Shown piece after piece: positions 1-64,000 of a stretch of 64,000 nucleotides of DNA (positions are counted from its first letter, which is position 1; every line of letters starts with the position of its first letter). The stretch is from positions 1,259 through 65,258 of the forward strand of contig JAMJFU010000001.1 of assembly GCA_023544525.1 (NCBI GenBank), in the 5' to 3' direction. The position numbers and the translations under genes are program-made. Below the pieces are notes generated by a model. The model worked only from the letters and a program-made list of their open reading frames with translations, ran no database searches and had not been told where the DNA came from. The stretch is from Anaerolineae bacterium. GTDB taxonomy: Bacteria; Chloroflexota; Anaerolineae; JAAYZQ01.

Positions 1-1
1 A

Positions 2-2326
2 AGCGTCCGTGGGGTGGTCCAGGGGGTCGGCTTCCGGCCCTTTGTCTACCGGCTGGCCCGCGACCATGGCCTCAGCGGCTGGGTGCTGAACCACTCGGGC
101 GGCGTCGAGATCGAGGTCGAGGGGCAACACGACTCCCTGGAGGCCTTTGTCCACGACCTCAGCGCCCAGGCTCCGCCCCTGGCCCGCATCGTGGCCGTGG
201 AGGTAGCGGACGCGGCCCCGGCGGGCTACGATGGTTTTGAGATACGCCACAGCGTCGCCGAGGAGGGCCGCTACCAGCTTATCTCGCCCGACATCGCCAC
301 CTGCGGCGACTGCCTCCAGGAACTGCTGGATCCGGCGGACCGCCGCTATCGCTATCCATTCACAAACTGCACCAACTGCGGGCCGCGGTTCACGATTATC
401 CGTGACATCCCCTACGACCGCCCCTTGACGACGATGCGGCCCTTTGTCATGTGCCCGGCGTGCCAGCGCGAGTACGACGACCCGCTCGATCGCCGCTTCC
501 ATGCCCAGCCCAATGCCTGCCCGGTCTGCGGCCCCCAGGTCTGGCTGGAGGCCGCCGGCCAACCAGGTGCCCGGTTGGCCGAAGGGGACGAGGCACTCCG
601 CTCCGCGGCCCGCCTGCTGCTGGAGGGCAACATCCTGGCGATCAAGGGGCTGGGCGGCTTTCACCTGGCCTGTGATGCCACGGATGCCAAGGCAGTGGGG
701 CGCCTGCGTGCCCGCAAGGGCCGCCCGGCCAAACCGATGGCGGTGATGGTGGCCAGCTTGGACGAGATCCGCCTCCATTGCAGCATTACGGAGGCAGAGG
801 AGGCACTGCTCATCAGCCAACAGTGCCCCATCGTGCTCTTGACCTGGCGGAGGGATTCCCGGGTGGTAGCAGAGGTGGCGCCCGGCAGCCGCTATCTGGG
901 CGTGATGCTGCCCTATACACCGCTGCACCACGTGCTGCTGCGCGACGCCGGCCGGCCTCTGGTCATGACCAGCGGCAATCTTTCGGAGGAGCCGATCGCC
1001 CAGGGGAACGAGGAGGCCCGCCGCCGGCTGGGGCACCTGGCCGACGCCTTTCTGCTGCACGACCGCGATATCTATGCGCGCTATGACGACAGCGTGGTCT
1101 TGATGGCCGGCCGGCCCGCAGGAGCGGATAGCGGGCGCCGCGAGGTGCCGCAGTTCATCCGCCGCTCGCGGGGCTATGCGCCCTTTCCGATCCGGCTGCC
1201 CTTTCAGGCGCGCCGGATTCTGGCCACAGGCCCGGAGCTAAAGAACACCTTCTGCCTGGCGCGCGACGATTTTGCCTTCGTGAGCCAGCACATCGGGGAC
1301 ATGGAGAACCTGGAGACGCTGGAGCATTTCGAGGCGTCTATCGAGCTCTACAAGCACCTCTTCCGCGTCGAGCCAGAGATCGTTGCCTACGATCTCCATC
1401 CAGACTATTTCGCCACCAAGTACGCCCTGGCCCGGGCCCCGGATGGCGAGCCAGGCGTACCGCGGATCCCGGTCCAACACCACGAGGCCCACATCGCCGC
1501 CTGCATGGCTGACAACGGCCATCTGCCGGAGGCTGGCCCGGTGATCGGCGTCGCCTGGGATGGCACGGGCCTGGGCCGTGACGGCCACATCTGGGGCGGC
1601 GAGTTCCTGGTGGGCGATTACCGCGGTTGCTGGCGGGCGGCCCACCTGGAGTACCTACCCATGCCGGGGGGCGAGGCGGCCATTCGCCATCCCTGGCGCC
1701 TGGCGCTGGGTTACCTGCAGGCACTGGCAGGCCAGGTACCGGCGCTGCCCGGCATCGACGACGAGCAGGTGCGCATCGTCCGCCAGCAGGTGGAGCGTGG
1801 CCTGAACACGCCGCTGACCTCAGCCGCGGGCCGGCTCTTTGACGCCGTGGCGGCGCTGGCCGGGGTGCGGCACTCTGTGACCTACGAGGCCCAGGCCGCC
1901 ATCGAGTTGGAGATGCTGGCCACCGGGTGGGGCGCCAACCGGCGACCAGCCGATGGGCCGCCGGCCTACCCTTTCGATCTGGAGCCGGTCGAGGGGCGCA
2001 CGGTCATCCGCCTGCTGCGACTGCTGGAGGCCGTGGAGCAGGACCGGGCCCGAGGCGCCAGTCCGGCCGAGATCGGCTGGCGTTTCCACCGGACCATGGC
2101 CGAGCTGCTGGTCGCAGTATGCCAGCAGCTGGCAGGCGAGACAGGGCTGCGCACCGTGGCCCTGAGCGGAGGTTGTTTCCAGAACAGGCTTCTCCTGGCG
2201 CTCTCCGTGCCGCGGCTGGAGGAAGCGGGCTTCGAGGTCCTGCTGCACCAGCAGGTGCCGTGCAACGACGGCGGTGTCAGCCTGGGGCAGGTGGCCCTGG
2301 CCCAGTTTGCCCAGGCCGAGGTGTAG
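2..2326 (+). CDS. hypF: Carbamoyltransferase HypF (5' partial, runs off window start)
   Basis: Acylphosphatase motif VQGVGFRPFVYRLA at window edge, two CxxC...CxxC zinc-finger pairs, YrdC-like and Kae1-like C-terminal domains; ORF 14..2326 in same frame extended to pos 2. Confidence 0.9.
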   Translation, partial: SVRGVVQGVGFRPFVYRLARDHGLSGWVLNHSGGVEIEVEGQHDSLEAFVHDLSAQAPPLARIVAVEVADAAPAGYDGFEIRHSVAEEGRYQLISPDIATCGDCLQELLDPADRRYRYPFTNCTNCGPRFTIIRDIPYDRPLTTMRPFVMCPACQREYDDPLDRRFHAQPNACPVCGPQVWLEAAGQPGARLAEGDEALRSAARLLLEGNILAIKGLGGFHLACDATDAKAVGRLRARKGRPAKPMAVMVASLDEIRLHCSITEAEEALLISQQCPIVLLTWRRDSRVVAEVAPGSRYLGVMLPYTPLHHVLLRDAGRPLVMTSGNLSEEPIAQGNEEARRRLGHLADAFLLHDRDIYARYDDSVVLMAGRPAGADSGRREVPQFIRRSRGYAPFPIRLPFQARRILATGPELKNTFCLARDDFAFVSQHIGDMENLETLEHFEASIELYKHLFRVEPEIVAYDLHPDYFATKYALARAPDGEPGVPRIPVQHHEAHIAACMADNGHLPEAGPVIGVAWDGTGLGRDGHIWGGEFLVGDYRGCWRAAHLEYLPMPGGEAAIRHPWRLALGYLQALAGQVPALPGIDDEQVRIVRQQVERGLNTPLTSAAGRLFDAVAALAGVRHSVTYEAQAAIELEMLATGWGANRRPADGPPAYPFDLEPVEGRTVIRLLRLLEAVEQDRARGASPAEIGWRFHRTMAELLVAVCQQLAGETGLRTVALSGGCFQNRLLLALSVPRLEEAGFEVLLHQQVPCNDGGVSLGQVALAQFAQAEV

Positions 2327-2330
2327 GATC

Positions 2331-3422
2331 ATGAAATATATCGACGAGTTCCGCGACCCCGACCTGGCCCGGGCTCTCCTGGGCCGGATCGAGAGGCGCT
2401 CGCGCCAACCGGTACGGCTGATGGAGTTCTGCGGCGGGCATACGCACGCCATCCTGCGTTATGGCCTGCGCACACTGCTGCCCGATCACGTCGACCTGCG
2501 CTCTGGCCCGGGTTGTCCTGTGTGCGTGACGGCCAACGCCGATCTGGACCGGGCCATCGCCCTGGCCCACGTGCCGGGCCTGATCCTGACCACCTTTGGA
2601 GACATGATCCGGGTGCCGGGCAGTGCCCACACGCTGCAGGATGCCAAGGCGGCTGGCGCCGACGTGCGTATGGTCTATTCCACCCTGGACGCACTCAAGG
2701 TCGCGCGCGTGAACCCAGACCGGCAGGTCGTCTTTTTGGGCGTGGGGTTCGAGACGACGGCACCCACGGTCGCGGCGGCCATCGCCCAGGCAGAGGCGCA
2801 GGGCCTGGAGAATTTCTCGGTGCTGAGCCTGCACAAGCTTACGCCCCCCGCGACGCGGGCCATCCTGGACGCCGGCGAGGTACAGCTCCAGGGCATTATC
2901 GGCCCCGGTCACGTGACGACGATCATCGGCGCCGATGCCTGGCAGTTCCTGCCGCAGGATTATGGCGTGCCGCTGGCCGTGGCCGGCTTTGAGCCGCTGG
3001 ACATCCTGCGGGCCGTGGCCGACCTGGTGGACATGATCGAGGAAGGGCGGCCCGGTATCTCCAACTCGTACGCGAGGAGTGTGAGCCCTGAGGGCAACCC
3101 CACGGCCCTGTCGATCATGGACCAGGTCTTTGAGGTCGTGCCGGCCGAGTGGCGTGGGCTGGGGACGGTGCCTGGGAGCGGGCTGGCAATCCGTCCGGAG
3201 TACGCGCGCTTTGATGCCGGCCGGCGCTTTGAGGTGGACCCGGGTCCCACGCGGGAGCACAGGGGCTGCCGCTGTGGTGACGTGCTGCGAGGCACAGTGA
3301 CACCACCACAGTGCCCGCTGTTCGGCAAAGCCTGCACACCCGCCCGGCCCATTGGCCCGTGCATGGTGTCGGCCGAGGGCGCCTGCGCGGCCTTTTACCA
3401 GTTTGGACGGGATCCACTATGA
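2331..3422 (+). CDS. hypD: Hydrogenase maturation factor HypD
   Basis: MKYIDEFRDPDLA N-terminus, CGGHTHA, GPGCPVC and C-terminal CPLFGKACTP motifs typical of HypD; start 4 nt after hypF stop. Confidence 0.9.
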   Translation: MKYIDEFRDPDLARALLGRIERRSRQPVRLMEFCGGHTHAILRYGLRTLLPDHVDLRSGPGCPVCVTANADLDRAIALAHVPGLILTTFGDMIRVPGSAHTLQDAKAAGADVRMVYSTLDALKVARVNPDRQVVFLGVGFETTAPTVAAAIAQAEAQGLENFSVLSLHKLTPPATRAILDAGEVQLQGIIGPGHVTTIIGADAWQFLPQDYGVPLAVAGFEPLDILRAVADLVDMIEEGRPGISNSYARSVSPEGNPTALSIMDQVFEVVPAEWRGLGTVPGSGLAIRPEYARFDAGRRFEVDPGPTREHRGCRCGDVLRGTVTPPQCPLFGKACTPARPIGPCMVSAEGACAAFYQFGRDPL

Positions 3423-4483
3423 GCGACGAGGTCATCCTGCTGGCCCATGGCTCCGGTGGCAAGCTCAGCCACGACCTGGTGGAGCGTCTCTTCCTGCGCC
3501 ATTTCGACAACCCCACCCTGCTCCAACTCGACGATGCGGCCGTGCTGCCCATGCCCGGCATGTCCGGACCTGCCCACCAACCTCCCCGTGCGGGCCAGCC
3601 TGCCAACCCGCGCCTGGCCTTCACCACCGACAGCTATGTGGTCAGTCCCCTCTTTTTCCCGGGCGGCGATATTGGCAAGTTGGCAGTGTGCGGTACCGTC
3701 AATGACCTGAGCATGAGCGGCGCCCGTCCCCTGTGGCTGAGCGCCGGGTTCATCATCGAAGAAGGCTTGCCCCTGGCTGACCTGGAGCGGATCGTGGCTT
3801 CTATGGCTTCCACGGCGGAGGAAGCCGGTGTCCAGATCGTCGCCGGCGATACAAAGGTCGTGGATCGGGGCAGCGCAGACCGGCTGTTCATCAACACGGC
3901 GGGGGTGGGTGTGGTGGCGCCAGACGTCGAGATGAGCGGCGATCGTGGCCGGGCGGGCGACGTGGTGTTGATCAGCGGCACCATCGGCGACCATGGCATG
4001 ACCATCATGACCCAGCGCGAGGGCCTGCAGTTCGACAGTCCCCTGGTGAGCGACTGTGCCGCCTTGAATGGGATGGTGGCGCGCCTGCTGGCCGCCGTGC
4101 CCGCGGGCAGCATCCACTGCCTGCGCGATCCGACGCGGGGCGGCCTGGCCACGACCCTCAACGAACTGGCAGCACGCTCGGGCGTGGGCATCGAGGTCGA
4201 AGAAATGGCGGTGCCTGTGCGGGATGCGGTGCGCGGGTCCTGCGAGCTGCTGGGCCTCGACCCGTTCTACGTGGCCAACGAAGGCAAGCTGGTAGCGCTG
4301 GTAGCGCCCCAGGCAGCCAGCGCTGCCCTGACCGCCCTGCGGGCCCATCCCCTGGGGGGCGAGGCCAACGTCATTGGCCAGGTGACGGCAGATCACCCCG
4401 GGCGGGTGGTGCTGCGGACGGCTCTGGGTGCCCGCCGCGTCCTGGACATGCTGGTCGGCGAGCAACTTCCCCGCATCTGCTGA
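3418..4483 (+). CDS. hypE: Hydrogenase maturation factor HypE (PurM/AIR-synthase-like), with a short Pro/Gln-rich insertion near N-terminus
   Basis: ILLAHGSGGK, TTDSYVV, GGDIGKLAVCGTVNDL motifs; ATGA overlap with hypD stop. Confidence 0.88.
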
Positions 4484-4630
4484 CGTGCACGCGGCACGTC
4501 TTCCTAGCCGCAGGCGCAGCCTGCCAGGGCGCCAGTCCCTTCCGGCCGGCGCGCCTCCTGGAGTCCGGGGCGGCTGCCCTGGGCTCGGCCAGATACTTGC
4601 TTGTCCGCCTTCGTGGCCACAGAGGACGAC

Positions 4631-4659
4631 TTGACAAGCAACTATTCTTCCTGTATTAT
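4631..4659 (+). promoter_or_regulatory. Sigma70-like promoter TTGACA-17-TATTAT upstream of receiver gene
   Basis: Consensus -35 TTGACA (4631-4636) and -10 TATTAT (4654-4659); 9-bp inverted repeat (4597-4606 / 4633-4641) overlaps the -35. Confidence 0.5.
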
Positions 4660-4823
4660 TGGCTGATGTGAGTTTGTTCAAAATGGAGCAATCGCCTGCC
4701 AGGGACGAGGGCTGTTTGCCTGTGGACGATTCCGTGGAAAAGCCACCGGAGCCCGCCACACTCCTGAAAGAGGGAGAGGCTTTTTTGGTGGAAGCAGGGA
4801 AACCCAAGAAGGAGCGCGGAACC

Positions 4824-5228
4824 ATGTCTGAAGAGAAGCGACATATCCTGGTGGTTGACGACGACGTCCAACTGGTAGACTCGGTCACAACCCTGTTGGA
4901 GAGTGTGGGCTATTCGGTGTCCTATGCCTACCATCCCGAGAAGGCCCTCGACCTGGCCAAGGAAACAAGGCCGGACCTGATCTTGCTGGACATTATGTTC
5001 GCGGGACCGCCAGGGCCCGATGGAGTCGAGGTCTCGAGACAGATCCATCGCGACCCCGAGATCCAGGACATCCCCGTGATCATGCTGTCGGGGGTCAAAA
5101 AGGTCCTGGACATGCCGGTCCACCTGGCACACGACGAGGACTATATGCCGGTCAAGGCCTTTCTGGAGAAGCCCTTCGAGCCAGAGCAGCTGCTGGCCGA
5201 GGTAGAAAAGGTCCTGGGGTCACTTTAA
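4824..5228 (+). CDS. Single-domain CheY-like response regulator receiver (atypical insertion after phospho-acceptor Asp)
   Basis: ILVVDDD...LILLDIMF...PVIMLSG receiver signature; AAGGAG RBS 8 nt upstream of ATG 4824 (longer ORF from 4659 lies upstream of predicted TSS). Confidence 0.75.
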   Translation: MSEEKRHILVVDDDVQLVDSVTTLLESVGYSVSYAYHPEKALDLAKETRPDLILLDIMFAGPPGPDGVEVSRQIHRDPEIQDIPVIMLSGVKKVLDMPVHLAHDEDYMPVKAFLEKPFEPEQLLAEVEKVLGSL

Positions 5229-5233
5229 CTTGT

Positions 5234-5263
5234 TTGACGCCTTTCCTGGTTTCATGTTATAAT
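5234..5263 (+). promoter_or_regulatory. Sigma70-like promoter TTGACG-18-TATAAT upstream of hdr-like operon
   Basis: Sequence motifs at 5234-5239 and 5258-5263, ~110 nt upstream of ATG 5377. Confidence 0.5.
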
Positions 5264-5376
5264 GCGCTGGTTGTTCACCTGGCAATCATACTTGACATGT
5301 CCTGAACCGGCTGCACATCGCATCCGACAACAACGCCGCAGCTTGTTGTAGTCTCTGCTGACCAGGAGGAGGGATC

Positions 5377-6561
5377 ATGGCGGATCGTCTGACCGGTTCC
5401 GAGCAGGACCTCTTTGCCGCAGTGCTGGGCCTGCGGGGTGGTGAGCGGATCAGCGCCTGCTACCAATGCGGGACCTGCTCCGGCTCCTGCCCTACTGCTG
5501 CGATCATGGAGTACAATCCCCGCCGCATCCTCCACATGCTGCGCCTGGGTCTGGGGGAACGCGTGCTCAAGAGCCAGGCAATCTGGCTATGCACTGCCTG
5601 TTACTCCTGTACCGCCCGCTGCCCCCGCGAGATCAAGATCAGCGATGCTATGCTCAGCTTGCGCCGCCTCACAATAGACCGCGGGCTGGATCTGCCCGCG
5701 AACCTGGCGACCATGCGGGATACGGTGACCCACCACCACAACATCTCGGGCGATGACAATGCCAGCCGCCTCATCTGGAGTGACAACCTGGAGGAGGGTG
5801 CTCTTGCCTTCCGGCAGAAGCGCCGTGCAGAGGTTGCTTTCTACGTCGGCTGCGTGGCCTCCTTCTACCCCATGGTCTATGGCATTCCCCAGGCTATGGT
5901 CCAGGTGATGGACCGGGCGGGTGTGGATTTCGCTGCACTTGGCGGTGAGGAATGGTGCTGCGGTTACCCTCTGTACACCGCCGGGATGGAGGGCCTGCTC
6001 GCCGAGCTGATGGCCCATAACGTGGCGCGCGTGCAGGAGATGGGGGCCAAAACCCTGGTGACGACCTGCCCCTCCTGCTATTACACCTGGTCGCACCTCT
6101 ATCCGGAGTTGGAATCCAAGCCCCTTGGCTTCGAGGTGCTGCATGCCTCGCAGTTTCTGGCCCGGCTGGTGGGCGATTCCGCTGTGAAGCTGGGAAGCTT
6201 TGAGCAGACGGTGACCTATCACGATCCGTGCGATCTGGGGCGCAAGAGCGGCATTTTTGACGCCCCGCGGCAGGTCATCGAGGCGATGCCGGGCATTGAG
6301 TTTCGGGAGATGGATGCCCATCGTGAGAACGCTCTTTGCTGCGGCGGGGGAGGGGACGTCCAGATGGTGGACGAACGGGTGACTGAGACGGTCGCTTCGC
6401 GGCGTCTTGGCCAGGCCCAGCAGACGGGCGCGCGGGTGATCCTTTCGGCCTGCCAGCAGTGTAAGCGGACCTTGATGGCTGCCACCCGCCGGGACAAGGT
6501 ACGTATGCGGGTCATGGACCTCTCTGAATTGGTTTTGCGGGCGATGGAGGGCGGAGCATGA
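5377..6561 (+). CDS. Heterodisulfide reductase-like Fe-S protein, HdrC/HdrB fusion (HdrD/GlpC-like; 2x[4Fe-4S] ferredoxin + two CCG domains)
   Basis: CYQCGTCSGSCP and CTACYSCTARCP ferredoxin motifs followed by Cys-rich CCG-type segments (EEWCCGYP, CPSCYY, HDPCDLG, CCGGGG). Confidence 0.75.
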   Translation: MADRLTGSEQDLFAAVLGLRGGERISACYQCGTCSGSCPTAAIMEYNPRRILHMLRLGLGERVLKSQAIWLCTACYSCTARCPREIKISDAMLSLRRLTIDRGLDLPANLATMRDTVTHHHNISGDDNASRLIWSDNLEEGALAFRQKRRAEVAFYVGCVASFYPMVYGIPQAMVQVMDRAGVDFAALGGEEWCCGYPLYTAGMEGLLAELMAHNVARVQEMGAKTLVTTCPSCYYTWSHLYPELESKPLGFEVLHASQFLARLVGDSAVKLGSFEQTVTYHDPCDLGRKSGIFDAPRQVIEAMPGIEFREMDAHRENALCCGGGGDVQMVDERVTETVASRRLGQAQQTGARVILSACQQCKRTLMAATRRDKVRMRVMDLSELVLRAMEGGA

Positions 6562-9500
6562 GAATTGGTGTCTACGTCTGCTACTGTGGATCCAACATCG
6601 CCGGGACGGTGGACGTCGAGGCGGTGGCCAGGTATGCTGAGCAACTGGACGGCGTATTCGTGGCTCGCACCAACAAGTACACCTGTTCCGATCCGGGGCA
6701 GGAGAGCATCCGCCACGACATCTGCGAGTACGGTGTCGACCGGGTGGTTGTAGCTGCCTGCTCGCCGCGCATGCACGAGCGGACCTTCCGCGGGACGCTA
6801 CACTCGGTAGGCCTGAACCCCTACTTTCTGGAGATAGCCAACCTCCGCGAGCACTGTTCCTGGGTGCATACGGACATGGTCACAGCCACGGCCAAGGCAA
6901 AAGACTTGATCCGGGCCGCCGTGGAACGGGTGCGCCGGCACGAACCACTCTATCCTCGCCAGGAACCGGTCACCCGGTCGGCCATGGTGGTCGGCGGGGG
7001 CATCGCTGGCATCCAGGCCGCGCTGGACATCGCCAATTCAGGATACCCGGTCTATCTGGTTGAGCGACAGCCATCTGTCGGCGGGCACATGGCCCAGTTG
7101 GACAAGACCTTCCCCACCCTCGATTGTTCGGCCTGCATCCTCACGCCCAAAATGGTAGACCTTGCGGCGCACCCCAACGTCCACCTGTTGGACTATAGCG
7201 AGGTGGAAGATGTGCAGGGCTATGTCGGCAACTTTCGGGTGAAGGTCCGGCGCAAGCCACGCTACGTCGACGTAGACAAATGCACCGGCTGCGGAACCTG
7301 TGCCGAGGCCTGCCCACGCGAGCTGCCCAGCGAGTTCGACCTGGGGCTCGCCAAACGCAAAGTGATCTACCGGCCCTTTCCCCAGGCAGTGCCCAACGCC
7401 TTTGTGATCGACAAAGTGGGCATTGCACCTTGCCAGAATGCCTGTCCGGCAGGCCAGCATGCCCAGGGCTATATCTCCTACATCCGGGAAGGCCGGTTCG
7501 AAGAGGCCCTGCGCATCATTCGCGAGGACAACCCCTTTGCCAGCGTTTGCGGCCGGACCTGCCACCACCCCTGTGAGGGCAACTGCAACCGGCGCCTGGT
7601 CGACGAGTCCATCGCCATCATGGAGCTGAAGCGCTTTGTGGTGGATTATGTCTATGCCCGGGGTCTGCCACGCCCCATCGAGCCGGTGTCCCAGACGCGT
7701 GAGGAGCGCGTGGCGATCGTTGGCTCTGGGCCCTCCGGCTTGACGGCGGCTCAGCACCTGAACAAGATGGGCTATGGCGTGACCGTGTTCGAGGCGCTCC
7801 CGGTGGCTGGAGGCATGATGCGCACGGGCATCCCGGAGCATCGCTTGCCCAAAGGCATCCTACAGCGCGACATCGACGACATCCTGGCCCTGGGTGTGCA
7901 GTTGCGGCTGAATAGCCCGGTCGGCCAGCCGGCGACACTGCTCAAAGCCCATGGTGGCAATTACGATGCAGTCTATCTGGCAACCGGTGTGAGCCGGACC
8001 ACGAGTCTGGGGATACCGGGCGAAGAACTGACGGGCGTGCTGTCGGGCATCGCGTTTTTGAGGCACGTCAGCCTCGGCCGGCCTGTGCGGATCGGGAAGA
8101 GAGTCGCCGTGGTAGGGGGCGGCATCACCGCCGTGGATGCAGCCACCACGGCCCTGCGCCTGGGGGCTGAAGAGGTGAGCCTGGTCTACCGTCGATCCAG
8201 GGGCGAGATACCGGCCTATTCCTGGGAGCTGGAAGAGGCAGAGGCAGAGGGTGTCCGTCTGTTGACCAACACCGTGGCCACGCGCATCCTGGACAACGAC
8301 GGCTGTGTGAGCGGAATGGAATGTGCCCAGTCGCGGCAGCTGAGCAAGATCGACGACAGTGGCAAGCGGGTGGTCGTGCCCGATCCGGGCACAGAGTTTG
8401 TCATGGAGGTGGACACCGTCATCCGGGCCATCGGCCAGTTCTCCGACCAGGTATTCCTAGAGGAGCCATTCGATACGATGGTGGGTGACCAGGAAACGCT
8501 GGCCACGGGGATCAGCGGGCTCTTTGCCGGCCGCGGGGCTGTCGCGGGTGCTGGGTTCGTCATCAATGCCGTGGCCTCGGGACACGAGGCTGCCCGCTCC
8601 ATCCATCGCTACCTGCAGGGTGAGCCCCTGCAACAGGCGGAGCCCAACAAGCGGCCGGTGGAAAAGTGGACCCGCGAGGAAGCAGAGACCAAGGTGCGGC
8701 TGGGCGCCATCGTACCCACACCACGCCAAGAGCCAGCGCGCCTATCCCTGGAGGAACGGGTAGAGACCTTCCGGGAAGTAGTGCTGCCCCTGACGAAGGA
8801 GCAGGCCATGGCCGAAGCAGCCCGCTGCCTGGACTGTGGCATCTGCTCCGAGTGCTACCGCTGCGTGTGGGCCTGCGAGCGAGAGGCCATCGACCACAAC
8901 ATGCAGGAGCGGGTGGAAGAGCTTGAGGTCGGGGCCATCGTGCTGGCGACGGGTTTCGAGCTGTATGACGCCCGAAATTTGCCGCAATATGGTTATGGAC
9001 GCCATGAGAACGTGTATACTGCGCTGGAGGTGGAGCGGCTGGTCAACGCCAGCGGCCCAACCGGGGGCCACGTCGTCTTGAGAGACGGGCGCGAGCCCGG
9101 CGCCGTGGCCATCCTTCACTGCATCGGCAGCCGGGACCGGCAGCACAACGCCTACTGCTCCCGCGTCTGCTGCATGTACTCGATGAAACTGGCCCACCTG
9201 ATCCGGGAAAAGACCCACGCCCAGGTCTATGAATTCTATTTCGACATTACTGCCTACGGCAAAGGCTATGCCGAATTCTATGAGCGCATCCAGGAGGAAG
9301 GCGTCATCTTTGTGCGGGGCAAGGGCGCCGAGGTCGGAAGAGGGCCCGGTGGCGGCTTGGTCGTCCGCGCCGAGGAGACCCTGCTGGGTGAGATTGTAGA
9401 GATCCCCGTAGACATGGTCGTGCTGTCCACGGCCATGGTGCCCGCCGCCGATGCCGAGCAGCTGGCCCAGCTCTTCCACGTCAGCCGCAGCGAGGATGGC

Positions 9501-9929
9501 TTTTTCCTGGAAGCGCATCCCAAGCTGCGGCCCGTGGAAACCGCCATGGACGGCATTTACCTGGCCGGTACGTGCCAGGCGCCCAAGGACATCCCCGATA
9601 CAGTGTCCCAGGCGAGCGGTGCGGCGGTCCAGGCCGTGGCGCTGCTAAACCGGGGCCAGGTCGAGATCGAACCGATGACCGCTGAAGTACTCCCCCTGCG
9701 CTGCGTTGCCTGTGGCCTATGCGCCGAAGTATGCCCGGCCGGAGCAGTGCGCATGGTCGATACGCGTGGCGGCAGGCTGGCCGAGATCAACCCGGCCCTG
9801 TGCAAGGGCTGTGGCCTGTGCGTCGCCGCCTGCCGGGGCGGGGCGATCACCCTGCACGGCTTTACGGACCAGCAGCTATTGGACCAGTTAACGGCCCTGC
9901 TGCGCCCCGCGGCCCTTGTGCCTGCGTGA
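6558..9929 (+). CDS. hdrA: HdrA-like FAD flavoprotein fused with GltD/NfnB-like NAD(P)H-binding module (HdrL-type), 1123 aa
   Basis: N-terminal Cys-cluster domain (CYCGSNIAG), FAD GxGxxG (VVGGGIAGIQAAL), inserted ferredoxin (CTGCGTCAEACP), internal GltD-like segment (CQNACPAG...RTCHHPCEGNC...IVGSGPSGLTAA...VAVVGGGITAVD), HdrA C-terminal region and CVACGLCAEVCP / CKGCGLCVAAC ferredoxin; ATGA overlap with upstream gene. Confidence 0.8.
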   Translation: MRIGVYVCYCGSNIAGTVDVEAVARYAEQLDGVFVARTNKYTCSDPGQESIRHDICEYGVDRVVVAACSPRMHERTFRGTLHSVGLNPYFLEIANLREHCSWVHTDMVTATAKAKDLIRAAVERVRRHEPLYPRQEPVTRSAMVVGGGIAGIQAALDIANSGYPVYLVERQPSVGGHMAQLDKTFPTLDCSACILTPKMVDLAAHPNVHLLDYSEVEDVQGYVGNFRVKVRRKPRYVDVDKCTGCGTCAEACPRELPSEFDLGLAKRKVIYRPFPQAVPNAFVIDKVGIAPCQNACPAGQHAQGYISYIREGRFEEALRIIREDNPFASVCGRTCHHPCEGNCNRRLVDESIAIMELKRFVVDYVYARGLPRPIEPVSQTREERVAIVGSGPSGLTAAQHLNKMGYGVTVFEALPVAGGMMRTGIPEHRLPKGILQRDIDDILALGVQLRLNSPVGQPATLLKAHGGNYDAVYLATGVSRTTSLGIPGEELTGVLSGIAFLRHVSLGRPVRIGKRVAVVGGGITAVDAATTALRLGAEEVSLVYRRSRGEIPAYSWELEEAEAEGVRLLTNTVATRILDNDGCVSGMECAQSRQLSKIDDSGKRVVVPDPGTEFVMEVDTVIRAIGQFSDQVFLEEPFDTMVGDQETLATGISGLFAGRGAVAGAGFVINAVASGHEAARSIHRYLQGEPLQQAEPNKRPVEKWTREEAETKVRLGAIVPTPRQEPARLSLEERVETFREVVLPLTKEQAMAEAARCLDCGICSECYRCVWACEREAIDHNMQERVEELEVGAIVLATGFELYDARNLPQYGYGRHENVYTALEVERLVNASGPTGGHVVLRDGREPGAVAILHCIGSRDRQHNAYCSRVCCMYSMKLAHLIREKTHAQVYEFYFDITAYGKGYAEFYERIQEEGVIFVRGKGAEVGRGPGGGLVVRAEETLLGEIVEIPVDMVVLSTAMVPAADAEQLAQLFHVSRSEDGFFLEAHPKLRPVETAMDGIYLAGTCQAPKDIPDTVSQASGAAVQAVALLNRGQVEIEPMTAEVLPLRCVACGLCAEVCPAGAVRMVDTRGGRLAEINPALCKGCGLCVAACRGGAITLHGFTDQQLLDQLTALLRPAALVPA

Positions 9930-9964
9930 CCGGGCGCCGGGCCCTATCAAGGAGGAAAGACCCT

Positions 9965-10438
9965 ATGGCCCTCATGACCGGAGACGAGATCCTCGAGATC
10001 GCAACCCGCCTCGAAGAGAACGGCGAGGCATTCTACGCCTCGGCCGCAGATTGTGCGACGACGGCTGGGGTCAAGGCGCTGTTCCGGGACCTGGCGCTGC
10101 AGGAACGCCTCCACCGCCGCGCGTTCGAAGCGATGGCGGGCGGCGAGGTGACGTTGGGTTTTACAGCCGAGCAGCACGAGGAGTTCCTGGCCTACACCGA
10201 CGCGCTCTTGCGCAAGGAGTTCTTTGATGGCAGCGGTGGTGCCCTCGACCGTGCTGCACATGCCGGCGACGAGCGCTCGGTTCTGAAGGCCGCACTGGAA
10301 TTTGAGAAGGAGACTCTCCTCTTCTACCACGAACTCGAGGGAATCGTTGGCAACGCGGATCGGGAAACCGTGGCAGGGATCATCCAGGAGGAGAAGCAGC
10401 ATATCCAGCGCCTGTCAAAGATGCTGGCTGCAGTTTGA
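9965..10438 (+). CDS. Rubrerythrin/ferritin-like diiron protein
   Basis: Four-helix ExxH-type repeats (EENGEAFY, QERLHRRAFE, EFEKETLLFYHELE, EEKQHIQRL); AAGGAGGAAAG RBS upstream of ATG 9965. Confidence 0.7.
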   Translation: MALMTGDEILEIATRLEENGEAFYASAADCATTAGVKALFRDLALQERLHRRAFEAMAGGEVTLGFTAEQHEEFLAYTDALLRKEFFDGSGGALDRAAHAGDERSVLKAALEFEKETLLFYHELEGIVGNADRETVAGIIQEEKQHIQRLSKMLAAV

Positions 10439-10500
10439 GATGCGCTGTGCTCCACCGGTTGGCCATGCGATCGAATGAGGGAAAGAGAAGGACAGGTTGA

Positions 10501-10932
10501 ATGACTGAGAGCTTTGAGCCCAGGATCGTCGGGTTTCTCTGCAACTGGTGTAGTTACGCGGGGGCCGACATGGCCGGCACCAGCCGCATCGCCTATCCGC
10601 CCAACATCCGCATTGTCCGCGTACCGTGCTCGGGACGGGTGGACCCCCTCTTTGTGCTGAAGGCATTCCAGGAGGGGGCCGACGGGGTGCTGGTGGCGGG
10701 CTGCCATCCCGGTGACTGCCACTACGGTGATGGCAACTATCACGCCCGCCGTCGCTACGCCCTGATGCACAGCTTGCTCGATTACGTGGGCGTCGATGCT
10801 GGGCGCCTGCGCATCGACTGGGTGTCGGCCGCCGAGGGCAACCGCTTTGCCCAAGTGGTCGCCGAGTTAACCGAGCAGGTGAGAGAGCTTGGTCCGTGGG
10901 CCGGCCGGCAAGAGCGGGAGGTGGCCGCATGA
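10501..10932 (+). CDS. mvhD: MvhD/FlxD-like hydrogenase-type Fe-S subunit (methyl-viologen-reducing hydrogenase delta family)
   Basis: Near-consensus FlpD/MvhD motifs FLCNWCSYAGADMAG, VRVPCSGRVDP, DGVLVAGCHPGDCHY. Confidence 0.85.
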   Translation: MTESFEPRIVGFLCNWCSYAGADMAGTSRIAYPPNIRIVRVPCSGRVDPLFVLKAFQEGADGVLVAGCHPGDCHYGDGNYHARRRYALMHSLLDYVGVDAGRLRIDWVSAAEGNRFAQVVAELTEQVRELGPWAGRQEREVAA

Positions 10933-11789
10933 GCAGGGAGATCCAGGAGGGCATCCGGGTCCAGGCGCGAGAATTGCTGGGCCTGGGCGAGATATCCTGT
11001 GTGATCGGCTACGAACAAGGTCCGAAGGGCCGCGTCCGGCCGGCATTCGTCTACGATCAGGCTGGCACTGACCGCCTGGTCTGGGACCAGACGTGCCACC
11101 ATAACCTGGTGGTCTACCTGCACGACCGCCGCAAAGGGGGCAAGACCTCCGCGGCGTCCCGGGTGGCCGTGGTTGCCAGGCCCTGTGACGTGCGGGCCCT
11201 GAACGTGTTGATCCACGAGGGACAGGTATCCAGGGAAGAGGTCTTTGTGATCGGCGTGGCCTGCCCGGGCATGGCGGAGGGTGCCACGCTGCAGGCCCAT
11301 TGCCAGCGCTGCCGGGAGCGTGTTCCGGTGTTCTATGACGCCTTGGTCGGCGAGCCGGCCAGGGTCAAGCTCCCTGCCGACGATTGGTCCGACGTGGCGG
11401 AATTGGAGGGGATGACCCCGGCTGAGCGACTGGCCTTCTGGAGCCGCGAATTCGACCGCTGCATCCGCTGCTACGCCTGCCGCCAGGCCTGTCCCGGCTG
11501 TTACTGCTTCGAATGCCTGGCTGAGCAAGTCGATCCAGCCTGGGTCAGCATTGCCCACGGCCTATCGCAGAAGGCCTTTTTCCACGTCATGCGCGCCTAT
11601 CACCTGGCGGGCCGCTGCGTGGAGTGCCAGGCCTGCGACCAGGCCTGCCCGATGCACATCCCACTCAGCCTCCTGAACCGAAAAATCGCCAAAGAGGTGG
11701 AAGCCCTGTTCAACTACAAAGCTGGGGGTGATCCCGAGATCCCACCGCCGCTGGCGACTTTTCTCAAGGACGAGGAGTTGCCGCTTTGA
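10929..11789 (+). CDS. Fe-S cluster protein of HydB/AsrA/FlxB-C family
   Basis: CIRCYACRQACPGCYCFEC and CVECQACDQACP cysteine motifs; ATGA overlap with mvhD stop, GGGAGGTGG RBS. Confidence 0.65.
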   Translation: MSREIQEGIRVQARELLGLGEISCVIGYEQGPKGRVRPAFVYDQAGTDRLVWDQTCHHNLVVYLHDRRKGGKTSAASRVAVVARPCDVRALNVLIHEGQVSREEVFVIGVACPGMAEGATLQAHCQRCRERVPVFYDALVGEPARVKLPADDWSDVAELEGMTPAERLAFWSREFDRCIRCYACRQACPGCYCFECLAEQVDPAWVSIAHGLSQKAFFHVMRAYHLAGRCVECQACDQACPMHIPLSLLNRKIAKEVEALFNYKAGGDPEIPPPLATFLKDEELPL

Positions 11790-11799
11790 AGGAGCACGA

Positions 11800-12810
11800 A
11801 TGAAAGCAACGAGTAGAAGCGACCTGCTGGCCTGGCTCGATGCGCTTTCCGAGCAGTATACGGTGATTGCGCCCCGGATGGTCGACGGAGAGCTGCTCTA
11901 CCGGCCTGTGCACGCCAGCGACGAGGTCGTGCTCGACTTTGAGCGGACGAGGCTATCGGCAAAATCCTATCTCCTGCCCGAGACCGAGGTCATCCTCGAG
12001 ATCGAGAGACAGGAGGGCCAGGTGACGCTGGGCGAACCGAGGCTGGACCGGGATCAGGTAATCCTGCTGCGGCCCTGTGATGCCCGGGCTCTGCGCGCCC
12101 TCGACGCGCTGCTGCTGGATCGCCCACCAGCCGACGCCTACTATGCCGATCGACGCGAGAAGACGAGCTTGATCGGCCTCGCCTGCCCCCAACTCTGGGA
12201 CGATTGTTTCTGTACGAGCCTGGGCAGCGCCCCTGACGATGCTTCGGCCGTGGACGTGATGGTCTATAAAGATGGCGACGCCCACCTGGTAGAGGTGATC
12301 ACAGGCAAGGGCCGGGCCCTGATGGACGGGCTGGAAGCAGAAGAGGTGGAACGACCTACCCCGCACTCTGACAGGTCCGGCGAGCAGATAGCCGTGCTGG
12401 CGCCGGAGGATTGGCCCGGCCTGTTCGACGAGGCCTACTGGCACCAGCTCGCCGAGCGCTGCCTCAGTTGCCACGCTTGCACCTACGTCTGTCCTACCTG
12501 TCGCTGCTTCGATGTGCGCGATGATACGACGGCGGCGGGCGCCAGCTACACGCACATCCAGCGCCTGCGGGCCTGGGATAGCTGCATGGCCAGCGCCTAC
12601 CGGCGCATTGCCGGCGGCCACAACCCACGTCCGGACAAGGCGCAGCGCCTGCGCAACCGCTACTATTGCAAATTCTGCTATTCGCCTTCCGATTTCGGAG
12701 CCGTGGCCTGTGTGGGCTGTGGGCGGTGCATTGAGGTTTGCCCGGTGGGCGTGGATATCGCCGAGATGCTGGCCAACGTGGCTGCCCTGGCCAAAGGGAG
12801 GAGCGCGTGA
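11800..12810 (+). CDS. Fe-S cluster protein, anaerobic sulfite reductase subunit A-like (HydB/AsrA/FlxB-C family)
   Basis: CLSCHACTYVCPTCRCF and CVGCGRCIEVCP motifs, paralogous to preceding gene; GAAGGAG RBS before ATG 11800. Confidence 0.65.
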   Translation: MKATSRSDLLAWLDALSEQYTVIAPRMVDGELLYRPVHASDEVVLDFERTRLSAKSYLLPETEVILEIERQEGQVTLGEPRLDRDQVILLRPCDARALRALDALLLDRPPADAYYADRREKTSLIGLACPQLWDDCFCTSLGSAPDDASAVDVMVYKDGDAHLVEVITGKGRALMDGLEAEEVERPTPHSDRSGEQIAVLAPEDWPGLFDEAYWHQLAERCLSCHACTYVCPTCRCFDVRDDTTAAGASYTHIQRLRAWDSCMASAYRRIAGGHNPRPDKAQRLRNRYYCKFCYSPSDFGAVACVGCGRCIEVCPVGVDIAEMLANVAALAKGRSA

Positions 12811-13634
12811 GCGAGCGAGACAACCCCCTGCGCCCACTGCTGGGCACGCTGGTGGACACCAAGGACCTGGCCGACGACATCAAGCTTTTCCAGATCGAGT
12901 TGAATGGGGACCGCTTTGAGTACCAACCCGGCCAGTTTGCCTTTGTCTCGGCCTTTGGCGTGGGTGAGGCACCCTTTGGTTTGGCCTCGGTATCGTCGCG
13001 GACCCCTGCGCTGGAGTTTGCCATCAACCGCATCGGGACAGTCACCTCGGCCCTGCACGGCCTGGAACGCGGGGCGGTGGTCGGCGTGCGTGGGCCCCTG
13101 GGGAACGCTTTCCCGCTGGATGAGATGCAGGGCAAGAACGTCGTCGTGCTGGGTGGGGGTATCGGTGGCGCGCCCCTGAGGCCGGTCATCCACACCATCC
13201 TGGACAACCGTCCCGATTATGGCCACCTGGATATCCTGTGGGCGGCGCGCAGCCCCTCGCTCCTGGTGTTTACGGACGAATACGACGACTGGCGCTCGGC
13301 GCCCGATACGGAACTGCACCTGACGGTGGACAAGGGAGACAGCGACTGGACAGGGAACGTGGGCCTCATCACCGGACTATTGGAGAAGGCAGCGCCCTCG
13401 CCCGAGGATGCCGTGGCCATCATCTGCGGGCCGCCGATCATGATCAAGTTCACGGTCCTGACCCTGCAAAAGCTCGGCTTCACCGCTGAGCAGATGATCA
13501 TGACGCTGGAAGCCAAGATGAAATGCGGCATCGGCAAATGCGGGCGCTGCAACCTGGGCGAAAAGTTCGTATGCCTGGATGGCCCTGTCTTTTCCTATGC
13601 CCAGGTATCCCATTTCCTGGAGAGTTTCGTCTAG
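12807..13634 (+). CDS. flxA: FAD/NAD(P)H-binding oxidoreductase with C-terminal [2Fe-2S] (HydG/AsrB/FlxA/PyrK-like), GTG start
   Basis: Ferredoxin-reductase-like fold motifs (GQFAFVS, VVVLGGGIGGAPL) and C-terminal CGIGKCGRCN; GTGA overlap with upstream stop and AAGGGAGGA RBS. Confidence 0.7.
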   Translation: MSERDNPLRPLLGTLVDTKDLADDIKLFQIELNGDRFEYQPGQFAFVSAFGVGEAPFGLASVSSRTPALEFAINRIGTVTSALHGLERGAVVGVRGPLGNAFPLDEMQGKNVVVLGGGIGGAPLRPVIHTILDNRPDYGHLDILWAARSPSLLVFTDEYDDWRSAPDTELHLTVDKGDSDWTGNVGLITGLLEKAAPSPEDAVAIICGPPIMIKFTVLTLQKLGFTAEQMIMTLEAKMKCGIGKCGRCNLGEKFVCLDGPVFSYAQVSHFLESFV

Positions 13635-13671
13635 GCTGCCATCACTGTACCTGCTTTGCCAAGGAGGGGAA

Positions 13672-14166
13672 ATGGTCGAGCTTGACGCCCTTCGTCATTG
13701 TGAGCTGTTCGCCGACCTTAGCGACAAAGAGCTTGGGCAGTTGGCGGCCATTGTCTGCGAGGAGAGACACGAGCCCGGGAGCCTCATCTGCGCCGAGCGT
13801 GAGCTTGCCGACCGGCTCTTTGTCCTGAGCAGAGGCAGAGTGCAGCTGCAGATCCGCTTGCGGGGGCACTTGGAGCCTGCAGGCGAGGCAACCATCGAGG
13901 AAGTCGAGCCAGGACGCATATTTGGTTGGTCGTCGCTGGTGAAACAGCGTCGATTTACCGCATCGGCCCGCGCTCTGGATCCCGTAGCCGTCTTGTCTAT
14001 CAGGGCAGATGACCTCCGGGCCCTGTTCGACCAGAGCCCGCATATCGGGTTCGTGGTCATGAAACAACTGGCCGAGGTGGTCGCCTCGCGGCTGCAGCAC
14101 ACCCGCCAGGTCTGCGAGGAGGCAGCGGCAGAGGCAGCGCTGGATGACGGCAGACGCGAAGGCTAG
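13672..14166 (+). CDS. Cyclic-nucleotide-binding domain protein (no recognisable HTH)
   Basis: cNMP-binding fold signature (LFADLSDKEL...GEATIEE...RTASARAL); AAGGAGGGG RBS immediately upstream. Confidence 0.6.
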   Translation: MVELDALRHCELFADLSDKELGQLAAIVCEERHEPGSLICAERELADRLFVLSRGRVQLQIRLRGHLEPAGEATIEEVEPGRIFGWSSLVKQRRFTASARALDPVAVLSIRADDLRALFDQSPHIGFVVMKQLAEVVASRLQHTRQVCEEAAAEAALDDGRREG

Positions 14167-14217
14167 GGCTACCCAAGGGTAGTTGGGAAAATGAATAGCG
14201 CAGCAGGAGGCCGCAGC

Positions 14218-15624
14218 CTATGCTTCCTCTGTCGTCCCGACGTCAGCCCTCGGCAGGCGGACGACGAACTTGCTGCCCAGGCCCGCCTCCGACTCCAGCC
14301 GGATCTCCCCGCCCCAGTTCTCGATCAGCCGCTTCACAATGGCCAGGCCGACACCGGTGCCGACGGGCGACGCCGTTCGGGCATTCTCTGCACGGTAGAA
14401 CTCTTCAAAGATACGGTCCTGATCTTCAGGCGGGATGCCGATCCCGGTATCGCGGACGATTCCAACCACATGCTGTGGTGTCTGTTTCAGCGATACGGCG
14501 ACGATGCCCCCGGGCTCTGTGTATTTGAGGGCATTACTCAGGAGGTTGGTCCACACCAGCTTGAGCCGGTCGGGATGGGCTTGCACCGGTGCCAGGTCTG
14601 GAGCAACGTCCACACTCAGAAAGATGTCCTTGCTGTCTGCCTCGGCCTTCATGAGCTCAACTACGCTTTGAAGCACATCTGCGCTCTGAACCGCAGCCAG
14701 TTGCTCATCCCGGCTGGCCTCCTCGCGCGCCCGGGCCAGCCTCAGCAGGTCCGAGACCAGGTCCGACAGCTCCTCCGTCCGCTCCATGAGCCGTTTCAGG
14801 ACGCCACGCACCTTCTCGGGTGGCAGGTAGCCCGACAACACCAGTTCCATGCTGGTATGGATGGTGTTGATGGGCGCTCGCAGCTCGTGGGTGACGAGGG
14901 TCAGAAACCGGGTGCGTTCCGCGTCGATCCGCCGCAGGCGTTCGTTCAGGACCTCCAATTGCCGGCTCTTGGCCAGAGATGCCTGGTGGCTCTGGAGCAG
15001 CTCACGGTCACGCTGGCGGAGCCGGACGGTGATGGACGAGGTCATATAGGCCACCAGCCAGAGGGTCAGAGCCATGGTCCCTGTTACGGCCAACAGGTAG
15101 CCTGTCATGCGGTACGGCTCTGCGTCCCCGAGCATCGGCAAGTGATAGTGCTGCAGGACGCCGGTAGCCTCGAGTCCGGTCATGGCAGCGAACAGCGCCG
15201 CGGCCACGGTGCCCATCACAAAACTGATGGTGCGCGAGAGCAGGATACTGGCGATGATGGTGTGGAACACAAAAAAGACGGCCATGGGGTTCTCCACGCC
15301 GCCAGAGAAGTGCAGCAGGATGGCCAGCGCGACCAGGTCGAGCAGGATCTGGATACATGCAAAACGCTGTGCCTGTCGCAGCCGGGGCATCCCTGCCGGG
15401 CCCAACATCAGGTTACGGTTGTATAGCCGGAACTGGCTGTTGTAAAGAGCGATGGCTGCCGTGACAGCGATGAGTGGGAGCAGTGGAAGCGCGCCCGGAA
15501 ACAAAAGCCAGCTCAGGGCAATGGCCGAGCCGGTCCCCAAGACGGCGAGCCAGCGCAAGCGGATCAGCCAGCCGATCCGCTCGATGAGCTCGGCCTCGTG
15601 GGGGATTTGGTTTTCCATCAGCAA
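14218..15624 (-). CDS. Sensor histidine kinase with N-terminal multi-TM sensor domain
   Basis: Six predicted TM helices, HisKA H-box (THELRAPIN), HATPase_c motifs (NLLSNALKYT, DTGIGI, GTGVGLAIV). Confidence 0.8.
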   Translation of the reverse strand: MLMENQIPHEAELIERIGWLIRLRWLAVLGTGSAIALSWLLFPGALPLLPLIAVTAAIALYNSQFRLYNRNLMLGPAGMPRLRQAQRFACIQILLDLVALAILLHFSGGVENPMAVFFVFHTIIASILLSRTISFVMGTVAAALFAAMTGLEATGVLQHYHLPMLGDAEPYRMTGYLLAVTGTMALTLWLVAYMTSSITVRLRQRDRELLQSHQASLAKSRQLEVLNERLRRIDAERTRFLTLVTHELRAPINTIHTSMELVLSGYLPPEKVRGVLKRLMERTEELSDLVSDLLRLARAREEASRDEQLAAVQSADVLQSVVELMKAEADSKDIFLSVDVAPDLAPVQAHPDRLKLVWTNLLSNALKYTEPGGIVAVSLKQTPQHVVGIVRDTGIGIPPEDQDRIFEEFYRAENARTASPVGTGVGLAIVKRLIENWGGEIRLESEAGLGSKFVVRLPRADVGTTEEA

Positions 15625-15636
15625 GGCCTGGATAGC

Positions 15637-16044
15637 CTATCCTTGGGTCGCGCCAGCAGGCTCCCCTGCAAAGCGCTCAGCGATCTCGAGGACCTCGCTG
15701 AGTGGAACAGGCTTGTCCAGGAACATGTGGGCCCGCAAAGGCCGGTCGGTGGGAAAGTCGCCAGCATGCTCCGAATCTACAATCGAAGTGAGCATGACGA
15801 CCGGCACATCCCGGAGCTGCGGGTCAGACGCAATCTCCTCAGAGACCCACACCCCTTCCGTGGGCATGCGCATGATGATGTCGAGGAAGACCAGATCGGG
15901 CTTGGCCTCGCGCATCATCTCCAGGCCCAGGCTCCCCTGATGGGCACAACGCACCGTAAAGCCGTTGGCCTGCAGCGCGGCCTGCAGCGCAGCGCACAGA
16001 TCGGGATCATCGTCGATGACCAACACACTTCCTTTTGTCCCCAT
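15637..16044 (-). CDS. Single-domain CheY-like receiver, paralog of 4824..5228
   Basis: VLVIDDDPDL...LVFLDIIM...VVMLTS; GGAGGG RBS upstream of ATG at 16044; same atypical insertion after acceptor Asp as 4824 gene. Confidence 0.7.
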   Translation of the reverse strand: MGTKGSVLVIDDDPDLCAALQAALQANGFTVRCAHQGSLGLEMMREAKPDLVFLDIIMRMPTEGVWVSEEIASDPQLRDVPVVMLTSIVDSEHAGDFPTDRPLRAHMFLDKPVPLSEVLEIAERFAGEPAGATQG

Positions 16045-16335
16045 GGTTCCCTCCAGGTCTACCAGGAATCCGAAGCGACTAAGCGTGGTGCGGTGCTCTA
16101 CTACCATTATAGCACAAGCGACGCGCAGCGCCAAAGTCCGAGATCTCTGCTTGGACCGGCCATGCTTCCGGTCCCGTCCTGGGCTCGCAGGAGGGACATG
16201 GCCTCGCGGCAAGCGGAGGTCGTGCCGGTAGGAGAGGTATCTTCCATTTTTCGGAATGGAATGGGTGTTTCATCCCATATTCCGCACCGGAAGACATAAT
16301 ATGGTAGAGATTTCGAGCCACCTTATCGCCGGCAC

Positions 16336-16364
16336 TTGACAGGACGGCATGCTTGTGATAGACT
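16336..16364 (+). promoter_or_regulatory. Candidate promoter TTGACA-17-TAGACT for fdh/nuoE-like operon
   Basis: Sequence motifs; followed in 5'UTR by inverted repeat GTGACG-N7-CGTCAC (16476-16494). Confidence 0.35.
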
Positions 16365-16586
16365 TCACAGGAATACATGAGACAAAGATTGGGCGATGCC
16401 ACGCCTGGGAGACAGATAGATCTTGAGACCGCTGTGGGTTTGCTCTACGACTGCAGGTCCAAGACATCAAGGAGCGTGACGTAATCAGCGTCACTCCACA
16501 GACACTCATGCGCGAACTCGGAGGTTGCTGCGTCTGAAACGCATCTCTCGCAGACCGCTGATCTTACGAACCTGAGGAGGGATTGT

Positions 16587-17054
16587 ATGGAGCAAGAGAC
16601 ACTGGATTTGGCGCCTTTGTACGAGATGCTGAAGGAGTACAAGACCCAGCGTGGTGCAGTGATCCCAGCGTTGCAGAAGGCCCAGGGCATTTATGGCTGG
16701 CTACCAAAGGAGGTACTGGAGGTTGTCTCGCAAGAGATGCGCGTACCGCTCAGCCAGATCTATGGGGTCGTGACCTTCTATTCACAGTTCTATCTTACCC
16801 GCCGCGGGCGGCACATCTGCCGGCAGTGCGATGGAACCGCCTGTCATGTCAAAGGCGCTGCCGCCATCGTCAGCGCGGCCGAGAAGCACCTCGGCGTCAA
16901 GGCTGGCGAGACGACACCAGACTACGAGGTCACCTTTGAGGTCGTCTACTGCCTCGGTTCCTGCGGCCTGGCACCGGTAGCCATGATCGACGACAAGGTC
17001 ATCGGGCACCTCGTGCCGGAACGGATGGTGGACATTCTGGACAAGTTGGAGTAG
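16587..17054 (+). CDS. NuoE/HoxE/HndA-like thioredoxin-fold [2Fe-2S] subunit
   Basis: CRQCDGTACHVKGA ... VVYCLGSCGLAP motifs. Confidence 0.85.
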   Translation: MEQETLDLAPLYEMLKEYKTQRGAVIPALQKAQGIYGWLPKEVLEVVSQEMRVPLSQIYGVVTFYSQFYLTRRGRHICRQCDGTACHVKGAAAIVSAAEKHLGVKAGETTPDYEVTFEVVYCLGSCGLAPVAMIDDKVIGHLVPERMVDILDKLE

Positions 17055-17216
17055 CTATGAGGAATCGGTGCCCAAGGAGTGGCAGGTACGCGAGCTATCT
17101 TTGCACATCCTCGACACTGGGGGATATCCCCCTGTCCTCTCCACCAGTGAGAGGCTGGCTATACGACTATATCGTCGAAGGCGAGGCAGAGCTCGCCGCT
17201 CGACCATAGGGAGGAA

Positions 17217-17612
17217 ATGATGCCAAAGCTCAAGTCGATTGAGGATCTGAAAGCGGTCCGCGAACAGGCCCAAAGGGATCTGAAGGTGCGCACCGAGACC
17301 GGCACCCGGATCATCGTCGGGATGGGGACATGTGGCATCGCCGCGGGCGCCCGCGAGACAATGCATGCCATCCTCGAGGAACTCGACCGGCAGGGGATCG
17401 AGGCCAATGTCACAACCGTCGGTTGTATCGGCATGTGCTCCAAGGAACCCCTGGTGGACATCGAGCAGGCAGGGCGACCGCGGATCACCTATTGCAACGT
17501 CGATCCCAGCATGGTGCCGCGGCTCATCGAAGAGCACCTGCGCCAGGGCAATGTGGTTTATGAGTGGACGATGGGCCGAGTGCCCAGCGAGGGCATCGGA
17601 CAGAGTTCATGA
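17217..17612 (+). CDS. HndB-like small thioredoxin-fold [2Fe-2S] ferredoxin
   Basis: GMGTCGIAAGA and GCIGMCSKEP motifs. Confidence 0.65.
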   Translation: MMPKLKSIEDLKAVREQAQRDLKVRTETGTRIIVGMGTCGIAAGARETMHAILEELDRQGIEANVTTVGCIGMCSKEPLVDIEQAGRPRITYCNVDPSMVPRLIEEHLRQGNVVYEWTMGRVPSEGIGQSS

Positions 17613-17659
17613 CGAATATGGACTGCGAAATTGGCGGATAGCCATCGGAGGAATCTGTT

Positions 17660-20600
17660 ATGAGCGAAGCATTGCGCCGGGCCAACGTCCTGGTCTGCGG
17701 TGGGACGGGTTGTGAGGCCTCCGGCTCTCACGATACCTTCCAAAGGCTCACCGAGGAGGTGGAGCGGCGGGGCCTTACCAACGAGGTACAGCTGATCCAC
17801 ACTGGCTGCCGGGGGTTCTGCGCCATGGGACCCATTGTGATCATCTATCCGGAAGGGATCTTTTACTGCCAGGTCCAAGGGGAGGACATCCCACTCCTTG
17901 TCGAGGAGACGCTGGTCAAAGGCCATATTGTGGAGCGATTGACCTACAAGGAACCTGCTGCGCATCAGGCGGTGCCCTTCTACAGCCAGATCCCCTTCTA
18001 CGAAAAGCAGAAGCGCATCATCCTGCGCAACTGCGGCATGATCGACCCGGAAAATCTGGAGGAGTATATTGCCCGTGACGGCTACCAGGCCCTGGGCAAG
18101 GTTCTGTCGACGATGACCCCTCGGGACGTCTACGGAGAGGTCAAGGCCTCCAAGCTCCGGGGCCGGGGCGGCGCAGGCTTTCTTACCGGTCTCAAGTGGG
18201 AGTTTACCGCCCGGGCCCAGGCAGAGCCCAAGTACGTCGTCTGCAACGCCGACGAGGGCGATCCTGGTGCCTTCATGGACCGCTCGGTCATCGAAGGGGA
18301 TCCCCATAGCTTGCTTGAGGGCATGATCATCTGCGGCTATGCCATCGGCGCCAGGGAAGGATACGTCTACTGCCGGGCGGAATACCCATTGGCCATCAAA
18401 CGCCTCGAGATCGCCATGGCCCAGGCCGAAGAGTACGGGCTGCTGGGAGACAACATCCTGGGCACCGACTTCTCCTTCCATCTCCATGTGAAGGAGGGAG
18501 CCGGCGCCTTTGTCTGCGGCGAGGAAACGGCGTTGCTGGCCTCCATCGAGGGCCGGCGCGGCGAGCCTCGCCCGCGGCCTCCCTTTCCGGCCGTTGTCGG
18601 CCTGTGGGGCAAGCCCACCAACCTGAACAACGTGAAGAGCTATGCCAGCGTGCCGCAGATCATACTTAACGGGGCAAAGTGGTTCGCCAGCATCGGCTCG
18701 CCCGAATCGCCAGGCACGGCCATTTTTGCGCTCACCGGCAAGGTGAACAACACGGGCCTGGTCGAGGTGCCGATGGGCATCATGTTGGGCGAGATCATCT
18801 TTGACATCGGTGGCGGCATTCCCAACGGCAAACCCTTCAAGGCGGTACAGACCGGCGGGCCTCTGGGCGGCTGTATCCCGGTCCAGCACCTCAACGTGCC
18901 GGTTGACTTTGACTCGCTGAAAGAGGTCGGGGCCGTTATGGGCTCCGGCGGCATGATCGTTGTCGACGAAGACACCTGCATGGTTGAATTCGCCAAGTTC
19001 TTCCTGACCTTTGCCACCGCCGAGAGCTGTGGCAAATGCGTTCCCTGTCGCATGGGCGGCAAGCGCATGCTTGAGGTGTTGACTCGCATCACGGAGGGCC
19101 GGGGCCGGCTGCAAGATCTGGTCACCCTCCGCGAGCTTGCCGCCGGCATGGAGGAAGCTTCGCTGTGTGCCTTGGGCCAGCTGACGCCCGGCCCGGTCAA
19201 GTCCGCACTACAATACTTTGAAGACGAGTTCATCGCCCACATCGTCGATAAGCGCTGCCCCGCGGGCGCGTGCACAAGCCTGGTCCGTGCCCGGTGTATC
19301 AACGCCTGCCCGGCCGACGTGGACGTGCCCAGCTACGTGGCACTGGTGGCCCAGGGCCGCTACGCAGAGGCACTGGAGATCCATCGCCGCACCAATCCCT
19401 TCCCCCTGGTCTGTGGCCGTGTGTGCCCGGCCTTTTGCGAAGACCGCTGCCGGCGGGCCGATATCGACGAAGCGATCGCCATACGTGACGCCAAACGCTT
19501 CATGGCCGATCACGAGTTGGAACGGCCGTGGACGCCGCCGAGATATGGCGAAGCCAAGGACCAAAAGGTTGCCGTCGTCGGCTCCGGGCCGGCGGGGCTC
19601 ACGGCCGCCCTCCGCCTGGCGCAGCAGGGCTACCCGGTCACAGTGTTCGAACAGCTTCCCGCGCCAGGCGGCATGATGGCATTCGGCATTCCGGACTATC
19701 GCCTGCCGCGCGACATTCTGAATGCCGACATCGAAGCCATCACCCGGGCCGGAGTCGAGATCCGCTGCAACCAGGCCCTGGGCCGTGACTTTAGCCTCGA
19801 CTCCCTGTCTGAGGATGGCTACAGTGCCGTGGTGCTGGCCATAGGCGCTCACAAGAGCAGCAAGCTGCGCATCGAGGGCGAGGAAAAGGAAGGCGTCCTG
19901 CCCGGTGTCGACTTTTTGCGGGAGGTGGCCCTGGACAACCCGCCCGATCTCACAGGCAAACGCGTAGGGGTGGTCGGCGGAGGCAATGTAGCCATCGACG
20001 CCGTGCGCACGGCCTGGCGGCTGGGTGCCAGCCAGGTTCACGTCATCTATCGCCGCCTGCGGGAGGACATGCCAGCCTACGAAGAAGAGATCAAGGCTGC
20101 CGAAGAGGAAGGTGCCATCTTCCACTTCCTGACCAATCCCACCCGGGTTCTGGGCGATGGGCATGTGACGGGGGTAGAGTGCCTGGTCCACGAGCCGGGC
20201 GACTTTGACCGGAGCGGTCGCCGTCGTCCGGTGCCGGTCCCAGGCTCAGAGTTCACCCTGGACCTCGACGTGCTCATCCCAGCCATCGGCCAATCGCCTG
20301 ACGTCGAGTGGTTGGCTGGTGATCCGGCAATTGCCCTCCAGCGGAACAACACCTTCGAAGTCAGCGGGGCGCTGTGCACGTCGCGGGAGGGTGTGTTTGC
20401 GGCAGGTGATGCCGTCCTTGGACCGGCTACCGTGGTAGAGGCAGTGGCGCAGGGCAACGAAGTGGCCCGCGCGGTGGATCACTATCTGCGAACCGGGACG
20501 ACGGAAAAGACCGTCATGATGCCTGGCTATGAGGTGGTGGAGCAGCCCTTTGACCTGGACGAATATGCCGATGCGCGCCGGCCTCACAGACCCGAGTTGC

Positions 20601-20791
20601 CGGTCGGCGAGCGTCGTGGCAACTTTCGCGAGGTCGAATTGGGCCTGGACGAAGAGACAGCCCGTGAGGAGTGCAAGCGCTGTCTGCGTTGCGACCTGGA
20701 ATGGTTGGAGACGATGCAGCTTGCGTTTGAGCCTGTCCCCGCGCGCCAGGCATCCAAAGTGTTCTCAGCAAGCAGGAGAGATAACCAATGA
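17660..20791 (+). CDS. NuoF/HoxF-like NAD(H)-binding flavoprotein fused to GltD/NfnB-like NAD(P)H module (formate dehydrogenase diaphorase beta subunit)
   Basis: GRGGAGFLTGLKWEF FMN/NADH motif, C-terminal 4Fe-4S (CGKCVPCR), then GltD-like CINACPA...VCGRVCPAFCEDRC...VVGSGPAGLTAA...VGVVGGGNVAIDA. Confidence 0.8.
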   Translation: MSEALRRANVLVCGGTGCEASGSHDTFQRLTEEVERRGLTNEVQLIHTGCRGFCAMGPIVIIYPEGIFYCQVQGEDIPLLVEETLVKGHIVERLTYKEPAAHQAVPFYSQIPFYEKQKRIILRNCGMIDPENLEEYIARDGYQALGKVLSTMTPRDVYGEVKASKLRGRGGAGFLTGLKWEFTARAQAEPKYVVCNADEGDPGAFMDRSVIEGDPHSLLEGMIICGYAIGAREGYVYCRAEYPLAIKRLEIAMAQAEEYGLLGDNILGTDFSFHLHVKEGAGAFVCGEETALLASIEGRRGEPRPRPPFPAVVGLWGKPTNLNNVKSYASVPQIILNGAKWFASIGSPESPGTAIFALTGKVNNTGLVEVPMGIMLGEIIFDIGGGIPNGKPFKAVQTGGPLGGCIPVQHLNVPVDFDSLKEVGAVMGSGGMIVVDEDTCMVEFAKFFLTFATAESCGKCVPCRMGGKRMLEVLTRITEGRGRLQDLVTLRELAAGMEEASLCALGQLTPGPVKSALQYFEDEFIAHIVDKRCPAGACTSLVRARCINACPADVDVPSYVALVAQGRYAEALEIHRRTNPFPLVCGRVCPAFCEDRCRRADIDEAIAIRDAKRFMADHELERPWTPPRYGEAKDQKVAVVGSGPAGLTAALRLAQQGYPVTVFEQLPAPGGMMAFGIPDYRLPRDILNADIEAITRAGVEIRCNQALGRDFSLDSLSEDGYSAVVLAIGAHKSSKLRIEGEEKEGVLPGVDFLREVALDNPPDLTGKRVGVVGGGNVAIDAVRTAWRLGASQVHVIYRRLREDMPAYEEEIKAAEEEGAIFHFLTNPTRVLGDGHVTGVECLVHEPGDFDRSGRRRPVPVPGSEFTLDLDVLIPAIGQSPDVEWLAGDPAIALQRNNTFEVSGALCTSREGVFAAGDAVLGPATVVEAVAQGNEVARAVDHYLRTGTTEKTVMMPGYEVVEQPFDLDEYADARRPHRPELPVGERRGNFREVELGLDEETAREECKRCLRCDLEWLETMQLAFEPVPARQASKVFSASRRDNQ

Positions 20792-23490
20792 CAGAGACGG
20801 TGAGCATCACCATCGACGGCCAGGCGATCCAAGCCCGGGCCGGCCAATCCATACTGGAGGCAGCGACCGCAGCGGGCATCAAGATCCCCGCCCTTTGCCA
20901 TCACCCGGCCCTGAAGCCGATCGGTGCCTGCCGCGTTTGCCTGGTCGACATCGCCTTTGAGCGAGCCTTGCACCCAGCTTGCACGTACGAAGTCAGGCAA
21001 GGGATCGAGGTCCATACACGTTCACCCAAGGCTGAAGAAGCCCGGCGATTCGCGCTGGAGCTCATCCTGTCTGACCATCCTTTGGACTGCATGACCTGTG
21101 AGCGTACCGGGAGTTGCGAGCTGCAGGACCTGGCCTACCAGTATGGCATCAAGGAGAGCCAGTTTCCCGGGACACAGCACGAGTATGCGCTCGACACGTC
21201 CAACCCCTTCTACGAGCGAGACTATGAAAAGTGCATCCTCTGCCGCCGCTGTGTCCGTACCTGCGATGAGATCAATGGCGTGGAAGCCATCGCCGTCATC
21301 CAGCGCGGCTGGGACAGTAAGATCGGCACTGCTTTCGACGGCATCATGCAGGACAGCCCCTGCGAGTTCTGCGGCATGTGCGTCGAAGTCTGCCCAACCG
21401 CAGCACTGCAACCCAGGCTGGGCAAACAGCAGGGCCGTGCCTGGGAGGTGGAGAAAGTAGCAACCACGTGCCCCTACTGCGGCGTCGGTTGCCAGTTCTA
21501 CCTCAAGGTCAAGGACGGGCGCATCCTGGGCGTAGCCTCCAAGTGGGACGCCCCGGCAAATCACGGCTGGACCTGCGTCAAGGGCCGTTATGGCTGGGAC
21601 TTTGTCCACCATCCTGAGCGCTTGACCCAGCCACTTATCCGCCGTGAGAAGGGCGGCGAGTTGGAGGAAGCCGGCTGGGACGAAGCCCTGGACCTCGTGG
21701 CGCAGCGATTCAAGGCGATCGTGAAAGACCATGGACCGCAGGCGTTCGGCACACTGGCCTCGGCCAAGTGCACCAACGAAGAGAACTTTGCCATGCAAAA
21801 GTTCAGCCGCGCTGTGATAGGGACCAACAACGTCGACCACTGTGCACGCCTTTGACACAGCGTCACCGTGACCGGTCTGGTCACAGCGTTTGGCTCCGGG
21901 GCCATGACGAACTCGTTCGACGACATCGCCGACGAGGCACAGGTCTACTTTATCATCGGCTCCAATACGACCGAGAACCATCCGGTGCTGGGCATGCGCT
22001 TGCGGCAAGCGGTGAAACAGCGCAACGCCAAGCTCATCGTCTGCGATCCGCGCGCCATCCCCATCGCGGATCTGGCGACGCTCCATATCCGCCAGAAGCC
22101 GGGCACCGACATCGCCCTGCTCAACGGCATCATGCACGTCCTCATCGCCGAGGGGCTGTACGACAAGGAGTTCGTCGCCGAGCGCACCGAGGGGTTCGAG
22201 GACCTGAAAGCCAAGGTGATGGAATACCCTCCCGAGCGAGCTGCCGAGATCACCGGCGTACCAGCTGAGCAGATCGTGGAAGCAGCGCATCTTCTGGCGG
22301 AGAACCGTCCCGGCGCCCTGCTCTACGCTATGGGTATCACCCAGCACATAACTGGCCATCAAAACGTACTGTCCTGCGCCAACCTGCAGATGCTACTGGG
22401 CAACATGGGTGTACCGGGCGGAGGCGTCAACCCGCTACGTGGACAGAACAACGTCCAGGGCGCCTGCGATATGGGCGGCCTGCCGAACGTCTACCCCGGC
22501 TACCAGGCCGTGACGGTCGAAGCGGCCCAGAAAAAGTTCGAGGAAGCCTGGGGCGTACCCCTCTCAAACCAGGTCGGGCTGACCCTGACCGAGATGTTGC
22601 CGCTTGCAGCGGAGGGCAAGATCCGCGCACTGTACATCATGGGTGAAAACCCGATGATCTCGGACCCGGACGCCAATCACGCCGAGCACTGCCTGCGCAG
22701 CCTGGACTTTCTGGTGGTGCAGGACATCTTTCTGACCGAGACCGCAGCCCTGGCCGACGTCGTGCTTCCAGGGTCGAGCTTTGCCGAGAAGCTGGGCACC
22801 TACACCAACTCGGAGCGGCGCGTCCAGTTTGTGAACCCCGCGGTACCTGCGCCGGGCGAAGCCAGGCCTGACTGGTGGATCATCGGTGAGATTGCACAGC
22901 GGATGGGCTACGGCGGCCTGACCTACGCCTCGCCGCGCGAAATCATGGACGAGATCAACCAGCTGACGCCCAGCTACGGGGGCATCACCTACGACCGCAT
23001 TGGCCAGATGGGCCTGCAGTGGCCTTGCCCCAATGCCGACCATCAGGGCACGGCGATCCTGCATATCGGCAGGTTCAGCCGGGGATTGGGCCACTTTGGC
23101 GCGGTGGATTGGCGGCCACCCGCCGAGGAAACCGACGAGGAGTATCCGTTTGTCTTTACCACCGGCCGTGTCCTCTACCACTACCATACGGGCAGCATGA
23201 CCCGGCGCTCAGAGGGATTGGATGCGATCTTCCCCGAGCCCGTGGTAGAGATCAACGCGGAGGACGCCGCGCGGTTGGAAGTGGTGGATGGGCAGCCGGT
23301 GCGGATCTCTTCACGGCGTGGCACGATCGAGGCAGAGGCCCTGGTAAGCCCCATGACCGAACCGGGTGTGGTCTTTATGCCCTTCCACTTTGCCGAGGCG
23401 GCGGCCAACAAGCTGACCATTGCCGCCCTGGACCCAATCGGCAAGATCCCGCAGTTGAAGGTCTGTGCCGTCAAGGTTGAGACAGTCTGA
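20788..23490 (+). CDS. fdhA: Formate dehydrogenase alpha subunit (NuoG-like N-terminus + molybdopterin domain), selenoprotein: in-frame TGA at 21853-21855 read as Sec
   Basis: ORFs 20788..21855 and 21868..23490 are in the same frame separated only by TGA in the conserved context DHCARL-U-HSVT (E. coli FdhF CARVUHGPS); SECIS-like hairpin follows; ATGA overlap with upstream gene. Confidence 0.85.
21856..21888 (+). other. SECIS-like selenocysteine insertion hairpin (GUGACC-GGUCU-GGUCAC)
   Basis: 6-bp stem with GGUCU apical loop ~20 nt 3' of UGA; UGA-CAC...GGU-CUG codon spacing identical to E. coli fdhF SECIS. Confidence 0.6.
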
Positions 23491-23540
23491 CATTTTCCGC
23501 CCGGGCCGGCCCGGGCGGAAAGGCGACAAGGAGAGAGGAA

Positions 23541-24035
23541 ATGGATGTAACCAAGATCTATGAGTATGCCCTTCAGCGCGAGCGCGAGGGCCGGGACTTT
23601 TTTCGCAACAATGCCCAGCGCTTTGGGCACGCGGCGGTCGTGGGCGCCTTTGAGAAGCTGGCTGAGGAAGAGGAAAAGCACATCCGCTTTATCCAGAGCC
23701 TGCTCGATGCCCAGCAGGCGGGCGGTGCATCCAGCCTGGAGACGGGCCAGCAGATGGACAGGGAGGGCTTTTTCTCCGAGCGTGCCGAGACCGAGCTGCT
23801 GGACCAATCGATCATCGAGGCGATGGTGCCCGACCTGGCGGTGCTGCGCACGGCTTATCTGATCGAGCGCGACTTTGCCGAGTTCTATGAAATGGCAGCC
23901 GACAAGGTCGAGGATCCGACAGCCAAAGAGTCGCTGCAGATGCTAAGCCGCTGGGAGCGACAGCACGAGAAGCTGTTCAAAACAATGCACGACCGGGCCT
24001 TTGAAGAGTATGCGGCCATGCCCTGGGGTGGCTAG
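23541..24035 (+). CDS. Rubrerythrin/ferritin-like protein
   Basis: ExxH diiron-type motifs (EREGRDFF, EEEKHIRF, ERDFAEFY, ERQHEKLF). Confidence 0.6.
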   Translation: MDVTKIYEYALQREREGRDFFRNNAQRFGHAAVVGAFEKLAEEEEKHIRFIQSLLDAQQAGGASSLETGQQMDREGFFSERAETELLDQSIIEAMVPDLAVLRTAYLIERDFAEFYEMAADKVEDPTAKESLQMLSRWERQHEKLFKTMHDRAFEEYAAMPWGG

Positions 24036-24140
24036 CCTGATCGTATCCGGTTGACCAGGAGGAGCTTGCGTCGCTCCGCTTACGGCCCAAACGATCATCT
24101 TCACCTGCAAGAGCGACCAGAGTACCAAAGGGGAGGGACC

Positions 24141-24599
24141 ATGAGCATCGAAGAGATCCTGCACGAGGCGATCCAGGGTGAGATCGAATCGTACGAGCTA
24201 TACACCAACGCTATAGAACTGGTAAAGCAGGAGCACGTCAAGGAGACACTGCGCGAGCTCGCCCAGGAAGAGCTGGGTCACAAGGCCGCGCTGGAAAGGA
24301 TGGCTGCCAGCCCGGGCAGCGTGCGGCGCGGCGTGAAGCGATTGCAGCGGACGCCCATCCAGGACTACAGGATCGGCGACCACCTGGTCGTCAAGCCACT
24401 CGGGCCTGATTCCACGTTCCAGGACGTGTGTATCTTTGCCTCTCGCAAGGAGCAACAGTCGTACGAGCTCTACCGGGATCTAGCAGAGGAGAACGAGGGC
24501 GAGGTCCGTGCCTTATTCGAGGCTATGGCCAAGGATGAACTCCGGCACAAGAACCTGGTCGAGGGCTGGTACGAGGAGGTCATCTACCAGGACTTTTAG
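24141..24599 (+). CDS. Rubrerythrin/ferritin-like protein
   Basis: ExxH motifs (EIESYELY, ELGHKAAL, EQQSYELY, ELRHKNL); AAGGGGAGGGA RBS before ATG 24141. Confidence 0.6.
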   Translation: MSIEEILHEAIQGEIESYELYTNAIELVKQEHVKETLRELAQEELGHKAALERMAASPGSVRRGVKRLQRTPIQDYRIGDHLVVKPLGPDSTFQDVCIFASRKEQQSYELYRDLAEENEGEVRALFEAMAKDELRHKNLVEGWYEEVIYQDF

Positions 24600-24656
24600 C
24601 TTTTGAGGGCAACGCTGCGAGGCATCGCGGATCGCAGTCTATTGCGGAGTGAAACA

Positions 24657-24693
24657 CAGCCGGCGGTCACGGCATTATCTTGACCGCCGGCTG
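24657..24693. terminator. 13-bp-stem hairpin between convergent genes (bidirectional terminator candidate)
   Basis: CAGCCGGCGGTCA-N11-TGACCGCCGGCTG. Confidence 0.45.
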
Positions 24694-24741
24694 CTTTAGC
24701 GCCAAACGAGGGACCACCAAGCCAGAGTATCCGGCTGAGGC

Positions 24742-27210
24742 TCACTCCACAGTCACAAGATCGAACGACTCGTGGCTATTGCCGTCCAGATCTTGGACGA
24801 CAAAGCCGACGATATACTGGCCGGGCGCCGCGTCCAGGGCCTCCCAGGAGAACATCTGGTCACCGAAGGTCAGGGTGCCACCTTGCAGCGTAACCGTATC
24901 CTCCACCCTGCCGCGCTGGTCGAGGTCCATCCACGTGTCCAGCACGGTGAAGGTGTCGCCGGTACTGGGGATGATCTCGCGGGGCGCGCCTGTGCCGCCT
25001 TCGCCGGTGAAGCCAAAGACCTGCTTCAGCACGCCATCGCTGAAATAGAGCCGGGCATAGCGTGACTGGCCGTCGTCGGCATAGGTGTAGGTGCCCTCGA
25101 CGGTGTACACGGCCTCCTCAGGCGAAGCACCATAGACCTCGGGACGGAAGAGCGCCACCACCGAATCGGAGCCGTCGTCGATGGCAAACACGATGGGCTC
25201 CCACTCGAACTCCATCGTAAACTCGCCCTCATCCCCCCAATCGGGGTAGTACACGCCGTCGATCTCCCGGGTCTCGTCACTCTCCAGATAGTCCTGGTCG
25301 GCCACAAAGATAGAGTTGGACTCGGCATCAAAAAAGCCGACAAAGAGCAGCACATAGCCAACATTGTCGCCGCGGATGTCGGTGCTCAACCGGATCGTCT
25401 GACCGGGCGCAACCACAGCAGCAGAGAGGGTGACCGGGTCAACCTCGATTTCGCCAACCCCTGGCCCGGCGATCGTCGCGTCGCGCTCAGGCACGGCAAC
25501 GACGCCTGCAGCTGGCTCGAACGCTTTGCCGGTGTAGTGGTACGCCAAAAAGTCATCCCACAGCGATTCGACCGCAAAACGCCGGGCGACGGTGGTATAT
25601 GAGTCGTAGCCGGCGTAGCGTGACTGGTAGAGCTGGGAGTTGGGAAAGTAGATGGAAATGCCACCGGCCGCCGGCTTCTTGCTGCCGTGCTTCTCGGTGA
25701 CAATGGCCCGATCCAGCGCAGCCAGCAGCTCATCCGCTGCCTGGGCGACCTCGCGGCTGCCACTTTCCGCCTTCAGCAGTTGGGCCAGGTTGCCCAGGTC
25801 GAGGTAAGAGGGCGGCACCTCTTTGCCAAAGACGCTGGTGAACGATTGGGCGTAGGACCGGGCCTTGGCCACGTCGTCCTGATTGGCTCCCTGCAGCGCG
25901 TAGGCCAGGTCATTGGTCCGATTCATCAGCTCCGGCATCGCTTGCAGGTCGACAGCGGCCAGCGTCACGCTGCCCTGCATCTGCTGTGCCAGTTGTTCGG
26001 CTGAGGGCACGCCAAAGAGGCTGGACAGGGGCGAGCCACGCGACAGGAACTCGGCCCGGGCCTGATCGTCCACGATGCGCTGGTCTTCCTGGATGTAGCT
26101 CTCCACGATGATGCGACCCAACTCTGCGCCATCCATGCCGGGATCATCGCGTAACGCGCCCAGGAAGCCGGTATAGGCCCAACCCAGGGCCGGTTCCGTC
26201 TCCTGCGAGACCACCGCATAACGGGCATGCGGGGCTAGTGCAGCCAAGACCTCGAGATGCCCCATCAGGCAGGCGTCCAGGCCGATCAGCTCGAATTGGT
26301 CCAGCCCCGCCCGATCGCGTATCTCCTGCAGGGCTTCGTCCATTTCCATCAAGAAAAGCTGGTCGCCCATGTCGGCGAGAGCGACGTTATCGTCTCCCTT
26401 GCCACCAGGCGCGGGGTCGGTCCAGCCGCCAGGCCAGCCCATGCCGTGGTCGGAGAGGATCAGCACGTGTTTGTCGGCAGGAAAGGTCTCGATGGCCCAC
26501 GTGACAAAGTCTACCAGCGTGTCACCGTCGGCCATGTTGACCTCGCCGAGGTCGGCCACCTCTTGCGAAGATACGCTCTTCAGATCGGGGTCGAGCGTTA
26601 GGTAGAAACGCTTGGTAGAGGACCAATCCCCGTCTCCCCGATAGCCCGTCCGGAAACGGTCCACCTGGGCCACGATATGCACCCGGTCGCTGGAACCGAT
26701 GCGCTCGGCCTCGTTCAGGTCCAGGTAGATGTCCTGCTCCAGGATCTTGTCATCAGCGTCCTGGTAGAGCATGACCAGCCAGGTCTGTCCCCCTTCCGAC
26801 GACAGCGATGGAGGGACAAAAGGCCTGGGCGTCCTGGTTGGCGCAGAGATCACCGTGGGCTGGGACACGACATCCGGCTGCGTCGGAACGTTGACGACGA
26901 GGCTTTCGTCGGCAGTGGGCGGGGCGAGAAAGACCACGTACACGCAGGCACAAACGGCCAGGATGGCCACAAGGCCAATGATCATTGGCAGCGACAGTTT
27001 GCCGCCGCCCAGCAGCTTCAGCAGGCCGTCTATCGGGATCTGCGGGGCGCTCCCGGTGGGCCGGCTCGTGGCTCCCTGGCTGGAGGGCCTGGCCGGCTGC
27101 TGGGCATCTCTGGGTCTACCGCGGCTGGGCGCACTCGCCCTCTCACGCTCGCCAGACTGCCCAGGTTCGGTGCGCCGCCGGCGCCTGGCCTCCACCTTCT
27201 TTTTGGTCAT
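24742..27210 (-). CDS. Clostripain (C11)-family cysteine peptidase, N-terminally membrane-anchored, with large C-terminal extension
   Basis: Basic N-terminus + TM helix + Pro/Thr-rich linker; catalytic-dyad-like motifs LILSDHGMGW and LIGLDACLMG. Confidence 0.55.
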   Translation of the reverse strand: MTKKKVEARRRRRTEPGQSGERERASAPSRGRPRDAQQPARPSSQGATSRPTGSAPQIPIDGLLKLLGGGKLSLPMIIGLVAILAVCACVYVVFLAPPTADESLVVNVPTQPDVVSQPTVISAPTRTPRPFVPPSLSSEGGQTWLVMLYQDADDKILEQDIYLDLNEAERIGSSDRVHIVAQVDRFRTGYRGDGDWSSTKRFYLTLDPDLKSVSSQEVADLGEVNMADGDTLVDFVTWAIETFPADKHVLILSDHGMGWPGGWTDPAPGGKGDDNVALADMGDQLFLMEMDEALQEIRDRAGLDQFELIGLDACLMGHLEVLAALAPHARYAVVSQETEPALGWAYTGFLGALRDDPGMDGAELGRIIVESYIQEDQRIVDDQARAEFLSRGSPLSSLFGVPSAEQLAQQMQGSVTLAAVDLQAMPELMNRTNDLAYALQGANQDDVAKARSYAQSFTSVFGKEVPPSYLDLGNLAQLLKAESGSREVAQAADELLAALDRAIVTEKHGSKKPAAGGISIYFPNSQLYQSRYAGYDSYTTVARRFAVESLWDDFLAYHYTGKAFEPAAGVVAVPERDATIAGPGVGEIEVDPVTLSAAVVAPGQTIRLSTDIRGDNVGYVLLFVGFFDAESNSIFVADQDYLESDETREIDGVYYPDWGDEGEFTMEFEWEPIVFAIDDGSDSVVALFRPEVYGASPEEAVYTVEGTYTYADDGQSRYARLYFSDGVLKQVFGFTGEGGTGAPREIIPSTGDTFTVLDTWMDLDQRGRVEDTVTLQGGTLTFGDQMFSWEALDAAPGQYIVGFVVQDLDGNSHESFDLVTVE

Positions 27211-27253
27211 GGCCCTCTACACCTCTCTGCTCCGGACTGCCTCTGCGATCAGT

Positions 27254-27634
27254 TCAAGCCGATCGCTCTTTGAGGAGGTCCCGGATTTCTGTGAGGAGGA
27301 CTTCCTCGGCTGAAGGCTCGGGTGGCGCCTCCGGCGCAGCCTCCTCCTGCCTCTGCAGCTTGTTGATGGCGCGTACGATCAAAAAGACGGCAAAGGCAAT
27401 GATCAGAAAATACACGATCGCCTGGATGAAATTGCCGTAGGCGATGACAGCTTCTCCGACCTCAATCGAGAGCCCGGAAAAGTCCAAACCGCCCAGCAGC
27501 ACGCCAACGAGGGGCATAATTATGTCGTTCACCAGGGAAGTGATGATGGCCCCAAAGGCAACACCGATGATCACGGCGACGGCCAGGTCGATCACGTTCC
27601 CGCGCATGACAAAGTCCTTGAATTCCTTCAACAT
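27254..27634 (-). CDS. mscL: Large-conductance mechanosensitive channel MscL
   Basis: [31 protein letters not shown]...; AAGGAGGG RBS; longer upstream ORF rejected. Confidence 0.85.
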
Positions 27635-28027
27635 GGTCATCCCTCCTTGTGCAAGATGTGTTGGTAAGAGATCTCGTGGCGCGTCCCAGCCCCCCAGCGA
27701 GAAGTTACGGCAAAGGCCTGTCCTTGGACGTGGTGCAAAGTCTGGCTGCGTTGAATATCCAGCAGCACTGGCAGAGATCATACCACCAAAACCGCTGGAG
27801 GGCAAAAACTGCCTCGCGCGGATTGTGCCAATCCGCGCGAGGGCGTAGGTCCCAGGCAGGAGCGTTCAACTTGTAGGAGAGGTCTCCACGCTGTGTCGCG
27901 GCAGCCAGCCGGGCAGCACTCTAGGTCCACGCGGGGCAACAGCTCTCAGATTGGCAGCCAGCCATGATCGTGGTGTAATGATAAGGACAGCAAGATTATC
28001 ATACAAGGATAGCCAGCGGCAGCGGCC

Positions 28028-29572
28028 TCAGCCCTCAGCTGCCCAGTCCCGCAGGAACTGGACCAGGAGCCGGACCCCGAACCCGGTTCCGCCCTTTTGC
28101 AGATAGGGCGGGCGCTTGGGCCCGCCTGGCCGTTCTTCGAAGGCCATGCCCGCGATGTCGACGTGCGCCCAGGGGTAGCCGTCGGCGAACTGCTTGAGGA
28201 ACATGGCCGAGGTACCCACCCCGCCGTCGCGACCACCGCTGTTGGACAGGTCGGCAGTGAGGCTCTCGATTTTGTCGAGGTAGTCATCATAGAGCGGCAT
28301 GGGCCATACCCGCTCGCCGCTGGCCTCGCTGGCGGACTGCAGGCGCGATGACAGTTCCTCGTCGGTGCCAAAGAGACCCGCAGCAACACCCCGCCCCAGG
28401 GCCACGACGCAGGCACCGGTCAGCGTGGCCAGATCGACCACCGCTCGCGGTTTGAACTGAGCCGCATAGGCCAGCGCATCGGCCAGGATCAGGCGTCCTT
28501 CGGCATCGGTGCTGATGACCTCGATCGTCTTGCCGTTCATCGCCTCCAGGACATCGCCGGGCTTGTAGGCCTGGCCGCTGGGCATATTCTCGGTGGCAGG
28601 CACCAGGCCGACGACATGGAGGGAAAGATCCAGTTGGCCGACGGCGTACATGGCCGCCAGCACCGCCGCACCGCCGCCCATATCGCCCCGCATGCGGTCC
28701 ATCTTTTCCGATGGCTTGAGGGAGATCCCACCCGTATCAAAGGTGATGCCTTTGCCGACGATCACGACCGTGTCCAGATCGGGCCGCTCCGGCTTGTGCT
28801 CGAGGACAATAAACGCAGCCGGTTCGTCGCTGCCCTGGGCCACACCCAGGAACGCGCCCATCTCGAGCTCGTCGGCGTCCTCTTCCGAGAGGATCTGGCA
28901 GCGCATCTCGTCGAACTCGCCGGCGATCTCCATGGCCAGCTCGGCCAGGTCGGTCGGCGTGGCATAGTTGGACGGCCGGTTGACCAGGTCCCGGGCCAGG
29001 CAGGCCGCCTCGGCCACGATCTCGCCCGCCAGCGCGCCGGCTTCGACCTCGGCCACCTTATCCGGATCGAACTGGACCAGCGTGAATGTCTCCGGATCCA
29101 GCCGGTCGGGGGGCTTGTTCTTCAACTCCAGGTAGCGGTACAGGCCCAGGATGGTGCCCTCAACCACCGCCTGCGAGGCCACATCCAGCGCAAAGCCTCC
29201 GGCGCCCGCGCCGTGGACGATGCTGCTGAAGGACCTGACGCCCAGCTCGCGGGCTTTTCTTGCCGCGGTCGCTGCGGCTTCGCGGACGGCCTGCAGGGAA
29301 AAGCTCTCCTGGGGCCCCAACCCGACCACGGCCACGCGGTCGGCCGGGATCGCACCGCGGGGATAGAGGACGAGCACCTCGCCCTTTTTCCCTCGCAGGT
29401 CGCCAGCGGCGATCGCTTCGCGGATGGCGCCATTCAAGGCCTGATCGACTGCGCCAGTCGCACCGCCTGGCGTTTGCACATCCTCAAACAGGTTGACGAC
29501 GATCAACTCGTCTTCCCTGTTCTGGATCCCATCGGCGACAATCCTGATGTCCATCATTTCCCCCCTATTCAA
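28028..29572 (-). CDS. pepA: Leucyl aminopeptidase (M17)
   Basis: NTDAEGRL-type motif (VISTDAEGRLILADALAYA), M17 metal-binding residues. Confidence 0.85.
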   Translation of the reverse strand: MNRGEMMDIRIVADGIQNREDELIVVNLFEDVQTPGGATGAVDQALNGAIREAIAAGDLRGKKGEVLVLYPRGAIPADRVAVVGLGPQESFSLQAVREAAATAARKARELGVRSFSSIVHGAGAGGFALDVASQAVVEGTILGLYRYLELKNKPPDRLDPETFTLVQFDPDKVAEVEAGALAGEIVAEAACLARDLVNRPSNYATPTDLAELAMEIAGEFDEMRCQILSEEDADELEMGAFLGVAQGSDEPAAFIVLEHKPERPDLDTVVIVGKGITFDTGGISLKPSEKMDRMRGDMGGGAAVLAAMYAVGQLDLSLHVVGLVPATENMPSGQAYKPGDVLEAMNGKTIEVISTDAEGRLILADALAYAAQFKPRAVVDLATLTGACVVALGRGVAAGLFGTDEELSSRLQSASEASGERVWPMPLYDDYLDKIESLTADLSNSGGRDGGVGTSAMFLKQFADGYPWAHVDIAGMAFEERPGGPKRPPYLQKGGTGFGVRLLVQFLRDWAAEG

Positions 29573-29599
29573 ATGTTCTCGGCGACTGCTCTTGTTTTC

Positions 29600-30199
29600 C
29601 TACAACAGCGGGACCAGGTCGTCCCGCAAGATCCTCAACGCCCTCTGCAGCCGGACCTGGTTCTCCGGCTGGTTGGGCCACAGGCTGGCCCCCGACGGAT
29701 GGGGCAAGGGCAGGACGTAGCGGCCCTCGTGCTCAAAGACCTGGCCTACGGCATCCGTCAAGCGTAACTTTCGTTCCAGCAAGGTCTCGATGGCCAGCCC
29801 GCCCACGGCCAACATGACCTTGGGCCTGACCAACTGAATCTCCCGGTCCAGGAAGGGCCGGCAGAGCTTCTGTTCGGCGCGGGTTGGGCGGCGATCTCCC
29901 TTGCCGCCAGGGTGCTTGCCGGGGTAACACTTGGTCACAGCGGTCATGTAGAACGACCGCCGGAATTGATCCTCATCGAGGCCCGCCTCGGCCAGCCACT
30001 GAAAGAGGCGCGTACCCGACGAGGCGTTAAACGGCCGCTTGACCTGCGCCTCGGTCACTCCCGGCGCCTGGCCCACCAGCATCAAAGGCGTCGGTGCCGG
30101 GCCAGAGAACACGGCGCCAGGCGTGATTTCGTAGCCCGCCTCCAGGCACTTGCGGCAGGCACGCATCTCCGCCCAGAGGTCCGCCGCTGCGCCTGGCAC
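29600..30199 (-). CDS. Uracil-DNA glycosylase, family 4-like
   Basis: LVGQAPG...RPF..SG..L and HPSGASLWPN motifs. Confidence 0.7.
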   Translation of the reverse strand: MPGAAADLWAEMRACRKCLEAGYEITPGAVFSGPAPTPLMLVGQAPGVTEAQVKRPFNASSGTRLFQWLAEAGLDEDQFRRSFYMTAVTKCYPGKHPGGKGDRRPTRAEQKLCRPFLDREIQLVRPKVMLAVGGLAIETLLERKLRLTDAVGQVFEHEGRYVLPLPHPSGASLWPNQPENQVRLQRALRILRDDLVPLL

Positions 30200-30202
30200 C
30201 GG

Positions 30203-30613
30203 CTAATCGTCCTCGTAGGGCTCATCGACGATCCGCACGATCGTCACGAGCTCGGTTGTCAGGCTGGCCGCAACGGAGCAGTAGCCTTCTTCGGCCAGCC
30301 GGATCGAATCTTCCACCGCCTTCTGCTTCAGGTTCCGTCCCCGGACCACCCATTCCATGACGATCTTTTTAATCGTCCAGGGCGGGTCAGGCTCGTTCTC
30401 CTTGGTGACCGATACCTCGATGCCTGTGAATTTCTGGCGTTTCTTCTCGAGGATGTGCACCACGTCGATACCAGCACATCCGACCAACGAAGCCAAAAAC
30501 ATGTCCGGTGGTTTCATCCCCTCCCCCTCCTGGTCGGTCACCACGACATGACCTTTCTCGTCCGAGGCAAGGAACTGGGTCCCTCCCGTCCATTTCACCT
30601 TCACACCTGGCAT
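30203..30613 (-). CDS. OsmC/Ohr-family protein
   Basis: OsmC fold motifs (LASLVGCAGIDVV, CSVAASL); AGGAGGGA RBS at internal ATG 30613. Confidence 0.65.
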   Translation of the reverse strand: MPGVKVKWTGGTQFLASDEKGHVVVTDQEGEGMKPPDMFLASLVGCAGIDVVHILEKKRQKFTGIEVSVTKENEPDPPWTIKKIVMEWVVRGRNLKQKAVEDSIRLAEEGYCSVAASLTTELVTIVRIVDEPYEDD

Positions 30614-30641
30614 TGTCCCTCCTGTCTGCATTCTTGGTAGA

Positions 30642-31661
30642 TTAGGGCGAAAAGAAAAGCATGCCCACGCCCAGTGCCTCGAGGGCCTCCTGCGCGTAGT
30701 AGCGCACCAGGTAGCTGGGATCCTCGAGCACACCGAACAAGGGCCCGATCGCCCTCTGAGACTTGATGCGGCCCAGGGCGCGGACCGCCAAGAGACGTGT
30801 GTGGGGATCCTCCGCCTCGAGCCTTCCGGCCAAGACCTGGACGGCAGGCTCGCCGATCATGCTCAGCGCGTCGGCTGCGATACTGGCGACAAAGGCGCTC
30901 TCGTCTCCCAGCAGGGTGGCCAGGGCCGGAGCCGCTTCCCCCGCTCGCAGGCGGCCGAGGGCCAGGGCGGTGCAGGCCCGCACATCAGGCTCCGGATCGC
31001 CCAGCACACCGACCAAAGCGGATACGGCCGCCTCTCCGCCGATCTCGGCCAGGGCACGGGCCGCCCACCAGCGCGTGTTGGCGTTGCCCCCGCTCAACAT
31101 CTCGACCAGGGGCGGGACAGCTTCCTGCCCAAAACGCCGCAGCGCCAAAGCGGCGGCCTCGCGACGCTCGTCATCCGCAGTGTCCAGGATCTCGAGCAGC
31201 TCAACCAGCTCTTTGTTTTCAAGCATGACCTTTTCCGCGCCCAGAGATATAGCAAACCAGCCATCGCCGGGCAGAACGGGCACATATACGAGGTGTCCCG
31301 GGCACCGGCAATCAGAGGCACCAAAACCAGGCACCACGATCCGGGCGCCAGGCAACCGGCCAAGTGTCAGGGCCCAACTGCACTCCAGTTTCTCACTGGT
31401 CTGCCGCACCCAGGCACCGCTCCAGGCAGCTCGTTCCCGAAAGAAATCGATGTGCCAGTGGGCCTTCTTATCCGCTCCCAGCCTGCGTCTGTGTCGCCGC
31501 AGACGGGCCAGCAGGCCACCCGGCCCGCGTGCGCTGCCGCTGTAGAGATACCAGCCAGCAGGCATCTGGAACGTGCCCAGACGCCCAATGGAAACAGCCT
31601 GTGGCTGGTCCAGTGACAGCGCCAGCACGTAGGCTCCCATTATACCCGATCCTGTGCGCAT
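30642..31661 (-). CDS. DUF123 (GIY-YIG-like) domain fused to PBS-lyase/HEAT-like repeats
   Basis: N-terminal YLYSGSARG...RLRRHRRR...HWHIDFF matches DUF123 signature; C-terminal tandem ~30-aa HEAT-like repeats (VR..AARALG/ALGRL). Confidence 0.55.
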   Translation of the reverse strand: MRTGSGIMGAYVLALSLDQPQAVSIGRLGTFQMPAGWYLYSGSARGPGGLLARLRRHRRRLGADKKAHWHIDFFRERAAWSGAWVRQTSEKLECSWALTLGRLPGARIVVPGFGASDCRCPGHLVYVPVLPGDGWFAISLGAEKVMLENKELVELLEILDTADDERREAAALALRRFGQEAVPPLVEMLSGGNANTRWWAARALAEIGGEAAVSALVGVLGDPEPDVRACTALALGRLRAGEAAPALATLLGDESAFVASIAADALSMIGEPAVQVLAGRLEAEDPHTRLLAVRALGRIKSQRAIGPLFGVLEDPSYLVRYYAQEALEALGVGMLFFSP

Positions 31662-31804
31662 CGTAAAAAGGCGAAGCTATGATGGGGATGTTGCCGGAGG
31701 GCCCAAGGGCCGTCCGGCAGGTGAGGATGCACTCCCCTGCCGCGGCCCGTCGAGGGGAGGATAGATTCCGCGTGAAAACACAGACCTGGCTCTACGGGTC
31801 CGAC

Positions 31805-32884
31805 TCAGCCGGCTGCCCCACGGGCCCCAGTACGTGCCTGTAGCTTTTCGGCCAATGCCTGGGCAGTAGCTGCCATCTTTTGCAGCTCACGGGCCAGTTC
31901 GCGGCCCTCGTTGATGACGGCAGCGACTTCCTCCGAGTCCTTGCCGGGGGCCGGGGGGGAGGCGGGCTCAGCGGACACCTTGCTCCTGAGCTCCTCGATG
32001 ACCTGGGCATTACTCACGGCTGCCGCCACAAAACTGGCCAGCAGGCCCAACTGGTAGCGGTCGTTCTCACCGAAGGGGCGGGACGCCTTGGCATCCACCC
32101 CCAGGACGCCCATGACCTGATCATGCAGGCGCAAGGGCACCGCCAGGCGGGATGCGCCCTTTTCGCCATCGTTTTCGCGCTCGGCAATCACCGCGCGGCC
32201 TGTGCGGGCCACCTGGCTGGCCAGGCGGTCTGTGGACCGCTGCTGCACACACCGGGCCCGCACGTCGGCCGGGCCACGGATGGCCCGCACCTCCAGCTGG
32301 TCGGTGCCGGACGCCAACAGGAGGAGTTGGCCGCCCTCCGCTTCCGTGAGGTAGATGGCCGCTTCGACCGCGACCCGCATGACCTCGTCGGGATCCCGCA
32401 GAGAAGTCAGGGCGTGGCCAATGCCGCACAGGCTGTGCAACTGGCGTACGCGTTCCTCGAGGTGCTCGCTGACTTTGATATCCTCCTGGAGGTCGGAGGT
32501 CTCCCGGCGGAGCCGCCGCTCGATGAGGGCTCGTTCCACCGACTCGAGCATCTCCTTGACGTCATAGGGCTTGATGATATAATCTCGAGCCCCCAGGCGG
32601 AAGGCCTGGATGGCCGTCTGCTCGGAACCATAAAACGTGGTGAGGATGACCGGCGTGTCGGCCCCGGCCTTGCGCAGAGCCGCCATCAGGTCCAGGCCGG
32701 ACATCCTCGGCATCTTGAGGTCGGTGATGATGAGGTCTGGTCTTTCGGCCAGCGCCTTGTCCAAGGCTTGCTTGCCGTCGACAGCGGTGATGACGTCGTA
32801 TCCCTCCGGCCGAAGGACGCTGTTCGCCAGGAACAGCAGGTTTTCCCGGCGGTCGTCGGCAACCAGGATTCTCTCCCCGCTCAT
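31805..32884 (-). CDS. Response regulator receiver + GAF domain protein
   Basis: ILVADDRRENL...LIITDLKMP receiver; downstream GAF-like region; AAGGAGC RBS at internal ATG 32884. Confidence 0.7.
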   Translation of the reverse strand: MSGERILVADDRRENLLFLANSVLRPEGYDVITAVDGKQALDKALAERPDLIITDLKMPRMSGLDLMAALRKAGADTPVILTTFYGSEQTAIQAFRLGARDYIIKPYDVKEMLESVERALIERRLRRETSDLQEDIKVSEHLEERVRQLHSLCGIGHALTSLRDPDEVMRVAVEAAIYLTEAEGGQLLLLASGTDQLEVRAIRGPADVRARCVQQRSTDRLASQVARTGRAVIAERENDGEKGASRLAVPLRLHDQVMGVLGVDAKASRPFGENDRYQLGLLASFVAAAVSNAQVIEELRSKVSAEPASPPAPGKDSEEVAAVINEGRELARELQKMAATAQALAEKLQARTGARGAAG

Positions 32885-33061
32885 CTCTGCTCCTTGTACT
32901 GGTGATATGCGTGCTCGTTTCTGTCGACCACAAAGAGTATAACAGATTTCTTGACTCCTGGCAATCAAGTCGGTATTCCGATCCAGGCTACCCGTCTTTG
33001 GTGGGCGCTGGTGTGTGACCAGTGGCTGGCACCCCGGGAAGTGTCCCCGGCGAGGGCCAGG

Positions 33062-33127
33062 GTTCGTAGTGAGCGCCGCAGCGCTTATTGGCTACCCACA
33101 ATGCGGCTAAAGCCGCTACTACGAACA
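33062..33127. repeat. Structured ~66-nt repeat, copy A (terminal inverted arms GTTCGTAGTGAGCG / CGCTACTACGAAC plus two internal hairpins)
   Basis: Direct repeat of 33159-33225 with conserved stems and variable loops. Confidence 0.6.
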
Positions 33128-33158
33128 GTAGCTCGGGCTTGCCAGGGGTCGCAGGCCC

Positions 33159-33225
33159 GCTCGTAGTGAGCGCTTCAGCGCTTTTCCGGCTGCCCGGGAT
33201 GCGGCTGAAGCCGCTACTACGAACA
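33159..33225. repeat. Structured ~67-nt repeat, copy B
   Basis: Same ends and hairpin stems as copy A; loops and central segment differ. Confidence 0.6.
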
Positions 33226-33257
33226 CCAAAGCGGCGCTCCGAGTGCGTCCCAGCGCG

Positions 33258-33286
33258 TTGCCCTTCTCCCGGGGGCATAGTATAAT
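33258..33286 (+). promoter_or_regulatory. Candidate promoter TTGCCC-17-TATAAT
   Basis: Upstream of epimerase gene ATG 33343. Confidence 0.35.
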
Positions 33287-33342
33287 GGTTGTGTGGACTA
33301 CCAGCCGGGCTGAGCAGCGCCGGCCTATAAGGAGTTTGGACC

Positions 33343-34386
33343 ATGCATTTGGATTACCAGCCGATCACGTTGAACTTGGAGACCCCGTTCCGCATCGCCC
33401 ATGGCACCAGCCTGGTGCGCGAAAACGTCCTGGTCCGCATCCGTGCCGCAGGCCTCGAAGGCCTCGGCGAGGCGGCCCCGGTGCGCCAACACCACGAGAC
33501 CCAGGCAGGTGTGATGGACTACCTGGCAGGCCTGGAGTTGCCTGGAGATCCCTTTCTCCTCGAGGAGGTAATGGCTTCCCTGCCGCCGGGCTCCCAGGCG
33601 GCCAAAGCAGCCATCGACATGGCGCTCCACGACCTGCAGGGCAAGATGCTGGGTGTGCCACTCTATCGCCTCTGGGGCTTGAACCCGGCCCGGGCTCCTG
33701 AGACCTCCTTCACCCTGGGATTGGGCCCTGTGGCTGAGGTCGAGGCCAAGGCCCGAGCCGCAGCCGAGCGTTTTTCGATCCTCAAGCTCAAGCTGGACGC
33801 CGACGAGGCGGGCTGCCTGGCGCTCGTGCGAGCAGTCCGGGCGGCTGTGGACAGCCGGCTGGTGGCCGACGCCAACTGCGCCTGGACCGTCGACCAGGCC
33901 CTGCGGCTGATCCCGGCCCTGGCCGACCTGGGCCTGGAGTGGATCGAACAGCCACTGGCGGAAGAAGACCTGGAGGGTTTGCGGAAGCTGCACCCCGAAT
34001 CACCATTGCCCATCTTTGCCGACGAGCCGGTGCGCACAGCGCGCGACATCCCGCGGTTGGCCGGCTGCGTGGACGGGGTGAACATCAAGGTCATGAAGGC
34101 TGGTGGGCTGCGCGAGGCGCAGCGAATGATCGCCGTGGCCCGCGCTCACGACCTGCAGGTGATGCTCGGCTGTATGATGGAGACCTCGGTGGGGATCACG
34201 GCCGCTGCCCACCTGGCACCGCTGGTCGATTGGGCAGACCTGGACGGCAACCTGACGGTCACCAACGACCCGTTCATCGGCGTCTTGGTTGAGAAGGGCA
34301 AGCTAATCCTGCCTGACGGTCCAGGCCTGGGTGTCAGGCCCCGGCCCGCGCCCGCTGGGACAGAGGACTCGGGGGCAAAGACATGA
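33343..34386 (+). CDS. Enolase-superfamily enzyme (MR/MLE subgroup; dipeptide epimerase-like)
   Basis: MR_MLE N- and C-domain pattern, KxK...D...E...D metal ligand spacing. Confidence 0.65.
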   Translation: MHLDYQPITLNLETPFRIAHGTSLVRENVLVRIRAAGLEGLGEAAPVRQHHETQAGVMDYLAGLELPGDPFLLEEVMASLPPGSQAAKAAIDMALHDLQGKMLGVPLYRLWGLNPARAPETSFTLGLGPVAEVEAKARAAAERFSILKLKLDADEAGCLALVRAVRAAVDSRLVADANCAWTVDQALRLIPALADLGLEWIEQPLAEEDLEGLRKLHPESPLPIFADEPVRTARDIPRLAGCVDGVNIKVMKAGGLREAQRMIAVARAHDLQVMLGCMMETSVGITAAAHLAPLVDWADLDGNLTVTNDPFIGVLVEKGKLILPDGPGLGVRPRPAPAGTEDSGAKT

Positions 34387-35456
34387 TCGTCATCGACGGC
34401 TCGTATGGCGAAGGCGGCGGGCAGGTCCTGCGGACCAGCCTGGCCCTGTCGGCCATCACGGGCCAACCCGTGCGCATCGAGCACATCCGCGCCGGCCGCC
34501 GCAAGCCAGGGCTCATGCCCCAGCATCTGACCGGGGTGCGGGCGGCGACCCGCGTATGCGATGCCCAGGTGGAGGGTGCCAGGCTCAACTCGCTGGAGCT
34601 GGCCTTTGCACCGCGGTCGGCGCCCAGAGCAGGGACGTACACCTTTGACGTAGCCCAGGCTGCCAAGGGGGGCAGCGCGGGCTCGGTGAGCCTCATCTTC
34701 CAGACGGTGCTCCTGCCCCTGGCCCTGGCGGAGGGCACCTCAGAGCTCACGCTGCGGGGTGGCACCCACGTTGCCTGGAGCCCACCCTACGACTACCTGA
34801 AGCGCGTCTACCTGCCCACCCTGGCCCGCATGGGCGTCCAGGCCAAGGTCAACATCCGCAAGTGGGGCTGGTACCCCATCGGTGGCGGCGAGGTCGAGGC
34901 GACCATCCACGGCCTGGGGCGGGCCAGCCTGGAAGCCATGGACCTTTCTCGACGCGGGGATCTACTCCGCGTACGGGGCTTGTCGGTCAGCAGCAACCTG
35001 CCCAAGCACATCCGCGTCCGCCAGGAGGGAGCGGCGTTGCAGGCACTGCGCTCCAACGGGGTCAATGCCCGCATCGATGCGATCGACGCCCCCTCCAAGG
35101 GCAAGGGCACCGCCGTGTTTCTGTGGGCCGACTTTGAGAATGCCCACGCGGGTTTCACCTCGTTGGGCGAGCTGGGCAAACCGGCCGAACAGGTTGCAGA
35201 AGAGGCCGCACAGGAGCTGGTCGAGTTCCTGCAGGCCCACGCTGCCCTGGATCGCCACCTGGCCGATCAGGTCGTGCTGCCCATGGCCCTGGCTGAGGGC
35301 AGGTCGTCCTTTACCACGGAAGCGGTCACCCAGCACCTGCTGACCAACGCCTGGGTGGTGAACCAATTCTTCTCCGGCCGGGTCCGTGTAGACGGACAGG
35401 AAGGCGAGCCGGGGGAGTGCTCCATAGAGGGAGTTGGCCGGGTGGCGGCGGATTAG
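34383..35456 (+). CDS. rtcA: RNA 3'-terminal phosphate cyclase
   Basis: IDGSYGEGGGQVLRTSLALS...HIRAGR N-terminus closely matches RtcA; ATGA overlap with upstream gene. Confidence 0.85.
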   Translation: MIVIDGSYGEGGGQVLRTSLALSAITGQPVRIEHIRAGRRKPGLMPQHLTGVRAATRVCDAQVEGARLNSLELAFAPRSAPRAGTYTFDVAQAAKGGSAGSVSLIFQTVLLPLALAEGTSELTLRGGTHVAWSPPYDYLKRVYLPTLARMGVQAKVNIRKWGWYPIGGGEVEATIHGLGRASLEAMDLSRRGDLLRVRGLSVSSNLPKHIRVRQEGAALQALRSNGVNARIDAIDAPSKGKGTAVFLWADFENAHAGFTSLGELGKPAEQVAEEAAQELVEFLQAHAALDRHLADQVVLPMALAEGRSSFTTEAVTQHLLTNAWVVNQFFSGRVRVDGQEGEPGECSIEGVGRVAAD

Positions 35457-35504
35457 ATTCGAGGATTGACGGATCTCAATAATGCTGGTATCATTCCTTG
35501 TGGC

Positions 35505-36491
35505 CTACCAACGCTGGTGCACGTGGGGCTTGATGAGGCGGTCGTAGACATCGCGCACGGCAGCCATCGTTGCCTGGCTCAAGGGTGGCAGCTCGCTGGC
35601 GGCGACGTTCTCCGCAGCCTGCGAGGGCCGCTTTGCGCCCGGGATGGTACATGTGACCGCGTCGAACATCAAGACCCAACGCAGGGCCATCTGGGCCATG
35701 CTCGCCCCTTCGGGCACCAGCCGGCGAAGTTCGTCGACGGCCATCAACCCGACCTCAAAGGGCACACCTGCGAAGGTTTCCCCCACATCAAAGGCCTCAC
35801 CCTGCCGGTTGTAGTTCCGGTGGTCGCTCTCAGGAAAGGTCGTATCGGCGCTCATCTTGCCCGTGAGCAGCCCGCTGGCCAGCGGCACGCGGGCCAGGAT
35901 GCCCACCTGCCGTGCCGTCGCCTCGCGGAAAAAGAGCTTGGCGGGGCGGTGCCGGAGCATGTTAAAGATGATCTGCACGGTCTGCACATCAGGGTATTCG
36001 ATGGCCTTGAGCGCTTCCTCGACCTTTTCGACGCTGACGCCATAGTAGCGCAGTTTCCCGGCAGCCACCAGGTCGTCAAGCACGCCAAAGACCTCAGGCC
36101 GGTAGTAGACCTCGGTGGGCGGGCAGTGGAGCTGCAGCAGGTCGATGGCTTCTACGCCCAGGTTGCCGAGGCTGCGCTCCACAAAGGCGGTGAGGTTCTC
36201 CCGGTTGTAGCCATCGGCCATGTGGGGCGAAAGCCGCCGGCCCGCCTTCGTGGCGACGTAGATGCGCTCACCGGGGCGATCGCGCAAGACCTGGCCGACG
36301 AGGGTTTCACTGCGGCCATCCCCATAGACGTCCGCTGTGTCGATCAAATTGACGCCCAGATCCAGGGCCTTGTGCAGGGCCGCCAGGGATTCCTGGTCCC
36401 TGACAGGCCCCCAATCGCCGCCAATGCCCCAGGCGCCAAAGCTGACTTCCGAAACCTGCCAGCCGGTGCGTCCCAGTTTCCGGTAATCCAT
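35505..36491 (-). CDS. Aldo/keto reductase
   Basis: YRKLGRTGWQVSEVSFGAWGIG...IDTADVYG AKR signature. Confidence 0.85.
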   Translation of the reverse strand: MDYRKLGRTGWQVSEVSFGAWGIGGDWGPVRDQESLAALHKALDLGVNLIDTADVYGDGRSETLVGQVLRDRPGERIYVATKAGRRLSPHMADGYNRENLTAFVERSLGNLGVEAIDLLQLHCPPTEVYYRPEVFGVLDDLVAAGKLRYYGVSVEKVEEALKAIEYPDVQTVQIIFNMLRHRPAKLFFREATARQVGILARVPLASGLLTGKMSADTTFPESDHRNYNRQGEAFDVGETFAGVPFEVGLMAVDELRRLVPEGASMAQMALRWVLMFDAVTCTIPGAKRPSQAAENVAASELPPLSQATMAAVRDVYDRLIKPHVHQRW

Positions 36492-36502
36492 CGCATTTCC
36501 TC

Positions 36503-39049
36503 CTAAGTGGCAGGCTTGGCCTCATAGGCTGGCACGGACAGCACCTGGTCGCCGGCCATTACCTGCCAATAGGGCCGCCAGGCCAGGCCGAACAGGCCGA
36601 GCTGCACGTCGGTCCGGCGCGGCCGCACCTCGACTTCCTCGACATCGTCGATGCGCTCTGCCCATACCTGCTTGAGCTTGTCGACCTCCTCCCGGGCCTC
36701 CTTCTCCAACCCGTCGATCTCGTCCTCGAGCGCCTCGATGGTCCTCTCTGACTCTTCCAGGTCGGCCCTGGCCTGGCGCGTCATGCGCCGTTTGCGGCTG
36801 GCCGAGGACAGGCGCGAGGACGAGCGACGCCCGGTAAAGAGACCAAACACCGACTCGACGCCAGAAAGCAGTTCTTCCTGTTTGCGGGCGTCGTGTTCGA
36901 CCTTGTCCTCGCGAAGCTCCTGCTTCTCCCGGTCCAGCTTGACCTCGATGCGCTGCAGCTCCCGCTCGTACTTTACCTTGAGCTTCTCGGCCTCGGCCTC
37001 GGAGGCATCCTCTGCCGCCTTGCGACAGCGGCGCTGGAATTCCTTCTGGCTCTCGCCAGGTTCCGAGTAGAGATCTACGTGGGGATTATGCCAGAGCGTG
37101 ATGGAAGAGTTGTAGTATAGATAATCCTCAAACTCGTTCCGTAGGGCCGTATACCGCCTGGCATCGCCCATATCGGAGGGCAGCTGGGCAAATCGAGCGC
37201 CCCGGTCGGGCTGCGACTCGAGGGTCCCGGCATCCAGGTCGACCCTGACCGAGGACCAGTCGAGGATCTGGCCGCTACCTTCCAGGGGGAGCAGATAGGT
37301 CACATCTTCCGCGTAGGTTTGCCGGCTCTTGGTGTGGACAAAACGCAGCCGGGCCGAACCCAGCAAACCTGGCTTGTAGACCAGCAGGCCCTCATCGCCT
37401 GCACCACGCCCTCCGGCCTGGGCGCGCCCGCCAGTCAGGTCAGACAGGGCAGAACTGAAAGATATCCGGACCGGCAGAAAGGCTTGCTTTACCGAGGAGG
37501 GCAGCTGGGGCGGGACCTGGCTGAGCCCATCAGTGATGGCTGCGTGCGGCTCGCGCCCTTCCGGGCGGGCTTCTGCGGCCTGCCTGGCCTCCAGCGCCAC
37601 TGCGGCACCGGGCGCCGCCTCGCCTGGCGCTGGAGCCTGCTCCGCTACCAGTTGCTGGATCTGGCGACGGGTCAGCGGCCCGCGTAGGTAGCTCATGGCC
37701 CAGCGGGTGTGAAAGACATGGGGCCTGTCCTCGTGCACGTTGTGTAGCAAGAATACGCGCGAACCCAGGGCCGAGATCATGCGGTCGAACTGCGCCCGGC
37801 TGGTGCCACCGGCGGTGACCTGGACCCCTTCCAGGCCATCGAGCAGCCTCTGTTTGTCCCGGTCGGCCTGCATGCGCCCGATAAACCAGGTGCCCGCGTT
37901 GGACAACGCCTTGTAGTCCAGGTCCACGGGGTTCTGCGTGGCCAGGACCAGGCCCAGGCCAAAGGCTCGCGCCTGTTTGAGCAAGGTCAAGAGCGGCTTC
38001 TTGGTGGGCGGGTTGGCCGGGTGGGGCGGCAGGTAGCCGAACATCTCGTCCATGTAGAGCAGGGCGCGAAGGCTGGTGGTCCCGGTCTGGGCCCGCATCC
38101 AGCTCACTACCTGTTCCAGTAGCAGGCTGACAAAGAACTCCCGCTCGGCATCGGACAGGTGGGCGATGTAGAGGACGCTCACCTGTGGCTTGCCCGCGGG
38201 GCTGCGCAACAAGCCCGAGATCTCTAGCGGCTGGCCCCTGAGCCAGTGTACAAAAGTGGGCGAAGCCACCAACCCGTTAAAGAGCATGGCCAACTGCAAG
38301 CGGTCCTTTTCAGGGAAGAAGGTGTCCAGGGGAAAAACGCCCAATTGGCTGAACGGCGGCTTCTGGATGCGCATGATCAACTGGGTCAGGTCCAGATCCT
38401 CACCGCTGCGCCACGCCTCTGCAAAGATATTCGACAGCAAAATGTGCTCCCGGCTGCGCACCGGGTCCGCTTCGATGCCGATCAGTGCCAGCAGGGCCGA
38501 GACGACGGTCTCGATCTTGTCCCGGATCAACTCATCATCCGCCTTCAGCTCCGCAGCAGGTGCCTTGAACGTCTGCAGGATGCTCAGCTCGCGGCCGGCG
38601 CTGCTGCCGGGTGTGTAGATGGCAAAGTCAGCCGCATCTTTCAGACGGCGGATCCGCTCTGCCCCCTGCCCGGTCGCTGCCAGGCCATCGCGCCACTGGC
38701 TGGCGATCTTGGCAGCGTAGCTGTCCAGGTCCATGTCCTTGCGGCGAGCATCGTCAGGGTTGACCCAGGGCCGAAAATCCTCGGGCTGCAGCTCGGGAAA
38801 GGTGAGCAGCAGGTTCGTCATGTCACCCTTGGGGTCGATCACCAGGGACGGAACGCCATCCAGCACGGCCTCCTCAAGCAAGATGATCCCCAGGCCCGTC
38901 TTACCGCTGCCGGTCATGCCCAGACAGACGGCATGTGTGGTCAGATCCCGAGCGTCATAGTGCACCGGTTCCTCGAGCAAGCTGCCCTCCGACAGGTCGT
39001 ACCCTTGCCCCAGGTAAAAACTCGCCAGGCGTTCCTCGACTGGTTCCAT
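36503..39049 (-). CDS. HerA/FtsK-superfamily (DUF87-like) P-loop ATPase with ~350-aa coiled-coil-rich C-terminal extension, 848 aa
   Basis: Walker A GMTGSGKTG, Walker B LYMDEMF, VLATQNPVDLD motif; charged coiled-coil C-terminus. Confidence 0.6.
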   Translation of the reverse strand: MEPVEERLASFYLGQGYDLSEGSLLEEPVHYDARDLTTHAVCLGMTGSGKTGLGIILLEEAVLDGVPSLVIDPKGDMTNLLLTFPELQPEDFRPWVNPDDARRKDMDLDSYAAKIASQWRDGLAATGQGAERIRRLKDAADFAIYTPGSSAGRELSILQTFKAPAAELKADDELIRDKIETVVSALLALIGIEADPVRSREHILLSNIFAEAWRSGEDLDLTQLIMRIQKPPFSQLGVFPLDTFFPEKDRLQLAMLFNGLVASPTFVHWLRGQPLEISGLLRSPAGKPQVSVLYIAHLSDAEREFFVSLLLEQVVSWMRAQTGTTSLRALLYMDEMFGYLPPHPANPPTKKPLLTLLKQARAFGLGLVLATQNPVDLDYKALSNAGTWFIGRMQADRDKQRLLDGLEGVQVTAGGTSRAQFDRMISALGSRVFLLHNVHEDRPHVFHTRWAMSYLRGPLTRRQIQQLVAEQAPAPGEAAPGAAVALEARQAAEARPEGREPHAAITDGLSQVPPQLPSSVKQAFLPVRISFSSALSDLTGGRAQAGGRGAGDEGLLVYKPGLLGSARLRFVHTKSRQTYAEDVTYLLPLEGSGQILDWSSVRVDLDAGTLESQPDRGARFAQLPSDMGDARRYTALRNEFEDYLYYNSSITLWHNPHVDLYSEPGESQKEFQRRCRKAAEDASEAEAEKLKVKYERELQRIEVKLDREKQELREDKVEHDARKQEELLSGVESVFGLFTGRRSSSRLSSASRKRRMTRQARADLEESERTIEALEDEIDGLEKEAREEVDKLKQVWAERIDDVEEVEVRPRRTDVQLGLFGLAWRPYWQVMAGDQVLSVPAYEAKPAT

Positions 39050-39149
39050 ATCAGCCTCTCCCTCCCTACGTCTGTTGGGTTCGCACTCGAACCGCGGGCG
39101 GTCCCGATCGATCGCCCGGGCTCAACTGCATTGTACCAAAGACTTGGCC

Positions 39150-39191
39150 AGAAGGCAAAGCAAAAGGGGTGACACCGGGCGGCATCACCCC
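39150..39191 (-). terminator. Rho-independent terminator on minus strand (GGGGTGA-N12-TCACCCC + U-tract)
   Basis: Hairpin followed by TTTTGCTTTG on minus strand. Confidence 0.55.
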
Positions 39192-39467
39192 TATCCGTCG
39201 GTTCAGGACAACACTACTACCGATCGCAGGGCCCCCCCTACCCTAAACGACCACGTCATCCTGGCCGATCAGACCAAAGTTGGGCGAGATCCATCGGTCG
39301 ATCTCGCAGGTACAACCATCCATGCTGGGCGTCGTCGTGACCCCCAAAGCCGGCCTTGTTGCGCACAAGGAACCCCCCCGTCAAGCGAAAGACAACGCCA
39401 ACGGTCAGAATAAAGGCAACTTCCGTCTTGGGCTTACCTCCGGGTGGGGTTGAACCCTGTATCAAGA

Positions 39468-39495
39468 TAATACCCCATTTTGGGTCATTTGTCAA
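39468..39495 (-). promoter_or_regulatory. Minus-strand promoter TTGACA-16-TATTAT driving a ~270-nt unannotated transcript
   Basis: Consensus hexamers read on minus strand, downstream of hisS stop. Confidence 0.45.
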
Positions 39496-39595
39496 GGACT
39501 TAATTCACGACTCGGCCAAAATATCTGGATCTTCCGTTCCGTTGGCGGCTCGGCCCGAGATACGCCCACGGTTTGGCGCCCCGGAGGGGACGTGC

Positions 39596-40870
39596 CTAGC
39601 CGCCAGTGGCCTTCAGGCGTTCGATGAGATCGGCTTCTGCATACGGCTGCTGATCCCCGGTCTTCATTTCCTTCAGGACCACCTGGCCTGCCTGCAGCTC
39701 ATCCGGCCCGAGGATGATCACAAAGGGGATCTCCTTACGATCGGCGTAGCGCAGCTGTTTGCCCAGCCGCATCGGTTCCAGGACCTGCTCGGCGTTGATC
39801 CCCGCGCGTCGCAGGCGACCGGCCAACGTCACGGTCGGGGCATAGAGCTCCGCGTCAAAGAGTGTGACCAGGACGGTGGTGGGTGTCAGGGGCAGCTCAG
39901 GGCGTTTGCCCAGGCGCTCCAGGAGCAGCTCGATGATCACGTCGCCCATGGCAAAGCCCACGCCCGTGATCCGTTCGCCGCCCACGTCTGCGACGAGGTT
40001 GTCGTACCTGCCCCCACCGAAAATGGCTCGAAACCTGCCCGCGCGGTCATAGGCCTCGAACACAGGGCCGGTGTAGTAGTCCAGGCCCCGCACGATTCCG
40101 GCATCGTAGAGCAAATAGCCGGCCATGCCAGAGGCCTCAGCCGTGGCGAACACCTGCCGCAGCTCCTCTGACTCCCGCCAGAGGTCCGGGTCCGCGAGCA
40201 GATCGCGCAGCGCAGCCAATTGCCCTTCGGTCAGGCCGATATCCAATGCCCAGGCTTCCCACTTGTCCACGGGCAGACGGTCGCGGCGGTCGATGAGGCG
40301 AAAGACATCGAGGCGCATCTCCTCTCCCACGCCGATCCCGGCCAGCTTGCGCTCCATCAGACGGCGGCTGTTGATACGGATCACGACCTCGTCGGCGCCC
40401 AGTCCCAGGCTACGAAAGAATTCGGCGGCGATGGACACAATCTCCCCGTCGGCGGTGGCAGAGTCGGAGCCCAGGAGGTCGATGTTCCACTGGAAGAACT
40501 CCCGGCTGCGCCCGCGCTGGGGACGCTCGTAGCGCCAGAAGGGGCCAAAGGAGAACCAGCGCACCGGCAGGACCAGGGTCGCCTGCTGCTGGGCCACCAT
40601 GCGCGCCAGGGACGGTGTCAGCTCGGGGCGCAACGCCAGTTCGTCGCCGCCGCGATCGGTGAGCACGAAGGACTGTTCCTTGACCAGTTCCTCGCCGCTC
40701 TTGGCCGCATATAGCTCCAATCGTTCCAGGAGCGGGGCCTCGTACTCCTGGTAACCGAACCGCTCCGAGATGTCGCGGATCTTCTGGTAGAGCCAGTTGC
40801 GGAAAGCCATGGTCTCTGGATAAAAGTCGCGCGTGCCCTTGACGGATTGTATGGTTGTCTGGGTCGCCAT
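39596..40870 (-). CDS. hisS: Histidyl-tRNA synthetase
   Basis: Class II aaRS motifs, KGTRDFYPE N-terminus, anticodon-binding C-terminal domain. Confidence 0.9.
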   Translation of the reverse strand: MATQTTIQSVKGTRDFYPETMAFRNWLYQKIRDISERFGYQEYEAPLLERLELYAAKSGEELVKEQSFVLTDRGGDELALRPELTPSLARMVAQQQATLVLPVRWFSFGPFWRYERPQRGRSREFFQWNIDLLGSDSATADGEIVSIAAEFFRSLGLGADEVVIRINSRRLMERKLAGIGVGEEMRLDVFRLIDRRDRLPVDKWEAWALDIGLTEGQLAALRDLLADPDLWRESEELRQVFATAEASGMAGYLLYDAGIVRGLDYYTGPVFEAYDRAGRFRAIFGGGRYDNLVADVGGERITGVGFAMGDVIIELLLERLGKRPELPLTPTTVLVTLFDAELYAPTVTLAGRLRRAGINAEQVLEPMRLGKQLRYADRKEIPFVIILGPDELQAGQVVLKEMKTGDQQPYAEADLIERLKATGG

Positions 40871-40908
40871 CTTGATTCTCCTCGGTCAGATCCTAGATCG
40901 TATGCATC

Positions 40909-40954
40909 CGAAAACAAACAAAAAGAAAAGCGTGGTCCAGGCTGCACCACGCTT
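40909..40954 (-). terminator. Leader terminator/attenuator hairpin (9-bp stem + U-tract) in hisS 5'UTR
   Basis: AAGCGTGGT-N9-ACCACGCTT followed by TTCTTTTTGTTTGTTTT on minus strand, ~40 nt upstream of hisS ATG. Confidence 0.5.
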
Positions 40955-41107
40955 GGGGCTCCCAGGGCGGAGCACACGGCTCCCCCCCGTGTCAGGGTGC
41001 CCCACGGGCGTGGGGATGATGCATATGGCATTGCTGTCCAGCCCGGGTTGTTGGCGGGTTCTGCATGAGACTTTGCCGCGTCGCCTTTCTGTCAAGCATT
41101 CGAGCAC

Positions 41108-41135
41108 ATTATACCAGAGTCCCTGCTTTTTGCAA
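41108..41135 (-). promoter_or_regulatory. Minus-strand promoter TTGCAA-16-TATAAT for hisS leader
   Basis: Hexamers at 41130-41135 and 41108-41113 (minus strand), giving ~230-nt leader. Confidence 0.4.
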
Positions 41136-41483
41136 GTCGGCCTTCTCGAGAACTGGAGCTGGTGCAAACTACAGCATTCCTCCAGAACAGCCGTTTTCGG
41201 GCCCGGTCTCGGAACCTGCGCCGGTTGCCAAGCGTCTCATAGGTGTGTGCAGTTCTGTCTTGTAGTGGACAAGCAATGAGATCGGTGCTATACTCGCTAC
41301 TCGGAGCCTTGAGCAGGCTGGTATCCTCGCCGCGGCGGGAAGGCAAGGCAGGTGGTGTTGCCCCTCATCTCCCTGGCGCCTGTCCCTTTCGCCAGCCGGC
41401 CCTCTAAGCGTGGGCCGGACGATGGCTCAGCGTGGGCCAGATACTGGTCAAGAATCATCCGGCAAGGGGCGGATGGGCTTACA

Positions 41484-44087
41484 ATGGGAAAGAAAGAATC
41501 CGTAGAGACGGAGTGTTCTATGACATCCCATGTGCGCCATCGCCGCCTATGGCTGGCCCTGGGCGTTCTCCTCAGCTTGGTCCTCGTGACGGGTGCTGCC
41601 GCGGCCTACTGGCTGCTGGCCGACCTGCCACGTCTCGACGGTCCCAACGCCGCACACGCTGCAACGCTCTATGGCTATGCTGCCGCTCCCAGCTCCAAGA
41701 TCTATGACCGGTACGGGCGCCTGCTCTACGAGATGCCACCGCCCCAAACCGGGCTGCACTCCCCCGTAGCATTGGAGGACGTGCCGCTAGCACTACGCCA
41801 GGCGCTCATTGCCACGGAGGACGCCACATTCTACGAAAACCCCGGTGTGGACGGCCGGGCGATCCTGCGCGCGGTCTGGCTAAACCTGCGGGGCGGTGAG
41901 ATCGTTTCGGGGGGCAGCACCCTGACCCAGCAGCTGGCCCGCAACCTGCTCCTGAGCCCAGAAGAGCGTTACGAGCGCACGCTGGCACGCAAGCTGCGCG
42001 AGGCGATTCTGGCCTGGCGGATCGACCGCCATTATTCCAAGGACGAGGTCCTCGAGCTCTACCTCAACGAGATCTATTTTGGGAACATGGCCTATGGCAT
42101 CGAGGCCGCAGCCCAGGCCTATTTCGGCAAGCCGGCCCGCGATCTGGACCTGGCCGAGTCAGCGCTGTTGGCTGGACTAGCCCAGGCGCCCGCCTACTAC
42201 AATCCCCTGGAAAACCTGGAGGCGGCCAAGGAGCGCCAGGCTGTGGTCCTGGATCTCATGGTCAAGCAGGGGTTCATCAGCGAGGAGCAGGCCCGCCTGG
42301 CCGGCAAAGAGAAGCTCTATTTCGCCTCGGTGCCTTTTGACATCCACGCCCCGCATTTTGTGATGTACGTGCGCACGAAGCTGGAGCGGGAACTGGGCCT
42401 GGAACGCCTGGAGCGAGGTGGGCTCCAGATCTACACCACGCTAGACCTGGACCTGAACGAGACCGCCCGCGACATCATCCGCTACCGGCTTTCCCGCCTG
42501 GCCGAGTGTGGTGGCCAGCGGACCAACTGCCCTCCTGGCGGCCACAACGTGCGGAACGCAGCCCTGGTCGCACTCGATCCGCGGACGGGCGAGATACTGG
42601 CGATGGTCGGCAGCCCTGACTATTTCTCGGCGCGGATCGACGGTGCGGTCAATGGCACTACGGCCCTGCGCCAGCCAGGTTCCTCGATCAAGCCCATCAC
42701 CTATGCCACGGCCTTTGCCGCCGGAGAACTGAGCCCGGCGACGATGATGCTCGACGTCCACACCTCCTTCCTGACCGCAGAGGGCACGGCCTACGTCCCG
42801 ACCAACTATGACCTGCAGTTCCGCGGCCCGGTCCGGCTGCGCGAGGCGCTGGCATCCTCCTACAACCTCATCGCCGTCAAGGTCCTGGATGCCGTGGGTG
42901 TGGAGGCCATGACCGGCCTGGCCCGGCGATTGGGGATCAGCACGTTCGACGAGCTGGAGAAACTGGGCCTGGCCGTTACCCTGGGCGGGGGCGAGGTCCG
43001 GCTGCTGGAGGAGACAGGGGCGTACGCGGCCTTTGCCAACGGGGGCTATGCCATCCATCCGGTCGCCATCCGCAGGGTGGAAGACGAAGAGGGACGGCTG
43101 CTCTGGTCACCGCAGCCGGGTGTGGGTGCCCGCGTGCTGGACGAGCGGGTGGCCTATCTCATCGGCGATGTCCTGAGCGACGAGGAGGCCCGCATCCCGT
43201 CCTTTGGCGAGGGCAGCGACCTGGAGCTAAGCCGCCCGGCGGCCGTCAAGACCGGCACGACCACCGACTACCGCGACAACTGGACGGTGGGCTATACGCC
43301 CGAGTTGGTAGCCGGGGTATGGGTTGGCAACGCCGACAACGAGCCGATGCTCGAAACATCGGGCCTCAGCGGCGCCGCACCCATCTGGCACGATTTTATG
43401 GAGATGGCCCTGAAGGGCCAGCCTGTCCAAGCCTTCCAGCGGCCTGCGGGGCTGGTGGAGGTTGAGGTCTGTGCCCTGTCAGGGCTGCTGCCCGGCCCGG
43501 ACTGCCCGCACCGGGTGAAGGAGCTCTTTGTGGAGGGCACCGAGCCAACCGAGATGTGCACCATGCACCAACGGGTCGCCATCGACCGCGCGACCGGCCT
43601 GCGGGCCACGGCTCTGACGCCCGCGGAACGCATCGTGGAGCGCGTGTACACCATCCTCCCCCCCGAGGCCCAGGATTGGGCAGAGGCGCAGGGGATCTTG
43701 GAGCTACCGCCCCCCACGAACGCAGGCGCGCCCGCCTCCGGTTCCGGCGCGCAGCAGACTGATCCAGGCTCCCCAGCGCAGCACAGGGGCAGCGGTGCCC
43801 AGGAGCTGACCTTGAGTAGCCCTGATCCCGGCAGCATCTACCTGCTGGATGGGGGCCTGCCGCGCGACGCCCAGCGCCTCCCGGTGGTGGCCTATGCCGC
43901 TGCGGGGGTCTCGTTGCGAGAGGTGACGCTGTTCGTGGATGGCCAGCCTCTGGCCCAGTTTGACATGCCACCCTACAAGACGCTCTGGCCACTGGAGCCG
44001 GGCGCCCATCGCTTTTGGGCCGTTGGCCTCCGGCACGATGGGGAACGGGTCGTCAGTGATGAGGTCCGGATCATAGTGCGCGACTAG
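41484..44087 (+). CDS. Class A penicillin-binding protein (transglycosylase + transpeptidase; PBP1C-like by context)
   Basis: GT51 motifs (ATEDATFYENPGVD, RQALIATED), TM anchor, transpeptidase SxxK-type region, C-terminal extension; start could alternatively be ATG 41520. Confidence 0.8.
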   Translation: MGKKESVETECSMTSHVRHRRLWLALGVLLSLVLVTGAAAAYWLLADLPRLDGPNAAHAATLYGYAAAPSSKIYDRYGRLLYEMPPPQTGLHSPVALEDVPLALRQALIATEDATFYENPGVDGRAILRAVWLNLRGGEIVSGGSTLTQQLARNLLLSPEERYERTLARKLREAILAWRIDRHYSKDEVLELYLNEIYFGNMAYGIEAAAQAYFGKPARDLDLAESALLAGLAQAPAYYNPLENLEAAKERQAVVLDLMVKQGFISEEQARLAGKEKLYFASVPFDIHAPHFVMYVRTKLERELGLERLERGGLQIYTTLDLDLNETARDIIRYRLSRLAECGGQRTNCPPGGHNVRNAALVALDPRTGEILAMVGSPDYFSARIDGAVNGTTALRQPGSSIKPITYATAFAAGELSPATMMLDVHTSFLTAEGTAYVPTNYDLQFRGPVRLREALASSYNLIAVKVLDAVGVEAMTGLARRLGISTFDELEKLGLAVTLGGGEVRLLEETGAYAAFANGGYAIHPVAIRRVEDEEGRLLWSPQPGVGARVLDERVAYLIGDVLSDEEARIPSFGEGSDLELSRPAAVKTGTTTDYRDNWTVGYTPELVAGVWVGNADNEPMLETSGLSGAAPIWHDFMEMALKGQPVQAFQRPAGLVEVEVCALSGLLPGPDCPHRVKELFVEGTEPTEMCTMHQRVAIDRATGLRATALTPAERIVERVYTILPPEAQDWAEAQGILELPPPTNAGAPASGSGAQQTDPGSPAQHRGSGAQELTLSSPDPGSIYLLDGGLPRDAQRLPVVAYAAAGVSLREVTLFVDGQPLAQFDMPPYKTLWPLEPGAHRFWAVGLRHDGERVVSDEVRIIVRD

Positions 44088-44126
44088 CGCCACGACATAT
44101 TTCCTACATAGAGGAAGGAAACACAG

Positions 44127-47100
44127 ATGAGCAGGCGAATGACGCTTTTTATGAATGGTGGGCTCTTTTTGTTCCTCATCGTTCTGCTGCTGGGCGCCTG
44201 TGGGTCGCCCACGCCTGGGGTTACGCCTACGCCCGGTGAGCCTACAGCCACCATACCGCCGACGGAGACACCCCTGCCAACGTCGACGCCCATGCCCTTG
44301 CCCGCGCCGGGGCTCCTTTTCCGCAGTCCCGCTCCCGGCGAGGAGCAACCGCTCCAGGAGCCTATCGAGTTAACCTTTGACCAGCCCATGGACCGGGCCA
44401 GTGTGGAGGCAGCGCTGACCATCTCGCCCACACTGGGGGGCCGGCTTACCTGGCTCGACGACCGGACCGTCTCTTTTGTGCCCGACAGAGAGCTGGAGCG
44501 CGGGGCCCGTTTCCGCGTGACGGTGGATGACAGGGCCGAGAACGTAGAGGGCAAGCCGTTGGAGGAAGCGGTCAGCTTTGAGTTCAGCACCGTGGGCTTC
44601 CTCGAGGTCAGCCAGGTCATGCCCGCACCCGGCAGCGAGGATCTGGATCCCGACACGGTCGTGACCGTGGTATTCAACCGGCCGGTGGTGCCTCTGACGG
44701 CCATCAACCGCCAGGACGAGCTGCCCCAACCTCTGACCTTCGTGCCTCCGGTAAGGGGCAGCGGGGAGTGGCTTAACACGTCCATCTATCTCTTCCGGCC
44801 GGAAGAGGGTCTCCTGCCGGCAACACAATACAAGGCCCGGGTCGCCGCCGGCCTGACCGACACCAGCGGGGCAGTACTGGAGGAGGACTATACCTGGGAG
44901 TTCGCCACGGTGCTGCCCGCGATCCTCGCCGTCGCACCGCCGGAGGGTTTTGCGCAGGTTGGGCCTACCGACGCCATCAGCGTCACGTTCAACCAGCCCA
45001 TGGATCACGCCTCAGTCCAGGCTCACTTCACCCTGGAAACAGACCTGGAGGCGGTGCAGGGAGCTTTTCAGTGGAAGGGTGGAGAGAAGGCCGTTGATCC
45101 AGAGACGATGCTCTTTGTCCCGGACGAGCCGTTACCCCGAGACACTGCCTTTGTGGCCCGCGTGTCAACCGGCGTGCAGGCCCGGGCGGGCAATGCCGGC
45201 ACCCAGGCGGAGAAGCGTTGGAGCTTTTCCACTGTCAAGCAACCGGGCATCGTCAAGGCCTCGCCCCCCGACGGCGCCAGGGGTGTCGCTCCGGGTCAGC
45301 GCCTGAGCATCACCTTCGCCAGCCCCATGCAGACCAAAGGCTTTCTCGACTACCTCACCATCCTCCCGGCCGCAACAGAGGTCTACACCTCGTGGTCAGA
45401 GAACGATACCCACGTCGAGATCGACTTCCAGGGCAAGCCGGCCATGACCTACCAATTCACCCTGCGTGCCGCCACCCCCGATCGCTATGGCGCGCCGTTG
45501 GGCAGTGCCGCGCGCATCCGCTTCACGACCGGGGATCTGTCTCCTATCGCCAGCCTGACCACCATCGATCGCCTGGGCACGGTCAGTGCCTATACCGACA
45601 CGGTGGTCTATGCCACCTACCGCAATGTGTCGAGCCTCCGCATACGGCTATATCGCCTCAGCTTGCGGACGTTCATGGACCTGAACACGCGCTGGGAGGC
45701 CTGGGACGAATTCGTGCCGAACGAAGACGAGTTGGTGCGGGCCTGGTCCCGCAGGGTCCAGGCACCCCGCAACGAGGCCCGCCTGGCGCGCCTGCTGCTG
45801 GTCGACGGTGAGGGCGACCCCCTGCCGCCCGGCCTGTACTACGTCCAGCTCACGGCACCCGAGATCCAAAGCTTGAGCACAACCAGCAGCAAGCTATCCC
45901 GCTACATGTTCGTCAAGTCACGGCTGAACCTGACGCTCAAGCAGACCCGTTCTGAGGCCCTGGTCTGGGCTACAGACCTGGCATCAGGGCAGCCGGTGGC
46001 GGATCTACCGGTGGACTTTTATTCGGCGACCGACCAGATAACGGGCAGCGGCAGGAGCGATCCTGATGGCCTGGCGTTGGTCCCGGATCTGCCCATGGAA
46101 GACCTCTGGAGCCCGTTCTTTGCCGTGGCTGGCGAGCCGGGCGCTGAGGGGTTTGGCATCGCCTTCAACGGATGGGAGCAGGGCATCAATCCCTGGGACT
46201 TTGGCGTCGACTCGGAGTTCTGGGCCAGCGACTACCAGGGCTACCTCTACACCGACCGGCCCATCTACCGCCCGGGCCAGACCGTCTACTTTAAGGGCAT
46301 CGTGCGCGCCGACGACGATGCCCAGTACAGGTTGCCAGAGGAGATCGATGCCTTGCAGGTGCACGTCAACGATGCGCAGGGCAAGGAGCTGTATCGAAAG
46401 GTCCTCAATCTCAGCGACATGGGGACGTTTTACGATCAACTGGTGCTGGACGGCGAGGCGACGCTGGGCGACTACTTCCTCGAGGTCCAAGATCCGGAGC
46501 ACGAGCTCTATGCCGGGACCAGCTTCCGCGTCGCCGAGTACAAGAGCCCCGAGTTCCAGGTGTCAGTCACCACAGCCCGCGATGCATATCTCAACGGCGA
46601 GTCGATCAACACCACGGCCGAGGCGACCTATTACTTTGGGGGCCCAGTCGCCGGTGCCGACGTCCACTGGAGCGTGCTCAGCAACGATTACTACTTCCAG
46701 TACGACTGTCCCCAGGGCCAGGACTGTCCCTGGTACAGTTGGTCGGACTTTGAGTGGGGCGAATACCCCGAAGGCGAGTTCTATGGCGGCTATGGGCGGC
46801 TGGTCGGCGAAGGCGACGGCGAGACCGATGCCGAGGGCCGGGTCACCTTCAGGGTCCCGGCCAACCTGGCCAATGATGCACAAAGCCAGGTCTTAACCCT
46901 AGAGGCCAGCGTGACCGATATCAACGACCAACAGGTGAGCAGCCGCACGGCGACCATCGTCCACAAGGGCGAGTTCTACATCGGCGTCGCCCCGCGCGGC
47001 TACCTGGCCCGTGTCGGCGAGGAAAAAGAGGTGGACCTGCTGACCGTCGATTGGGACAGCCAGCCAGTGGCGGGTGTCGACCTGACCGCCGTCGTCATGG

Positions 47101-50100
47101 AACACCGCTGGTACAGCATCCGGCGCCAGGCCGAAGACGGCCGCTACTACTGGGACTGGACCACCGAGGACATCCCGGTGATGACAACCACCGTGACCAC
47201 AGACAGTGAAGGGCAGGCCGTGGTCGCCTTCACCCCGGAGAAAGCGGGCAGCTATCGTGTGCGTGCCACCGGGCACGACAGCCGGGAGAACGAGATCCGG
47301 AGCAGCGCCTACTTCTGGGTCTGGGGTGGCGACGGATACGTGAGCTGGCGGCAGGAAAGCAACAACCGCATCGAGCTCATCGCCGACAAGGAAGAGTACC
47401 AGGTGGGCGACGTGGCCGAGATCCTGGTGCCTTCGCCCTACACAGGCACGGTGCAGGCGCTGATCACGGTGGAACGAGGCCGTATCATCGAGACCGAGGT
47501 GCGCGAACTGGCCAACAACAGCGAGGTCCTGCGCTTGCCCATCGTCGAGGAGCACGTGCCCAACGTCTTTGTCTCGATCCTCATCGTCCAGGGCTCTGAG
47601 CAGGCAGCCGACGGCCTGGCGACGTTCAAAATGGGGGTCGTCAAGCTGCCGGTTTCCCTGGAGTCCAAGACGCTGAACATCGCCCTCACCCCGGACAAGG
47701 AGATGGAGGCAGGTGAGCATTACGCCCCCCGCCAGACGGCGACCTACGACGTGCTGGTGACCGACAACGAGGGCAGCCCTGTCGAAGCCGAACTGTCGCT
47801 GCGCCTGGCCGACCTGGCCGTGCTGGCCCTGGCAGACGAGCCCGGGCAGACGCTGTTGGAGACATTCTGGCGCAACCGGGGCCTGGGCGTCAAAACCAGC
47901 ACGCCGCTGATCGTTGCAATGGAGCCCTTCAACCGCGAGATCGCGCCCCGCACCAAGGGTGGGGGTGGTGACGAAGGGGAGGGGCTGCTGCGCAGCCGGT
48001 TTGCCGATACGGCTTTCTGGGATGCGGCAGTGCGGACCGACGAGGACGGCCAGGCACAGGTGACGGTGCAGCTGCCCGACAACCTGACCACCTGGCGCAT
48101 GCAGGCCCGGGGCATCACCGCCGACACCAGGGTGGGCCGGGCGGAGGTGGATGTGCTGAGCACCCTCGACCTGCTGGTGCGACCTGTTCTGCCACGCTTC
48201 TTTGTGGTTGACGACGAAGTGGAGATCGCCACCGTGGTCCACAACAACACCGGCGAGGCGTTGGAGGCACAGGTCAACATTAGCCTGGAAGGCCTGGCCC
48301 TCGAGGGCCCAAGCAGCCAGGCGGTCAACATCGGCCCAGGCGGCCAGGTGAGGGTGGCCTGGCCGGTGACAGCGCTGGGCGGCAGCCAGGCCCAGGCAGA
48401 CGGCAGCCAGCAGGTGAACGTGCGGATGTGGGCCAGCGCGGGCGACCTCTACGACGGGCGTGAGGACAGCTTGCCGCTGTACCATTACTCCTCGCCAGAG
48501 GTGGTGGCCACGGCCGGCATGCTATCCGAGCCGGGGCTCCGGCAGGAGGTCATCCAATTGCCGCGGACCTTTGACCCCAACCAGGGCGAGCTCAGCGTGC
48601 AACTGGATGGCTCTCTGACCGCCGCCACGCAAGATGCGCTCGACTACCTGGAGCATTACCCCTACGAATGCGTCGAGCAGACGGTCAGCCGTTTCTTGCC
48701 CAATGTAGCCACGTGGCAGGCCCTGGATGAGATGGGCCTGGAGCGCCCAGAGTTGCGCCAAAAGCTGGCCCAGATGGTAGGCGTGGCGCTGCAGCGGATC
48801 TATGCCCAACAGCACTACGACGGCGGCTGGGGTTGGTGGGTCAACGACGAGAGCAACCCATACCTGGCGGCCTATGTCCTGCAGGGCATGCTGGAGGCCC
48901 ATCGTGCCGGTTTTGTCGTGGACCAGGGGTCTATGGACAAGGCTGCCGGCTACCTGCGGGAGAAACTGCCCTCGGTCGGGCGCGTCGACCTGAATTGGGA
49001 GGCAAACCGCCTGGCCTATGAGCTGTACGTCCTGGCTGAATATACAAGCACCTTCGACGAGCAGAGCAGGGGTGAACTTGGGCTGGCCATCCGCCTGTTC
49101 GAGAAACGGCACCTTCTGGATCACTACGGGCAGGCGACCCTGGCCATGGCCCTGAGCTTGTTGGAGCCGGATGAACCGCAGCGGGCCCAGACCTTGCTCG
49201 AGGACCTGAGCGGCGCCGCCGTCCTGAGCGCCACGGGCACCCACTGGGAAGAGGCCGAGCCCGATTATTGGAACATGAACACCGATGTGCGGACGACGGC
49301 CATCGTGCTCTGGGCGCTGTCCCACCTGCAGCCAGAGGATCAGCTCCTGCCGGGTACCGTCCGCTGGCTGATGGCCATCCGCGAGGAAGGGCACTGGGCC
49401 TCGACACAGGACAATGCCTGGTCGCTCCTGGGGCTGGTGGCGTACATGCGTGCCAGTGGTGAGCTGCAAGGGGATTTCACCTATAGCCTGAGCCTCAACG
49501 GCCAGCAGATGGCCATGGGAGAGGTTTCAGCGGAGAATATCGACGAGAGCCAGCAACTGCAGATCGAGATCGGCCGGCTCCTGGTGGAGGAGGGCAACCG
49601 GCTCGTGATCGAGCGCCAGGCGCCTGCGGCAGGCCAGACAGGTGAGGGCCAGCTCTACTACTCGGCCTACCTGCGCTACTACCTGCCTGCGGAACAGATC
49701 CAGGCACTGGACAGGGGCATCGTCGTCGCCCGCCAGTACAGCCCGGCCGAAACAGAGGCGGGAGGGGTCGCCCGGTACGTCGATACGGCACAGGTGGGCG
49801 ACGTGATCCAGGTCAAGCTGACGCTCATCGCCCCCACCGACCTGTACTACGTGGTGGTCGAAGATCCTCTGCCCGCCGGCTTTGAGGGGGTGGACCTCAG
49901 CCTGAAGACAACCAGCGTGGTTGGAGAACAGCCCACCCTGCGCAACTTGACGGCAGAGGAGGAGGACCGCTGGTATCGTTGGTATGGTTGGGGATGGTGG
50001 TGGTTCTCCCATTCAGAGATGCGGGATGAGAAAGTGGTGCTCTTTGCCGAATACCTGCCCCGGGGTAGCTACGAGTATACCTACCTGATGCGCGCCGGTG

Positions 50101-50207
50101 TGCCGGGCGAGTTTCACGTCACGCCGACGACCGCCTATGCCATGTATGCCCCAGAGGTCTTTGGCCGGAGCGATGGAGGCATGTTCACGGTAGAACCGGC
50201 TGATTGA
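44127..50207 (+). CDS. Alpha-2-macroglobulin family lipoprotein (bacterial A2M/YfhM-like), 2026 aa
   Basis: Lipobox LLGAC at N-terminus, repeated MG-domain-like segments, thioester-region motif YECVEQ, TED/receptor-binding-like C-terminus. Confidence 0.8.
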   Translation: MSRRMTLFMNGGLFLFLIVLLLGACGSPTPGVTPTPGEPTATIPPTETPLPTSTPMPLPAPGLLFRSPAPGEEQPLQEPIELTFDQPMDRASVEAALTISPTLGGRLTWLDDRTVSFVPDRELERGARFRVTVDDRAENVEGKPLEEAVSFEFSTVGFLEVSQVMPAPGSEDLDPDTVVTVVFNRPVVPLTAINRQDELPQPLTFVPPVRGSGEWLNTSIYLFRPEEGLLPATQYKARVAAGLTDTSGAVLEEDYTWEFATVLPAILAVAPPEGFAQVGPTDAISVTFNQPMDHASVQAHFTLETDLEAVQGAFQWKGGEKAVDPETMLFVPDEPLPRDTAFVARVSTGVQARAGNAGTQAEKRWSFSTVKQPGIVKASPPDGARGVAPGQRLSITFASPMQTKGFLDYLTILPAATEVYTSWSENDTHVEIDFQGKPAMTYQFTLRAATPDRYGAPLGSAARIRFTTGDLSPIASLTTIDRLGTVSAYTDTVVYATYRNVSSLRIRLYRLSLRTFMDLNTRWEAWDEFVPNEDELVRAWSRRVQAPRNEARLARLLLVDGEGDPLPPGLYYVQLTAPEIQSLSTTSSKLSRYMFVKSRLNLTLKQTRSEALVWATDLASGQPVADLPVDFYSATDQITGSGRSDPDGLALVPDLPMEDLWSPFFAVAGEPGAEGFGIAFNGWEQGINPWDFGVDSEFWASDYQGYLYTDRPIYRPGQTVYFKGIVRADDDAQYRLPEEIDALQVHVNDAQGKELYRKVLNLSDMGTFYDQLVLDGEATLGDYFLEVQDPEHELYAGTSFRVAEYKSPEFQVSVTTARDAYLNGESINTTAEATYYFGGPVAGADVHWSVLSNDYYFQYDCPQGQDCPWYSWSDFEWGEYPEGEFYGGYGRLVGEGDGETDAEGRVTFRVPANLANDAQSQVLTLEASVTDINDQQVSSRTATIVHKGEFYIGVAPRGYLARVGEEKEVDLLTVDWDSQPVAGVDLTAVVMEHRWYSIRRQAEDGRYYWDWTTEDIPVMTTTVTTDSEGQAVVAFTPEKAGSYRVRATGHDSRENEIRSSAYFWVWGGDGYVSWRQESNNRIELIADKEEYQVGDVAEILVPSPYTGTVQALITVERGRIIETEVRELANNSEVLRLPIVEEHVPNVFVSILIVQGSEQAADGLATFKMGVVKLPVSLESKTLNIALTPDKEMEAGEHYAPRQTATYDVLVTDNEGSPVEAELSLRLADLAVLALADEPGQTLLETFWRNRGLGVKTSTPLIVAMEPFNREIAPRTKGGGGDEGEGLLRSRFADTAFWDAAVRTDEDGQAQVTVQLPDNLTTWRMQARGITADTRVGRAEVDVLSTLDLLVRPVLPRFFVVDDEVEIATVVHNNTGEALEAQVNISLEGLALEGPSSQAVNIGPGGQVRVAWPVTALGGSQAQADGSQQVNVRMWASAGDLYDGREDSLPLYHYSSPEVVATAGMLSEPGLRQEVIQLPRTFDPNQGELSVQLDGSLTAATQDALDYLEHYPYECVEQTVSRFLPNVATWQALDEMGLERPELRQKLAQMVGVALQRIYAQQHYDGGWGWWVNDESNPYLAAYVLQGMLEAHRAGFVVDQGSMDKAAGYLREKLPSVGRVDLNWEANRLAYELYVLAEYTSTFDEQSRGELGLAIRLFEKRHLLDHYGQATLAMALSLLEPDEPQRAQTLLEDLSGAAVLSATGTHWEEAEPDYWNMNTDVRTTAIVLWALSHLQPEDQLLPGTVRWLMAIREEGHWASTQDNAWSLLGLVAYMRASGELQGDFTYSLSLNGQQMAMGEVSAENIDESQQLQIEIGRLLVEEGNRLVIERQAPAAGQTGEGQLYYSAYLRYYLPAEQIQALDRGIVVARQYSPAETEAGGVARYVDTAQVGDVIQVKLTLIAPTDLYYVVVEDPLPAGFEGVDLSLKTTSVVGEQPTLRNLTAEEEDRWYRWYGWGWWWFSHSEMRDEKVVLFAEYLPRGSYEYTYLMRAGVPGEFHVTPTTAYAMYAPEVFGRSDGGMFTVEPAD

Positions 50208-50562
50208 GGTCAGAAAACCTCGGCGATCCTGAATCTGGAGCATAGACCTGACAGGTTGATGGCAGGCCGGCAGGATCCTGCGTCTGTGTCGTCCTTGGGG
50301 GGACGCGGGTCCAGCAACTTATGCGAAAAAACCTGTCAGGTCTGGCGGAGGACTAGTTCTCCCGGCATAGGCCAGCCAGGGCAGGGGCCAGGCCCCGGGC
50401 AAGGATCGACACGATTCAGGTGCCAGGCGGTGCGACACGGCCTGGCACCCCGTCCCTGACCTCTCTGCGCGCTGGTCGCAATCCACCAAGAAGGTGTGGA
50501 ATGCTTTGAAAAGACGATAGTTGGATCAAAAGCGCAAGATAGGGACTACTCCCCGCGGGGTA

Positions 50563-50591
50563 TTGCCAAATCAGCATTTATGGTGTATACT
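50563..50591 (+). promoter_or_regulatory. Promoter TTGCCA-17-TATACT for Flp pilin gene
   Basis: Sequence motifs ~55 nt upstream of ATG. Confidence 0.4.
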
Positions 50592-50646
50592 GGCATTGAA
50601 GCGTGGCTCCCTCACCCTCAGCGTAGGAGGAAGGAGGTGGTACACC

Positions 50647-50796
50647 ATGATCTTCTTGCCAGGTGAGGAGGGGCAAGGGCTGGTTGAGTACGCGTTAATT
50701 CTTCTTTTTATTGCGATCGCTGTCATCGCCATCTTGGTAATCGTTGGCCCCGCGGTTGGGAACATGTACAGCTCGGTGGTCGACGCGTTCCCGTAG
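50647..50796 (+). CDS. flp: Flp/Fap-family pilin precursor (49 aa)
   Basis: Leader ...GQG / LVEYALILLFIAIAVIAIL matches Flp prepilin G-x-x-x-x-EY motif; very strong AGGAGGAAGGAGG RBS. Confidence 0.75.
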   Translation: MIFLPGEEGQGLVEYALILLFIAIAVIAILVIVGPAVGNMYSSVVDAFP

Positions 50797-50830
50797 GGAG
50801 CGCAAACACAGCCCAATGCCCTGCAGGAGC

Positions 50831-50866
50831 GCCCTCGCCTTCTTTGGCGAGGGCCTTCTGTTTTTT
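50831..50866 (+). terminator. Rho-independent terminator after flp
   Basis: GCCCTCGCC-TTCTTT-GGCGAGGGC followed by CTTCTGTTTTTT. Confidence 0.7.
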
Positions 50867-50880
50867 ATGGCACCAAACGG

Positions 50881-51678
50881 CTATCCACCCGCGAGGAGCA
50901 TGCCGTAGGCGTCCGGCCGCCTGTCGGCGAACAGGTCGTTGCGCGCCGTGATCTTTTTGTCGCGGGCCAGCCCAACGTCCGCATCTACCACCGTGACGGC
51001 TTCCTCCGCGGGTGGAGCCTGGGCCAGCAGGTCGCCCTTGGGATCGGCGATGGTGGACATTCCGGTGAAGGTCAGGTCCCCCTCTGATCCGATGCGGTTG
51101 GCGGTGACGACATAGACCCGGTTGGTGAGCGCGCGGATGGGGACGGCGCGCTGGGCCAGGCCGGGCAGGACGAGATTGGAAGGGTGGCAGATGACGTCGG
51201 CTCCCTTCATGGCCAGGATCCGCCAGGCCTCGGGAAAGATCCAGTCAAAGCAGACCAGCATGCCCAGCCTGCAGGCCCCGATGTCAAATACCGGCAAGCC
51301 CTCGTCCCCCGGCTCGAAAAAGTCCTTCTCGTTCATAAAGAGGTGCAGTTTGCGATAGCGCCCCACGTAGCCATCGGGGCCCACCAGCACCGCCGAATTA
51401 TAGAGGTGGTCCCCCTGCCGCTCGTTAAAGCCCGATACGATATGGAACCCGTGCTCCCGGCAGAGGGAAGCCAGGAGCCGCAGAAAGACACTGTCGCCGA
51501 CCTCCTCGGACGTCCGCCACGCCTCCTCGGCCGAGCGAAAGTTGTAGCCCGAGTTGCACAGCTCAGGCAGGACCAGCAGGCTGGCGCCCGCGGCGCGGGG
51601 GATGAGGCGCTCGAGCGCCTGCATGGTCGCCTCCAGGCGGCCCAATGCCGGAGCGAATTGGACAAAGCCGATCTTCAT
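50881..51678 (-). CDS. Carbon-nitrogen hydrolase family protein (nitrilase/amidase superfamily)
   Basis: E-K-C triad context (LLVLPEL, RKLHLF, MLVCFD); AGGAGG RBS before ATG 51678. Confidence 0.75.
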   Translation of the reverse strand: MKIGFVQFAPALGRLEATMQALERLIPRAAGASLLVLPELCNSGYNFRSAEEAWRTSEEVGDSVFLRLLASLCREHGFHIVSGFNERQGDHLYNSAVLVGPDGYVGRYRKLHLFMNEKDFFEPGDEGLPVFDIGACRLGMLVCFDWIFPEAWRILAMKGADVICHPSNLVLPGLAQRAVPIRALTNRVYVVTANRIGSEGDLTFTGMSTIADPKGDLLAQAPPAEEAVTVVDADVGLARDKKITARNDLFADRRPDAYGMLLAGG

Positions 51679-51924
51679 ACCTGCCTCCTGGGAAGTGTGT
51701 AGCACGATTATACCCCAGGCCAGGATGAATTACAATGGCACATGCGCTTGCTCGCCTGCGAGTCACGGTTGTCGCATTCTCACTTGACACTGTCATGCTG
51801 AACATAGTGAAGCATCTCTTCTGGTCAAGCGAGACCCTTCGCTGGCGCTCAGGGTGACAGATTCGACTCGATGCTCTTGCACAGCGCGAGCCTGCTACAG
51901 CCCTGGCCTATGAGTGACTGATAC

Positions 51925-51953
51925 TTGATGATGACCCTGTCTCGTGGTATAAT
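51925..51953 (+). promoter_or_regulatory. Promoter TTGATG-17-TATAAT for rnpB
   Basis: Hexamers at 51925-51930 and 51948-51953. Confidence 0.4.
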
Positions 51954-51959
51954 TCTATC

Positions 51960-52480
51960 AGACTAGATGGGTGAGCCGCCGCTGGAAAGTTGCCTGCTGG
52001 AGACAGTGGGTAGCACTCCAGAGGAACTTCCCGACTCCCAGTCCGGCTGCTGATGGCGACATCAGGGGCAGGACAAGGTCGCCCGACGAAACGGCAAGTG
52101 GGGGCAGGCCGGCGAGAGCCGCGTCCTGACTACAACCGCAACAGAAAACATTCCCGCCCGGCCCAAACGGGCCCGGGTCAGGGGCGAACCGGTGGGGTAA
52201 GAGCCCACCAGCGGTCGTGGCGACACGGCCGGCTAGGCGAGCGTACGACCGGGAGCAAGGCGAGTGGGCCGGGGAGGCGCGGTTGGCTTTTGGGCCAGCC
52301 AAGCTCTTCGGTCTCGTCGCAGCGGCGACGGTGAGGCCGGGCAACACCTGGCAAGCCAGGAGTCGCCACCCCGCCCTGCGGGGTGAGACAGATGGCGGCA
52401 GGGTTGGTCCAGAGGCACGTCCTGGTCACGGCCAGGAAGCGCCCCAGGGACCTGCCTTACAGAATCGGGGGTATGATCTC
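51960..52480 (+). ncRNA. rnpB: RNase P RNA (bacterial type A)
   Basis: Matches M1 RNA conserved blocks: AGGAACUUCCCGACUCC (P4 5'), GCAACAGAAAACA, GGUGGGGUAAGAGCCCACC, GGAGCAAGGC, ACAGAAUCGGGGG (P4 3'); ends approximate. Confidence 0.75.
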
Positions 52481-52500
52481 ATCTGGTCCATGGGGTAAGA

Positions 52501-52587
52501 GCCGACGTGGCGGAAATGGCAGACGCGACAGACTTAGGATCTGTTACCCTTCGGGGTGTGGAGGTTCAAATCCTCTCGTCGGCACCA
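52501..52587 (+). tRNA. tRNA-Leu (anticodon TAG), long variable arm, CCA encoded
   Basis: Acceptor GCCGACG/CGTCGGC, anticodon stem ACAGA/TCTGT, loop CTTAGGA, T-loop TTCAAAT. Confidence 0.85.
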
Positions 52588-52632
52588 GCTATCCTGGCTT
52601 TCCGACCTGGCGTCGGTGATGGCGAATGACAA

Positions 52633-52707
52633 GGGCCCGTGGCCTAGCGGGAAGGCGCCTGCTTTGCACGCAGGAGATCGCCGGTTCGAATCCGGCCGGG
52701 TCCACCA
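52633..52707 (+). tRNA. tRNA-Ala (anticodon TGC), CCA encoded
   Basis: Acceptor GGGCCCG with G3:U70 alanine identity pair, anticodon loop TTTGCAC, T-loop TTCGAAT. Confidence 0.85.
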
Positions 52708-52785
52708 ATCGAAGTGGGAGAGACCGAGAAGGGCAGCGGAGAGCACGTCGCTGCCCTTCCCCATACCTGGACGAGGAGATGTGGT

Positions 52786-53208
52786 ATGGTAGATTCAGGG
52801 CCCCGCTCGGCGCTTTTTGCCGGCCTGGTGTACGACGACCAGGGCAAGCCCGTCGACGCGGTCATGGTGGGCGATGTGCCTTTCTACGTCGTGGATGACG
52901 ACGGGTTCCGGCGACACGTAGAGGCAGAAGTGGTCGACCGCCGGGTCATCGAAATGCTGCGCGACCAGTTCATGGCCCATCGTGAGATCGCCACCGAGGC
53001 GATGCTCCAGATGCTGGGCAGGGACGACCTGTTTGCCAAGGCGATGGTCGACGCCTCGATTGAGAACATGGATCGTGTCATCGAGTACGGGTTGCCGGAA
53101 GACGCACGAACCTGGCTGGGCATGCTGGGGTTCCGGGTGGTGATCAACCGCCACGGAGAGGTAGAGGATCTCGACATGCCAGAGCAATACGACGAGTTCG
53201 GCGGCTAA
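52786..53208 (+). CDS. Hypothetical acidic cytoplasmic protein
   Basis: ORF with GAGGAG RBS 7 nt upstream of ATG 52786; no recognisable motif. Confidence 0.45.
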   Translation: MVDSGPRSALFAGLVYDDQGKPVDAVMVGDVPFYVVDDDGFRRHVEAEVVDRRVIEMLRDQFMAHREIATEAMLQMLGRDDLFAKAMVDASIENMDRVIEYGLPEDARTWLGMLGFRVVINRHGEVEDLDMPEQYDEFGG

Positions 53209-53381
53209 TTGAGAAGCCAGCTAGAGGTCGGACAACCTTCCAGGAAGCTGCAGGAACCGATCCGGTAGAACAGGCGGAGGAATCGGCAGATATCAAGTGT
53301 CAGAATCTGGATCCAAGCTTCCTGGAAGGTTCAGTCGTCCCACTTCTATCCAATTCATCCATCAGACCCGGGTGAACGTGA

Positions 53382-53410
53382 TTGACACCACCAAGGATGT
53401 AGGCTATAAT
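53382..53410 (+). promoter_or_regulatory. Perfect consensus promoter TTGACA-17-TATAAT
   Basis: 53382-53387 TTGACA, 53405-53410 TATAAT, upstream of 53446 gene. Confidence 0.55.
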
Positions 53411-53445
53411 TGGGTCGGCTACACAGCGCCCGAAAGGAAAGATCC

Positions 53446-54021
53446 ATGAAGCGATCCGAGATTCTCTGGTTGGCCTTTGAGAAATTCGCCATATTCTTCT
53501 CCTTCATCGTGACATTCGTGCTCGTGGTTGGCGTTCTGGTGCTGGGCTACGCCCTCTGGCAGGCCGGCCCGCTGTTTGAAGCTGTGGCTGACGGCCTGGT
53601 ATGCGACACTGTCACCGGCGTCAACGACCTCCTAACCGACTTTGAAGACGCGGTCATCACCCGGACCATCTACATCAGCCAGACGATCCCGGTCCAGTTC
53701 GATCTGCCCTTGAATCAAAGGCTTATCGTGAGTTTGACGGACAACGTCCCGCTCTCGCAGCCGGCTACCTACGTATTGCCCGCAGGAGGCGGACGGATCA
53801 ACGGCACGGTGCACCTGCAACTGCCTCGGGGACAGAAATTGCCTGTCCGCATGCAAACCACCGTACCGGTCGACCAACAATTGCCAGTCGAGATGGTCGT
53901 CCCAGTCTCTATTCCCCTGGCAGAGACTGACCTGGGGGCAGTGATCGCCAGACTCAGGGATCTGCTCGCACCACTGCGGCTGCAGGAACTGGAAGAAACT
54001 CTCAACTGCCGCTCTCAATAG
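53446..54021 (+). CDS. Hypothetical membrane-anchored protein (single N-terminal TM, Pro/Val/Gln-rich extracytoplasmic domain)
   Basis: GAAAGGAAAG RBS, hydrophobic helix FAIFFSFIVTFVLVVGVLVLGYAL. Confidence 0.5.
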   Translation: MKRSEILWLAFEKFAIFFSFIVTFVLVVGVLVLGYALWQAGPLFEAVADGLVCDTVTGVNDLLTDFEDAVITRTIYISQTIPVQFDLPLNQRLIVSLTDNVPLSQPATYVLPAGGGRINGTVHLQLPRGQKLPVRMQTTVPVDQQLPVEMVVPVSIPLAETDLGAVIARLRDLLAPLRLQELEETLNCRSQ

Positions 54022-54095
54022 GCATGCGCCCTGGTGCGCAATAGATGCGAGGGGGCTGATCCTACTGGGCGCTAGTACCCATTCCGGAGACACCT

Positions 54096-54527
54096 ATGCC
54101 AGCCATTGCTCGGACCTATGTCAAAGCTGCCTTCCTCTACTTCATAGCCGCCTTTCTGCTCGGTGCCCTCATGACCCTGAACACCTGGCTGGGCTTCAGC
54201 CGTTGGCTCAGGGTGGTCTATCTCAGCCAGCTACATCTGCTCGTGGTCGGCTGGATCACCCAACTGGCCATCGGCGTAGCCTATTGGATCTTCCCGCGTT
54301 TCCGCAAGCAGCAAGCCACGACACCACGGGGCTCTGATGCCCTGGCCTGGGGTGTGTTCCTCTCGCTCAATGCGGGGCTCTTACTGCGGTTCTTCATCGA
54401 GCCATTCCATCTCATCGGACCCCAGCCCTGGTTGGCCGCCCTGCTGTCCCTGGCGGGTATCCTACAGGCTGCAGCCGCCCTGGGCTTTGGCTGGCTTGTC
54501 TGGGGCCGAGTGCGGTCCATGGAGTAG
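54096..54527 (+). CDS. Small 4-TM membrane protein, paralog A
   Basis: Four hydrophobic helices; paralogous to 54537..55004. Confidence 0.55.
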   Translation: MPAIARTYVKAAFLYFIAAFLLGALMTLNTWLGFSRWLRVVYLSQLHLLVVGWITQLAIGVAYWIFPRFRKQQATTPRGSDALAWGVFLSLNAGLLLRFFIEPFHLIGPQPWLAALLSLAGILQAAAALGFGWLVWGRVRSME

Positions 54528-54536
54528 GTACTGGCC

Positions 54537-55004
54537 ATGCCGACCACCTCACGCGTTTATGTAAAGGTATCCATCATCTATCTGGGCGTTGGCGCCGTGC
54601 TGGGTGCCCTGCTCCTGATCAACCGCTGGACACCCCTGGGCTCGTGGGTGCTCGCCCTGAAGGTGAGCCACGTTGAGTTCCTCATTGCCGGCTGGCTGAC
54701 ACAACTGATCTTGGGCGTGGCCTGGTGGCTCTTTCCCCCGCTCAAGATCGGGCTCCGGTCCGGCGAGCCACGAGCGGTCCGGCGTGGTCAGGCTCAACGC
54801 GGAAGTGAGCCCCTATTCTGGGCAACATTCGCCTGCCTCAACCTGGGCATCCTGCTGCGCGGGATCTTTGAGCCGCTCTATGTATGGACCAGGCTAGGCA
54901 CCTTCCAGGTCTTTGCCGCCCTTTCGGGTCTGTTCTTACTGGCCGGAGCCATCACCTTTGTACTGAACATGTGGAACCGTATACGAGCCCTGGGGAAGGA
55001 CTAA
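54537..55004 (+). CDS. Small 4-TM membrane protein, paralog B
   Basis: Shared pattern (YVK..I.Y...A.LGAL.L.N.W...), conserved W/Q/G positions with paralog A. Confidence 0.55.
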
Positions 55005-55024
55005 GGGAAGCGAGGTCATGTATC

Positions 55025-56260
55025 ATGTTTGAGTCGATGTTGACACCCGAGCAGAAACAACTGCGCGATGAGGTGCGCGATTTCGTCAAGTCGGTACCCC
55101 GCCAGCTCATCCTCGACATGGATGCCGACAGGGTCCGGTATCCGCGCGAGTATGTGCAGGAACTCGCCCAACGGCACTTGCTGGGCCTGCGATTCCCGGC
55201 CCAATACGGTGGGCGTGACCTGGGGTGGGTCGACGAGATCATCGCCCTCGAGGAGGTCGGTGTCCTGGGCACCTCCCTGGCCTGCCTCTTTTCGCTGCCC
55301 AGCATCGTCGGCGAGGCACTGCACATCTTTGGCACCCCTGAGCAGAAGGATCGCTGGCTACGGCCGGTGCTAGAAGGCAACCTCACCGTCGCCGAGGCGC
55401 TCACCGAGCCCCGTGGTGGCTCTGACTTTTTCGGCACCACCACAACAGCACGCCGCGAGGGCGACATCTTTGTGCTTGAGGGACAGAAGCGTTTCGTGGT
55501 CGGCGCGGAGGGGGCCGATCTCTTCCTGGTCTATGCCCGGACCGATCTCCAGGCCAAGCCGCACAAAGGCCTGAGCGCCTTTATCGTAGAACGTGGACCC
55601 GGGGTGGACATCGAGCATGTGTACGGGCTGATGGGCACCCGTGGGGGCGGCACCGGTCGCATCTACTTCCGGGACGCACGTGTGCCTGCCCAGAACCTCA
55701 TCGGGCTGGAGAATGGCGCGGCGGCAGTGTTCTATCAGATGATGATCCCAGAGCGCCTGACCAGCGCTGCAGGCGCGTTGGGCATGGCCCGCGCCGCGCT
55801 GGAGGTGGCAGCCCGCTACTCAGATCGCCGCAAGGCATTCGGGGAAAAGATCCGGCGCTTTGAGGGCGTGAGCTTCAAGGTAGCGGACAGCATTACTCAG
55901 CTCGACGCGGCGCGTATGCTGGTCTATGGTGCCGCCCGGGCCGTGGACGCCGGCGACGATCCGGCTCGCTGCCGTCGCCTGGTCTCGGAAGCCAAGAAAT
56001 TCGCCACCGATACGGCCTGGGAGGTAGTCAACCACGCCATGCAGATCCTGGGCGGCATTGGTTACACCAACGTCTATCCCATCGAGCGCCTGCTCCGTGA
56101 TACGCGGCTGATCATGATTTGGACGGGGACTAACGAAGTGATGAACCTTATCATCCAACACGAGTACTACAAAGAGCTGCTGGGCGGGCCTGCCACAGCG
56201 CGCGACGTCGAGGAGGATGCCGCGGAGGCGGAGCGCGATGAGGAAAAGGTGTACGAATAA
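55025..56260 (+). CDS. Acyl-CoA dehydrogenase
   Basis: ACAD N/M/C domain pattern ([24 protein letters not shown]). Confidence 0.85.
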
Positions 56261-56368
56261 CTCTGCAACTTGACGGCCTTGTGGAGATGTGCTATACTCC
56301 CCTCACATACCCCCAGGGGGTATCCAGGTAGCGTCAGACAGATCCTATCGCGCCGAGGGGAGACGGCC

Positions 56369-56596
56369 ATGTCAGTGATGAATACGACCAAGGCCCAGGT
56401 GAATTCCATCCCAATCGTGGTGGACGAGCTTTGCCAGGCCTGCCAGAAGTGCGTGGCCCGCGAAGTATGCCGCAGCAAGGCCATATTGCAGATTGACCGG
56501 GGCGAACCACCTTTCATCGACCCTAATCGCTGTTATGGCTGTCGAGCATGCATCCCGGCCTGTCCGTTCGGCGCTATCGTCCTTAACGGCAGCTAG
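56369..56596 (+). CDS. Small 4Fe-4S ferredoxin
   Basis: CQACQKCVAREVC and CYGCRACIPACP motifs; GAGGGGAG RBS. Confidence 0.65.
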   Translation: MSVMNTTKAQVNSIPIVVDELCQACQKCVAREVCRSKAILQIDRGEPPFIDPNRCYGCRACIPACPFGAIVLNGS

Positions 56597-56948
56597 GTTA
56601 TCGGATACTCCCTACCGGTAACCCTAGCGGCACAGCCAACCCCCCTCGTTCGGCGCTGCTGCACGGAGATACGGCCTCCTCGAGCCCCAATTCGGCAGTT
56701 CTGGGCCAATCTGCCAGGCATTCTGCCCTTGCCCGGCGCCAGGCACCCGAATAGGAAATGTGCTGATCACCCATTTTTCCTACTTGCCCAGATTGCACTT
56801 ATCAAGTACAATGTAGACAGGCATGATTTGTGCGTCCATCTTCACCCACCAGACACCGTCGGTTCGCGACGAAAGGCAACGCGCAACGACGTCCAGAGGC
56901 AATAGGACGCTTGCCCCCAACGCTGGAGCCAGTATTGGGGAGTGGAAT

Positions 56949-58073
56949 ATGACAACACAGACGCCCCAACGAACGATCTTGGTCGTAGACGACGAGACGA
57001 GCGTCCGTCAGATTGTGGCCTTCCTACTGGAAGAGCAGGACTACAAGGTGCTGCAAGCCAGCGACGGCCTGACGGCCCTTGCGCTCGTGGAACGGCAATC
57101 GCCAGACCTCATTATCTCAGACATCAGGATGCCTGGCATGGATGGCTTTGCCCTATGCGAGCGCGTCCGGGCCAACCCTGCCCTCGTCCAGACGCCGTTT
57201 GTTTTTCTCACCGCAAAAGAACAGAGGTCCGACATGCGGCGCGGCATGGGCCTCGGCGCTGACGACTACTTGACCAAGCCCTTCGAAGCGGAGGAGTTGC
57301 TGGCGGCGGTCAGTGTGCGCCTGGCACGAGCAGCCGAAACCCGCGCAGCCATAGATCGAGCAGACACCGATCTCCAGGACAAGATCATCCGCTCGCTGAC
57401 TCACGAGTTCCGGACCCCCCTCTCCCTGGTCATGGGCTACACAGAACTGCTGGAATCGAGCGGGCCCGAGCTGGATGAGGCCGAACTTACCAAGGTGCTT
57501 CAGGGGCTACACACCGGTTCCCGGCGGCTGATGGATCTCGTGGAAGACTTTTTGTTGCTGAGCAAAATACGGGCCGGCGTCATCGCCCGCGAGATAACCG
57601 CCAAGCCTGTCCAGAGCGCCAACCCCGACCTCGTCATCCAGATGGTCGTAGAGGAATTCCAAAAGCAGGCCGCAACCAGGAACGTCCTCCTGGAGGTCGA
57701 CTGCAGAAGCGAGGACCTTGGCCTGAACGTCCGCGAAGACCACCTGTTCGAGATCGCTGGCAGGCTCGTAGACAACGCCATCAAGTTCTCCAAGCGCAAT
57801 GGGGGGCACGTTAGGGTCACAACCAGCAGGCAAGATGACATATGGCTCCTGGCCGTCGCCGACGAGGGGATCGGCATCAACGAAAAGGCCCTGTCCTGGA
57901 TCTTTGAGGCATTTCGCCAGGTAGATCGTGGCAGGATCGAGCAACAAGGTTCCGGGATCGGGTTGACCATTGTCCGGGGACTGGTTGAGGCCTACGGGGG
58001 AACGGTGCGCGTCCAGAGCATCTCTGGGCAGGGCAGTACGTTCTATGTTTCGTTGCCGCTGGCTAGCAGCTGA
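56949..58073 (+). CDS. Hybrid response-regulator receiver / histidine kinase
   Basis: N-terminal receiver (ILVVDDETSV...LIISDIRMP), HisKA (LTHEFRTPL), HATPase_c (DEGIGI, GSGIGLTIV). Confidence 0.8.
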   Translation: MTTQTPQRTILVVDDETSVRQIVAFLLEEQDYKVLQASDGLTALALVERQSPDLIISDIRMPGMDGFALCERVRANPALVQTPFVFLTAKEQRSDMRRGMGLGADDYLTKPFEAEELLAAVSVRLARAAETRAAIDRADTDLQDKIIRSLTHEFRTPLSLVMGYTELLESSGPELDEAELTKVLQGLHTGSRRLMDLVEDFLLLSKIRAGVIAREITAKPVQSANPDLVIQMVVEEFQKQAATRNVLLEVDCRSEDLGLNVREDHLFEIAGRLVDNAIKFSKRNGGHVRVTTSRQDDIWLLAVADEGIGINEKALSWIFEAFRQVDRGRIEQQGSGIGLTIVRGLVEAYGGTVRVQSISGQGSTFYVSLPLASS

Positions 58074-58292
58074 TATCTATGTCGTGACCATGGCCTCGAA
58101 GCTGCACCGCCGCTTGCAGAGCGACGCCACACACTCCACCAGGGACGTCTCCAGGGCCACTTCTGCTTTTCTTTTTGGTTTGCCTTTTGCAGCAAAAGGC
58201 GGTATAATGGGCTGGGCACGGATGTCGGATTGTGGCCATCAAATTCCGTGTCCACGGCCCAAATCATGATACAAAGGGGAGATGCCGTCTTC

Positions 58293-59540
58293 ATGGAGGA
58301 GAGACAGATCAAGGATTTGCAGGTCAGGGAGGAAGGAGGAAGCGAGCAGGAGGCCGAAGAAAACCCGATGCATGCCCTGATGGAAGAAGCGCTCAGCTTC
58401 CGCCAGATCAAATCGGGTGACACTGTCGAGGGCGAGATCGTGAGCGTGTCTCCGACCGAGGTTCTCGTGGATGTCGGCGCCAAATCGGAAGGACTGATCC
58501 CCAGCAAGGAGCTCGAGCGCCTGGGCCGAGAAGGTCTAGAGGGCCTGCAAGAAGGCGACACCGTGTTGGTGTATGTAGTCCGAGCCGAGGACCGGGAAGG
58601 AAACTTGATCCTCTCGATCCGCCGGGCCGAAGAGGAACGGGACTGGCGCCTGGCTCAGGAGCGCTTTGAGGCAGGTGAGAACTTTGAGAGTCAGGTGGCC
58701 GGGTTCAATAAGGGCGGCCTGATCGTCCGGCTGGGTAGACTGCGGGGCTTTGTTCCAGCCTCTCAGCTTGCCTCCAGGCACCGTGGCAGCGACAAGCAAG
58801 AGCCTGAGGAGCGCTGGGCGCGCTTGGTCGGTGAGACCATCAATGTCAAAGTCATCGAACTGAATCGCCGGCGAAAGCGCCTGATCCTGTCAGAGCGCGC
58901 GGCCCAGCGGCAGCACCGCGAAGAGCGGAGGGCTGAACTGCTGGAGGATCTGCGTCCCGGCGAGGTACGGACCGGGGTCGTTAGCAGCCTGGCCGACTTT
59001 GGCGCGTTCGTCGATCTGGGCGGGGCAGACGGCCTGATCCACCTATCTGAGCTGTCTTGGAACCGCGCTGCCAAACCAGAGGACGTAGTGGACGTTGGAC
59101 AGAAGGTCGAAGTGTACGTCCTGAATGTCGATCAGGAGAGGAAGCGGATTGCGCTGAGCCTCAAGCGCCTGGAGCCCGAGCCTTGGGCCACCGTGGAGAG
59201 CCGGTACTATGTCGGCCAGTTGACGGAAGGCATCATCACTCGCTTGACCAACTTTGGTGCGTTCGCGCTCATAAATGACGAGATTGAGGGTCTACTCCAC
59301 ATCTCCGAGCTAAGCAGTGGCCGGATCAACCATCCGCAGGATGTGGTTCGAGAAGGCGAGAAGCATGTAATGCGTATTATCCGGATCGACGCCAAGCGGC
59401 GCCGTATGGGCCTGAGCCTCAAGCGCGTAGCCGATCCCGAATATGCTGACCTGGATTGGCAGACAGAGCTCGCAGAGGCAGAGACCTCCACGGAATTCGA
59501 GGAGTCGGAAGAAGGACAACCTTACGACGAAGAGATTTAG
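58293..59540 (+). CDS. rpsA: 30S ribosomal protein S1 (four S1 domains)
   Basis: Repeated S1 OB-fold motifs (G..V.G.V..V...G.FV.LG.G..G..H.SE). Confidence 0.85.
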   Translation: MEERQIKDLQVREEGGSEQEAEENPMHALMEEALSFRQIKSGDTVEGEIVSVSPTEVLVDVGAKSEGLIPSKELERLGREGLEGLQEGDTVLVYVVRAEDREGNLILSIRRAEEERDWRLAQERFEAGENFESQVAGFNKGGLIVRLGRLRGFVPASQLASRHRGSDKQEPEERWARLVGETINVKVIELNRRRKRLILSERAAQRQHREERRAELLEDLRPGEVRTGVVSSLADFGAFVDLGGADGLIHLSELSWNRAAKPEDVVDVGQKVEVYVLNVDQERKRIALSLKRLEPEPWATVESRYYVGQLTEGIITRLTNFGAFALINDEIEGLLHISELSSGRINHPQDVVREGEKHVMRIIRIDAKRRRMGLSLKRVADPEYADLDWQTELAEAETSTEFEESEEGQPYDEEI

Positions 59541-59855
59541 GGTTGGCCGATCTGCCTCCCGGCGGCAGCCAGCGCTTCCGGGAGAGCTGAGCAGGTCGTC
59601 CGACCCCGCTCGCCCTAGGCTCCTCGCGACCGCAGGCAGTGATTATTGCACGGTTGACGGCTGCCCGGGCCTGGTACCTGAAGGCTCCGGTGGCTGGCAG
59701 CAAGGGGCGAAACAAGGGCTATAGTCGGCTGTTTGGGACAAGGCCTCGCCCCTACCAGGCGAGGCCTTATGTGTGTGACTCGGATTACCCATTTCTGATG
59801 GCCGTTGGTGTATAATTCAGTGGGAGAAGGATAGTATTGTTGAAAGGATGAGAAT

Positions 59856-62357
59856 GTGGCTGATAATCTTGATCGCTTCACCAAACGAGCCCGGCGAGTA
59901 CTGACTACGGCCGGCGAAGAGGCCCGTCGCCTGAACCACCGATTCATCGGAACCGAGCATATTCTGTTGGGACTGGTGGCCGAAGAAGGTGGTGTGGCCA
60001 TGCGCGTGCTGGAGGAGCTGGATATCTCCGCTGAGCAAGTGCGCAAGACAGTCGAGCGAACAGTAGGCCGGGGAACTCGCCCAACCTTCACCACACCGAC
60101 CCTGACTCCCCGCACCAAGCGGGTCATCGAGCTGGCAGTAGACGAAGCCCGCCGACTTGGACACCACTATATCGGCACCGAACACCTACTTCTAGGCCTC
60201 ATCCGAGAAGGGGAAGGCGTGGCGGTTGACGTCCTGCGCCGTCTCGGAGCGCCACCCGAAGCTATTCGCGAGCAGACCATGCAGCTGCTCAAGGAAACGT
60301 CTACGGCTGCCGGGCAGGGCCGGCGGGCCTCTGAGACACCGACGGTGGATCAGCTGGGCACCGACCTGACGGCACTGGCTGGAGACGGCAAACTGGACCC
60401 GGTCATAGGCCGGCAGACCGAGATCGAGCGGGTGATCCAGATCCTCGCTCGCCGCACCAAGAACAACCCGGCTCTGATCGGAGACCCAGGTGTTGGGAAG
60501 ACGGCCATCGTCGAGGGCCTGGCCCAGCGGATCATACTTGGCGATGTGCCCGAGCCCCTGCTCGACAAGCGCGTATTACAGTTGGACATTGGCAGCCTGG
60601 TCGCCGGCACCATCTATCGCGGCCAGTTTGAGGAACGCCTGAAAAAGGTCATCGAAGAGCTGAAAGGCTCCGAAAGTATCCTATTCATCGACGAGCTGCA
60701 CATGCTCGTGGGCGCGGGGTCAGCAGGCAGTTCCGTGGATGCCGCCAACATCCTCAAGCCCGCTCTGTCCCGAGGCCAGTTGCAGTGCATCGGCGCTACC
60801 ACGCTGGACGAGTACCGCCGCTACATCGAGGGAGATGCCGCCTTGGAGCGGCGCTTCCAGCCGGTATTCGTGGACGAGCCGTCCGTGGGAGAGACCATCG
60901 AGATCTTGCGCGGGGTGAAGGGCCTGTACGAGCAGCACCACAAGCTACCCATCACCGATGAGGCACTCGAGGCAGCAGCCAACCTGTCGGCCCGGTACAT
61001 CACCGACCGCTACCTGCCTGACAAGGCCATCGACGTGGTCGACGAGGCGGCATCCCGTGTGCGCATGTACAAGATGCCCGAGTCCTCGACACTGAAACAG
61101 ACCTTCTCCGAGATCAAGTCGGTACAACGTGAGAAGGACGAAGCCATCGATGCGCAGCAGTGGGCTGAAGCTACCGCGCTCCGCGATCGCGAGCGCGAGC
61201 TGAAGACGCAGTTAGAGCAGTTGCGCGTCGGTTGGGATCCGAGTTCCTCTGATGTCGCCGTAACCGCTAACGACATCGCCGAGATCGTGTCGATGTGGAC
61301 CGGGGTGCCACTCATGCAACTGGAGAGCGAGGAATCAAAGCGGCTCCTGCGCATGGAAGAAGGCTTGCACAAGCGGATCGTAGGCCAGGACGAGGCCGTC
61401 AGTGCGCTGGCTCGCGCGGTTCGCCGTGCCCGGGCTGGTCTCAAGGACCCCCATCGGCCCATCAGCTCCCTGCTATTCCTTGGACCTACCGGGGTGGGCA
61501 AGACCGAGCTGGCCAAAGCGCTAGCCGAGTTTATGTTTGGCAGCGAGGACGCCCTGCTGCAGCTCGACATGTCCGAGTTCATGGAACGCCATACAGTCTC
61601 GCGGCTGGTAGGCGCACCTCCTGGTTATGTCGGCTACGAGGACGCCGGTCAGCTGACAGAGACTGTCCGTCGCCGGCCCTTCACCGTCGTCTGTTTTGAC
61701 GAAGTGGAGAAAGCGCATCCGGAAGCGGCCAACATGCTCCTTCAGATCATGGAGGACGGCCAGCTGTCGGACGCAAAGGGCCGCAAGGTGGACTTTCGAA
61801 ATACGATTATCCTGATGACCTCGAACGTAGGCGCCGAGGTTATCGGTCGCTCGACCAAGCTTGGTTTTGCCGCAGCTCGCGATACCCAAACAAGCGAGGA
61901 CGACGCCTACAACGAGATGAAGGACAAGGTCCTCACCGAACTCAAGCGCCGCTTCCGGCCCGAGTTCATCAACCGGCTGGACGGCATCATGGTCTTTCAC
62001 GCGCTCAGCGAGGAACAGATCGAAGAGATCGTCGACCTGGAAGTCGACAAGGTCCGGCACCGGCTGGAGGAGCACCACCTCGACCTGCGCCTGACAGAAG
62101 AAGCACGCAAGTACCTGGCCGACAAGGGTTACGATCGAAACCTTGGTGCCCGTCCTTTGCGCCGTGTCATCCAGAGCGAAGTGGAGGATGCACTCTCGGA
62201 GCACCTGCTGGGCGGCGAGTTTGAGGAGGGCGACGTTGTCACGATCCACATGGAGGATGGTCAGATCGCCTTCAGTGTAGAGGAGGGCCAGGACGAAGAG
62301 CCTGCCACCGAAATGGGCAACGGCGAAGCGCCGATGCTGGAAAGTGTGGCCAGCTAG
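59856..62357 (+). CDS. clpC: ATP-dependent Clp protease ATP-binding subunit ClpC (GTG start)
   Basis: Two Clp_N repeats, two AAA+ modules ([18 protein letters not shown]), UVR-like linker, ClpB_D2-small. Confidence 0.9.
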
Positions 62358-62406
62358 ATCCTCCAGCAGGTCTGTAGCGAAGCGAGGCTACAATAGTCGC
62401 GGATTA

Positions 62407-62441
62407 AAAGATCGGTTTCTGATGATAGGAACCGATCTTTT
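62407..62441 (+). terminator. Rho-independent terminator after clpC
   Basis: AAAGATCGGTT-N12-AACCGATCTTT + TTCC. Confidence 0.6.
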
Positions 62442-62467
62442 CCTTATAGGAGATCGGATCGAGGCAT

Positions 62468-63856
62468 ATGGCCAAGAAAAAAGTGCGCTACGTCTGCCAG
62501 TCCTGTGGAGCCACGATGCTGAAATGGTCAGGCCAGTGCAAGGACTGTGGCGAATGGAACACCCTCGTGGAGACGGTCGTGGAGGAGCGCAAGAGCTCCG
62601 GGGCGGCCCACACGTGGACGCCACTAAGCGAGCCACAGCCGTTACCTGATATCCAGGCAGATCAGTTTCGGCGGCTGCCCGTCAGCAGTGATGAGCTGGC
62701 CCGGGTATTGGGGGGCGGCATCGTGCCGGGCTCTGTGGTCCTTGTTGGGGGCGACCCAGGCATCGGCAAGTCAACACTTCTGCTGCAGGCCTCGGCCCAG
62801 CTGTCTGAAGAGACTGCACCGGTGCTTTACGTATCCGGCGAAGAGTCCGTAAACCAGATCAAGATGCGTGCCGACCGCCTGGGCCTGCAACAGCCCGGGC
62901 TCTATGTCGTATCAGAGGTTATCCTGGATCAGATCTTGGCCCACGTCGAGGGCCTCAAGCCGAGCCTGGTCGTGGTGGATTCTATCCAGGCCATCTCCTC
63001 GGACGAGCTCGAGTCGGCCGCAGGGACGGTTAGCCAGGTGAAGGCCTGTGCTACCGCCCTTCTCCGGATGGCAAAGACCGACGGAGTGCCGATCTTTCTC
63101 GTGGGCCACGTTACCAAGGCGGGTGCCATCGCCGGCCCCAGGGTGTTGGAGCACATCGTAGACGCCGTGCTCTACATGGAGGGCGATCGCTTCCATTCTT
63201 ACAGGCTCCTGCGCAGTGTCAAGAACCGCTTCGGTTCTACCCACGAGGTGGGGGTCTTTGAGATGACCGAACAAGGCATGGTAGAAGTGGCCAACCCGTC
63301 GGAGGCCTTTTTGGCAGAGCGTCTGCTCAACACGGCTGGCTCGGCCATCGCTGTGACCATGGAGGGCACGCGGCCCCTTTTGGTCGAGGTCCAGGCCCTG
63401 GCCAGCACTACCAGCTTTGGCCTGCCACGGCGGACGGCCAACGGTATCGACTTCAACCGGCTGCTGCTGTTGGTTGCCGTCCTTTCCAAGCGGGTAGGCT
63501 TGCGTCTGTTCGACCAGGATGTCTTTATCAACGTCGTCGGCGGCCTACGCGTCAATGAACCTGCCGCCGACCTGGCCGTGGCCCTGGCCGTCGCATCCAG
63601 CTTCCGCAACATATCTTTGCCCCCTGACCTGGCGGTCATCGGGGAGGTCGGCCTCTCCGGTGAGGTACGGGCGGTGAGCCATCTGTCGCGGCGGCTCAAC
63701 GAGGCCGCCAAACTGGGCTTCAGCCGCTGCATTGTGCCTGCCACACGTCGCCAGGCTGGTGACCTGCCGCCGGGCATGGAGGTAATCCCAGCACGTTCCC
63801 TCGGCGACGCATTGGCGGCGGCGCTGAGCCAGCCCGCTCAAACGGAGACACGTTGA
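62468..63856 (+). CDS. radA: DNA repair protein RadA/Sms
   Basis: N-terminal C4 zinc finger (CQSCGA...CKDCGEW), RecA-like Walker A GDPGIGKST, KNRFG motif, Lon-like C-terminus. Confidence 0.9.
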   Translation: MAKKKVRYVCQSCGATMLKWSGQCKDCGEWNTLVETVVEERKSSGAAHTWTPLSEPQPLPDIQADQFRRLPVSSDELARVLGGGIVPGSVVLVGGDPGIGKSTLLLQASAQLSEETAPVLYVSGEESVNQIKMRADRLGLQQPGLYVVSEVILDQILAHVEGLKPSLVVVDSIQAISSDELESAAGTVSQVKACATALLRMAKTDGVPIFLVGHVTKAGAIAGPRVLEHIVDAVLYMEGDRFHSYRLLRSVKNRFGSTHEVGVFEMTEQGMVEVANPSEAFLAERLLNTAGSAIAVTMEGTRPLLVEVQALASTTSFGLPRRTANGIDFNRLLLLVAVLSKRVGLRLFDQDVFINVVGGLRVNEPAADLAVALAVASSFRNISLPPDLAVIGEVGLSGEVRAVSHLSRRLNEAAKLGFSRCIVPATRRQAGDLPPGMEVIPARSLGDALAAALSQPAQTETR

Positions 63857-64000
63857 CTTTTGCGGGGGATTGTGCTAATATGTGATCGTTCTTATGAATC
63901 GTTGATCCTTTCTCGGTATCTTGCATGCGGTCGCTTGCGGCCGCGCAACCAGGCCCGTGGCAAGGAGGACCTATGTAATCCTGACAGCCCAGCCCGGAAA

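Follow-up and report, generated by a model that had tools for sequence, protein, structure and literature searches.

A GIY-YIG-type DUF123 domain paired with HEAT-like repeats, by fusion or as adjacent genes, in Chloroflexota

The proteins reported here are characterized by two modules: a DUF123 (COG1833) domain, predicted to be a diverged nuclease of the GIY-YIG fold, and a solenoid of HEAT-like repeats, which are found either in a single polypeptide or as the products of two adjacent genes. We favor the view, to which we would give roughly three chances in five, that this pair is a two-module endonuclease: a GIY-YIG nuclease whose specificity or regulation would be the task of a dedicated HEAT subunit. 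The fused representative analyzed here comes from a 64,000-nucleotide stretch of an Anaerolineae genome (hereinafter the window) and is encoded on the minus strand by a 339-aa ORF (30642..31661, stop codon at 30642-30644). Translation probably begins at a conserved ATG at 31640, giving the 332-aa protein annotated by NCBI (P0001, 100% identity to the window protein). In the 332-aa numbering the DUF123 domain spans residues 1-138 (31227..31640, minus strand), followed by a linker of just four residues, six HEAT-like repeats of the alphaRep/PBS-lyase type (residues 143-322; 30675..31214, minus strand) and a conserved hydrophobic C-terminal tail, LGVGMLFFSP (30645..30674, minus strand). The AlphaFold2 (AF2) model of the full-length protein has a mean pLDDT of 95.6 and a pTM of 0.75. 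A preliminary description of this DNA had proposed the fusion from the letters alone: it is borne out by the Pfam matches of both halves (DUF123, PF01986, 88.5 bits against a cut-off of 25; HEAT_2, PF13646, 108.1 bits against 27.7), and the motifs quoted in its support, YLYSGSARG, RLRRHRRR and HWHIDFF, are all present in the translation. Its belief that the fusion was undescribed also held, in that the literature searched contains no account of a DUF123-HEAT pairing.

The PF01986 match (E = 4e-25, residues 31-126) covers the whole profile, positions 1-95 of 95. An alignment of 115 DUF123 sequences has 22 invariant columns, and at none of them does the window protein deviate; among them are Y33, R46, H50, H63, D65, E86, D110, C111, C113 and H116. 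It likewise possesses Y4, H61 and C87, which are conserved in at least 90% of these sequences. COG1833 has been assigned to the GIY-YIG nucleases, with a characteristic change of Asn to Asp and a cluster of His and Cys residues (Dunin-Horkawicz, Feder and Bujnicki, 2006; PMC1564403). By comparison of sequences, the catalytic residues of the window domain are predicted to be Y4, Y33, R46, H50, E86 and D110, with H61, H63, C87, C111, C113 and H116 forming the His/Cys cluster; in a motif alignment Y33, R46 and H50 fall opposite Y17, R27 and H31 of I-TevI. The N-terminal 138 residues would adopt a diverged GIY-YIG fold with its invariant set intact, namely the tyrosines of the ‘GIY’ and ‘YIG’ strands, the Arg-x3-His helix, the metal-binding Glu, the Asp standing in for Asn and the His/Cys cluster, and the residues predicted for the GIY-YIG-like active site that had been suspected are in place. 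The domain is basic (charge +9, pI 10.35) and on its own is modeled by AF2 with a pLDDT of 96.4. A search of PDB sequences with the domain recovered no relative (the best match, at E = 0.16, is clearly spurious), and a Foldseek comparison of the DUF123 model with the PDB gave no significant match.

In its full-length HMM match, its invariant Tyr, Tyr, Arg, His and Glu, its Asp where GIY-YIG nucleases usually have Asn and its His/Cys cluster, the window domain resembles the orthodox COG1833 proteins of Archaea and some Bacteria (PMC1564403). It differs from these single-domain proteins of about 150 aa in that the window protein and its relatives add a HEAT solenoid of 190 aa, fused or coupled; the architecture table published for COG1833 holds the orthodox form and a fusion to endonuclease III (EndoIII) only (PMC1564403). 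The latter, typified by MJ0613 and MMP0538 of Methanococcales (PMC1564403), is comparable to the window protein in having a second module joined to DUF123 and in its association with a base-excision enzyme. The partner here, however, is a non-enzymatic HEAT domain, and the uracil-DNA glycosylase (UDG) superfamily gene two genes 3' of it is linked by proximity alone and in a single clade. The literature searched on MJ0613, MMP0538 and the ‘Uri superfamily endonuclease’ comes down to the 2006 paper (PMC1564403), and that searched on DUF123 proteins at large holds no biochemical data on any of them. The label ‘DUF123’ is also attached, probably through a typographical error, to a family of which PDB entry 3BDV, predicted to be a serine hydrolase, is a member.

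The C-terminal module matches HEAT_2 in three stretches (E = 3e-31) and HEAT_PBS (PF03130) at 46.5 bits against a cut-off of 20.9, and it is also matched by the Pfam HEAT profile. Among sequences in the PDB it recovers alphaRep structures with E values from 1e-16 to 6e-60, as well as MTH187 (1te4) and CpcE/F (5n3u), and target-normalized TM scores of up to 0.79 in Foldseek mark it as an alpha-solenoid. It shares the PBS-lyase class of HEAT-like repeats with CpcE/CpcF, NblB, MTH187 and the synthetic alphaRep binders. It is set apart from these proteins by an invariant W-W-x-x-R patch and a GVGxVFFxP tail of its own, and its tie is to DUF123, not to genes for phycobiliproteins; its scores against the NCBIfam equivalogs of phycobilin lyases lie far under their cut-offs (CpcF 54 against 220, CpcE 50.2 against 330, NblB 49.8 against 300). 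Specific to the family is an R-W-W-A-x-R motif in repeat 2 (residues 190-195; 31056-31073), invariant across 38 sequences, whose W-W and R occupy positions 22, 23 and 26 in the alphaRep repeat register. The concave face with which alphaReps bind is made up of their variable positions, and 22, 23 and 26 are concave positions in contact with the ligand (PMC3754942). The concave positions of the window domain (18, 19, 22, 23, 26 and 30) are predicted to be mostly hydrophobic or aromatic with a net charge of about zero, and its conserved concave patch comprises W-W-x-x-R, A-C, D, R, Y and E.

These features bear on an alternative that follows the preliminary description, in which the HEAT domain is a damage scaffold like that of AlkC/AlkD and DUF123 incises at lesions or at abasic sites made by UDG, the whole being a base-excision or nucleotide-incision module. 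The two do share a short-helical-repeat alpha-solenoid within a protein linked to DNA damage, and the invariant concave Trp-Trp might stack on bases. However, the HEAT domain belongs to the alphaRep/PBS-lyase class: it has no Pfam match to PF08713 (AlkC/AlkD DNA_alkylation) at E <= 0.01, and AlkD is absent from the top 50 Foldseek matches of its model in the PDB. Further, it is acidic where AlkC/AlkD are basic, with a net charge of -10 and a pI of 4.6 in the window protein and a mean charge of -13.3 in 125 homologues, which show the same pattern of a basic DUF123 and an acidic HEAT domain. Hence, the basic concave surface that had been expected gives way to an acidic domain whose concave positions are predicted to be nearly neutral, and we regard this alternative as improbable; the gene neighborhoods discussed below weigh on both sides of it.

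That the two modules belong together is most apparent from their distribution. Both are present in more than 120 protein clusters at no less than 62% identity, and at least seven separate clusters at 50% identity are DUF123-HEAT fusions, so that the fusion does recur in other genomes, as had been anticipated. Split pairs are seen at L017/L018 (two independent assemblies), L019, L020, L105 and L106. Among the distant loci with room downstream, mostly drawn from a sample of 80 metagenomic loci, the HEAT module lies directly 3' of DUF123 as a separate gene in 16 cases and as a fused one in seven, with L106 adding a 17th distant split pair. A stop/start overlap, ATGTCTGA, is common in the split pairs, pointing to translational coupling. 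As fusions recur and the same modules are adjacent genes elsewhere, we consider DUF123-HEAT a conserved two-part unit, and the presence of HEAT as a separate, translationally coupled 3' gene in relatives indicates that the two modules probably work as one. Every available source name for the pair is Chloroflexota. The nuclease can in general do without HEAT, given that 47 of the 70 DUF123 loci at greater distance lack an adjacent HEAT gene; six genome loci with DUF123 alone bear the labels Chloroflexota, Dehalococcoidaceae, Alphaproteobacteria/Rhodospirillaceae, Pelagibius and Enterobacteriaceae. Conversely, L104 retains HEAT, OsmC, UDG and PepA with no trace of DUF123, such that HEAT may act independently, or else together with a DUF123 encoded elsewhere. 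Several seemingly stand-alone HEAT proteins are not truly so: P0396 results from a gene call cut short within a fused ORF, and the HEAT protein of L103 comes from a fused ORF that is frameshifted in its N-terminal part; the count of stand-alone forms was therefore not used.

Under the two-module endonuclease reading, the HEAT family would be a dedicated partner of the nuclease, be it in one polypeptide or as the product of a coupled gene, and DUF123 and HEAT would associate stably in a 1:1 ratio. Binding and cleavage of nucleic acid would fall to the basic nuclease domain, the acidic solenoid would be unsuited to act as a general DNA clamp, and the conserved concave patch would set the specificity of the nuclease or regulate it: it might hold the nuclease domain itself, or serve to dock that domain on a specific ligand or on some other protein. 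The same opposition of charges, +9 against -10, could be read differently, with the acidic HEAT domain being a cognate inhibitor, immunity-like or a DNA mimic, that masks the DNA-binding face pending a releasing signal, and the fusion being a covalent auto-inhibited form. The order of the genes, with the nuclease first and the acidic partner directly 3' with a stop/start overlap, recalls toxin-immunity and nuclease-inhibitor pairs; the concave patch of the partner is conserved, and the short linker together with the pTM of the model suggests a packed arrangement. Nevertheless, most DUF123 genes, in the distant loci counted above as in the archaeal family (PMC1564403), have no partner, implying that the nuclease is not intrinsically toxic, and stable fusions across many lineages would be unusual for an inhibitor. 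Moreover, the loci are situated among housekeeping genes (pepA, serS, rpsB-tsf, cysS) rather than in defense or toxin islands, and PADLOC returned only weak generic HEAT matches (the best being 40.8 bits to a model of 1972 positions) and none for OsmC or UDG. An inhibitory role is thus in our estimation also rather unlikely.

In the window the fusion gene is the head of a run of genes on one strand, separated by gaps of 3-28 nt, in the order fusion, OsmC, UDG and pepA. The OsmC-family gene lies 28 nt 3' of the fusion gene (30203..30613, minus strand, within an ORF at 30203..30733); its annotated start gives a 136-aa protein, which matches Pfam OsmC (PF02566) at 66.6 bits and whose exact sequence is annotated by NCBI as ‘OsmC family protein’. 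It is present 3' of the HEAT module in every window-clade locus that extends far enough. After the UDG-like gene the run ends with the M17 leucyl aminopeptidase PepA (28028..29572, minus strand; Peptidase_M17, 399 bits), 3' of which a strong terminator-like hairpin (27812..27842, minus strand; a 14-bp stem with 10 GC pairs, and a T-run) likely marks the end of the transcription unit. The fusion gene is probably co-transcribed with these genes in the window lineage; since PepA is also part of the run, common membership is no proof of a common function. On the 5' side, at a gap of about 145-165 nt, is a response regulator with a GAF domain (31805..32968, minus strand; Pfam). It is found upstream in L001, L003, L014-16, L026, L028, L102 and L105 and is missing there from L002, L004, L017, L103 and L104, making it a frequent rather than a constant neighbor in the clade.

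The third gene of the run (29600..30199, minus strand) codes for a 199-aa Fe-S protein of the UDG superfamily (Pfam UDG, PF03167, 103.2 bits), which had been named a family-4 UDG. This naming stands in part. The PDB entries nearest to it are family-4 UDGs (1ui0, E = 7e-15), and the protein has four cysteines, C15, C18, C90 and C113, the last two aligning with cysteines of the Thermus thermophilus UDG 1ui0; four Fe-S cysteines occupy equivalent positions in 11 orthologues. On the other hand, it scores 83.6 bits against the NCBIfam family-4 model (TIGR00758, UDG_fam4), below the cut-off of 125.3, and 70.8 against 250 for Arch_udg; its NCBI name is simply ‘uracil-DNA glycosylase family protein’. 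Motif A of family-4 UDGs is GE(A/G)PG. The window protein and all 11 orthologues have GQAPG at this point, where the aligned sequence of 1ui0 is GEGPG; an HPSGAS motif is conserved in the orthologues too. We accordingly term it family-4-like.

Counting the window, this gene lies 3' of DUF123-HEAT in 14 of the 16 window-clade loci with enough sequence. For the damage-scaffold alternative it counts that DUF123-HEAT, OsmC and UDG are contiguous in these loci despite differing outer flanks (L002, L004, L017, L103), that L104, even without DUF123, keeps HEAT-OsmC-UDG, and that archaeal COG1833 is fused to EndoIII in Methanococcales (PMC1564403). Against it, UDG is missing from L016 and L105, both within the clade, and neither OsmC nor UDG is present in any of 24 more distant DUF123-HEAT loci. 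The proposed action together with UDG therefore survives only weakly, and UDG is a neighbor in one lineage rather than a constant companion. Co-localization with Nth was not seen either: tblastn found no Nth homologue near any of about 100 DUF123 loci or in the window, with an E. coli Nth query whose sensitivity may have been reduced. A role of the two-module endonuclease in base-damage repair is possible. On the strength of the archaeal EndoIII fusion, COG1833 was proposed to incise DNA at damaged bases (Dunin-Horkawicz et al., 2006; PMC1564403), and the gene run of the window lineage fits such an activity but does not establish it.

The pair occurs in two unrelated gene orders: beside the one with the response regulator, OsmC, UDG and PepA, there is one with an S58 peptidase, a TPR protein, a Trm112-like protein and a small membrane protein. 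In the second order it comes after the Trm112-like zinc-ribbon and the small membrane protein, in surroundings free of repair genes, as would be expected if the unit acted on RNA, or at any rate outside DNA repair, and had UDG and OsmC as neighbors by descent only. In the window clade, too, the RNA 3'-phosphate cyclase RtcA recurs nearby, although in the window it is on the opposite strand with other genes between. To our knowledge, all characterized GIY-YIG enzymes cut DNA. Possible RNA roles have been noted for some prokaryotic GIY-YIG proteins by Dunin-Horkawicz et al. (PMC1564403); the archaeal EndoIII fusion reported in the same work points instead to DNA repair. Taken together, we think it very unlikely that this is the explanation.

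To return to the two-module endonuclease, Slx1-Slx4 and ANKLE1/LEM-3 likewise combine a nuclease of the GIY-YIG type with a scaffold, helical or made of repeats. The likeness is one of analogy alone: these belong to another GIY-YIG subfamily, use ankyrin repeats or the Slx4 CCD in place of HEAT, have another domain order, and their partners show no detectable sequence relationship to the HEAT domain. With this in mind, we put forward as a speculation, which we consider unlikely, that DUF123-HEAT is an unrecognized nuclease holoenzyme, a prokaryotic counterpart of Slx1-Slx4 and ANKLE1, in which a partner protein, a DNA structure or a specific lesion in DNA would be read by the invariant Trp-Trp/Arg patch and the complex would incise for base-damage repair in Anaerolineae, in the window lineage alongside the Gln-variant Fe-S glycosylase and an OsmC peroxidase. 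If the unit is indeed a repair nuclease, it would represent a new incision activity in bacterial base-damage repair; if not, it is an ordinary uncharacterized domain fusion. COG1833/DUF123 is a GIY-YIG family without an experimentally shown substrate some twenty years after its definition, and a co-translated or fused HEAT partner dedicated to some of its bacterial members (all of Chloroflexota, where named) would offer a concrete handle on it: the conserved concave patch readily suggests itself as a candidate determinant of specificity, and the fused form presents a single-chain complex ready for biochemistry and structural work. The attractive but weak inference from UDG is corrected at the same time to that of a lineage-specific neighbor.

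A clamp-binding or PIP motif was considered for the GVGMLFFSP tail and rejected by eye, as it has no Gln and the spacing is wrong. In the AF2 model the tail has lower pLDDT values (block means of 82 and 58). Its family consensus, GVG-[MI]-V-[FY]-[FLV]-x-P, is shared by the fused and the split HEAT proteins.

The 29600-31661 segment of the window carries three minus-strand ORFs, which encode a DUF123::HEAT fusion protein, an OsmC-family protein and a protein of the UDG superfamily. The fusion ORF (339 aa; 30642..31661, minus strand) belongs both to DUF123/COG1833 and to the HEAT_2 repeat class: in Pfam searches it covers the whole DUF123 profile (PF01986) with 88.5 bits, well over the cut-off of 25, and scores 108.1 bits against HEAT_2, with HEAT, HEAT_EZ and HEAT_PBS also above threshold. 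The ORFs and scores thus bear out the preliminary description of a DUF123-HEAT fusion next to a UDG-superfamily gene, and the motifs quoted there are found in the translation. NCBI holds the protein, from an Anaerolineae MAG, as a ‘DUF123 domain-containing protein’ of 332 aa beginning at the ATG at 31640, the form numbered here. Its AlphaFold2 model, built on 96 homologues (mean pLDDT 95.6, pTM 0.75), displays an α/β domain (residues 1-138), a four-residue linker and paired helices (residues 143-322) that fall into six repeats when read in the 31-residue alphaRep register.

The DUF123 domain alone has an AlphaFold2 pLDDT of 96.4 and comprises a strand (2-10), an inserted hairpin, a second strand (29-37), two helices (42-51 and 63-68), a strand (72-80) and a helix (86-93). 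As modeled, this is the GIY-YIG order of elements with an insertion between strands one and two. Across two alignments, of 96 and of 115 sequences, the invariant columns include Y31, Y33, G35, S36, A37, R46, H50, W62, H63, D65, E86, D110, C111, C113 and H116, while Y4, H61 and C87 reach a conservation of 90% or more; the window protein carries all of these residues. The published features of COG1833 are two strand tyrosines, a helix with Arg and His, a metal-binding Glu, an Asp in place of the usual Asn and a His/Cys-rich cluster (PMC1564403), to which the residues conserved in our alignments correspond. Structural evidence bearing directly on the GIY-YIG fold is modest. Foldseek returned no significant match of the model in the PDB, and no PDB chain was matched by sequence; a low-probability profile comparison with I-TevI places Y33, R46 and H50 opposite Y17, R27 and H31.

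By both sequence and fold the HEAT domain belongs to the thermostable HEAT-like class that was the source of the designed alphaRep binders. It matches alphaReps in the PDB with E-values of 1e-16 to 6e-60, as well as MTH187 and CpcE/F. Scores against the phycobilin-lyase equivalogs lie far under the cut-off, and the fusion protein was rejected as a bilin lyase. The preliminary description had compared the repeats with the AlkC/AlkD-type scaffold and suggested that they may recognize lesions for incision by DUF123 in concert with UDG. This proposal is unlikely: the AlkD-type profile PF08713 has no Pfam match in the HEAT domain, AlkD is absent from its top structural matches in Foldseek, and an AlkD-type assignment was accordingly rejected; moreover, the domain is acidic (net charge -10, pI 4.6), as is general in the family (mean net charge -13.3 over 125 homologues), and the UDG linkage is patchy. 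The nuclease domain of the same protein is basic (+9, pI 10.35).

The majority of the conserved HEAT residues constitute the structural repeat signature. Specific to the family are an invariant R-W-W-A-x-R in repeat 2 and further conserved residues in later repeats. The Trp pair of this motif aligns with alphaRep variable positions 22 and 23, and its last Arg with position 26; in alphaRep complexes these variable positions make the concave binding face, with position 23 normally small (PMC3754942). Across all six repeats, the residues predicted at the concave positions are mostly hydrophobic or aromatic with a net charge near zero, at odds with a basic surface. Judged from its sequence, the face resembles a specific binding site, whose partner could be a protein, a peptide or some particular ligand, rather than a basic DNA-tracking groove. 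The protein ends in a hydrophobic tail, LGVGMLFFSP (last ten residues; 30645-30674, minus strand), in a lower-confidence region of the model; its consensus, GVG-x-V-F/Y-F/L-x-P, is kept in fused and split HEAT partners.

The fusion, which the preliminary description suggested seeking elsewhere, is recurrent. A whole-protein search gave 368 matches, the best 120 of which all show at least 62% identity and each contain both DUF123 and HEAT, many bearing the JGI name ‘Uri superfamily endonuclease / HEAT repeat protein’. A DUF123-domain scan over 1.84 billion cluster representatives recovered 5005 clusters at E ≤ 0.001, and among the top 150 of these are seven long DUF123+HEAT_2 fusions from separate 50%-identity clusters. 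The modules are also encoded by neighbouring genes: in L017/L018 (comparison loci from two independent assemblies), L019, L020, L105 and L106, with the 188-aa downstream protein of L020, which has no Pfam match on record, clearly of the same HEAT family. In a sample of 80 metagenomic DUF123 loci drawn with a DUF123 profile, every sampled locus from the clade to which the window belongs (nuclease-domain identity about 58-64%) has a HEAT module. Among more distant loci with room downstream, which include L005-L011 and L019-L020 from genomes and look-ups, HEAT follows directly as its own gene in 16, is fused in 7 and is missing in 47; L106 is a 17th distant split pair, giving 24 distant DUF123-HEAT loci altogether. 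A start codon that overlaps the upstream stop usually signals translational coupling, and in many split pairs the DUF123 stop and HEAT start overlap as ATGTCTGA, the start lying just ahead of the stop (junctions ATGTCTGA or ATGTGTGA in L033, L036, L038, L041, L042, L045, L056, L064 and L065), which points to such coupling. Since both gene-order groups contain fused and split forms, fusion or fission has happened more than once. The available source names for the pair are all Chloroflexota (Anaerolineae or ‘Chloroflexia’ MAGs), and in DUF123-only loci from other lineages the HEAT neighbour is absent.

The gene order and the opposite charges of the modules would also suit a nuclease-inhibitor pair; however, many DUF123 genes lack a partner, the surroundings are of a housekeeping kind and the fusions are stable, making this interpretation improbable. 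The best-supported reading, with a probability of roughly 60%, sees a GIY-YIG-type endonuclease to which the HEAT module is a dedicated subunit: the two modules would form a complex in which DUF123 cleaves nucleic acid, and the concave patch of HEAT may set specificity or regulate the nuclease. By analogy this resembles scaffold-controlled GIY-YIG nucleases such as Slx1-Slx4 and the ankyrin-repeat protein ANKLE1, although there is no detectable homology to these beyond the nuclease fold. The DUF123-HEAT architecture is already in public databases under automatic names; we found no literature describing it, in agreement with the first impression that it was undescribed, nor any characterizing a DUF123 protein.

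On the minus strand of the window, the fusion gene is followed by OsmC (136 aa; 30203..30613; NCBI ‘OsmC family protein’), UDG (29600-30199) and pepA with gaps of 3-28 nt. A strong terminator-like hairpin (14-bp stem, 10 GC pairs; 27812-27842, minus strand) between pepA and mscL is the likely end of this transcription unit; together with the short gaps it makes co-transcription likely. The clostripain-family (C11) peptidase downstream of mscL (822 aa; 24742-27210, minus strand) carries a long N-terminal stretch rich in Arg, Pro and Ser and is predicted to contain a membrane helix.

In the window's clade, wherever a locus reaches far enough, the gene after the HEAT module is OsmC. UDG comes next in 14 of the 16 loci whose sequence is long enough to tell, with L014 and L015, which are near-identical, counted once (the window, L001-L004, L014, L017, L022, L025, L026, L028 and L102-L104); in L016 (fused) and L105 (split) OsmC is followed directly by pepA. 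The outer flanks vary, so the three genes are kept together somewhat more than their surroundings. The idea that the fusion acts with UDG agrees with most loci of the clade but not with L016 or L105, nor with the 24 distant DUF123-HEAT loci, in which neither OsmC nor UDG homologues occur in the sequence covered. Nth, whose co-occurrence had been proposed for checking, does not show up as a neighbour: no endonuclease III homologue was found near any locus. The DUF123-HEAT pair is therefore the one constant. A role in damaged-base repair is plausible given the window's gene run and a published archaeal EndoIII fusion, but the evidence is weak because the glycosylase link is confined to one clade. 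It is very unlikely that the unit acts on RNA or on another target outside DNA repair, with UDG placed beside it through descent alone. In L104 (5001-5624 of the 1.1-Mb contig ERZ25039459 contig_7359) OsmC, UDG and pepA are preceded by an intact HEAT gene, whose product keeps the W-W patch and a GVGMVYFSP tail; the divergent rtcA begins 14 bp away from this gene, leaving no DUF123 remnant between them, and so the HEAT module can persist without an adjoining nuclease. Some ‘stand-alone HEAT proteins’ of the databases are gene-calling artefacts: the L102 ORF (4635-5633) is fused and uninterrupted with only its last 210 codons called, and the fused ORF of L103 (about 4570-5603, on a long contig) is broken by a frameshift close to its N-terminus, so that it is either a pseudogene or the product of an indel in the assembly.

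Family-4 motif A has the consensus GE(A/G)PG. The UDG neighbour (NCBI ‘uracil-DNA glycosylase family protein’) has GQAPG where 1ui0 has GEGPG, a Gln for Glu kept in 11 of 11 orthologues (L001-L004, L014, L015, L017, L022, L025, L026 and L028). Its assignment to family 4 holds in part: among solved structures it is closest to family-4 UDGs and UdgX (E 1e-11 to 7e-15), and the four Fe-S cysteines and HPSGAS motif are conserved, but it scores under the NCBIfam family-4 cut-off and departs in motif A. It is best called a putative family-4-like Fe-S glycosylase and may represent a distinct subfamily with different specificity.

Many distant loci share another order: S58 (DmpA-type) peptidase, TPR lipoprotein, a Trm112-like zinc-ribbon protein of 81 aa, a two-helix membrane protein of 76 aa whose gene overlaps the DUF123 start, DUF123 and HEAT. 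Both small proteins are conserved, and the first two genes are often present upstream of them. The small proteins precede DUF123, with or without HEAT, in L019-L021, L031, L033, L038, L041, L042, L045, L048, L056, L058, L065, L067, L070, L093, L106 and others. Elsewhere in the window, on the strand opposite to the DUF123-HEAT locus, an enolase-superfamily (MR_MLE) gene and rtcA (RNA 3'-phosphate cyclase) lie at 33343-35456 (plus strand) with a 4-nt overlap at the rtcA start; no rtcB was seen adjoining this pair, which recurs near the locus in L003, L014, L102 and L103. The only Rfam/ARAGORN matches in the window are adjacent tRNA-Leu(TAG) and tRNA-Ala(TGC) genes (52501-52707, plus strand).

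Follow-up and report, generated by a model that had tools for sequence, protein, structure and literature searches.

A small cluster of probable REP-type palindromic repeats between divergent genes in an Anaerolineae bacterium

The locus and its two tandem repeats

The window, a 64-kb stretch of DNA from an Anaerolineae bacterium, carries two tandem repeats between divergently oriented genes (Table 1). On one side lies the gene for a REC-GAF protein, in which Pfam recognizes no DNA-binding domain; on the other lie the genes for an MR/MLE-type dipeptide epimerase and for RtcA. These flanking genes confirm the setting proposed for the repeats from the letters alone, between a REC-GAF regulator gene and the promoter of an epimerase-rtcA operon. 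A sigma-70-like promoter match precedes the genes on each side, and, to judge by the positions of the two matches, the gap between the promoters holds both repeats, which are thus upstream of each. No promoter or terminator belonging to the repeats themselves is found. The repeats in this untranscribed gap probably do not regulate the epimerase-rtcA operon and are tolerated there as passengers.

The two copies start 97 nt apart and agree in 56 of their 66 aligned positions. Both begin with TCGTAGTGAGCGC and finish with ATGCGGCT(A/G)AAGCCGCTACTACGAACA, which bears out the unit positions and common ends described in the sequence-only reading. Within the 64-kb window, exact matches to the 13-mer and 15-mer unit ends occur at these two places only, a covariance model of the family detects no third copy, and a survey of the whole window for repeats reveals no other short-range repeat family. 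The spacer between the copies holds a 3'-flank motif, AGTAGCTCGGGC, which resembles the GGTGCTWCYGGC found after the repeats of a second locus, L005, as well as a partial duplicate of the 5' border of the repeat, GCCAGGGGTCGCAG.

Two features of the surrounding window can be recorded here. A 346-aa open reading frame without a Pfam match at 35466-36506 (+) is the shadow of a minus-strand aldo/keto reductase gene at 35505-36491. At 30642-31661 (-), a gene encoding a DUF123-HEAT repeat fusion adjoins a uracil-DNA glycosylase family gene; the fusion gene is kept in all relatives examined.

Table 1. Genes, promoter matches and repeat units at the locus (window coordinates).
Feature	Position	Strand	Description
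REC-GAF gene	31805..32884	-	
Promoter of REC-GAF gene	32936..32964	-	sigma-70-like, TTGCCA-17-TATACT; kept in relatives without the repeat
Copy 1 (putative REP dimer 1)	33062..33127	+	head-to-head pair of GTAG-tagged mini-hairpins, 18-nt spacer; 82.9 bits
Copy 1, left putative REP unit	33062..33085	+	GTTC-GTAG-TG-AGCGC-cgca-GCGCT; GTAG at 33066-33069; perfect 5-bp stem, 4-nt loop
Copy 1, right putative REP unit	33103..33126	-	GTTC-GTAG-TA-GCGGC-ttta-GCCGC (minus-strand reading)
Inter-dimer spacer	33128..33158	+	partial duplicate of the dimer 5' border at 33141-33154
Copy 2 (putative REP dimer 2)	33159..33225	+	87.7 bits; corresponds to the single dimer kept in L006-L008
Copy 2, left putative REP unit	33159..33182	+	GCTC-GTAG-TG-AGCGC-ttca-GCGCT
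Copy 2, right putative REP unit	33201..33224	-	GTTC-GTAG-TA-GCGGC-ttca-GCCGC (minus-strand reading)
Promoter of epimerase-rtcA operon	33258..33286	+	sigma-70-like, TTGCCC-17-TATAAT; kept in relatives without the repeat
Epimerase gene	33343..34386	+	MR/MLE-type dipeptide epimerase
rtcA	34383..35456	+	RtcA

Architecture, dispersal and strain variation

Each copy is an inverted pair of short units, one on each strand, in which GYTC-GTAG-TR leads into a GC stem of 5 bp that encloses a TTYR loop. The left arm reads GYTC-GTAG-TG-AGCGC-(CGCA/TTCA)-GCGCT on the top strand, and the right arm reads GTTC-GTAG-TA-GCGGC-(TTTA/TTCA)-GCCGC on the bottom strand. The GTAG ends of the pair point outward (the HH type), and the 18-20 nt between the mini-hairpins are variable and hold no consistent structure. 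GTAG is present at the start of all four units in the window and of every intact unit in the homologous loci L003-L008; the left arm of L005_a, a degenerate copy, lacks it. A scan for GTAG, two nucleotides, a perfect 5-bp stem and a 4-nt loop across 173 kb, comprising the window and Anaerolineae-type loci, returns 13 matches against an estimated chance expectation of about 1.3. All 13 fall inside copies of the element (4 in the window), and each is preceded by GTTC or GCTC. The loops are less free than they appear. Identical stems with differing loops had been noted from the sequence, a pattern that stands and is that of REP families, but across all homologues the loops, read in their own GTAG orientation, are TTCA, TTTA, TTCG or TTTG and are thus constrained to TTYR, as they are in a REP that has been studied; the exceptions are the CGCA left loop of copy 1, an 8-nt loop in L004 and the degenerate L005_a.

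Both copies fold far more stably than dinucleotide shuffles, whether treated as RNA (z = -4.9 and -5.1) or as DNA (z = -5.5 and -5.0), and fold strongly on either strand. The preferred structure of copy 1 is a three-way junction, with a terminal stem and two or three small hairpins; that of copy 2 and of the L006 copy is one long hairpin. The long terminal stem and the small hairpins had been drawn as a single structure. The pairing of each is borne out, but the junction and the long hairpin are alternative folds, because the inner part of the terminal stem (AGCG/CGCT) shares bases with both small hairpins and the two cannot coexist in full. The small stems are likewise as first described, with the loop of hairpin 1 amended from three nucleotides to four (AGCGC-NNNN-GCGCT).

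The closest homologues of the epimerase come from Anaerolineae metagenome bins. The number of copies varies among relatives. The window has two dimers; L006-L008, with 98% epimerase identity, have one, equivalent to copy 2; and L020 (87%), L009 (84%) and L021-L024 (77%) have none. Gene order is the same and both promoter blocks are kept in all of these relatives. With its series of zero, one and two dimers, the element is thus a recent gain at this site and no part of the conserved regulatory region. The element does not travel with the epimerase-rtcA operon as a cis-regulatory element should, being absent from L009, L020 and L021-L024. A second presence/absence polymorphism lies nearby: between rtcA and the aldo/keto reductase gene, L006 carries two extra small genes (4987-5741; window equivalent 35456-35505), one encoding 101 aa and the other a 149-aa TumE-like protein, and the window has neither.

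The exact two-arm pattern was scanned against 185,579 species-representative genomes, and a similar pattern against a metagenome collection. The genome scan yields one true homologue, L003, a Chloroflexota metagenome-assembled genome with AT-rich flanks; its other two matches, L001 and L002, are chance hits in GC-rich, apparently coding sequence without hairpins, and the window itself is not among the matches. The metagenome scan yields two contigs, L004 and L005, the latter with two tandem copies of which one is degenerate. A single-arm scan of viral contigs adds L027, in which the right arm is perfect and the left arm has decayed; five other single-arm matches in viral contigs are chance hits in coding DNA, and two-arm scans of viral contigs return either no match or chance matches only (0 of 10 confirmed by the model). 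Under the covariance model full copies score 60-90 bits and L027 scores 29 bits, and neither the window nor some 170 kb of related DNA yields anything further. A BLAST search of the 206-nt region against plasmid and phage collections gives no match. The element sequence string likewise has no match in a full-text literature search, in which an 8-mer search is swamped by primers. In its exact form the element is represented by one locus with two dimers in 64 kb and is not amplified in the scanned genome or metagenome collections.

The copies are extragenic and occupy five unrelated intergenic contexts in different contigs, the homologues outside this locus being spread over four Chloroflexota-like ones. 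The L003 copy lies between FtsK and UbiE genes, the L004 copy between a gene of unknown function and a GAF-PAS histidine kinase gene, upstream of the latter, and the two L005 copies between a short C-terminal open reading frame fragment and a xanthine/uracil permease gene, upstream of the permease. In all three loci the element stands shortly downstream of a stop codon and, where the sequence is read by eye, a degenerate partner copy accompanies the full one. Its orientation relative to neighbouring genes varies between loci. The 23-nt left arm is identical in the window and in L003 despite the AT-rich flanks of L003, an identity that, judged from the sequence, could reflect selection for a host function.

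No target-site duplication (TSD) is found, nor any direct repeat shared by the flanks of the eight copies, and the CT cleavage dinucleotide of the studied RAYTs is not consistently beside the units. Flanking DNA does recur. The 12-nt motif GGTGCTWCYGGC follows the L005 dimers (302-313 and 435-446), and its kin AGTAGCTCGGGC follows copy 1 in the window (33128-33139); a similar stretch precedes the single L006 dimer (about 2557-2568). Recurrence of this motif beside dimers in two lineages suggests that the reiterated unit includes flanking DNA; the repeated or mobile unit, on this sequence pattern, may be longer than the 66-nt palindrome.

Two of these loci hold further repeats or signals of their own. 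In L004, a different GTAG-headed repeat directly adjoins the element; at 5925-6150 it forms two tandem inverted pairs (GTAGGGGAGAGGCATTCC ... GGAATGCCTCGCCCC) with arms 61-68 nt apart, and with the element these fill some 600 nt of intergenic DNA rich in repeats. In L005 (460-610), a promoter-like TTGCGC-17-TAGAAT precedes a leader, about 110 nt long, that ends in a clear intrinsic terminator (AACCTAATGGGA...TCCCATTAGGTTTTTT), upstream of the xanthine/uracil permease gene; this leader has no Rfam match and may be an undescribed attenuator or riboswitch.

Among near-identical strains, substitutions concentrate in the element. Over 1555 aligned nt, L006 and L007 differ at 12 positions, of which 9 fall within the 67-nt element (binomial P = 1e-10); L006 and L008 differ at 4, with 3 inside (P = 3e-4); and L007 and L008 differ at 8, with 6 inside (P = 2e-7). 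The excess inside the element is roughly 60-fold, and assembly artefacts possibly lie behind it, the three sequences coming from three independently assembled metagenomes. The L008 element is a mosaic of the L006 and L007 alleles. In L007, the left loop changes from TTCA to TTCG together with the right loop from TGAA to CGAA, and the long hairpin stays paired; in L007 and L008, a C-to-G change breaks small hairpin 2 with a G.G mismatch. Either gene conversion among members of the family or template switching in a quasi-palindrome could produce such a pattern, which argues against strict conservation of a small-hairpin RNA fold. The idea that the L007 allele represents a sub-family shared with L005 is rejected, as sequence identities do not support it.

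Weighing the readings

Together these observations probably identify the two copies as a small cluster of REP-type repeats arranged as head-to-head, REPIN-like dimers. The element combines a GTAG tag, a short GC stem-loop, an HH dimer and extragenic dispersal with the lack of a TSD. Its 5-bp stems, 2 nt from GTAG, and its loops of 4 nt (8 in L004) fall within the published range for REPs, and its copies show both dimer folds that have been described, two hairpins in the junction of copy 1 and one long hairpin in copy 2 and L006. The element therefore has the layout of a REP/REPIN. Of the alternatives first offered, a structured RNA or a MITE/REP-type element, the REP part is retained on the strength of the GTAG hairpin pairs, the dispersal, the 0/1/2 copy series and the lack of a TSD, and the RNA part is set aside.

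By analogy with the studied systems, we infer mobilization by a RAYT. A Y1 HUH transposase (RAYT/TnpA-REP) whose gene lies elsewhere in the genome would recognize the GTAG tag and hairpin on single-stranded DNA, and by cutting and rejoining that DNA would let the dimer spread. A tandem dimer with its flank might then arise by re-insertion beside an existing copy, by slippage or by unequal recombination, and the rapid, partly concerted changes in the two arms might arise by gene conversion or template switching within the quasi-palindrome. As single-stranded DNA or RNA, a dimer can fold arm by arm into two mini-hairpins or in its entirety into one long hairpin. Neither a tblastn search with Anaerolineae Y1_Tnp nor Pfam annotation of the neighbouring genes detects a Y1 transposase in the window or in element-bearing loci; a Y1_Tnp gene does occur in the relative L021, flanked by a different hairpin. 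This L021 gene (1361-1918, -) encodes a 185-aa Y1_Tnp protein (PF01797) and has direct copies of the hairpin AGCCTTGCGAAGGT at 1293-1306 and 1942-1955. The same contig holds a long G/C homopolymer tract at about 1310-1345 and, at about 2020-2115, just upstream of serS, an inverted heptad array in which (GATCAGC)n faces (GCTGATG/A)n.

One rival reading is a small structured RNA gene or motif in two tandem copies, whether a three-way junction, a tRNA-like molecule or a Y-RNA-like partner of rtcA. The strong folding (on both strands), the retention of arm sequence across lineages, two compensatory changes in hairpin 2 from G-C to A-U (in L003 and L005_a) and the adjacency of rtcA, an RNA-repair gene, speak for it, and GUAGUGAG presumably recalls the Ro-binding stem of Y RNAs. 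The searches nonetheless leave it quite improbable. Rfam 15, which includes Y RNA, YrlA and Chloroflexi-1, has nothing at gathering score in the window, and the homologous loci are likewise without a match; even at E<=10, positions 32850-33400 return only 8-9 bit matches to an unrelated sRNA model and no Y RNA or YrlA. Across nine sequences, two pairs change on both sides, a level of covariation reached by 100 of 500 shuffles for the junction and by 282 of 500 for the long hairpin, and the structured RNA first proposed here accordingly finds no backing from either search. The G.G mismatch in L007 and L008 breaks hairpin 2, the units stand upstream of the two conserved promoter-like sites with no promoter or terminator of their own, and no Ro/TROVE or RtcB gene lies within about 9 kb. 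Orthologous epimerase-rtcA loci at 77-87% identity also lack the element, which is present, in either orientation to its neighbours, at loci without rtcA; with the lack of an Rfam match, this distribution rejects the Y-RNA or RNA-repair partner that GUAGUGAG and rtcA had brought to mind. Much the same distribution bears on a protein-binding DNA site between the promoters, be it an operator, an activating site or a nucleoid-protein or gyrase site, serving the REC-GAF gene, the epimerase-rtcA operon or both. Its placement between two divergent promoters would suit such a site, as would the kept palindromic half-sites GTTCGTAG/CTACGAAC and the distance of about 30 nt that, in the window and in L005 alike, separates the 3' end of the element from a -35-like box downstream. 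Yet orthologous loci have the same genes and promoters without the element, other copies adjoin unrelated genes, the REC-GAF protein has no DNA-binding domain, and a 66-bp palindrome with a variable centre does not resemble an operator, all of which makes this reading very improbable.

Classical MITEs, deletion derivatives of a DDE-type insertion sequence with 9-13 bp terminal inverted repeats (TIRs; GTTCGTAGT.../...ACTACGAAC), would account for the inverted repeats at the ends of all full copies, for the size of about 66 nt, for the dispersed intergenic distribution and for the presence/absence polymorphism; the parent would be an insertion sequence of this type whose TIRs match GTTCGTAGTGAGCG. 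Such an origin is unlikely, given that none of the eight copies has a TSD, that no parent insertion sequence and no similar sequence in plasmid or phage collections is found, and that the supposed TIR resolves in each arm into GTAG, 2 nt and a self-complementary mini-hairpin, which is REP architecture. A tandem duplication that is purely local and belongs to no larger family, its hairpins formed by chance in GC-rich intergenic DNA, has in its favour that the 64 kb contain just two copies, side by side. It is refuted by homologues on other contigs and is extremely improbable. Homologues occur in at least four other unrelated contigs at 60-82 bits, L027 being weaker (29 bits) and half-degenerate. 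A recent simple duplication does not fit either, because the two copies differ at 10 of 66 positions and the flanks differ by 2-3% from the one-copy relatives. One further reading would grant the element a role. A low-copy palindromic module might be kept by selection in several Chloroflexota lineages, as an RNA, a cruciform or a protein-binding insulator, with the hotspot as dedicated diversification or correction. The module would then be a transcribed three-way-junction or long-hairpin RNA, or a supercoil-sensitive cruciform or insulator, and the hotspot would not be ordinary REP turnover; the chance of this is small. The REP-type cluster remains the preferred reading. The feature is most likely an ordinary one, a known sort of repetitive or mobile DNA, recently gained, and not a new RNA, and it is unusual only in its host phylum, in pairing a very low observed copy number with highly conserved arms, and in the strain hotspot.

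Known repeat systems and wider meaning

GTAG-tagged REPs are described in Proteobacteria, Cyanobacteria, Chloroflexi and the PVC group (Di Nocera et al., 2013; PMC3733652). Their stems span 5-13 bp and their loops 2-20 nt; dimers are frequent and predominantly HH, with GTAG outside, and include heterodimers with different stems that fold separately or as one large stem-loop (PMC3733652). Dimers reiterated in tandem with flanking DNA form clusters, family sizes range from thousands of units down to 20-100 or fewer, and a position between divergent genes is less usual (PMC3733652). REPs also turn over quickly between strains (PMC3733652; PMC3116915). The present element resembles the REPINs of the group 3 RAYT type as an inverted heterodimer with GTAG facing out, extragenic, without a TSD, in tandem with flanking DNA and subject to rapid turnover. 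It departs from group 3 REP systems in that no RAYT is found in the examined DNA.

Two proteobacterial REPs offer close comparisons. Corneloup et al. (2021; PMC8266576) show that the REPMb of Marinomonas consists of GTAG, 2 bases and a 5-bp perfect palindrome around a TTTA loop whose T12, T13 and A15 are indispensable. Both arms here have this layout, with the loop in the form TTNA. In Pseudomonas, the PF22 REP is GTrGTGAGCGGGCTTGCCCCGCGCT (Nunvar et al., 2013; PMC3686654), and PF22 of P. fluorescens and the left arm here (GTAGTGAGCGC..GCGCT) have GTAGTGAGCG...GCGCT in common. Unlike the REPs of Pseudomonas and Marinomonas, the element belongs to an uncultured member of the Anaerolineae (Chloroflexota), not to a proteobacterium, and it has an extra conserved GYTC outside GTAG, a short spacer of 18-20 nt and a very low observed copy number. 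Within the same phylum, the GTAG-23 family of Thermomicrobium roseum and Roseiflexus castenholzii is, in a comparison made by description only, also GTAG-tagged, palindromic and mostly clustered at few loci (PMC3733652). The T. roseum elements are reportedly inserted in CCGSSCC(n3-4)GGSSCGG palindromes, which are not seen here (PMC3733652).

Small, non-autonomous, hairpin-forming and intergenic, the element also shares traits with IS200/IS605-derived elements and TIR-type MITEs; the ends of IS200/IS605 elements are not mutual inverted repeats, however, and TIR-type MITEs make TSDs, of which none is seen here. The BIMEs of E. coli are composed of y and z REPs in alternating orientation, and are intergenic and polymorphic between strains. 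The likeness here lies in two REP types in alternate orientation, the intergenic position and the polymorphism between strains; E. coli REPs differ as imperfect palindromes of 29-37 nt with a conserved bulge, a directly abutting GTAG and hundreds of copies. Integron attC sites are imperfect palindromes ended by the core sites RYYYAAC ... GTTRRRY and stand beside gene cassettes. As a candidate identity for the element they are rejected: ends of the form GTTCGTA... / ...TACGAAC misfit the core sites in their required order, and neither a cassette array nor an integrase lies nearby.

For annotation, the two units are best labelled REP-type repeats, not a candidate riboswitch, an sRNA or a regulatory site of epimerase-rtcA. 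What is understood of REP and REPIN biology comes almost wholly from Proteobacteria, and the occurrence in the Anaerolineae of the same unit as in the Marinomonas REP, GTAG, 2 nt, 5 bp and TTNA, suggests a widespread recognition code. The series of zero, one and two copies, together with the hotspot, provides a natural case for the study of how palindromes change, through gene conversion or template switching, and the element could serve as a strain marker in metagenomes.

Follow-up and report, generated by a model that had tools for sequence, protein, structure and literature searches.

[quoted passage not shown] Within this clade, the HerA of HerA-NurA DNA-end resection (archaeal, and in Deinococcus radiodurans) shares with the ATPase described here the Walker A and B motifs, the DPxGD motif, the arginine finger and the sensor-1 glutamine, and HerA structures from that system (9x1m, 4d2i and 7wrw) were its best structural matches. 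Set against this likeness are an identity of just 14-17%, the lack of an N-terminal HAS barrel and of a NurA neighbour, and a C-terminal tether and rod module of 345 residues that is absent from HerA. The HAS barrel can be called missing because Walker A begins at residue 44, with only two short strands before it in the AF2 model. NCBIfam HerA equivalogs scored far under their cutoffs (NF040819, 18.3 versus 970; NF040937, 14.7 versus 800).

The same ATPase fold and motifs are found in the HerA ATPases of defence systems (SIR2-HerA/Nezha, DUF4297-HerA, the C-domain of DndH, TdpAB and mad8 of MADS), with 8wiv, 8j4u, 7es4 and 8wfd among the Foldseek matches. Those ATPases always pair with an effector, encoded next to them or fused (Sir2, nuclease or REase), or work within an eight-gene operon, whereas ours was without a partner across 81 loci. 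PADLOC HerA and mad8 models matched the ATPase core only (mad8, E 1.4e-10), and the NCBIfam model NF042943, which served as the anti-phage HerA test, reached 25.7 against a cutoff of 800. MADS itself (mad1-mad8) was rejected because it needs its eight-gene operon, and the neighbours here are instead an aldo/keto reductase (AKR) gene and hisS. T4SS family HMMs also stayed under cutoff (TrwB_AAD_bind, 12.1 versus 20.5; TraD, 26.8 versus 366).

FtsK/SpoIIIE belong to the same superfamily and combine, as our family does, a ring motor with a long, low-complexity, Pro/Gln-rich linker of variable length and a localisation module. In our family, however, the parts come in the opposite order, beginning with an N-terminal motor, and both the transmembrane helices and the gamma (KOPS-reading) domain are lacking; the Pfam FtsK_SpoIIIE model had no match in the protein, and the resemblance is best taken as analogy, not membership. 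YjgR/DUF853 (PF05872; PDB 11kk, 'HerA like helicase YjgR') also stands alone, with Walker A near its N-terminus and no HAS barrel, but it has ~500 residues and no rod module, and our protein aligns with it over the Walker A region alone (PF05872, 16.5 bits versus a cutoff of 22, residues 29-80; profile-versus-PDB match to 11kk, residues 37-79). Our literature search found no paper describing YjgR function. Antiparallel coiled-coil hairpins of ~100 Å, like the one in our protein, occur in HlyD/MacA adaptors, PspA/Vipp1/ESCRT-III, IpaB, AhlC and SMC arms, and in some of these the tip or an adjoining element touches membranes or partners.

The gene and its ATPase core

The window, a stretch of 64,000 nucleotides of Anaerolineae DNA, carries the gene as a complete CDS at 36503..39049, where the first-pass annotation had placed it with no strand stated. 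According to the ORF list and translation it lies on the minus strand, running from an ATG at 39049 to a stop codon at 36503-36505, and encodes 848 amino acids plus stop. The protein is identical to an 848-residue database entry from an Anaerolineae MAG that is annotated as 'DUF87 domain-containing protein', and because full-length homologues number in the thousands, the ORF is a genuine gene and no chance reading frame. A Shine-Dalgarno-like stretch, GGGAGGGAGAGG, read directly from the sequence, lies 5 nt before the ATG (39055..39066, minus strand), and a consensus scan returned, as a pattern match only, a promoter-like TTGCCT-17-TACAAT with an extended -10 TG (39130..39158, minus strand), the TG-TACAAT box of which is also kept in loci L005 and L002.

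The neighbours named earlier, an aldo-keto reductase (35505-36491, minus strand) and hisS (39596-40870, minus strand), were both confirmed, and genes for NurA, Sir2 or a nuclease are missing next to the ATPase gene in the window, again as previously described. The AKR start lies 11 nt past the ATPase stop, so these two genes are probably co-transcribed at this locus.

The ATPase module (residues 1-470; 37640..39049, minus strand) was delimited with AF2 and Foldseek as a P-loop core of RecA-like fold that carries helical insertions and lacks an N-terminal HAS barrel. Its pLDDT exceeded 90 throughout, and 67 diverse homologues from across phyla had a mean identity to it of 58%. The motifs picked out by the first reading were recovered (GMTGSGKTG at residue 44, LYMDEMF at residue 331 and ATQNPVDLD at residue 370), and an alignment of 68 sequences with identities of 34-82% revealed how strictly they are kept. 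Invariant residues comprised G44, T46, G47, G49 and K50 in the Walker A or P-loop motif GMTGSGKTG (residues 44-52; 38894..38920, minus strand), D334 and E335 in the Walker B strand LLYMDEMF (about residues 329-336; 38042..38065, minus strand), and K358, R361, G364, Q372, N373, D376 and D378 in the arginine-finger and sensor-1 region KQARAFGLGLVLATQNPVDLD (residues 358-378; 37916..37978, minus strand). This last region aligns with the RKxG...SQRP motif of solved HerA proteins, and it is from the clade definition (PMC10853773) that R361 takes the role of arginine finger and Q372 that of sensor-1, making the superfamily motif set (GMTGSGKTG, D334-E335, R361 and Q372) complete in our protein and invariant in all 68 sequences.

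Profile and structure searches agreed with the assignment to the HerA/FtsK superfamily that the first-pass annotation had made. Pfam DUF87 (PF01935) scored 29.0 bits against a cutoff of 23.2, with a match limited to residues 28-81, the PADLOC and NCBIfam HerA models matched residues 280-407, and the top 50 Foldseek matches in the PDB were all HerA-clade structures (E 1e-13 to 2e-9). The N-terminal 470 residues are, on this evidence, a HerA-type motor domain without a HAS barrel. Judged by its invariant catalytic residues, the protein is a predicted catalytically intact P-loop ATPase of the HerA clade, and we are highly confident of its clade identity taken jointly with its motor-tether-rod architecture.

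The tether and the C-terminal rod module

The last ~350 residues had been described as highly charged and coiled-coil, a view that stands in part. A long coiled-coil element does exist, but AF2 resolved the region into a tether, a beta-rich base and one hairpin rather than a 350-residue coiled coil; the charged helical hairpin is restricted to residues 668-800, and the remainder is a disordered linker and a beta-rich domain that is ordinary in composition. Each of two AF2 models had a mean pLDDT of 90.1; a pTM of 0.61 leaves the placement of the ATPase relative to the C-module uncertain.

Pro/Ala-rich and disordered, the flexible linker (residues 471-505; 37535..37639, minus strand) was recognised by its pLDDT (<50 for residues 474-501), its identity (18%) and its length, which varied from 35 to 75 residues among 77 homologues and reached ~250 residues, Pro/Gln-rich, in some members. 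The beta-rich base follows in two parts: residues 506-667 (37049..37534, minus strand), which include a long hairpin of strands E555-572 and E577-588, and residues 801-848 (36506..36649, minus strand), whose strands close the domain after the helical hairpin and contain a tryptophan, W824, found in 76 of 77 sequences. Between them projects the antiparallel helical hairpin (residues 668-800, with helices 668-738 and 746-800; 36650..37048, minus strand), 133 residues long and ~50% D/E/K/R. Its length was constant across 77 sequences (69 and 60 residues, interquartile range zero), although identity was only ~31%.

At the hairpin tip (residues 726-762; 36764..36874, minus strand), a hydrophobic, Gly-rich stretch, SGVESVFGLFTG, is followed by a basic, Ser-rich one, RRSSSRLSSASRKRRMTRQAR. 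The hydrophobic stretch has a mean hydropathy of +1.1, versus -1.5 for the helix body, and G740 and R741 are near-invariant; the basic stretch, rich in Arg/Lys and Ser/Thr, carries a mean net charge of +6.4 and at least +3 in 66 of the 68 sequences. The tip had low pLDDT in both AF2 models. A relative on a viral contig that lacks the beta domain still has a short hairpin, the tip of which is similar. As the hydrophobic stretch is only ~12 residues long and no TM segment is predicted in the protein (the top 19-residue hydropathy, 1.75, falls within a core strand), membrane binding by the tip is a guess. Protein-protein contact or RNA binding would be equally plausible functions of this site. 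The C-module had no match in Pfam and no sequence or fold relative in the PDB, and is previously undescribed; the models predict a beta-sheet base with one projecting hairpin of fixed length.

Genomic context and inheritance

All-against-all clustering of the flanking ORFs at 81 loci, together with a Pfam census of 140 flanking genes, revealed no conserved partner gene: the top neighbour cluster was present at no more than 19 of the 81 loci, and the recurrences were lineage synteny, with an ABC transporter and GDT1 in Chlorobiaceae and RtcA and hisS in Anaerolineae. The AKR was ruled out as a partner, being downstream of the ATPase at just 2 of 81 loci. NurA families were absent from the flanking genes of all 81 loci, neither the window nor these loci held an adjacent Sir2, DUF4297 nuclease or similar effector, and the 81 neighbourhoods contained no T4SS, relaxase or capsid genes and no enrichment of defence genes beside the ATPase gene. 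The stand-alone status originally read from one locus was thereby supported across all 81, and is compatible with a partner encoded elsewhere in the genome. The contexts of homologues, which the first-pass annotation had proposed as a test, proved not to be conjugative or T4SS-like and were mostly housekeeping, an outcome that the annotation itself had listed as weighing against an exotic reading.

Homologue searches recovered 1,954 clusters (50% identity) matching the protein at E<=1e-30, and relatives are present in at least 579 species. The single-gene architecture had been called unusual; with so large and conserved a family it is no one-off. The family centres on Chloroflexota and is also found in green sulfur bacteria, including culturable Chlorobaculum species such as C. 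limnaeum (WP_069809426.1). The 12 Chlorobiaceae proteins were monophyletic and had flanking genes in common, and the subclade of our protein retains hisS, an sRNA and RtcA nearby. Scattered occurrences in other phyla reflect some horizontal transfer or MAG mis-binning, a pattern also typical of accessory genes. Within lineages the gene is vertically inherited at a syntenic locus and behaves like a stable core gene. Protein searches of 72,556 plasmids and 50,697 phages found no full-length relative, and a mobile-element origin was rejected on that basis and because the IMG/VR relatives were ATPase-only sister proteins outside virion modules. Informative domain fusions were sought in the longer members and discarded, the extra length being low-complexity linker, with one variant carrying a Zn-ribbon array. 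Our literature search found no paper on this ATPase family.

A separate observation concerns a novel structured sRNA immediately upstream of the ATPase gene, present on the same strand at 23 of 23 informative loci, 10 of which were recovered by searching with the RNA alone. It is confined to one Anaerolineae subclade, where it carries its own promoter and terminator; it had no match in Rfam, and a covariance model detected no diverged copies in other clades. The predicted transcript would measure about 125-300 nt, and a G-rich loop in it is invariant. We dropped a reading of this RNA as an ATPase leader or riboswitch because an opposite-strand hydrolase gene intervenes at some loci and no antiterminator alternative was evident.

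Proposed function and alternatives

The best explanation overall, which we favour tentatively and at somewhat less than even confidence, is that of a hexameric translocase of nucleic acid, tied by its linker to a rod for targeting or anchoring and serving a housekeeping role. By analogy with the HerA/FtsK clade, and given the invariant arginine finger, the motor would assemble as a hexameric ring in which Arg361 would act in trans during ATP hydrolysis, and nucleic acid, most likely dsDNA, would be pumped through the ring pore. From the anatomy of the C-module, the six tethered rods would serve as targeting or anchoring arms, each attaching by its tip to an anionic surface that would be the cytoplasmic membrane or nucleic acid. 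Such a design would be that of motor, flexible tether and anchor, FtsK/SpoIIIE in reverse order. This specific mechanism is possible, and we hold it with less assurance than the general explanation. Conservation, synteny and vertical inheritance together point to a housekeeping role in genome maintenance or genome handling, and not to defence.

The earlier hint of an anti-phage or effector-core role could take the form of a single-gene anti-phage or abortive-infection system, in which the HerA ring would sense or engage invading DNA and the tip would insert in the membrane in the manner of an alpha-pore-forming toxin, killing or arresting the cell. The search of defence databases that had been suggested gave, with PADLOC, only partial sub-family matches, and the lack of adjacent defence-gene enrichment, the syntenic locus, the vertical inheritance and the absence of full-length plasmid or phage copies left the hint unsupported, so that a defence role for the family is disfavoured and this form of it is unlikely. 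We consider more doubtful still a role as a canonical HerA helicase in double-strand-break resection, with a NurA-type nuclease encoded elsewhere. The closest solved folds are indeed the HerA of HerA-NurA complexes, with catalytic motifs in common, but the protein lacks the HAS barrel, which provides the face that NurA binds, NurA was found in none of the 81 neighbourhoods, the NCBIfam HerA equivalogs reached 15-26 bits against 800-970, and the C-module is unknown in HerA.

Slightly less probable again is an RNA-directed or ribonucleoprotein motor whose tip, rich in arginine (RKRRMTRQAR), would bind a structured RNA, perhaps the upstream sRNA. The constant same-strand position of that sRNA before the ATPase (all 23 informative loci, 10 via the RNA-only search), the arginine content of the tip and the proximity of RtcA, an RNA-end-processing enzyme, at 9 loci are in keeping with such a motor. 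However, the tip motif is family-wide and the sRNA belongs to a single Anaerolineae subclade, the sRNA is served by a promoter and terminator of its own and is separated from the ATPase by an opposite-strand gene at some loci, the RtcA adjacency is opposite-strand lineage synteny, and known HerA/FtsK motors all act on DNA. A protein unfoldase, disaggregase or chaperone, with six hydrophobic-tipped coiled-coil 'tentacles' feeding proteins to the ring (compare prefoldin and PAN/Mpa), seems very improbable, as no protein-threading ATPase of the HerA/FtsK clade is known, the fold matches are generic hairpins and the polybasic tip fits anionic ligands better. Lastly, a conjugative or T4SS ATPase (VirB4, VirD4/TraD-like) or a viral genome-packaging ATPase is largely refuted, since the weak Walker-A-region matches to TraD, TrwB, IcmO and CedB/CedD and the motif-level PHROGs matches, one to a family annotated 'terminase large subunit', span just 45-75 residues far under cutoffs, plasmid and phage records hold no full-length relative, T4SS, relaxase and capsid genes are absent from the 81 loci, and the protein has no TM segment.

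Returning to the tethered translocase, a bolder version, which we put forward as speculation with low confidence, is that the family may form a new class of tethered ring translocases in which six ruler-like rods fix the distance between the motor and the membrane or another anionic scaffold. Such proteins would take part in core chromosome handling in Chloroflexota and Chlorobiaceae as an inverted analogue of FtsK, to which our protein's own lineage might add a linked sRNA.

HerA/FtsK motors are now understood through DNA-end resection with NurA, the pumping of chromosomes and plasmids, and effector-bound anti-phage complexes, and our family fits none of these, having no partner, no HAS barrel and a C-module without relatives that is under unusually strict length constraint. 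Our analysis cautions against labelling every stand-alone HerA-like gene as defence. The family is also plentiful and strongly conserved in two major groups of bacteria, and its role, once worked out, would put ring translocases into a new functional setting and provide thousands of 'DUF87 domain-containing' proteins with a function.

Motor and rod of the ATPase

The ATPase gene is an 848-codon ORF at the position given in the first-pass annotation; it lies on the minus strand (ATG at 39049, stop codon at 36503–36505). The three motifs quoted there, GMTGSGKTG, LYMDEMF and ATQNPVDLD, were all found, at aa 44, 331 and 370 respectively. An identical protein, from an Anaerolineae MAG, is deposited as a 'DUF87 domain-containing protein'. 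Profile searches of the query gave Pfam DUF87 above threshold with a match limited to the Walker A surroundings, the HerA models of PADLOC and NCBIfam aligned to the Walker B–sensor region far under their equivalog cutoffs, and PDB sequence searches returned motif-level matches only, to HerA, IcmO and YjgR. The full-length AlphaFold2 model, which rests on 68 diverse homologues, was confident (mean pLDDT 90.1), and its best Foldseek PDB matches were all HerA-clade structures (E 1e-13 to 2e-9), including HerA of Thermococcus, Sulfolobus and Deinococcus as well as SIR2-HerA, DUF4297-HerA, the DndH C-domain and TdpAB. The family alignment revealed invariant Walker A and B residues, an invariant DPKGD motif, and invariant R361 and Q372, which occupy the Arg finger and sensor-1 Gln positions defined for the HerA/FtsK clade (PMC10853773). 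The structural matches and these residues bear out the proposed HerA-clade assignment, and the invariance of the residues suggests a catalytically competent enzyme that would also be oligomeric. The ATPase itself is ordinary. It lacks the HAS barrel of canonical HerA, the N-terminal domain whose face binds NurA; only two short strands precede Walker A.

The C-terminus had been claimed as a coiled coil of about 350 residues, which the predicted structures replace with a linker, a beta-rich domain and one hairpin. We modelled this region twice, at full length and as aa 502–848 alone (pLDDT 90.1, equal to the full-length model), and both models agree on a disordered linker (aa 474–501), a beta-rich domain (aa ~506–667 and aa 801–840), and, within the latter, one inserted antiparallel hairpin of two helices (668–738 and 746–800) whose tip is modelled with low confidence. 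The arms measure 69 residues (F671 to G740) and 60 residues (G740 to position 800), each with an interquartile range of zero across 77 sequences, in spite of hairpin identity of just ~31%. The linker ahead of the module is variable, from 35 to 75 residues, and reaches ~250 Pro/Gln-rich residues in some members; that of family protein P0139 (aa ~480–730; ~250 aa, 20% Pro, 17% Gln) is reminiscent of the FtsK linker. Helix 1 ends in a hydrophobic, Gly-rich stretch closed by a near-invariant G740-R741, and helix 2 starts Ser/Thr- and Arg/Lys-rich, with a mean net charge of +6.4 (at least +3 in 66 of 68 sequences), before turning acidic for its remainder. Another family protein, P0221, carries an extra array of roughly twelve CxxC zinc-ribbon motifs (aa 825–1032) C-terminal to the rod module. 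We are highly confident of this identity and architecture, that is, of a HerA-clade ATPase that appears catalytically intact from its conserved residues and is predicted to run in the order motor, flexible tether and rod, the rod being a novel, length-constrained hairpin with a conserved hydrophobic-plus-basic tip.

The family and its genomic setting

A word-indexed search returned at least 8,000 candidates at E≤0.001, and the best 120 of these had 65–100% identity to the query, which they covered to ≥99% in 119 cases and 97% in one. Exhaustive searching of cluster representatives gave 7,455 clusters at E≤0.001, of which 1,954 also passed E≤1e-30; the top 150 had E<1e-162 throughout and lengths mostly of about 780–860 aa. 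Scanning one genome per species placed relatives at no fewer than 579 matched stretches; among the matches listed, these were mostly Chloroflexota (Anaerolineae, Caldilineae and Ardenticatena), with twelve Chlorobiaceae loci (Chlorobium, Chlorobaculum, Prosthecochloris and Pelodictyon) and single MAGs labelled Nitrospirota, Gemmatimonadota, WOR-3, Saprospiraceae and Methanomethylicus. Their public names are all generic.

The two neighbours named in the first-pass annotation, an aldo/keto reductase gene (35505–36491, minus strand) and hisS (39596–40870, minus strand), flank the ATPase gene in a region of even GC content, with RtcA, an enolase-superfamily enzyme, a response regulator and a class A PBP encoded further away. 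The ATPase gene has its own strong Shine-Dalgarno sequence and promoter-like site, and since the reductase start codon lies 11 nt past the ATPase stop, the spacing suggests that the two genes are probably co-transcribed here; this pairing was found in only 2 of 81 loci. Clustering of all ORFs from these 81 loci revealed no neighbour family at more than 19 of them, and those that recur reflect synteny within lineages: in Chlorobiaceae an ABC transporter pair, GDT1, GNAT, lipocalin and ATP-citrate lyase, in the Anaerolineae subclade of the query hisS and, in convergent orientation, RtcA, and in a few Anaerolineales a PLD-like gene. NurA, Sir2, restriction-modification and T4SS genes were all absent among the neighbours at these loci, so the gene does stand alone, as had been proposed. 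The twelve Chlorobiaceae proteins formed one clade nested in the Chloroflexota radiation of a neighbour-joining tree, which together with their shared flanks indicates a single ancient acquisition followed by vertical inheritance, and searches of 72,556 plasmids and 50,697 phage genomes found no full-length relative. The gene is a chromosomal one that stands alone, is strongly conserved and has been inherited stably.

Several further loci carry features of their own. At one Anaerolineales locus (L066), the gene that directly precedes the ATPase gene on its strand (6877–7950, plus) specifies a membrane-anchored, PLD-like protein that has two HKD motifs, and the stop and start codons of the two genes overlap (gap −3); such an upstream gene occurs at 5–7 of the 81 loci, this one and 4–6 other Anaerolineales. 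IMG/VR held eight ATPase-only sister proteins of 448–557 aa on putative viral contigs (L083–L090), with 31–48% identity to aa ~8–467 of the query. Their genes adjoin AAA+ ATPase genes (L083, L084) or FGE-sulfatase-domain genes (encoding large proteins directly downstream at L086 and L087), not virion genes, which shows that the motor module also serves in other, multi-gene settings; these loci have the look of a multi-gene system, so far uncharacterised, that uses this motor. The relative at L090 retains a short hairpin, similar in its tip motif, but no beta domain. A 224-kb Tsukamurella record typed as a plasmid (L081; NZ_LR134464.1, 'plasmid 22') carries an island of VapBC, DUF559, a 1,088-aa DUF87 protein and a DEAD-box helicase within a ribosomal-protein operon, and because that operon is core, the record may be a chromosome fragment.

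Elsewhere in the window, a 339-aa protein (30642–31661, minus strand) shows an unusual pairing of a DUF123 domain (PF01986) with HEAT/PBS-lyase repeats. The enolase-superfamily (MR/MLE) gene (33343–34386, plus strand) is overlapped at its end, by 4 nt, by the RNA 3'-phosphate cyclase gene rtcA (34383–35456, plus strand), which suggests co-translation, and a 2,026-aa ORF (44127–50207, plus strand) lies downstream of the PBP gene.

A structured RNA in the upstream spacer

Between hisS and the ATPase gene lies a spacer of 546 nt, in which a scan located a near-consensus promoter (39495–39467) and a strong terminator (39192–39165) on the minus strand. Alignment with relatives identified on that strand a structured RNA about 125 nt long (39156–39281). 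Its sequence conservation is far above that of the flanking proteins, the RNAalifold consensus has 40 predicted pairs, of which 13 show compensatory double changes, and its G-rich apical loop (GGGU-AGGGGGGG-CCCU) and terminator hairpin are invariant; Rfam 15 gave no match. The RNA was found in 13 of 13 loci of the query's subclade and lies ahead of the ATPase on the same strand at 23 of 23 informative loci. These 23 include 10 contigs from a metagenome scan with the RNA sequence alone, which are all those whose sequence runs far enough beyond the RNA, and in each the ATPase gene follows it in the same orientation. A covariance model found one copy within the window and no copies in more distant clades, the RNA being confined to one Anaerolineae subclade. 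An ATPase leader was rejected, because an opposite-strand alpha/beta-hydrolase gene separates the two at some loci (e.g. L009 and L094), and we read the RNA as an undescribed, independent sRNA gene in tight synteny with the ATPase. A functional link between them is possible but unsupported.

The 5' part of the transcript (~39300–39440, minus strand) is variable, and in some relatives it encodes a small single-TM peptide (e.g. MTEIAFALIVGFTLGLLVGFLMRSE... in L005), the segment lying in the upstream regions of L005 and L007. Its start codon is ACG in the window and the segment is deleted in L006, so the transcript may be dual-function or decaying.

Candidate mechanism and competing explanations

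To our knowledge, every characterised HerA/FtsK-clade enzyme translocates nucleic acid as a hexameric ring. By analogy, the motor would form such a ring and translocate nucleic acid, and the rods would serve as targeting or anchoring arms that place it at a set distance from an anionic surface, either membrane or nucleic acid. Such a layout would be the FtsK design with its order reversed. We propose this mechanism tentatively.

A role in defence, raised in the first-pass annotation through a possible anti-phage link, is unlikely, as the gene is strongly conserved at a syntenic locus, its neighbours include no defence genes and it is not carried on mobile elements. That annotation stands as an observation, with corrections, and is partly supported in its interpretation. 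In descending order of probability follow a canonical HerA served by a distant NurA, which we consider quite improbable with no HAS barrel in the protein; an RNA-linked motor, doubtful to a similar degree, with the sRNA gene limited to one subclade; and a protein-handling machine, which we regard as very improbable beside the nucleic-acid translocases of the clade. Least probable of all is a T4SS or packaging ATPase, given loci free of T4SS genes.

The nucleic-acid-translocating ring with targeting or anchoring rods is our preferred, if tentative, reading of a gene that belongs to a large family, unnamed and uncharacterised, whose fixed-length rod module, absent partner and core-gene behaviour make it worth experiments.
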